From Acetofilamentum sp. (lineage in GTDB: Bacteria > Bacteroidota > Bacteroidia > Bacteroidales > JAADGE01): 40,014 nt of DNA. Below, one piece after another: positions 1 to 40,014 of the stretch (positions are counted from its first letter, which is position 1; every line of letters begins with the position of its first letter). The translations under genes were made by a program, and so were the position numbers. The stretch is taken from contig DYOJ01000001.1 in assembly GCA_020720705.1 (NCBI GenBank), positions 1-40,014 of the forward strand, given 5' to 3'. The notes beneath the pieces are model-generated. The model searched no databases. It was not told where the DNA came from and saw only the letters and a program-made list of their open reading frames with translations.

Positions 1-64
1 CGGAAAATCGAAGGTATTGAACAGGTAAGCAAATACAGGATTTTCTGCTTTCATTCGAGTAACG

Positions 65-1672
65 TTATTTCTTTAATTCGTTTGTTTTCAACAACATAAA
101 CTCTGTGCTGAACGAGGTTGAAGTCCGAAGCAAATTTGTCATATCTTCAGATAAAATATCGGCATTTATGTAATAAAACACCAGATATTCAGGCAATTCC
201 GATTCCGTATTTTGTAAAGTTTCCGCCAATTTTATTTGGGTGATAATTTCTTTATTTGTAAACACAGCTTTTGCCAGCGCAGTGTGTGCAGAAACTACGG
301 CATAATCTATGTCTGCAAGTTCAGTTTGGTAAAATTCGATGTCTGCTTTTTCGACAACAGGAACAATACTGAAATTGTAGTATCGCTTTTCGAGAGGCGA
401 AAAATTTACGACATTATAAAAAAACAAAGCACAGATGCCGGCAAGGCTTGCTAAATATATAAACACAAACTTTAATTTTTGAGACAGAAATTTCACAAAA
501 GCTAACGCCAATGAAGCATTAAGTATCAGCCACATAACATGCGAAAAGGTTAAATATCTGTTTGCTCCGTTATACTCGGAATATTCTGCCCCCATGAGTA
601 AACCGGCACCGATTAAACTGGATATCAACAAGAATGCGGAAAACAAAATCAGTGCACGCTCGGCATAAGTAAGATATTTCCACGAAAAAAACAAAGCTCC
701 GAGTAATCCGAAGAAGAATACGAGCGTAAAAATATCGGACGAAACGGATAATTCAAAAAATTTGACAAAAACATCGTCAAAATTATCGGGATTAAAAAGG
801 TATAATGCCGAGCGGATATATTTCTTTATCAAAAAGCCGGCGGGAATCAGGAATGAAGCGGAAATGATGAGCACAAGGGTTCGTGTTCGTTTATTTTTTT
901 CGGCACGAACGCGCTTAACTGCCAAATAAACCATTGCCGGTATCCACAAAAACAGCATAAATGCACCCTGATAATGAAACAAAGTCGGGAACGCAGCAAG
1001 TAAACCGAGTAGCAGAAGTTTGAACAAAGTCCGAATTCGATTGGTCGCAAAAACAAGCACACCCACATAGAGCGAAAAAGCACTTGCCATGATCAAGTAA
1101 GCGTAATAACGGACATAATGAAATGCGGAGGCAGTCCAAACAGAAATTGACATAAGTAACAGAAAAACAGCAATATAAGGGAATAATTGACGCATACTTT
1201 TTCGCCACGCCGCAAGCAAAACAAAGCTCAAAATGAACGCATAAAAATACCACAAATTCGACTCCGATTTCCAATCAAACGTATCATTATCAGTAGCATA
1301 GTTATAAAACGGATAGCGAAGATGACATTCGAGACGGTACGGACGCAAAACAATGTTGTCAAAATAATCGGTATCCGAAGTATTAAGGTCTGAAAACCAA
1401 GACGGTATGCCGCTTTGTTCAACCCCTTCCGTAACACCGTCAATGATATTCAGTTCATCGGACACGGAAATATATTTATTCAACTCGGAAGTTCGGTTGT
1501 TTATCAAAATGACGGACAAAATACTTGCAAACAGATATAAAAGTGCAATTTCAACCATGCTTGGCTTAAACAAGGGAATTGTCACGCCCGTTTTTGGCAC
1601 CACATCGGACGATTTTTCGGGTGTTTTATCAATCGGTTTTTGAGTTATTTTATCTTTTGTATATTTTGCCAT
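65..1672 (-). CDS. polytopic membrane protein, function unknown (about 10-11 hydrophobic helices plus a soluble C-terminal domain)
   Basis: 535-aa ORF. Polar Lys-rich N-terminus, first TM (VEIALLYLFASILSVILI), a roughly 90-aa loop, then many hydrophobic segments (LWYFYAFILSFVLLAAW, YIAVFLLLMSISVWTASAF, LVFFFGLLGALFF and others) and a roughly 110-aa non-hydrophobic tail. It lies 17 bp downstream of the LRR gene on the same strand, so it is probably co-transcribed. No family recognised by eye. Confidence 0.7.
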   Translation of the reverse strand: MAKYTKDKITQKPIDKTPEKSSDVVPKTGVTIPLFKPSMVEIALLYLFASILSVILINNRTSELNKYISVSDELNIIDGVTEGVEQSGIPSWFSDLNTSDTDYFDNIVLRPYRLECHLRYPFYNYATDNDTFDWKSESNLWYFYAFILSFVLLAAWRKSMRQLFPYIAVFLLLMSISVWTASAFHYVRYYAYLIMASAFSLYVGVLVFATNRIRTLFKLLLLGLLAAFPTLFHYQGAFMLFLWIPAMVYLAVKRVRAEKNKRTRTLVLIISASFLIPAGFLIKKYIRSALYLFNPDNFDDVFVKFFELSVSSDIFTLVFFFGLLGALFFSWKYLTYAERALILFSAFLLISSLIGAGLLMGAEYSEYNGANRYLTFSHVMWLILNASLALAFVKFLSQKLKFVFIYLASLAGICALFFYNVVNFSPLEKRYYNFSIVPVVEKADIEFYQTELADIDYAVVSAHTALAKAVFTNKEIITQIKLAETLQNTESELPEYLVFYYINADILSEDMTNLLRTSTSFSTEFMLLKTNELKK

Positions 1673-1689
1673 ACATGTCTTATTTTCAG

Positions 1690-2658
1690 TTATTTACAAT
1701 ACAATTTAATGGTTTGAATTGCTTGTTTTAAGCCAAGTTTTTCGGCATTATTCCAATAAATGCACGCTGAATCTTGTTTTCCCTGCGCATACATGATAAG
1801 ACCTTTGTTGTAATGCACCACCGGTAATTTCGCATCTAATTTTAAGGCTCTGTTGTAGTCTCGCAGTGCTGCATCAATGTTGCCGTTCGATTGTCGGGCT
1901 ATTCCTCTGTTTCGATATGCAAATGCTAAATCGGGGTCTTCAATAATCGCTTTTGTGTAAAAGAAAATTGCCTCATCATTTTTGTTAAGAGCCTGTAATT
2001 GAGCACCTTTATTCAGGTAAAAATTTGCGGTATCTTCAGTTAAAATAACACTGAAACGGAACTCGGTCTCGGGCAAGGTTTTCCGGATTTCGCTGTGTTT
2101 CAGTATCGGAATCGGATTTCGATATAAACGCACCAATTTCAATGCTTTGAGATTAAAAAATGTATTTGGGAGGCTTTGGATGTCGTTCCACGCCAGATTT
2201 AAGTCCTGTAAATTTTGCAAATTTCCGATAGTTTCGGGCAAATTTCGAAGTAGGGAGTGTGCAATATTCAAGTGCGTAAGCGAAGTGAGTTGTGTCAAAA
2301 CCACCGGAAAAGTATCCAAGGGATTTGAGGCTAACGAAAGATGTTCCAAGTTCTTAAGTTTCAAAATATCATCGGGTATGCTATTTATTTGATTTCGAGA
2401 GAGATTCAACGATTTCAGATTGACCAATCGGAATATTTCCGGCGGAATTGAAGTGAACTTATTTCCGGAAAGATTCAAAGTTTCAATGTCAGTTAAATTT
2501 GTAAAATCATCGGGCAAGGCATCCAAATTCTGATAGGATAAATCCAAATTGTGCACATTTTCAGGTTCATCTAAAGCCTCTTCGAGTGTATCTGCAGGTT
2601 TGCACGAAACCCAAAACAGTATCAAAACAAACGCACTTCTTAAAAAAAACAGTTTCAT
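1690..2658 (-). CDS. leucine-rich-repeat (7 x 23 aa) + TPR lipoprotein
   Basis: The ORF runs to 2706, but I prefer the ATG at 2658. That start gives a classic lipoprotein signal, MKLFFLRSAFVLILFWVSC, and an exact -7 box (TACTTTTG, minus strand, 2674-2681) sits inside the longer version. Seven consecutive 23-aa LxxLxLxxNxLxxLPxxIxxLxx repeats (about 2074-2556) are followed by TPR-like repeats (AIFFYTKAIIEDPDLAFAYRNRGIA..., ALRDYNRALKLD...; about 1690-2034). Confidence 0.8.
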   Translation of the reverse strand: MKLFFLRSAFVLILFWVSCKPADTLEEALDEPENVHNLDLSYQNLDALPDDFTNLTDIETLNLSGNKFTSIPPEIFRLVNLKSLNLSRNQINSIPDDILKLKNLEHLSLASNPLDTFPVVLTQLTSLTHLNIAHSLLRNLPETIGNLQNLQDLNLAWNDIQSLPNTFFNLKALKLVRLYRNPIPILKHSEIRKTLPETEFRFSVILTEDTANFYLNKGAQLQALNKNDEAIFFYTKAIIEDPDLAFAYRNRGIARQSNGNIDAALRDYNRALKLDAKLPVVHYNKGLIMYAQGKQDSACIYWNNAEKLGLKQAIQTIKLYCK

Positions 2659-2673
2659 CTCATTTTTTTCAGC

Positions 2674-2681
2674 CAAAAGTA
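2674..2681 (-). promoter_or_regulatory. candidate Bacteroidota -7 box (TACTTTTG) for the LRR/membrane-protein operon
   Basis: Exact TAnnTTTG match on the minus strand, 16 bp upstream of the ATG at 2658. A TTTG (CAAA on plus, 2704-2707) lies 22 bp further upstream. Confidence 0.4.
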
Positions 2682-2739
2682 AAAAAACTTCTTTACTTTG
2701 TGTCAAAATTTTGTAAAATTTAAAAAAATTTAAAAAAAT

Positions 2740-3024
2740 ATGAACGTCTATTTCCTTTTTTATTTATTTGCGGTAAATATAATATCGGCACTCATTTTTA
2801 TATCCGACAAACGGAAAGCACAAAAAAAACTCAGGCGAATTCCTGAAAAAACGCTACACATTTTTGAACTTTTAGGCGGAGTGTTCAGCATCCTGCCTCT
2901 GATGTATTTTATCCGGCATAAGAACAGGAAATTTTCATACTATTGGTTCACATGGCTTATGATATTGCTATGGACAGGCGGGATTACTTATTACATTTTG
3001 AATGGAAACTTCGTTAGATTTTAG
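2740..3024 (+). CDS. DUF1294 family small membrane protein
   Basis: 94-aa ORF with the characteristic DKRKAxxxxxRIPEKTL...GG......FRHKxxKxxF pattern (SDKRKAQKKLRRIPEKTLHIFELLGGVFSILPLMYFIRHKNRKFSY) and flanking TM segments. Confidence 0.8.
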   Translation: MNVYFLFYLFAVNIISALIFISDKRKAQKKLRRIPEKTLHIFELLGGVFSILPLMYFIRHKNRKFSYYWFTWLMILLWTGGITYYILNGNFVRF

Positions 3025-3131
3025 CATTTAGACGATTTACATTAGAACTAAATCACTTAATTTCAACAAGTTACACTAAGATAAAAAAAAGTTGCGATTA
3101 TCGGAATATATCTAACGTGAGGTGTTTCGTG

Positions 3132-4010
3132 CTATAAATAATTTTCGATATTCTCGTCGGTTTTTAAACCCATTTTAGTGCGTAATCGAAATCGTGTCAT
3201 CTCAACGGCTCTGACTGTTTGTCCGGTAATTGCCGAAATTTCTTTGGTTGTGTGTTTAAGTTTAAGCATTGCTGCCATTTTTAATTCTGATTTTGTTAAA
3301 TCGGGATATTTTTGCAACATTTTAGTAAAAAAGTTTGGATTTACTTTTTCAAAAGAAATAAATAGTTCTTCCCATTTTTCATTCAAATTTAAACATTCAA
3401 TATTTTTAAATACTTCATCTATAAAAGGTTTACATAGATGATTATTTGTGCAATGCGGAATTTTGGTTAATGTGTCATAAATATTTTTTAATAGTTCGTT
3501 GTATTTATTCATTAATAAAATTCGGTTGTTCAATTCAGTATTTATTAATTCAATTTTTTCTTCGTGAAATTTTTTTTCATTTTCAAAGAAGGATTCTTTT
3601 TTGGTTATAAAATGCTTATATGACTCAGTAAATCTGAGCATTGCATTAATTCTGCCTATTAATTCAAATTCGACGACAGGTTTTCTGATATAATCAATTG
3701 CTCCGGATTCATAAGCTAATAATAAATCTTCCGAACTTTTCATCATTCCGGTGCAGATTATTACAGGGATACAGGCAGTTTCGGAATTGTTTTTTAATTT
3801 TTTAATCAGTTCAATACCTGAAATATTCGGCATATCCCAGTCACTTATAATTAAGTCCGGAATTTCATTTTTAATAATTTTAAGGGCAGATTCTGCATTA
3901 AAAGCGTTCAGAATTTCATATTTATTAGTTGATTTTAATAATATTTGATTGATTACAAAAATAGCTTCTGCATCATCGTCAATTACCAAAATCTTATAAA
4001 TTTTTTCCAT
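3132..4010 (-). CDS. response regulator: receiver domain, coiled-coil linker, LuxR/GerE-type HTH
   Basis: N-terminal REC motifs (KILVIDDD..., DLIISDWDMPNISGIELIKKLK, PVIICTG...AIDYIRKP). The C-terminal LTKSELKMAAMLKLKHTTKEISAITGQTVRAVEMTRFRLRTKMGL looks like a LuxR-type HTH. Its start is 1 nt after the stop of the upstream kinase gene. Confidence 0.9.
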   Translation of the reverse strand: MEKIYKILVIDDDAEAIFVINQILLKSTNKYEILNAFNAESALKIIKNEIPDLIISDWDMPNISGIELIKKLKNNSETACIPVIICTGMMKSSEDLLLAYESGAIDYIRKPVVEFELIGRINAMLRFTESYKHFITKKESFFENEKKFHEEKIELINTELNNRILLMNKYNELLKNIYDTLTKIPHCTNNHLCKPFIDEVFKNIECLNLNEKWEELFISFEKVNPNFFTKMLQKYPDLTKSELKMAAMLKLKHTTKEISAITGQTVRAVEMTRFRLRTKMGLKTDENIENYL

Positions 4011-4011
4011 T

Positions 4012-6402
4012 TTAAGTCCTTAAATTACTGATAATTTTTTGAAATTTCTCGTCATTTCCCTTCGCAACTGTTTCTAAAATTTCGGAACACAAACTTATGA
4101 GTATTTCTGAATGATTTTCGGTTTTTATTTTTTCGATAACCGAGTTTATTGCTGAAATTTTATAAATCGGAATCTCAGAAAGTTCCTTGATATAAGGTTG
4201 AATTGCATTTTTTTCACTTTCAGATAAATTTATAGCCGAACTTTTATTTTCAATTTTTTCTAATTCCTGAACTTCAAAATTTTCTGCTTTTGGTAAACTG
4301 AATGTGAATGTGGTTTTGTTTTTTTCTGATGAAACTTTAATTATTTTACCATGACTTTCGATAGCTAATTTGCAGAAAGACAAGCCCAAACCGGAGGAGT
4401 ATTTTTTTGCATTTTTGCCAACTTGTGTAAATTTATCGAAAATTTTGTCGAGATATTCCGGCGGAATTTCTTCTCCTTGGTTTGTGATAGAAAATAATAT
4501 TTCATCTTGATAATCAGCAACCTCAATTTTAATTTCCGAATTTGAAGGTGAATATTTTACAGCATTTGTGAATAGATTTATCAAAACACGGTTAATGACA
4601 TTAATATCACACTTTACACTTATTTTTTCGTCCAAATTATTCACAATTTGTATGTTTGTGTTTTGAGCTAATGTATTAATTTCTTTTAAAGATGTTTCTA
4701 TCAAATTCAAAACCGGTACACTCTCAAAATTCAAATTAATTCTTGATTTTTCGTATTTGTAAACATCAAGTATATTTTGTATCAGATTTAGCATTGAGTA
4801 TGATATTGTTTCTACTTTTTCAATTTGTCTGTCGGTAGCATATAATCTGATATTTTGTAATATGTTTAGTGGATTTTTCAAGTCGTGGATTATCATCTGC
4901 ATCATCCCTTCTTTAAAATTTGATAGTTCTACAAGTTTATCATTTATTTGACGCAATTCTTCTGATTGTTGCAAAATTTCTTCGTTTTTTTCCGATAATT
5001 TTGCAATAAACTTTTTCATTATCCGACTGTTGCGAATAATTAAAACAATTAAAATTCCGGCAAGGAGCAAAATTGCAATAACCGAAAATATTAATATTCG
5101 CTGATTACTAATTGTTTTCTTCTTGATTTCTGCATCTTTTTCCAAAACCAAATTCTCGGTTTTCAGATATTTTGTATCGAAAACAGTTTGCAACGAATCT
5201 AACGAAACACTGCGTTCTGCTTGATTTATTGAATCTTTCAAAAAATCGTATTTTTCGTAATAATCAAGTGCTACGCCGGAATTATTAAGCTTTTTATTAG
5301 TTTTTATCAATGCTTGGTATGATTTTAATATTTCGGGATAACTCTCTATTTCAATGAAAATTAGATGTGCTTTCAGATAGTATTCCAAAGAAACAGAATA
5401 ATTTTTTTTATAAAAATACGCTTCGCCGATATTATGATTTGCAGTGGCAGCAATATACTTAATTCCAATTTCTTCTGCAAGAGCTGCAGTTTTTTTCAGA
5501 TATTCAATTGCTTTGTCATATTGTTTTTGTTCAATGAAAAGTAAACCAATGTTTGTATTAACAGCTGCTTCAACCTGTTTACTTGGCTGTTTTAAAAGAT
5601 ATTCAAGTGCTTGCTTATACTTTTCTTCTGCTTTTTGATATTCTGCTTTTTTCTTATACATAACCCCCATTGCGTTACAAAATCTTGCGGCATCAGTATA
5701 ATTTTCATTTTTTACACATTCGTTTTGTGCTTTTGAGAGGTATTTTTCTGCATCTTCATATTTCTCTTCTTCTACCAAAAGTCCACCTATTTTACCGTAA
5801 AGCGAAATCAAACTCGATTGTTCGTTTAATTCTGTAAATAATTCTTCTGCCAGTAAATAGTTTTCCAAAGCTGTTTTAAAATTTCCTTTTAACTGATATA
5901 CAAGACCTATGTTTGTATAACAAGATGCCAAATCTTTTTTAGTACCCGATTTAATTTGAATTTCTTTTTCTTTTTCGAATGAAATTAACGAAGAATCGTA
6001 ATTTGACTGTACCTGATATATACAACCCAAATATCTGTAACTTACAGCTTTTTGTTCAATGTTTTCAAATTTTTCCGAAAATTGAATTGCTAAATTTGAG
6101 TTTGATTTACAACTTTCGTATTCTGCTCTATAATAATTTAACAGTGCAAATGAATTATAAATTTTGCTGTTCAACTCGGATATTTTTAGTTCTTCAGATA
6201 ATTTTAACGCTTCATTAGTGTACTCGTAACTTTTTTCTAAATCTATTTTAAGATGTTTTGATGATAATTCGAGTAAAGTTTCAATTTTTTCTTTACCGTT
6301 TTGTGTTCTAACAACATTAAGCAAACTATCAATTGCTTGATTTTGCGAAAAAGAAAAATAATTTATTGATAAAAATAATATTACGAGAATTAGTTTTTTC
6401 AT
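4012..6402 (-). CDS. TPR-repeat sensor histidine kinase (extracytoplasmic TPR array, 1 TM, HisKA + HATPase_c, roughly 100-aa C-terminal extension)
   Basis: Signal peptide (MKKLILVILFLSINYFSFSQ), about 400 aa of TPR-like repeats, a TM (ILIFSVIAILLLAGILIVLII) and a coiled coil. H-box MIIHDLKNPLN, N-box LINLFTNAVKYSP, G-box SSGLGLSFCK. A helical tail of unknown function follows. Confidence 0.9.
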   Translation of the reverse strand: MKKLILVILFLSINYFSFSQNQAIDSLLNVVRTQNGKEKIETLLELSSKHLKIDLEKSYEYTNEALKLSEELKISELNSKIYNSFALLNYYRAEYESCKSNSNLAIQFSEKFENIEQKAVSYRYLGCIYQVQSNYDSSLISFEKEKEIQIKSGTKKDLASCYTNIGLVYQLKGNFKTALENYLLAEELFTELNEQSSLISLYGKIGGLLVEEEKYEDAEKYLSKAQNECVKNENYTDAARFCNAMGVMYKKKAEYQKAEEKYKQALEYLLKQPSKQVEAAVNTNIGLLFIEQKQYDKAIEYLKKTAALAEEIGIKYIAATANHNIGEAYFYKKNYSVSLEYYLKAHLIFIEIESYPEILKSYQALIKTNKKLNNSGVALDYYEKYDFLKDSINQAERSVSLDSLQTVFDTKYLKTENLVLEKDAEIKKKTISNQRILIFSVIAILLLAGILIVLIIRNSRIMKKFIAKLSEKNEEILQQSEELRQINDKLVELSNFKEGMMQMIIHDLKNPLNILQNIRLYATDRQIEKVETISYSMLNLIQNILDVYKYEKSRINLNFESVPVLNLIETSLKEINTLAQNTNIQIVNNLDEKISVKCDINVINRVLINLFTNAVKYSPSNSEIKIEVADYQDEILFSITNQGEEIPPEYLDKIFDKFTQVGKNAKKYSSGLGLSFCKLAIESHGKIIKVSSEKNKTTFTFSLPKAENFEVQELEKIENKSSAINLSESEKNAIQPYIKELSEIPIYKISAINSVIEKIKTENHSEILISLCSEILETVAKGNDEKFQKIISNLRT

Positions 6403-6417
6403 TTCTGATTTTTATAA

Positions 6418-6425
6418 CAAATATA
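6418..6425 (-). promoter_or_regulatory. candidate -7 box (TATATTTG) for the kinase/regulator operon
   Basis: Exact TAnnTTTG on the minus strand, 16 bp upstream of the kinase ATG (6402). A second match (TAATTTTG, 6431-6438) is nearby, so the assignment is ambiguous. Confidence 0.3.
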
Positions 6426-6484
6426 TCCCCCAAAATTAAAAAAATAAATCAAATATCCACTTTTTTTATTAGTCTTTTTTCAAA

Positions 6485-6528
6485 TTGTGAAAGTTTTGTG
6501 AGGTAGTTGTGAAAGTTTTGTGTAGGTA
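6485..6528. repeat. two tandem 22-bp direct repeats (16-nt core TTGTGAAAGTTTTGTG) in the divergent intergenic region; candidate regulator-binding site
   Basis: 6485-6500 and 6507-6522 are identical 16-mers. The spacers are AGGTAG and TAGGTA. The pair ends 3 bp before a TTTG (6532-6535) / TAACTTTG (6558-6565) promoter-like pair that faces the giant gene. Confidence 0.6.
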
Positions 6529-6531
6529 TAT

Positions 6532-6565
6532 TTTGATTACAGGTGATTTATGTATTGTAACTTTG
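6532..6565 (+). promoter_or_regulatory. candidate promoter of the giant gene (-33 TTTG, -7 TAACTTTG)
   Basis: Exact TAnnTTTG at 6558-6565 with a TTTG 22 bp upstream. This implies a leader of roughly 195 nt before the ATG at 6769. Confidence 0.35.
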
Positions 6566-6768
6566 CAAATATGGAATAATTATATTTTTTCAATAATAAT
6601 AAATTACCCGAATATGCTTAAACATCTGTTAATCAGCAGGCTGAAAACAATTTCTGCACAAGAAATTCCAAGACAATCAGTGTTGAGATTTCATTTTTTT
6701 GGGTTAAATCACTCAAAATTTATTAAGTCAAATAAAATAATTTTAAATATTAATTAAAAATTCAAAAC

Positions 6769-18700: not shown

Positions 18701-19686
18701 ATTCAGAAATGTATATGATGAAACTTGCGAGTTCTAATACACTTGTTTACAACGGTGCAAAATTAAATCCGGAAGAAATTGAAATTCCAATAAACACAGG
18801 TTGGAACTGGATTGGATTTACGCCTAACGGAAATATGTATTTGAACGATGCTTTTGCATATTATCAATCTGCTCAAAACGATATAGTTAAAAGTCAATAC
18901 CAATTTGCAATGTATGATAATAATTTGGGTTGGATAGGAAGTTTAACCTATTTAGTTCCCGGATTTGGTTATATGTATAAAACTTCAAATCCGACAAATG
19001 TATTTACGTATCCAAACTCAGGATACGATAAAGGAACAATTATCGGAAAAGGCTACGAACCTGTTTACGGAACGCCTTGGACATTAAAAGAAGCAGAATA
19101 TCAAAACAATATGTCGTTAATTGCAACAATCAATACTCCTCCTGATTTTAATATTTCAGAAAATAATGTTATTGGAGTTTTTGCCGGAAATATTTGTTGT
19201 GGTATAGCTAAACCTTTGATTGTTAATTCCGAAAATTTATATTTTGTAACTATTTATGGGAATGCTAACGAAAATTTAACATTCAAATTAATTGATTTAT
19301 CCGATAATGTAATTTATGATATTACCGAAAATTTGAGTTTTTCAATTAATAAAGTTACCGGAACAATAGAAAATCCTTTTGAGTTAAATATTATCGGAAT
19401 AACATCAGATATTAACGAAAACTCAAATTTTGACTTTTCTGTTACAACATATCCTAATCCATTCGATAAATTTATTTCAATAAGTTACAATTTACCAAAT
19501 TCAGAAATTGTAAAAATTGAATTATTTAATGTTTTAGGAAGTAAGATTTCTGATTTGTTTAACGAATATCAAAACTCAGGTTCAAATAATTTAGAATTTG
19601 ACGGAAGCAGTTTAAGTTCAGGTTTTTATTTGTTGAAAATAAAATCAGGTGATTTTATTCAAACAGTAAATATTGTTAAAAAATAA
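6769..19686 (+). CDS. giant (4305 aa) secreted multidomain protein: FN3-like x3, LamG/ConA-like x7, six-bladed NHL propeller, CarboxypepD_reg-like domains, unassigned roughly 1000-aa centre, Ig-like domain, repeated C-terminal modules, T9SS C-terminal sorting domain
   Basis: Uninterrupted 12.9-kb ORF. Signal peptide ends ...NSNAYAQ. FN3-like domains at about 6895-7730 and 10180-10450. Seven LamG-type modules open with xLxFDG(x)DY and close with Gx(I/M/L)DE(F/V/L)x(I/L)W: GNIDEFRIW, GKIDEISIW, GAIDEVHVW, GSMDEFGFY, GNLDELRLW, GYVHELRIW, GLIDEFRLW. They lie at about 7741-8400, 9505-10173, 10471-11085, 11128-11635, 12187-12696, 16378-16895 and 16981-17547. Six NHL-like blades (GQPDFT...N.RVLRF) at about 8475-9497. 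Ig-like domain at about 17903-18150. T9SS sorting domain (TTYPNPFDKFISISY...GFYLLKIKSGDFIQTVNIVKK) at about 19432-19683. Confidence 0.95.
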   Translation: MENLVHLQRKKLPAESRGFKWFYRTLFAVLLALVINSNAYAQPYCSSLYPTNFSSTGFYVNYSISGAFYNYYVDVYSNSSYSTKVWGGISSSQSGYFNVTGLAPGTQYWIRSAIEYSDGSVKIIYCSDFTTQTLLNPPVALEPIDVTSNSFTARWNYSTNATSYELQISTDPGFTTSVFNQNVGNTDRRSVTGLNPGTTYYYRVRAINSLRTSELSNVISSVFCYDINVTSQTVENNAFTINWENPVGANLDNYILTVSENSDLGNPLSGYNNISIGNVNTFTVNQGIDMNTNYYYQISGQETGTVIAKSPIKNIYTKTYETARNALAFDGTDDYVTLPAINLNSTNFTIEGWVKWKDLKNNSRIFDFGSGAGSNNIFLCNTTTSNQLEFNIYNGATGQALTVSNIIPLNSWVHIAAVASGGTMYLYVNGILVGTKTGVTIPNVNRTLCFMGKSNWGSDAYFKGNIDEFRIWNVARSQKEIRQTMERTLTGTETDLLAYYDFNTGNPSGTNTALTTLLDYSFSSNNGTLNNFALTGTTSNWIASEAVNYPKQEVFSPFASFTNGQMAEFVAGQPDFTTGTSGVTSQKLNGPLGITIDAVHGKMYVADFINSRVLRFPYPLTGNFPTADLVFGQPDFTSNSVDNGGLSASCFHNPENVALDANYNLWVTDMGNGRILRFSNPWSISSNKPSADLVIGAANFTTDGNLTQTYQILFDDAGNLWAANAGRDVVYRFNAANLVSGNATPDGFLGVVNSSNCTQNSWDNGEGICMIGTSLFVSDWLNNRVLRFDNAANKANSANADAVLGQTDFTSNTFGCNQSKFHTLSSMTSDGSGTLYVTDYNNHRVMIFKNAVNLTNGAKASGVLGHPDFTSASSSTTQSGMNGPRGIFYDKIYNKLLVTESLNQRVLQFGFSDNALAFDGANDYIAVTDMSFNGSSQISISAWVNITNFSNYGTIFAKIDATDHGELFFRISNNGKPHFAVCTNVAGVWPSVYGTTVLTPGEWYYITGTYDGTQLKMYVNGNLENTVNHSGTIVSSGAAATKIGTLSSGGLPFHGKIDEISIWTKPLNEAEIQSAMKSPLNGTESGLRVYYNFNNGIAGGTNTGLTILNDITQNGNNGTLNTFALTGSNSNWVESRAGMRPEFVAASGLANSIIVKIKCGGNPDTYLLTVSEDALLRTPITGYNRRNMGNGTEVTITGLDKNTTYYFDVWAVKNGQISPNMGINSKATQLYTTQGSALSFDGTDDYVDCGTGTSLNMTSAFTLEAWINPNHLNYHTIISKGNAAGTEGYTFYIWNGQFYLTLHNKSGYGCTVSGLKANEWQHVAVVWDGNNKAKFYRNGVFIQEVTAVATAGIISSPASTFKIGEDYCGSNTFNGAIDEVHVWNTARSNKEIRQYMERELTGTETGLMAYYNFNEETGTTAENLTVNNLDGTLTNGVLRVESSAPLKPYPIQKDFMLTFDGYNDYVQVAPAGDDRLLTQTFTASFWVKPDATQLSGVNIVNANATTANNWRITQDAANTNQYVFQTYENGSYNATTSFALPADEWSFVVVTRNGTNKEKKVYVNGVLKITKNGTHDITFSSQGLWLGVNPNNLGTTNWKGSMDEFGFYNKVLSLNEIKALYMSHQMYDGNCQSIYLPFDEDAGITSRDYSANDYPAVLVNGVKNKPSETPIELGQTVPGDLVISKGYYNTKVQVSWNVAQSYRNIINKWYIYRKVYGSEQATALVYSSSDFANFFSYDDNSCNAGVLYEYQIIGETDFGGCLIYTNPISSIGYRTPTGVVNGKVTYAGGIAVEGVKIVATRTQGAVGKSLAFAGNSTFTVAHKNLLMPQNEITCEIYVRPTSLSSDFDLIEKENAYGMYYSNADNSVKFRIKNEAEQIFTVSYENVLKLDTFVQISGTYDGTNIRLYANGIPSETVPATGKLFSSTENIIVGQNFTGNLDELRLWDYGKDSLQVNTDYFRILTGGEEGCIGYWRMDLGVSDWDFDQSNVDATFNGNNADLVNTTWATTIPSNDQLGLCGITNETGNYTISNIGYKGSGETFNLTPMFGVHQFDPNQLGVYIGDGAIVLNNQNFTDISSFTVKGNVIYKDTYFPVEGAYLYIDEQIVVRANGTPVSTDQFGNYEIQVPIGYHNISVAMQGHTFEIGRYPETGNYNFQQPINGINFVDNSLIKVVGKVAGGPIQAEKPIALGKTVNNLGNGVITITTQKGYDLTDNTAGVNILSDNEIYRDNVITSVGQTAYVINNLSPKQINIYPDENTGEFVVYLLPEKYLVTAVTAGNYIFDESHYITMDLTQAGYITETESDSTTILDETYFDVVQYNKNYDFIYRETPDITVTDKYGEPIFWETELQIDDETSVPIVDEFGNLKTLYPVFKQRKQYLTKISVFEEYYNVDKDQTDIVPVNDGKVEIQNFLAIDKEKNEYELNENGNVFYSFWGGLPNIAQGGIGDYVLTFNVTSKTGQNQAIATTWEPNGEIFKGYVLGGMPSGSNFVTNGPQKLITILRDPPGTGSTCTLEQGQSVTNSTSSEFSFNSEIGQNLNVDLGSRIVTWAGFGAGVITETEVVAEFEQGTTITNSYTGSNSNSTTYEATQSWSTSDSPDFVGADGDVFVGHATNIVYGVSTQVAVAPITQENASNWVGNTFEHNGVTYDIGITKGIRVNPEFGTMFMYSQYHIENYLIPNLKMVRNLVMQNNPDIYQCVICDTENPEYGRRNRTGNDVWNGRVGGDSYNVAIPADWNYSITFVDSVEYFNKQIYDWEYFLMLNEMEKVKSVLIENVSFDGGTTYEKSITNSSSEETTHEYEFGLDITLAGEVGFEIMGMGSKMKIETKTSFGTKYGETEETENSTSYSYTLADGDAGDYLSVDVRTPYQSTSTSTGPVFLTKGGQTSCPFEDAYVTKYYQPGTVLQPATMQREKPQMTVENAIVSNVSADMPALFNFQLSNISETEEDAWMLLTVDETSNQNGALIEMDGSPITNGRIVMLPAGQTINKTIGVSMVNPTIYDYENIRLVLSSMCDGNVSTDVAISAYFQPVCTRVVLDNPINQWVVNTNTDTTLNIKIKDYNLSNNLFDRLLVQYKPASTSVWATDMIYYVDEDEYNTANEPKMFINNQPTLNYLLDLSSMQDRNYDVRITSTCVDNTTNSSIVASGIKDVKRPMVFGTPQPGSGILNPGDDIMLTFDEPINAGALLPYNFSVRGVLNGNEIKHQACVFFNGTNGYASVLSGVNLDNKSWTIEFWAKRGTLEQGVIFAQDGLEIGFDADNKFYLKAGNQLITSQNEYTDTELWFHYAVTYNQQAEEFNMYVNDVIERTNILQTSTFTANGKMVLGKDLSDANYFNGYVHELRIWEKLQGFSTIYAQMYQELSGSEIGLSGYWTMNEAKGEMAQDKARNRHATLFGAEWRVFPTGFAREFDGPASVELNTTTTVIFPEMNFTLEFYFNAEPQTNTVLFSNGKGDGTDETPFQNIWVIGFDGNGKLYAKNNGVTILISEKNYTDNTWYHFALAVNRNANASIYIDGEMVGSAQASNFGGLSAAGATLGARRFYQFPNLTYDQHFTGLIDEFRLWELLRTSKQLELDLSSKLKGDEMGLLLYFPFDKYNSLGIDLIPTLEDITGNSVDAIATNGSETNINVPNLKDARPVQDVAFDWVVNEDKIIINLNEPAALIEKCILEFTVERVEDLRENRIASPVTWTAYIKQNTVVWDETEINIEKEVYEPYTFTTKILNMGGTNQTYSITGLPTWLSCSAVSGSLSPDSEKTLTFTVDPVVNVGEYALSLFLTSDFGYSEKLNVNVNVFEPAPDWTVNSSDFQYSMSVIGQLKIDGSFSANKNDKIAAFVNGQCRGVAQNLYIEGYDKFIVFLTIFSNTDVGENVSFKIWNASEGYVHTNVTPEISFVYNEIIGTVTEPQIIETYNSYSINQNLNSGWTWMSFNLDNADLSDVNLIMENINAQTGDQIKSQTLFANYSTNLGWDGSLVFGEGFNNSEMYMMKLASSNTLVYNGAKLNPEEIEIPINTGWNWIGFTPNGNMYLNDAFAYYQSAQNDIVKSQYQFAMYDNNLGWIGSLTYLVPGFGYMYKTSNPTNVFTYPNSGYDKGTIIGKGYEPVYGTPWTLKEAEYQNNMSLIATINTPPDFNISENNVIGVFAGNICCGIAKPLIVNSENLYFVTIYGNANENLTFKLIDLSDNVIYDITENLSFSINKVTGTIENPFELNIIGITSDINENSNFDFSVTTYPNPFDKFISISYNLPNSEIVKIELFNVLGSKISDLFNEYQNSGSNNLEFDGSSLSSGFYLLKIKSGDFIQTVNIVKK

Positions 19687-19698
19687 ATTCATTATTCA

Positions 19699-19733
19699 AA
19701 ACCTTGTAAGGTTTCAATAACCTTACAAGGTTT
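19699..19733 (+). terminator. 15-bp stem hairpin between the giant gene and its paralog (terminator/attenuator, or alternatively a pair of palindromic operators)
   Basis: AAACCTTGTAAGGTT (19699-19713), loop TCAAT, AACCTTACAAGGTTT (19719-19733). It starts 13 bp after the stop codon. Only a short T-run follows. Confidence 0.5.
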
Positions 19734-19763
19734 ACTATCAAAAATTTTATAAATTTTATAAAA

Positions 19764-20684
19764 ATGAAAAAGTTAAAATACATTTTACTGTTTAATTTGC
19801 TTTTAATTACAGTTTTATTAAAAGCAGAAATACCGGATTGGTCGGTAAATCCACAAGACTATTCATACAGCATGACAATTACCGGAGTTTTATCTATTGA
19901 ATATACAGAAACAACAAGTTCTAACGATTTGGTTGCCGCATTTGTTGGTAACGAGTGTCGAGGTGTTGCAACCGGTTATTATAATTCAGCTGTAGAAAGA
20001 TATGTTTTTTATCTGATGGTTTACAGTAATAATTCAAACGACGTTCTTGAATTTAAAGCATATAATTCTATAACCGATGAGGAAATTCTTTTAATCAATT
20101 CCGAAAATTTTCAAATAAATTCAGTAATCGGAAATGCCGAAACACCTTATATTTTTACAAATCAAGAATTAAGCGATGCCGCAGAAATGTTAAGTTTTGA
20201 AATTGACGGACAAATCAACAGTACTATTTCCGGAACTACCATTGATGTAGAGATGCCTCAGGGCGCAAATGTATCAAATTTAGTTTCGTCATTTACTTTG
20301 TCAGAATATGCGAATGCATATATCGGAATAACACTTCAGGAAAGCGGTCTGACTTCAAATGACTTTACTAATCAAGTAAACTATGTAGTGCATGCTCAAA
20401 ACGGAGATATTCAAAACTATACAATTACTGTAACTCTTCCTACACAAATTAGTGAAATTAAAAATGATAGGATTTCAGTTTATCCAAATCCGGCTAATGA
20501 TTTTATCCACATCAGCACTTCGGAGAAAATTAAAAATGTTAGAGTTGTATGTATTACTGGACAAACGGTTATTGAAACAAATAAAGCTTTGATAGATGTG
20601 TCAAAATTAATAAACGGAACCTACATTCTGGTAATAAAAACAGACAATAATATTTATTCAAAAAGTGTTTTGGTTAATAATTAA
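19764..20684 (+). CDS. secreted T9SS-sorted protein, paralog of the giant protein's C-terminal module
   Basis: Signal peptide MKKLKYILLFNLLLITVLLKA. Residues about 23-133 (nt 19833-20163; PDWSVNPQDYSYSMTITGVL...NDLVAAFVGNECRGVA...) align with giant-protein segments at 18148-18490 and 19070-19395. A middle Ig-like segment (LSFEIDG...YTITVTL) follows. C-terminal T9SS domain (ISVYPNPANDFIHIS...GTYILVIKTDNNIYSKSVLVNN) at about 20470-20681. Confidence 0.9.
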   Translation: MKKLKYILLFNLLLITVLLKAEIPDWSVNPQDYSYSMTITGVLSIEYTETTSSNDLVAAFVGNECRGVATGYYNSAVERYVFYLMVYSNNSNDVLEFKAYNSITDEEILLINSENFQINSVIGNAETPYIFTNQELSDAAEMLSFEIDGQINSTISGTTIDVEMPQGANVSNLVSSFTLSEYANAYIGITLQESGLTSNDFTNQVNYVVHAQNGDIQNYTITVTLPTQISEIKNDRISVYPNPANDFIHISTSEKIKNVRVVCITGQTVIETNKALIDVSKLINGTYILVIKTDNNIYSKSVLVNN

Positions 20685-20692
20685 TTGATTAT

Positions 20693-20718
20693 AAAGACGT
20701 TGCTTAGGAAACGTCTTT
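20693..20718 (+). terminator. rho-independent-type hairpin after the 306-aa gene
   Basis: AAAGACGTT (20693-20701), 8-nt loop, AACGTCTTT (20710-20718), running into TTTT. Confidence 0.6.
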
Positions 20719-20807
20719 TACCTAAAATTACATTTATGCTCTGAATACAGCCGTTACAACCACATGTATTTGAAAAAATATCCTGAAAGATTATGACAAA
20801 ATTGACT

Positions 20808-20824
20808 TAGTTTTGCTAAATTTG
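20808..20824 (+). promoter_or_regulatory. two overlapping candidate -7 boxes (TAGTTTTG, TAAATTTG) for the dehydratase gene
   Basis: Exact TAnnTTTG matches at 20808-20815 and 20817-20824, which is 27-43 bp upstream of the ATG at 20851. They overlap the alternative GTG start at 20824, which argues for the ATG. Confidence 0.35.
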
Positions 20825-20850
20825 TGCCCAAATCCATAATCAGAATTGAT

Positions 20851-22659
20851 ATGACAATTATTGAAAAAATTATTGCGACACACTCAAAATATGAGTCCGT
20901 GAAGCCGGGCGAAATTGTAGATGTCGAACTTGATGTACGCGCTGCCAGAGATTTTGGCGGTCCGAACGTTGTTAAACATCTCAAAGAAAACAATTTAGGC
21001 ATAGCAGATGTTTCTAAAACCTTTTTCACCTTCGACACAAATCCGACCGGGTCAGACCAAAAATATGCTGTAAATCAGCACTTATGCAGAACTTTTGCCA
21101 GAGATTTGGGGATAAGAGTTTTCGATATCGACCATGGTATCGGCACACACAGTTTGATTGAAGAAGGGCTTGCTTATCCGGGCAGTACTGCCGTTACAAC
21201 CGATTCGCACGCCAACATTCTGGGTGCAGTCGGTGCATTCGGGCAAGGTATGGGCGACCAAGATATCGCCGTTGCATTTAACAAAGGTAAAGTGTGGTTT
21301 AAAGTTCCGGAATCGGTAAAAATAACACTGCACGGAAAACGACCGAACGGAATATCAGCAAAAGACATGGTGTTGAATTTGCTAAACAAGTTCGGGGCAA
21401 ACAGTTTACTGGGTTACTCTGCCGAACTATACGGCGAATGTGTGGACGAACTGACTTTGGATGAGCGCATTACAATAGCCTCGATGGGAACGGAAATGGG
21501 CGTAATCATTTTATTATTCCCGCCGAATCAAGCAGTTCTTGAATACTGTTCGACACGAGCCGGACGAGAAATTGAAGGCGTATTTGCCGATGCCGATGCA
21601 GTATATGCCCAAACGTTTGATTTAGATGTTTCAACATTTAAAACCATGGTATCCATGCCGGGCAAGCCGCATGATACCGTTGATATTGCCACTCAAAAGA
21701 AACAAAAAATAGATTCGGCATTTATCGGCTCATGCACCAACGGACGTATTGAAGATATGAGAGAAGTTGCGAAGATACTGAAAGGCAAACATGTAGCTCC
21801 GGGTGTGGTGTTAAAAATTGTGCCTTCAACCGATGCCGTCTGGCAACAATGCTTAGACGAAGGCTTAGTCAGAATTTTCAAAGCCTCAGGGACACTGCTC
21901 TCGAACGCCGGATGTGCGGGTTGTGCGGCAGGGCAAGTCGGGCAAAACGGTCCGGGCGAGATTACCATCAGCACGGGCAACCGCAATTTTCCCGGCAAAC
22001 AAGGCAAGGGCAGCGTGTATTTGGCATCGCCCGCAACGGTTGCAGCTTCTGCGATTGCAGGCTATATCACTACATTTGACGACATCCCGAACGAACCGGC
22101 AGTATTTAAACCGTCTGAAAATCTAATCAAAAAAATGGCGGAAGCGCACAATGTTGAACATACGGCGGCTAATAAACCCGTTGAAATTGAAGGACGAATC
22201 TGGGTGATTAACGAAGACAACATAGATACAGATATGATTTTTCACAACAGATATTTAGCAATCACAAATCTTGCCGAAATGGGACAATATACGTTCGACA
22301 ATTTAGCCGGGTACGAAAATTTTGCAAAACAAGCTAAAGCCGGAGATATTGTTATGGTAGGTAAAAACTTTGGCAGCGGCAGTTCGCGGCAGCAAGCTGT
22401 AGATTGTTTTATATCGCTTGGTATTCAGGCTGTTATGGCAGAATCTTACGGCGCTATTTACGAACGAAATGCAATCAATGCTGCCTTCCCGATAGTTACA
22501 TACAAATCCTTGGAAAGCATTGAAATACAAGACGGTGATATGATTCGTGTAAATTTTGAGACCGGAAAAATTACGAATTTAAAAAACGGTAAATCAGCAT
22601 TTGCAGAACCTTTTTCTGATGTTCAGTTAGAAATTTATACCAACGGAGGATTGTTTTAA
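20851..22659 (+). CDS. aconitase-family dehydratase, fused LeuC-like (large) and LeuD-like (small/swivel) domains; 3-isopropylmalate or homoaconitate dehydratase type
   Basis: Begins MTIIEKIIATHS..VKPGEIVDVELD, like type-2 LeuC/HacA. Putative 4Fe-4S cysteine ligands are in IGSCTNGRIEDM and NAGCAGCAAGQ. The C-terminal roughly 170 aa (GRIWVINEDNIDTDMIFHNRYL...GKNFGSGSSRQQAV) looks like a LeuD-type swivel domain. The ORF track starts at GTG 20824; I prefer ATG 20851. Confidence 0.85.
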   Translation: MTIIEKIIATHSKYESVKPGEIVDVELDVRAARDFGGPNVVKHLKENNLGIADVSKTFFTFDTNPTGSDQKYAVNQHLCRTFARDLGIRVFDIDHGIGTHSLIEEGLAYPGSTAVTTDSHANILGAVGAFGQGMGDQDIAVAFNKGKVWFKVPESVKITLHGKRPNGISAKDMVLNLLNKFGANSLLGYSAELYGECVDELTLDERITIASMGTEMGVIILLFPPNQAVLEYCSTRAGREIEGVFADADAVYAQTFDLDVSTFKTMVSMPGKPHDTVDIATQKKQKIDSAFIGSCTNGRIEDMREVAKILKGKHVAPGVVLKIVPSTDAVWQQCLDEGLVRIFKASGTLLSNAGCAGCAAGQVGQNGPGEITISTGNRNFPGKQGKGSVYLASPATVAASAIAGYITTFDDIPNEPAVFKPSENLIKKMAEAHNVEHTAANKPVEIEGRIWVINEDNIDTDMIFHNRYLAITNLAEMGQYTFDNLAGYENFAKQAKAGDIVMVGKNFGSGSSRQQAVDCFISLGIQAVMAESYGAIYERNAINAAFPIVTYKSLESIEIQDGDMIRVNFETGKITNLKNGKSAFAEPFSDVQLEIYTNGGLF

Positions 22660-22730
22660 ATGACAGAACTAAAAACAATCCAACCCTGAACCGTAAACCG
22701 TATTGTTAAGCGGTATCATACCTGAAAAAG

Positions 22731-22753
22731 AAAAGAGCGATAATCGCTCTTTT
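22731..22753. terminator. bidirectional hairpin terminator between convergent genes
   Basis: AAAAGAGCGA (22731-22740), loop TAA, TCGCTCTTTT (22744-22753). T-runs follow the hairpin on both strands. Confidence 0.7.
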
Positions 22754-23119
22754 TTAGTTTAGCATAATTTTTTGGATTTCGGCATTTTTATCTTCGTAAA
22801 TAATCCGAATCATGTAAAGCCCCTTGTCACATTCCGGCATCGAAACCAAAATATTGTAGGGCAAACCGGTTTCATTATTTATTTTGCTTATCGTCTGCCC
22901 TATCATGTTGATAACTTCAACTGAGCTGATAATTTTTTCTGATTTCACGTAAAACCGACTGTCTGTTACCGGGTTCGGATAGATAACCGCAGGCTCCGAA
23001 TGTGCGGGCAACTTATAAACGGTTTCCGAATCGTATTCGTAATTTTGGGCTTGAGCCGCTTGGGCGATAAAAAATACCGCAAAAATAATGATGCTGATAA
23101 AATGTATAAGGCGTTTCAT
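22754..23119 (-). CDS. small secreted protein made almost entirely of a signal peptide plus a T9SS C-terminal sorting domain
   Basis: 121 aa. Signal peptide MKRLIHFISIIIFAVFFIAQAAQA, about 20 linker residues, then a CTD-like sequence (VIYPNPVTDSRFYVKS...VEVINMIGQTI...GLYMIRIIYEDKNAEIQKIMLN). Confidence 0.8.
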   Translation of the reverse strand: MKRLIHFISIIIFAVFFIAQAAQAQNYEYDSETVYKLPAHSEPAVIYPNPVTDSRFYVKSEKIISSVEVINMIGQTISKINNETGLPYNILVSMPECDKGLYMIRIIYEDKNAEIQKIMLN

Positions 23120-23177
23120 ACTATTTCGATTTTATACTCGTTTATACGATGCTAATTTGGTTTTGTTTCCACAAAAA

Positions 23178-23936
23178 TCAATCCGGATTATTTATTTTGA
23201 CCAAATCCTCAAAAGTATCCACCGACATACTTTCAAATTCTGTTTCGGCAAGTCGAATTTTGAATCCGTGCTCCAACCAACGATTTTGCTCTAAGGATTC
23301 TGCACCCTCCAAAGGTGAACTTGTGAGTTTTACAAGTTTTTCCAATATGTTTGCCTTAAATCCGTAAAGTCCGATATGTTTGAAAAATGTATGTTTTTGC
23401 AACCACAAATGTTGGTCAATTTCATCACGAACATACGGAATTGCCGAACGACTGAAATACAAAGCATCACCGTTTATCGCTTTGACAACTTTGGGCTTAG
23501 AAGGATTAAGCAGGTCATCGGGATTTTCAATTTTTTTTATCAAACTTGCAATTTCGACTTTTGAATCGAAGAAGATTTGGGTAAGTTGCACAATTTGTTC
23601 CGGCGCAATAAAAGGCTCATCACCTTGAATGTTTAAGATTGTATCATAGCTTTGCCCTGTTTGCCCGGCATAGATTTGCGAAGCCTCAAAACAGCGCGAA
23701 GTACCGTTTGTATGTTCGGACGATGTCATTACAACATTGATTTTCATTGATTTACAGAAATCAAAAATACGCGCATCGTCGGTTGCGACAACAACATTTG
23801 GCAGCGCAACAGAACTTTGTTCGTAAACCCGTTGTATCATCGGTTTACCATGAATCAAAGCAAGCGGTTTGCCCGGCAAACGACTTGATGCGTATCGTGC
23901 GGGAATAACCGCAAGTACTTGTGAGAAATCAAACAT
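23178..23936 (-). CDS. kdsB: 3-deoxy-manno-octulosonate cytidylyltransferase (CMP-Kdo synthetase)
   Basis: 252 aa. N-terminal AVIPARYASSRLPGKPLALIHGKPMIQRVYE and NIQGDEPFI motifs are typical of KdsB. Confidence 0.9.
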   Translation of the reverse strand: MFDFSQVLAVIPARYASSRLPGKPLALIHGKPMIQRVYEQSSVALPNVVVATDDARIFDFCKSMKINVVMTSSEHTNGTSRCFEASQIYAGQTGQSYDTILNIQGDEPFIAPEQIVQLTQIFFDSKVEIASLIKKIENPDDLLNPSKPKVVKAINGDALYFSRSAIPYVRDEIDQHLWLQKHTFFKHIGLYGFKANILEKLVKLTSSPLEGAESLEQNRWLEHGFKIRLAETEFESMSVDTFEDLVKINNPD

Positions 23937-24069
23937 CGGCTAAAATTATGAAATTGAATAGTTTTTAATGGTTATGTGTAAAGTTTCACCACGTTATAGA
24001 GATATTTCGACTTGAATGTTTTAAGAAATTCTGTATAAATTCGATTGAAACTAAATAATAAACTACGAA

Positions 24070-24107
24070 TGACTACTTAATGACTATTTTTGACTACTAT
24101 ATGACAA
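24070..24107. repeat. four helically phased TGAC(T/A)A repeats (spacing 11, 10, 11 bp) upstream of kdsB
   Basis: TGACTA at 24070, 24081 and 24091, and TGACAA at 24102, inside the 255-bp kdsB/vWA intergenic region. Confidence 0.5.
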
Positions 24108-24191
24108 TACTTTCGATTTGAAAAAAGAGTATAATTGACATAAAATCAAGTATTTATACGTTTTCTGACAGGCACTATTTATGAACAAAGT

Positions 24192-26159
24192 CTATTTCCG
24201 CAGAATTATTTTCTCGGCTACTCGTGCCTTTCCTTCGCCATGTGAGACAAAATATATCCCTGTTGGAAACTCACCCAAGTCCGTTTCTATTTTAGATTCA
24301 TCATTTGTGGGGATTCGTTTCAGGATTTTTCCGGTCATATCTGTAACAAAAATTTCTTCCAAATCTTTAAGACCTTTAATCGTTATCGGTCCGGCGGTCG
24401 GGTTCGGGAAAATCGAGAACTTAGCCTCAGTAACTTCGGGACCGAACGCATCGTTCAAAGTGTATTCGTCTTCGCGCTTTTCATTTTCTTTATTATCAGG
24501 CTCATCTGCGGTAACACATTCGGGCAGATACAGATATTGGTCGAGCAGACGGATGAGTAGTTTATTCATAGATTCGACATCAAATTTATCGGTTGTCGGT
24601 TTGATATGCCCGCCGCCGACGCCGCTGTCATCTGTCAGGAAAACATAAGTTCCGTTGGTTGCGAGTGCTAATGAGCGCATAAGGTATTCGGTGCTTTTAT
24701 CGGTGCCGCTGCCCGTAATCGGGACAATTCTGATACCTTTTGAGGCTGCTTTACGAGCTAATTTTTGCATTTTGGCAACCGAGGCTTCATCATTGTGCGG
24801 CGGAGCATCTAAAACAAGAAACAAAATACGTGAGCGCGCTTCCGGACGCCATTCTAATCGGTCAATGGCTTCTTCCAAACCGGCATCCACAGCTTCGGGA
24901 AAGTCGCCGCCTCCGCCTGCTGATTGAGCTTTGATAAACTCAATGGTTTTTGAAGCATCTTCGGTAAATGCACTTGGCAGAGTCAGATATGAATCAGTAT
25001 GGTCGCGGTAAAAAACAGATGCCGTAAGCAAATTGATGTCTGTATATTTTTTTTCTAAACGTTCAATAATATCGCTCATTTCTGCTTTCAGATAAAAGAT
25101 TTCATCCCCCATCGAGCCGGTTGCATCTACCACAAAAGCAATATCAACATTTTCCTGAAATCCGCAAGCTGTCTCCATGCTTACAAAATTTATCCCTTTT
25201 TGAAATTCTCTCGGATTATGAACAAAGGCTGTTTTACCTTGATATTCAACACGCAATTCAAATTCGGGCAATGCTTTTTCTTCATAGTTGGTCATATTTA
25301 CCCAAAGTTCGGCTTTGCCGGTGTTGTCGGTTTTAGCTGCCCAGAGTGTATCTCCGAAATTTGAAAGCAAATATACAGAGGCATCGGTCAACCCTTGTTG
25401 ATTATTGTTTGTAACTTGCACACAATAACGATGTTGAGGTTTCATTCGCCAAGTGCTTATAAAACTTTGCAGATTAGAAGAATCAATATCTTTCCAAAGT
25501 TTCCATTTCATAAAATCGTTCACTTCGCCTGCGGTAAGTAGTCCTGCTTTTGCGTCATCGCCCGCCGTGCTTTCAGACGAAACAGGGATATCTTTTGGTT
25601 TTTCCTTCTTGGACGACTCTTTATCCAATCCGGAGGCATCGTCATAAACAGGCAATCCGGAACGACTACCTGACAGTGCGCGTCCGCTGCCTTTACTTGT
25701 GCGTCTGTCTTTTGTCTCCGATTTATCACCTAACGAGCGTGTTCCGAAAAAGGCTTCGCTGTGCTCCTCTTCAGAATCACCGTCTGCTGTTTCAGATGCA
25801 TATCCTATTTTTTTTTCGTCTATAGTAACACCGATTGCCGTAACAACCACTGAATCTAATACTTCTTTGCTGTCCTCCATAACGATACGAACATACTCGA
25901 GTTCTCCGATAACAATTTCCTGAGATTCGAGACCGATAAACTGCACTATCAGAATCGGATTTTCGATGGTTGCCGGAAACGTAATACTAAATTTGCCATC
26001 CGCATCGGTAAGTGTAGCAATTGCTGTATTTTTTATAGAAACAGTTGCTCCGGGTATGGGAGAATCTAAGGAATCTACAACCAGACCGGTGATGGTTTTG
26101 TCAGGTGAGCCAAATGTGAGGCTAACCAAAATGCTGAGATATAAAAAAAATGTATTCAT
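24192..26159 (-). CDS. vWA-domain T9SS-sorted protein with a CarboxypepD_reg-like N-terminus
   Basis: 655 aa. Signal peptide, then a CarboxypepD_reg-like beta-sandwich (ITGLVVDSLDSPIPGATVSIKNT...TDADGKFSI). A low-complexity D/E/S/K linker follows. vWA domain with a MIDAS-like DATGS motif (VDIAFVVDATGSMGDE; about 24615-25148). C-terminal T9SS domain (FSIFPNPTAGPITIKG...GIYFVSHGEGKARVAEKIILRK). Confidence 0.85.
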   Translation of the reverse strand: MNTFFLYLSILVSLTFGSPDKTITGLVVDSLDSPIPGATVSIKNTAIATLTDADGKFSITFPATIENPILIVQFIGLESQEIVIGELEYVRIVMEDSKEVLDSVVVTAIGVTIDEKKIGYASETADGDSEEEHSEAFFGTRSLGDKSETKDRRTSKGSGRALSGSRSGLPVYDDASGLDKESSKKEKPKDIPVSSESTAGDDAKAGLLTAGEVNDFMKWKLWKDIDSSNLQSFISTWRMKPQHRYCVQVTNNNQQGLTDASVYLLSNFGDTLWAAKTDNTGKAELWVNMTNYEEKALPEFELRVEYQGKTAFVHNPREFQKGINFVSMETACGFQENVDIAFVVDATGSMGDEIFYLKAEMSDIIERLEKKYTDINLLTASVFYRDHTDSYLTLPSAFTEDASKTIEFIKAQSAGGGGDFPEAVDAGLEEAIDRLEWRPEARSRILFLVLDAPPHNDEASVAKMQKLARKAASKGIRIVPITGSGTDKSTEYLMRSLALATNGTYVFLTDDSGVGGGHIKPTTDKFDVESMNKLLIRLLDQYLYLPECVTADEPDNKENEKREDEYTLNDAFGPEVTEAKFSIFPNPTAGPITIKGLKDLEEIFVTDMTGKILKRIPTNDESKIETDLGEFPTGIYFVSHGEGKARVAEKIILRK

Positions 26160-26224
26160 GGCTGAAAAAAATTTAATTTCTGAATGTATGATTCAGTAAA
26201 TAAAATTTTCCACAAACAGCAATA

Positions 26225-27571
26225 CTATTTTTGAATTACAGTCTGTAAAATTTCATTTCGCAAAGAAATTTGAGAAGCGTATTCAGACATTTTTTTGTTT
26301 CGGAATACTCTGAGTTGTGCTGTCAGTTTCACAAAAGCCCGATGCCAAGTAAAGGCAATTAAACCGCTGACAGGCAGGGATATAAAATACCCCAAAGCGT
26401 ACAACCAATTTCCGGAAACTACACCTAAAGCGACTGTTTGAATACCGTAAATAAACGGATAACTCAACATTCCCAGCGTAAACCGGATAGAACCCGTAAA
26501 GAGCGGTTCTTTTAATTTACGAGTTATTTTATATGGTAAAAGATAGGTAATCAAATTGTTAACTGCCCCATAAAGAAATATGGGAAGAGTGATAAGCATG
26601 AGCAACATTTTCAAAAAAATCAAGCTTAAACTTGCATTTTGTTCCACAACCCAATCTTTCAGGCGGTTAGACTTCAGAAAAGCGGAATAAGTTCTCACAT
26701 TCTCAGCAATCTTTGCAAAAACTTCAGGCGAATGTTTTGCGATTTTTTCAACACGTTCGATGGTTTGTTTATCTGCTTTAAATTTTTCTGATTGGGAAAA
26801 ATATTTCGCACCGTTAAGCCTCATGAGCGGTTTATCGCAAATATCACATAACGTTTCATAAACATCATAGTTTTCAAGGTCGTGAATATCAATCATTAAG
26901 GCTTTGATACGTAACGACATTTCGTCTCGCAGGGCAAGCATTGCTTTTTGTTCGTTTTCATAATAAAGCTCTTTATAGTCTGCTACGCGTATCGGTTTTC
27001 CGTAATTTACCTGAATAACCGACCTGAAATTGAAATAGTTGGAATAGTATATTCCTGTCGGAACAATTTGAATGCCGAGTTTGAAATCATGTTTCTTCTC
27101 AGCTTCGAACGCTACGCGCTGTATGCCTTTTTTTAGTATCCTAAGATGTCTTTTATCAATGTGTTGAGCTTCGGGAAAAATAGCGACACGTCTTCCGTGC
27201 TCTAAAACTTCGACTGATTTTTGGAATACAAGCTCGTTGAGTTCCAATTTTTCTTTTCCGTCTTGCAATCTAAAAACGGGGAGTATCTTTAAGAAAAAAA
27301 GGATTTTCGCAATGGTCGGATTCTTAAAAACATCCGAACGCGCCAGAAACACCACTTGATATTTCTGCGAGAAAATAATCGCAAGTGCGTCTAAGACTGC
27401 GTTTTGGTGATTTGGAGCAATGAGTACGGGAGCATTTTTCGGGATATTTTCCACCCCCGTAACAACAGCTTTTTTGAAAAAGAAGTATAAAAATGCAGGT
27501 CGCACATAAAATGCAAGCATATTATACCAAAAGCTGTGTTTTTCAACTTTTCCTAAGTTTAATTCCGCCAT
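26225..27571 (-). CDS. PlsC-family (lysophospholipid/glycerol-3-phosphate type) acyltransferase with a C-terminal membrane domain
   Basis: 448 aa. Acyltransferase block I is APNHQNAVLDAL; a FPE block is VAIFPEAQH. The C-terminal roughly 130 aa contain 3-4 hydrophobic helices. It starts 12 bp after the M23 peptidase gene on the same strand. Confidence 0.75.
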   Translation of the reverse strand: MAELNLGKVEKHSFWYNMLAFYVRPAFLYFFFKKAVVTGVENIPKNAPVLIAPNHQNAVLDALAIIFSQKYQVVFLARSDVFKNPTIAKILFFLKILPVFRLQDGKEKLELNELVFQKSVEVLEHGRRVAIFPEAQHIDKRHLRILKKGIQRVAFEAEKKHDFKLGIQIVPTGIYYSNYFNFRSVIQVNYGKPIRVADYKELYYENEQKAMLALRDEMSLRIKALMIDIHDLENYDVYETLCDICDKPLMRLNGAKYFSQSEKFKADKQTIERVEKIAKHSPEVFAKIAENVRTYSAFLKSNRLKDWVVEQNASLSLIFLKMLLMLITLPIFLYGAVNNLITYLLPYKITRKLKEPLFTGSIRFTLGMLSYPFIYGIQTVALGVVSGNWLYALGYFISLPVSGLIAFTWHRAFVKLTAQLRVFRNKKMSEYASQISLRNEILQTVIQK

Positions 27572-27583
27572 AAACGAGGAATA

Positions 27584-28555
27584 TTATTCAAAGATATGGT
27601 CGGATGAAGAAGAGATTTTCAACATACGTTCGTATTCATCTTGGCACAGGTCGTCATAATAAAAGTTTACCGGATTTACATCGTTTCCGTTTACATGAAC
27701 TTCATAATGCAGATGGTCGCTGGTTGATAAGCCTGTACTCCCTACTGTTGCAATAACTTCGCCGCGTTTAACTTTTTGTCCGACTTCAACTTTAAGCTCA
27801 TGGCAATGTGCATAGACAGTCAAATATCCAAAACCGTGGTCAATTTTAACTACATTTCCGAATCCGTTTCCGGCATGTTGCGATTCGACCACAATACCGT
27901 CTCCGGCTGCATGAATCGGGGTGCCCCGTCTGGCTGTAAGATCAACTCCTTTATGCATACGCCAATAGTGTAATATCGGGTGAAAGCGCATTCCGTACGG
28001 ACCGAAGCGTATAAGCTCTTTGATTGAAATAGGTTGAATAGCCGGAATACATGCTGCCATCTCTTCTCGCTTACTGGCCAAGGATTTAACCTCCTCAAAC
28101 GATTCTGACTGAACAAGCATTTTTTTGGACAAGATGTCAATTTTTTCGGATGTGGACACCAAAACGTTTGCGTTTGTATATTTCTTGAATGAAGCGTATC
28201 GGTCGCTACCCCCGTAACCTGCCTTTCGTTTGGCTTCCGGAACAGGCTTTGATTGAAAAATCATTCGGTAAATCTCGTCGTCTCGTTTTTGTAACTGCGT
28301 TAATTGTTCAGCAACGGCATCTACTTCTTTATTAAGAATTTGATAATCAAACAAAATAGCTTTGTTTTCCTGTATGAGTTTTTTCTCGGCAGGGGAATCA
28401 ATGTATTGCGAAACTCCGAGAAATAAAAAAATTCCGAGTATCAGGGATACCAACAACTGCGGAAGTATATTTTTTATAATGTGTCCGAAAACACTGCGCT
28501 CTATAATGTCAAAATTTAATGTATGCGGGTTGAATTGAAATCTCACTTTCGCCAT
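27584..28555 (-). CDS. M23 family metallopeptidase (membrane-anchored)
   Basis: 323 aa. N-terminal TM, coiled coil, HKGVDL (HxxxD) and SDHLHYEVHVNG (HxH) motifs. Confidence 0.9.
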   Translation of the reverse strand: MAKVRFQFNPHTLNFDIIERSVFGHIIKNILPQLLVSLILGIFLFLGVSQYIDSPAEKKLIQENKAILFDYQILNKEVDAVAEQLTQLQKRDDEIYRMIFQSKPVPEAKRKAGYGGSDRYASFKKYTNANVLVSTSEKIDILSKKMLVQSESFEEVKSLASKREEMAACIPAIQPISIKELIRFGPYGMRFHPILHYWRMHKGVDLTARRGTPIHAAGDGIVVESQHAGNGFGNVVKIDHGFGYLTVYAHCHELKVEVGQKVKRGEVIATVGSTGLSTSDHLHYEVHVNGNDVNPVNFYYDDLCQDEYERMLKISSSSDHIFE

Positions 28556-28607
28556 AACTTTTACTTTTGTTCCTGACTTTCCTATCTGTTCTCAAAAAAC
28601 GTATCGG

Positions 28608-28637
28608 CAAATATAGAAATATTTTTGATTATACAAA
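28608..28637 (-). promoter_or_regulatory. candidate promoter for the M23 / acyltransferase (/ vWA) transcription unit
   Basis: Minus-strand TATATTTG (28608-28615) with a TTTG (CAAA on plus, 28634-28637) 18 bp upstream. It lies about 53 bp before the ATG at 28555. Confidence 0.35.
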
Positions 28638-28796
28638 CGTTTTCGTAAATAATTAGACATGTTATTTGACATATATTCTCGATGTAAACTTTATTTTACC
28701 TTTAATAACTATAAGTAATCAATTGAAATACAACGAATTAATAAACATGAGGATTGTCAGTAAAATTAAACAATTATCATACAATCAATTAAACAA

Positions 28797-28822
28797 AAAT
28801 CAGGCCTAAATAAGCCTGATTT
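28797..28822 (-). terminator. rho-independent-type terminator of the Crp/Fnr gene
   Basis: AAATCAGGC / GCCTGATTT 9-bp stem with an 8-nt loop. On the minus strand it is followed by TTTTTGTTT. Confidence 0.65.
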
Positions 28823-28851
28823 CTATTTTTAGGATTGAGCAAAATAGGTAA

Positions 28852-29550
28852 CTACCCCAGCTCACTAATTTTTTCTAATTCACGGACTTTCAGAATTGTA
28901 ATTCTTCTCCCGTCAATTTTAATGACATTTTCTAAAGAAAAAGTTGATAATGTGCGAATTGCATTTGAGGTTGTCATATTTGAGAGATTTGCAAGGTCTT
29001 CGCGCGACAAATAGACTTTTAACGTTTTTCCGTCTTCTTCGTAACCGAATGTATCTGCCAAAAATATGAGTGATTCTGCCAAACGTCCGCGTATGTGTTT
29101 TTGGGTGAGCGAGACTGTGCGTTCGTTTGAGAATCCTAATTCTTGTGCCAACTCTTTGATAATCGCAAGCGAAAGGTCGGGGTTGCTGCGAATTAGCTTT
29201 TCAAGAACAGTTTTGTCTATAATGCAGATACTCGAATCTTCAATAGCGACTGCTGATGCAATATAGTTTTCTTCTGCAAACAAAGCTCTGAAACCAATAA
29301 AACCGATTGGCTTTGCCATACGAATTATTTGGTCTCTTCCGCCGACACCTTCTTTAAAGACTTTTACTTTCCCTTTACACAAGCAAATTAACCCTGACGG
29401 TTTATCGCCTTCTTTGTAAATGATTTCACCTTTTGAATAACTGGTACAGATGTTATTTTTTTTGAGCAAGTCCTGCTCTTTTGCTGTTAATACGTTAAAT
29501 ATTGACTCACTGCTTGTTAGGCAGTTTGTGCAATCTGCTTTTTTGTGCAT
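28852..29550 (-). CDS. Crp/Fnr family transcriptional regulator
   Basis: 232 aa. cNMP-binding-like beta-barrel (YSKGEIIYKEGDKPSGLICLCKGKVKVFKEG..GRDQII) and a C-terminal HTH (REDLANLSNMTTSNAIRTLSTF). The N-terminus has a CxxC (ADCTNC) plus further cysteines. Confidence 0.9.
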   Translation of the reverse strand: MHKKADCTNCLTSSESIFNVLTAKEQDLLKKNNICTSYSKGEIIYKEGDKPSGLICLCKGKVKVFKEGVGGRDQIIRMAKPIGFIGFRALFAEENYIASAVAIEDSSICIIDKTVLEKLIRSNPDLSLAIIKELAQELGFSNERTVSLTQKHIRGRLAESLIFLADTFGYEEDGKTLKVYLSREDLANLSNMTTSNAIRTLSTFSLENVIKIDGRRITILKVRELEKISELG

Positions 29551-29594
29551 GATACTTAATTTGTTTTAATGTTCCTAAGCACTGTTTTAAAACA

Positions 29595-29602
29595 CAAAAG
29601 TA
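29595..29602 (-). promoter_or_regulatory. candidate -7 box (TACTTTTG) for the Crp/Fnr gene
   Basis: Exact TAnnTTTG on the minus strand, 45 bp upstream of the ATG. It directly abuts a 12-bp perfect palindrome, TGTTTTAAAACA (29583-29594). Confidence 0.35.
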
Positions 29603-29720
29603 GAAATTATCCCTTAAAAATAATCATTAAAAACATTTTTTTTTATATTTATTTTTAAAATTCAGTGTTTTGATTAATTTTTTGAAGAAAACTGTGATTT
29701 TTATTCAAATTGATAAAAAA

Positions 29721-29752
29721 AAGAGTGTGAATTGACCTCAATTCACACTCTT
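29721..29752 (-). terminator. rho-independent-type terminator of the exbB-exbD operon
   Basis: AAGAGTGTGAATT / AATTCACACTCTT 13-bp stem with a 6-nt loop. On the minus strand it is followed by TTTTTT. Confidence 0.7.
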
Positions 29753-29770
29753 TCTTGATTGTTGCTGCTT

Positions 29771-30238
29771 CTATTCGTTTTTTTGCCGAGTTGTATAATT
29801 TAACTTCAGAGCATTGACCTTGCGTAACTCTTGTTTAATATCTGTGATGATACCCATTTTTGTTTCGCTGTCTGCTTTCAGAGCTGTTGTCATCTTCGGA
29901 ACATTTGATGGGTCACGAAGTTCGCGCTCTCCCTCAATGAACGGAGCAATATCATTCAGTTCTGCAAATTGGTCGTTAAGTTGGATTAAGGGTTCTTTGC
30001 CCAATTTAGCCCAATATTTTTTTTGCGGCGGACCGACGTAGATGTAACTGACATTTGCCTTATCTTCCAATTTCTTAATCTCGGTAGCTTCCGGCAAACT
30101 TGTTCTTACTTTTAAATCAACTTCTTTCATAGTTGTTGCAACCATGAAAAAGAATAAAAGCATAAACACGATATCAGGTAGCGATGCTGTTGAAATTGCG
30201 GGCGTTCTGTTTCCGCCTTTTTTCTTAAATGTTGCCAT
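29771..30238 (-). CDS. exbD: biopolymer transporter ExbD/TolR family (second copy)
   Basis: I start at MATFKKKGGNRTPAISTASLPDIVFMLLFFFMVATTM (ATG at 30238). The longer ORF to 30337 would overlap the upstream exbD by 92 nt and adds no plausible sequence. Confidence 0.85.
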   Translation of the reverse strand: MATFKKKGGNRTPAISTASLPDIVFMLLFFFMVATTMKEVDLKVRTSLPEATEIKKLEDKANVSYIYVGPPQKKYWAKLGKEPLIQLNDQFAELNDIAPFIEGERELRDPSNVPKMTTALKADSETKMGIITDIKQELRKVNALKLNYTTRQKNE

Positions 30239-30245
30239 AATCGTA

Positions 30246-30818
30246 TTATTTACTGTATGTTTTCGGTTCTGCTTCTGAAATAGCCAAAGGATAATACTTT
30301 TGGACAGCATCTTGTTGCGGCTCGTCCAAATCGTCAAACGGTTTTCCGAATTTTCGTTTAGACAAATCGTTGCGCAATTCGTTTACAGCTGCGACCAATT
30401 CGTTTTGTACGGCAATATATTTATCATAGCTCGTACCCCGGTCATTTTGCAACGACACCACTCCTTTGGAAACGTCAACTGTTCCAAAAAATTCTATCTC
30501 TTTTGATTTTCGGTCGGACAAATTCGGATTGTTGGTCGGATTGTCAAAAAATTCTTTCGTTTTTTCTCTTAACTCAGATATTTCCATCCGACTGCCTTCA
30601 ACCAATAATTGGTCGGCACGATTTATTAATACCACAAACACATCGCGCTCGCGAACATCTGTATCTTTTATCTCTTCGGGCGGAACAATTGGCGGAAGTT
30701 GTCGCATCATACCTTTGTTGGTATCCATTGTGGTGGTAACCAAGAAAAAGATGAGCAAGAGGAAGGCAATGTCAGCCATTGAGCCTGCATTTATTTCTTG
30801 TAAGGGACGTCTTGCCAT
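30246..30818 (-). CDS. exbD: biopolymer transporter ExbD/TolR family (first copy)
   Basis: 190 aa. MARRPLQEINAGSMADIAFLLLIFFLVTTTM is a typical ExbD N-terminus and TM. Confidence 0.9.
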   Translation of the reverse strand: MARRPLQEINAGSMADIAFLLLIFFLVTTTMDTNKGMMRQLPPIVPPEEIKDTDVRERDVFVVLINRADQLLVEGSRMEISELREKTKEFFDNPTNNPNLSDRKSKEIEFFGTVDVSKGVVSLQNDRGTSYDKYIAVQNELVAAVNELRNDLSKRKFGKPFDDLDEPQQDAVQKYYPLAISEAEPKTYSK

Positions 30819-30890
30819 GATTTGAATATTTATTGGAAAAGTAAGGGGGAAAAACTTGAGGAGAATCTACCCCTTAATTTTCAGTTATTA

Positions 30891-31361
30891 TTATTTCAAT
30901 AATTTTGATACTTCGGCGTACAAAATTGCAGCTATTGCACCAAATATAAGAAAGTAACTCACATACAATCCGGTACCTGACCATTTTAAATTAAAATGCC
31001 CTGTAACATTATCTGTGCCTTCGTAGTTTGGCATATCTAAAGCAACATCAGACGCCATTGAATGTCCGACTAAAACTACGATAAGTAAAATTATTGCCGG
31101 AATAATGCCTATAAGTGCCTTTTTAGGGCTGTCAATAAATTTCATTCCTAAACCAAGCAGTGCAAAACCAACGGTTAAAATTGCAGCGCCGATTGCTAAT
31201 ATGTATGAGTATTTCAAAAATCGGTTTACCCAGTTGTCAGGTATCAGGGCTTCGTCTTCCACTGATGCCAAATCAAGGTAGAAAAATATCGCCACAATGA
31301 CTGCAATCGCAATTAATACGACTCGCATGATGAGAGATATTTTTGATATGTTATCGTTCAT
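30891..31361 (-). CDS. small 4-TM membrane protein of unknown function, embedded between exbB and exbD
   Basis: 156 aa with four hydrophobic helices (VVLIAIAVIVAIFFYL, ILAIGAAILTVGFALLGL, LIGIIPAIILLIVVLVG, LYVSYFLIFGAIAAILYA). Same strand and tight spacing within the operon. Confidence 0.7.
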   Translation of the reverse strand: MNDNISKISLIMRVVLIAIAVIVAIFFYLDLASVEDEALIPDNWVNRFLKYSYILAIGAAILTVGFALLGLGMKFIDSPKKALIGIIPAIILLIVVLVGHSMASDVALDMPNYEGTDNVTGHFNLKWSGTGLYVSYFLIFGAIAAILYAEVSKLLK

Positions 31362-31395
31362 GATTACGAATTTAGAGGGTTATGAACTTATTGGA

Positions 31396-40014: not shown

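Follow-up and report, generated by a model that had tools for sequence, protein, structure and literature searches.

A candidate regulated cassette for a giant type IX-secreted protein in an uncultured marine Bacteroidota bacterium

Results

Layout of the locus

The locus belongs to an uncultured marine Bacteroidota bacterium represented in metagenomes only, and lies within the 40,014-nt stretch of DNA that we analyzed (the window). Genes for a response regulator (RR) and a histidine kinase (HK) diverge across 366 bp from the gene for a giant type IX secretion system (T9SS) cargo, and a small partner gene starts 77 bp after the giant's stop codon (Table 1). This divergent layout, as well as the small gene and the intervening hairpin, had been noted from the sequence, and every coordinate was reconfirmed.

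Table 1. Features of the locus; nt positions are those of the window.
Feature	Position	Strand	Evidence or note
RR gene	3132-4010	-	292 aa
RR REC domain	aa 7-121, phospho-acceptor D57	-	Response_reg 78.8 bits
RR helical linker	between REC and HTH		~110 aa
RR divergent LuxR/GerE-like HTH	aa 238-282, nt 3165-3299	-
HK gene	4012-6402	-	796 aa
HK signal/TM1 segment	N-terminal side, before TPR array	-
HK periplasmic TPR array	aa ~20-430	-	TPR_12 95 bits
HK TM2	aa 436-456, nt 5035-5097	-
HK H-box HDLKNPL	aa 506, nt 4867-4887	-	motif position
HK HATPase_c	aa 600-706	-	80.7 bits
HK/giant intergenic region	6403-6768		366 bp
Operator array, four direct 8-nt units, 11-bp phase	6486-6526	+	sequence, shuffles, relatives
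Possible -33 TTTG	6532-6535	+	22-nt spacer to -7 box
-7 promoter box TAACTTTG	6558-6565	+	perfect match to TAnnTTTG
Inferred 5' leader of giant mRNA	6572-6768	+	~197 nt
Giant T9SS cargo gene	6769-19686	+	4305 aa
Giant variable N-terminal head	aa 1-1673, nt 6769-11787	+	Pfam on segments, internal repeats
Giant signal peptide	aa 1-41	+
Giant three FN3-like domains	aa 45-320	+
Giant head LamG_3 domains	aa 330-481, 919-1073, 1226-1400, 1460-1618	+
Giant NHL/SGL beta-propeller	aa ~500-900	+
Giant FN3 domain	aa ~1150-1220	+
Giant conserved core	aa ~1674-3795, nt 11788-18153	+	collinear with orthologs
Giant core LamG domains	aa 1815-1950, 3211-3346, 3442-3570	+
Giant unannotated region	aa ~2150-3200	+	motifs ILRDPPG, GDVFxG, SCP
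Giant cell-proximal end	18154-19686	+	BLASTP, self-similarity, Pfam/NCBIfam
Giant module X, copy 1	aa 3796-3910, nt 18154-18498	+
Giant module X, copy 2	aa 4104-4204, nt 19078-19380	+
Giant type A T9SS sorting domain	aa 4228-4305, nt 19450-19683	+	Por_Secre_tail 41-45 bits, TIGR04183 47.5 bits
Hairpin, perfect 15-bp stem, 5-nt loop	19699-19733	+	-23.6 kcal/mol, z -6.7
Small module-X partner gene	19764-20684	+	306 aa
Partner signal peptide	aa 1-21	+
Partner module X	aa 24-132, nt 19833-20159	+
Partner Ig-like beta-sandwich	aa ~135-225	+
Partner type A T9SS sorting domain	aa 239-302, nt 20478-20669	+	Por_Secre_tail 44.5 bits

Kinase and regulator

Both the TPR and HATPase_c domains of the HK scored over their cut-offs, as did Response_reg on the RR, bearing out the predicted kinase identity. 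In an alignment with orthologs, RR residues D11, D12, D57, T87, and K110 were invariant, and the intact catalytic residues of REC predict a phosphorylation-competent protein. The label "LuxR" for the regulator held in part: an RR ortholog in L013 passes GerE (28 bits, over the 23.5 cut-off), but the HTH of the window RR itself is below the Pfam threshold (13.5 bits, E 0.056).

A phased operator array and its promoter

Two perfect 16-mers (TTGTGAAAGTTTTGTG, at 6485-6500 and 6507-6522) had been noted upstream of a promoter facing the giant gene. Their coordinates were verified, and in 5,000 shuffles of the intergenic region perfect repeats never reached 16 nt, the longest being 13 nt. The 16-mers break down to four TGTG units in 11-bp phase (TGTGAAAG at 6486, TGTGAGGT at 6497, TGTGAAAG at 6508, and TGTGTAGG at 6519), and TGTG-N7-TGTG recurs on neither strand in the rest of the 40-kb window. 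The array is non-random, and we infer that it binds two RR dimers. Counted from the first base of the last unit, the -7 box begins at +39, and its motif has a frequency of 0.0034 per position. The promoter TTTG noted earlier belongs to this -7 box. The candidate -33 element is imperfect, with 22-nt spacing vs the 19-21 nt of the Bacteroidota -33/-7 consensus.

Transcription of the giant gene probably starts near 6572. The resulting leader contains a 47-aa basic ORF (6614-6757) whose reality is doubtful; the gene caller annotates a 47-aa ORF in L002. The window ORF did not align with the sORF family of relatives, and the acidic sORF seen after the promoter in nine relatives is missing from the window leader.

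Similar arrays adjoin relatives of the regulator. Phased repeat arrays set at a constant distance from a -7 box were found in at least 16 promoters adjoining RR relatives, and the arrays of relatives with 30-50% identity always face the neighboring gene, usually a large T9SS cargo. Phased TTGTTAACC-like pairs occurred within 800 nt past the RR stop in 14 of the 29 relatives having enough DNA downstream of the RR, in every case on the same strand as the RR and never on the other, against a background of 0.02 pairs per kb. All 12 aligned promoters, the window's included, had a -7-like T[AT]nn[TA]TTG at +37 to +39 from the last-unit start, an offset that also fits L042, L057, L114 (three arrays), and L117. 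Unit sequence co-varies with the RR recognition helix, and the genes downstream of the arrays encode secreted proteins, many with T9SS C-terminal domains. L117, which has the closest RR among those with a readable neighborhood (C-terminal region 51% identical), shows the window's divergent layout and its TGTGAAAG/TGTGAGGT units, with the array directed at a small ORF beyond which lie genes for a 1619-aa type B T9SS cargo and for PorP. The conserved geometry and the recognition-helix co-variation support the original prediction that the regulator would exert control via the tandem repeat.

Alternatively, the array could mainly autoregulate the divergent kinase/regulator operon, leaving the giant as a neighbor under unrelated control. 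Autoregulation is common in two-component systems, and the distance between the end of the array and the kinase start codon is just 83 nt, so that the array could also, or instead, act on that operon. A minus-strand TAnnTTTG (TATATTTG, 6425-6418) lies upstream of the kinase, L117 has additional TGTGAAA(G/T) pairs closer to its kinase, and three giant orthologs occur without such a kinase/regulator pair. However, in relatives the array sits 3' of the RR gene, facing the next gene, and therefore cannot be the kinase/regulator promoter there. In the window, unit orientation and the +39 spacing are kept on the giant's strand, and the minus strand has no -7 box at the equivalent offset from the array. 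We consider this alternative unlikely, and autoregulation would in any case be compatible with control of the giant.

The giant protein

The predicted LamG and NHL modules and T9SS signal all scored above cut-offs: the giant contains at least seven Laminin_G_3 domains, plus fn3, NHL/SGL, and Por_Secre_tail. A CEL_III_C match, the sole basis for the suggested membrane-inserting module, scored 18-24 bits, under the 27-bit cut-off, so that this idea is unsupported. The head is not collinear with orthologs. The core aligns collinearly with its counterparts in the giants of L004, L006, L008, and L112, with identities of 30-34%. Residues 2380-3060 matched 1650 representative clusters (788 at E<=1e-30), which places the core in a family of some 1650 protein clusters that carries no annotation. 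Its unannotated region had no match in Pfam, NCBIfam, or PDB sequences, and Foldseek with an AF2 model of the core (pLDDT 62.6) returned no specific match.

Could the giant be a secreted toxin or pore-forming effector acting on other cells, with the small protein in an accessory or immunity-like role? Conservation of the core is strong, with many invariant polar motifs, its AF2 model has very long beta-hairpins with low-confidence Ser/Thr-rich tips, and the giant has Toxin_R_bind_N matches as well as a weak CEL_III_C match (aa 2783-2910, 23.7 bits, segment E 6e-5). However, the latter is sub-threshold, and the Toxin_R_bind_N matches coincide with LamG-type jelly-rolls. Foldseek on the core found no pore-former or toxin (TM <= 0.16), and PDB sequence searches gave LamG-type matches only. 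The partner is also ill-suited as an immunity protein because it has a T9SS sorting domain and signal peptide. An effector role, which the original prediction had entertained, is thus unsupported, and we regard it as quite unlikely.

Module X, the partner, and the hairpin

An AF2 model of the partner (pLDDT 85.5) comprises three beta-sandwich domains. BLASTP aligned its residues 24-148 with 3796-3929 of the giant (34% identity, E 5e-18), and the giant is self-similar between aa 3800-3975 and 4100-4275. The common unit, module X, spans ~110 aa and occurs twice in the giant and once in the partner. The C-terminal module that the two proteins were predicted to share is therefore real as homology, but it is N-terminal within the small protein. 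The T9SS sorting signal was confirmed on both, with Por_Secre_tail above cut-off.

Module X is kept in all giant orthologs, and a module-X gene is the giant's immediate neighbor in eight lineages whose giants are 30-58% identical, as expected of the predicted small paralogous partner. Partner homologs or other module-X genes stand beside giants in L004-L008, L112 (where the gene order is flipped), L114, L115, and L116; partner C-terminal parts consist of a type A sorting domain, cadherin repeats plus a type B sorting domain, or BACON. The hairpin starts 13 nt past the giant stop codon. It has no U-tract, so it is not a canonical terminator, and a terminator scan gave no call. It may be a partial terminator or 3' stabilizer between the two genes, and hairpins of unrelated sequence occupy the same position in L008, L114, L115, and L116. 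That the adjacency is meaningless, with module X a common shuffled T9SS beta-sandwich and the 306-aa protein independent, seems quite unlikely: module X does occur in tandem in unrelated proteins (including one from Marinimicrobia), partners do differ C-terminally, and the hairpin suggests separate transcription units, but the pairing persists across those eight lineages despite giant divergence and the flipped order, and no module X was found in ~100 loci retrieved via RR relatives.

Linkage across genomes

Synteny of the kinase/regulator pair, repeat, and paralog with giants had been suggested as a check, and it holds in one other genome. L114 has all of these elements, with a TPR kinase, RR, and operator arrays leading into a gene with a Collar domain, then an ortholog of the giant (2724 aa) and a module-X-first protein. 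By contrast, no such pair was present within 4-10 kb upstream of the giant orthologs in L011, L115, and L116, the last of which has SpoIIE-type sensors upstream instead. The linkage is facultative, not universal.

Discussion

Parts of this locus resemble known systems. In Porphyromonas gingivalis, the periplasmic-TPR kinase FimS and its cognate regulator FimR switch on a surface-appendage gene cluster in response to an unknown signal (PMC11053733). The window kinase is likewise a Bacteroidota TPR sensor kinase with FimS as its top NCBIfam match, but it is not a FimS ortholog because it scores 139 bits against an equivalog cut-off of 600 bits. FimS/FimR also controls type V fimbriae rather than T9SS cargo, the window RR differs from FimR in its long linker and divergent LuxR-like HTH, and we found no description for FimR of a phased four-unit operator with fixed -7 geometry.

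The operator itself is reminiscent of the pho box, in which direct repeats in tandem recur every 11 bp, with 22 bp to a dimer site, and are bound head-to-tail by phosphorylated PhoB directly upstream of the core promoter. The window array shares the tandem direct repeats, the 11-bp period, and the position. However, PhoB (OmpR/PhoB family) has a winged helix whereas the window RR has a LuxR/GerE-like HTH, the window promoter is of the Bacteroidota -33/-7 type, and the two operator sequences are unrelated.

Type IX secretion in Bacteroidota is also linked to a two-component system, PorX/PorY. PorX carries a PglZ-type effector domain and acts on secretion-machinery genes, whereas the window system, in which an HTH regulator is paired with a local operator, seems to govern individual cargo genes.

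As for the cargo, SprB/SprF of Flavobacterium johnsoniae and the GhpA/GhpB/GhpC grappling hooks of Aureispira involve T9SS surface proteins of 5000-6500 aa, and SprB and GhpA consist of beta-sandwich repeats with a small dedicated partner gene adjacent (10.1101/2024.01.29.577165). The window giant is similarly a T9SS cargo of beta-sandwich repeats beside a small partner gene, and the top Foldseek matches of the partner model were GhpA fragments, a generic similarity at TM 0.2-0.28. In L114 and L115, a PorP/SprF gene follows the module-X partner, which there bears a type B sorting domain. However, both window proteins are type A and neither PorP/SprF nor PorE is encoded nearby, the partner is not an outer-membrane barrel but a secreted beta-sandwich paralog of the giant's C-terminal region, and no sequence homology was found between the SprB/GhpA systems and the giant core.

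Taken as a whole, the locus is reasonably likely to be a self-contained unit that expresses a giant cell-surface protein under regulation. The periplasmic TPR domain of the HK would sense a ligand, and the HK would phosphorylate the RR at D57. Judging from comparative geometry and co-variation, phosphorylated RR, probably as two dimers, would bind the four repeats, roughly -95 to -44 from the presumed start site, and activate the Bacteroidota-type promoter whose -7 box points into the giant gene. The giant would then cross the inner membrane via Sec and, directed by its type A C-terminal domain, the outer membrane via the T9SS, and end on the cell surface. There, the lineage-variable FN3/LamG/NHL-propeller head would face outward for ligand binding, while the conserved ~2600 aa, including both module X copies, would sit next to the cell. 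The partner would be exported in the same way and may work with the giant via module X, as a base or adaptor that assembles together with it or by attaching to a common anchor; the hairpin probably tunes the relative expression of the two genes. A putative adhesin role and an X-X interaction are suggested indirectly, by domain content and gene adjacency.

The putative repeat switch and the protein pair are both present in relatives. We propose that this HK/RR family is a local switch that would regulate whichever large T9SS cargo adjoins it.

Locus layout and genomic surroundings

The gene layout obtained from ORF listing and domain scans matched the original prediction exactly: a response regulator and a TPR histidine kinase are separated by a 366-bp intergenic region from a giant ORF on the opposite strand, which is followed after 77 bp by a small ORF. 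The contig is known from metagenomes and one metagenome-assembled genome (MAG) only, with further copies (99.7–100% identical) in JGI 3300000234, GCA_974332225.1 (the MAG) and a Logan assembly. At 99.7% identity, the JGI copy has its kinase split between two called ORFs (485 and 294 aa), owing to either a population-level frameshift or misassembly; the window and the MAG copy both have an unbroken kinase gene. The two same-strand genes downstream of the regulator occur in all three contig copies, and the DUF1294 ORF opposite them is called in the MAG copy only.

GC content was 0.27–0.30 over the kinase/regulator genes and intergenic region (window 3001–7000), 0.32–0.40 in the giant and 0.36–0.47 in flanking housekeeping genes such as that for aconitase. 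Because its GC content differs from that of the flanks, the cassette may be a compositionally distinct insertion. Two more ORFs in the window carry type IX secretion system (T9SS) sorting domains, indicating that the organism uses this system.

Features of the window and of retrieved loci (L numbers: copies of the window locus, relatives of the giant or its partner, and relatives of the regulator)
Feature	Source	Position	Strand	Description
535-aa protein	window	65–1672	-	no family match; downstream of regulator gene
LRR+TPR protein	window	1690–2706	-	downstream of regulator gene
DUF1294 small ORF	window	~2740–3024	+	opposite strand, downstream of regulator gene
Response regulator	window	3132–4010	-	292 aa
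TPR histidine kinase	window	4012–6402	-	796 aa
Kinase called as two ORFs	L001 (JGI copy)	7610–9999		equals window 4012–6402
Perfect 16-mers	window	6485–6500, 6507–6522		operator
Candidate -33 TTTG	window	6532–6535
-7 box TAACTTTG	window	6558–6565		perfect TAnnTTTG
47-aa ORF	window	6614–6757		basic
Giant ORF	window	6769–19686	+	4305 aa
Hairpin	window	19699–19733		perfect 15-bp stem, z -6.7, no U-tract
Small ORF	window	19764–20684	+	306 aa
Aconitase gene	window	20824–22659
121-aa ORF	window	22754–23119	-	essentially T9SS sorting domain alone
655-aa protein	window	24192–26159	-	CarboxypepD_reg, VWA, T9SS sorting domain
1540-aa ORF	window	34062–38684	+	secreted-protein gene, no Pfam match
Acidic small ORF	L013	11064–11228
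Acidic small ORF	L050	1598–1729
Acidic small ORF	L053	1539–1712
Acidic small ORF	L038	10989–11165
Acidic small ORF	L039	1461–1610
Acidic small ORF	L037	2174–2338
Acidic small ORF	L056	5507–5680
Acidic small ORF	L114	8585–8731
Acidic small ORF	L117	6951–7106	-
Collar genes	L114	9034–9978, 1882–2751		second further upstream, before kinase
Collar gene	L011	7891–8856
SpoIIE (PP2C) sensors	L116	2205–9785		TPR and Y_Y_Y/Reg_prop domains
BACON/module-X protein, then second giant	L116	20896–30779
Post-giant hairpin	L008	~3944–4033
Post-giant hairpin	L114	~18238–18268
Post-giant hairpin	L115	~17499–17527
Post-giant hairpin	L116	~20804–20836

A TPR kinase and an atypical response regulator

The kinase begins with a signal/TM1 segment, followed by ~410 aa of periplasmic TPRs and a second TM helix (aa 436–456). 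It has both the H-box histidine (HDLKNPL at aa 506) and the HATPase_c domain (80.7 bits) of a classical two-component kinase, and from this domain and motif content it looks functional. Its best curated match was P. gingivalis FimS (NCBIfam NF053520), at 139.4 bits against an equivalog cut-off of 600, which places it outside the FimS equivalogs.

The regulator matches Response_reg at 78.8 bits, with D11, D12, D57, T87 and K110 invariant in alignment A1. These residues provide the acidic pocket, phospho-acceptor Asp, Thr and Lys of a complete receiver domain, and the protein likewise looks functional. A ~110-aa helical linker joins the receiver to a C-terminal HTH that matches GerE/LuxR only weakly (13.5 bits, E 0.056; cut-off 23.5), and both this linker and the 292-aa length are atypical for the NarL/FixJ (LuxR-type) family. 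An ortholog that is 35% identical over its full length (L013) scores above the GerE cut-off (28.0 bits, E 1.7e-6). Searching species genomes and metagenomes recovered ~30 full-length relatives at 30–39% identity, nearly all of them encoded co-directionally behind a TPR kinase.

A phased putative operator at a fixed distance from the promoter

The two perfect 16-mers resolve into four units in an 11-bp phase: TGTGAAAG, TGTGAGGT, TGTGAAAG and TGTGTAGG. The longest repeat in any shuffle of the intergenic region was 13 nt, and TGTG-N7-TGTG had no other occurrence in the window. A whole-window scan allowing up to 3 mismatches returned only chance-level matches elsewhere, and there was no second operator between the regulator and LRR/TPR genes (2707–3131), where the DUF1294 ORF lies alone. 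Sufficient DNA downstream of the regulator was available for 29 relatives, and in 14 of them phased TTGTTAACC-like pairs occur in the 800 nt that follow the regulator stop codon, all on the regulator strand (background, 0.02 pairs per kb). Other regulator subfamilies have the variant units TGTACCC, TGTAGTGG and TGTAAT.

Twelve arrays, including that of the window, were aligned on their last unit. Counted from where that unit starts, the -7-like box T[AT]nn[TA]TTG begins at +39 in 9 of these, at +38 in 2 and at +37 in 1, and the per-position frequency of this motif is 0.0034. The same offset rule fits L042, L057, the three arrays of L114, and L117. The window box is a perfect match to TAnnTTTG, reportedly the Bacteroidota -7 consensus of Bayley et al. 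2000 and Chen et al. 2007, and the TTTG noted in the original prediction is therefore part of the -7 box. We infer a transcription start near 6572. The candidate -33 element has a spacer of 22 nt vs. the 19–21 nt expected, and a -33 match is absent in many relatives, as expected for activator-dependent promoters. A sigma-70 promoter and terminator scan was uninformative for Bacteroidota promoters.

Recognition helices also co-varied with the units, which is the pattern expected if the regulator reads them.

Recognition helices and the operator units found with them
Recognition helix	Unit	Where found
(D/E)SVKV(S/A)RSRLRKK	TGTTAACC	most relatives
RAVEM(T/A)R(F/Y)RLRTK	TGTGAAAG / TGTGAGGT	window, L117
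NSVNVxFSRIRxK	TGTAAT	L046, L058, L060
KSIEVARTRLRQK	TGTAGTGG	L035

Of the regulator relatives with a readable neighborhood, the closest is that at L117, whose C-terminal half is 51% identical, and its genes are laid out divergently as in the window. There the units read TGTGAGGT, TGTAGAGT and TGTGAAAG, and TAGATTTG lies at +39; in the direction that the array faces come a 51-aa ORF, the gene for a type B T9SS cargo of 1619 aa and a PorP/OmpA gene. A main rival to cargo control is that the operator serves autoregulation only. The window array lies between the kinase/regulator genes and the giant. Unit orientation relative to the target is kept, in that arrays of relatives face the gene after the regulator and the window array faces the giant.

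Probable target genes of the regulator family

Genes behind promoters of this family typically encode secreted proteins, many of them large and many with terminal T9SS sorting domains (387 and 598 aa at L043; 556 and 489 aa at L055; 1172 aa at L056; at least 1487 aa at L013; at least 1077 aa at L037; 1619 aa at L117). In nine of the family's loci, an acidic helical peptide of 43–58 aa (..E..I.E..QN.AL.KIL.K..) is encoded by the ORF that comes first behind the operator and -7 box, and this ORF precedes a large cargo gene. This acidic ORF is absent from the window leader, where the 47-aa basic ORF is unrelated.

For context look-ups around giant orthologs, we used the representatives from an exhaustive search and their cluster members. 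In one independent genome (L114), such a kinase/regulator pair is linked to a giant ortholog. Here the TPR kinase and the regulator (35% identity) are followed in turn by three operator arrays, small ORFs, the gene for a Collar-domain protein, the giant of 2724 aa, a protein with module X (described below) and PorP. No such pair was within reach of the giant loci L011, L115 and L116; at L116, SpoIIE sensors precede the giant in place of a two-component system. Because the pair is present at L114 and not within reach at three other giant loci, its most fitting description is that of a portable switch acting locally on T9SS cargo, with the giant and its partner as one possible payload.

A family of giant proteins with a conserved core

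The giant has a Sec-type signal peptide at aa 1–41 (...FKWFYRTLFAVLLALVINSNAYA/Q, read directly from the sequence). Segment-wise Pfam searches and self-comparison added three FN3-like domains and an NHL/SGL beta-propeller at ~500–900. Laminin_G_3 domains start at about aa 330, 919, 1226, 1460, 1815, 3211 and 3442, and ~1000 aa (aa ~2150–3200) had no family match. Two copies of a ~110-aa domain, module X, occupy aa 3796–3910 and 4104–4204, and a type A T9SS sorting domain closes the protein at aa 4228–4305 (PF18962, 41–45 bits, cut-off 27; TIGR04183, 47.5 bits, cut-off 23).

The unmatched core was examined over 681 residues (aa 2380–3060), which matched 1650 representative clusters (50% identity) at E <= 1e-3. 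E values reached <= 1e-30 in 788 of these. The matching proteins are mostly 2700–3300 aa long. Where sources name these relatives, they are called only “hypothetical” or “T9SS type A sorting domain-containing,” and the named ones come from Bacteroidota and Chlorobiota MAGs. Window aa ~1674–4305 are collinear at 30–34% identity with the giants L004, L006 and L112 (to aa 4265 in L112), as are aa 3017–4305 with the partial giant of L008, while the N-terminal thirds differ between orthologs. We define this giant-core family, within this analysis, by a collinear C-terminal ~2600 aa and a neighboring module-X gene; the window locus has both.

A second main rival is that the giant is a toxin rather than an adhesin. 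The possibly membrane-inserting module of the original prediction had as its sole basis a CEL_III_C match below the gathering cut-off: the CEL-III pore-former family (PF18054) scored 18.3 bits with the whole protein and 23.7 with a segment (cut-off 27). An AlphaFold2 model of aa 2380–3060 was of modest confidence (pLDDT 62.6), and Foldseek searches of PDB and BFVD with this low-confidence model returned generic beta-sandwich matches only (TM <= 0.16) and no pore-former; a pore-forming core is therefore not claimed. Sequence and profile searches of PDB with the core gave LamG-type matches only.

In two lineages, a gene for a phage-tail-collar domain (PF07484) protein of ~290–320 aa lies directly upstream of the giant ortholog, with gaps of 22 bp (L114) and 43 bp (L011). 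Giants may thus have Collar proteins as another recurring companion, although no Collar-domain gene occurs in the window.

A module-X partner next to the giant

The small protein carries a signal peptide (MKKLKYILLFNLLLITVLLKA/E, read directly from the sequence), which coincides with an N-terminal helix at residues 2–17 of its AlphaFold2 model, and a type A sorting domain (PF18962, 44.5 bits; TIGR04183, 36.1 bits). The predicted sharing of a module and a T9SS signal with the giant was borne out: residues 24–148 align to giant 3796–3929 at 34% identity (E 5e-18), the second X copy matches at E 3e-5, and both sorting domains score above cut-off. In the model (pLDDT 85.5), the chain forms three successive beta-sandwiches: X, the Ig-like part and the sorting domain. 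Foldseek returned generic Ig-like strings, led by fragments of Aureispira GhpA (TM 0.2–0.28).

Homologs only 29–43% identical directly adjoin giants, downstream at L004/L005, L006/L007 and L008 and upstream at L112. More divergent architectures also occur. The partner at L115 has 409 aa (signal peptide, X, Ig-like and type B sorting domain). At L114 it is a cadherin-repeat protein of 2187 aa, and residues 1–235 of this protein share 42% identity with the small protein. At L116, a 325-aa partner with two BACON domains and X lies between two giants. No partner was seen at L009 and L010, each of which has one flank missing. Overall, a module-X gene adjoins the giant in 8 lineages. By tblastn over L001–L116 and the window, module X was restricted to giants and these neighbors, with none in the ~100 loci retrieved via regulator relatives, a distribution that the third main rival, that giant/partner adjacency is meaningless, would have to accommodate.

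Upstream of the partner–giant pair in L112, positions 1–767 contain three TGTTAATCC copies resembling the operator unit, which lack the +39 geometry and were not counted as an operator. The same stretch also holds a run of ~18 TTG repeats headed by an ATG, possibly a tract for phase variation by strand slippage.

Strong, perfect hairpins of unrelated sequence follow the giant stop codon in the window, L008, L114, L115 and L116, and none was found where the gap is 12–35 bp (L004, L006 and L112). They recur at all giant–partner gaps of >100 bp, as well as in the window, where the gap is 77 bp. Recurrence at this site suggests that the hairpins share a conserved function, be it termination, processing or mRNA stabilization.

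Relation to known systems

The locus resembles FimS/FimR in logic, as there a TPR sensor controls surface-appendage genes (PMC11053733), and the geometry of its operator sites is like that of PhoB pho boxes. The giant and its partner recall SprB/SprF and GhpA/GhpB/GhpC, in which a giant protein is likewise encoded with a partner (10.1101/2024.01.29.577165). However, the SprB/GhpA type has a type B (CHU_C) sorting domain and an adjacent PorP/SprF, whereas the window giant is type A and no PorP_SprF match was found among the window ORFs scanned. At L114 and L115, however, the gene after the module-X partner is PorP_SprF. Membership in the GhpA grappling-hook group was rejected, since similarity was limited to generic Ig-like strings and gene context differed. 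Where membership in such known systems could be tested, the test failed or gave no clear result.

We found no description of the operator, regulator family, giant core or module X in Pfam-A, NCBIfam or the searchable literature, coverage of which is incomplete; literature searches on LuxR/TPR/T9SS two-component systems and LamG giant T9SS proteins also gave no matching description. Still, its components (two-component system, T9SS cargo, beta-sandwich repeats) all belong to familiar types, and we do not regard the locus as categorically new.

Proposed mechanism and significance

Gene and domain anatomy, a conserved operator geometry, helix/unit co-variation, conserved giant/partner adjacency and the sorting signals all come from sequence and comparison, and a working model can be built around them. 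The TPR domain would sense a ligand and the kinase would pass phosphate to D57 of the regulator, two dimers of which would bind at roughly -95 to -44 for class-I-like activation. The products would be exported by Sec and T9SS and anchored at the surface, where the variable LamG/NHL/FN3 head could bind a ligand and partner and giant could cooperate via module X. The hairpin may tune expression.

A more ambitious reading, which we consider improbable, is that the giant and an obligate module-X partner form an unrecognized two-protein surface appendage widespread in Bacteroidota/FCB, that the core (~1000–1500 aa) is a new fold with activity beyond passive adhesion, and that the kinase/regulator family, with its phased operator and acidic leader ORF, is a general dedicated switch for T9SS appendages. 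Under this two-protein-appendage reading, the core might act in fiber oligomerization, insertion of long beta-hairpins into a target, or self-processing.

T9SS cargo proteins are the main means by which Bacteroidota attach to particles, algae, hosts and prey, and to our knowledge little is known of how individual cargo genes are regulated. The locus suggests a testable predictive rule: a TPR-kinase/regulator family, a phased operator exactly 39 nt upstream of the -7 box (counted between the starts of the last unit and the box), and helix-matched units. The regulator family is widespread in uncultured Bacteroidota. If the rule holds, genome sequence alone could reveal the regulons of numerous uncultured lineages. 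The giants, in turn, make up a very large uncharacterized family of ~3000–4400-aa surface proteins, with a conserved, unannotated core and, nearly always adjacent, a partner that shares one module with them. They offer a concrete point of entry for structural and genetic studies of the giant surface proteins of ocean bacteria.
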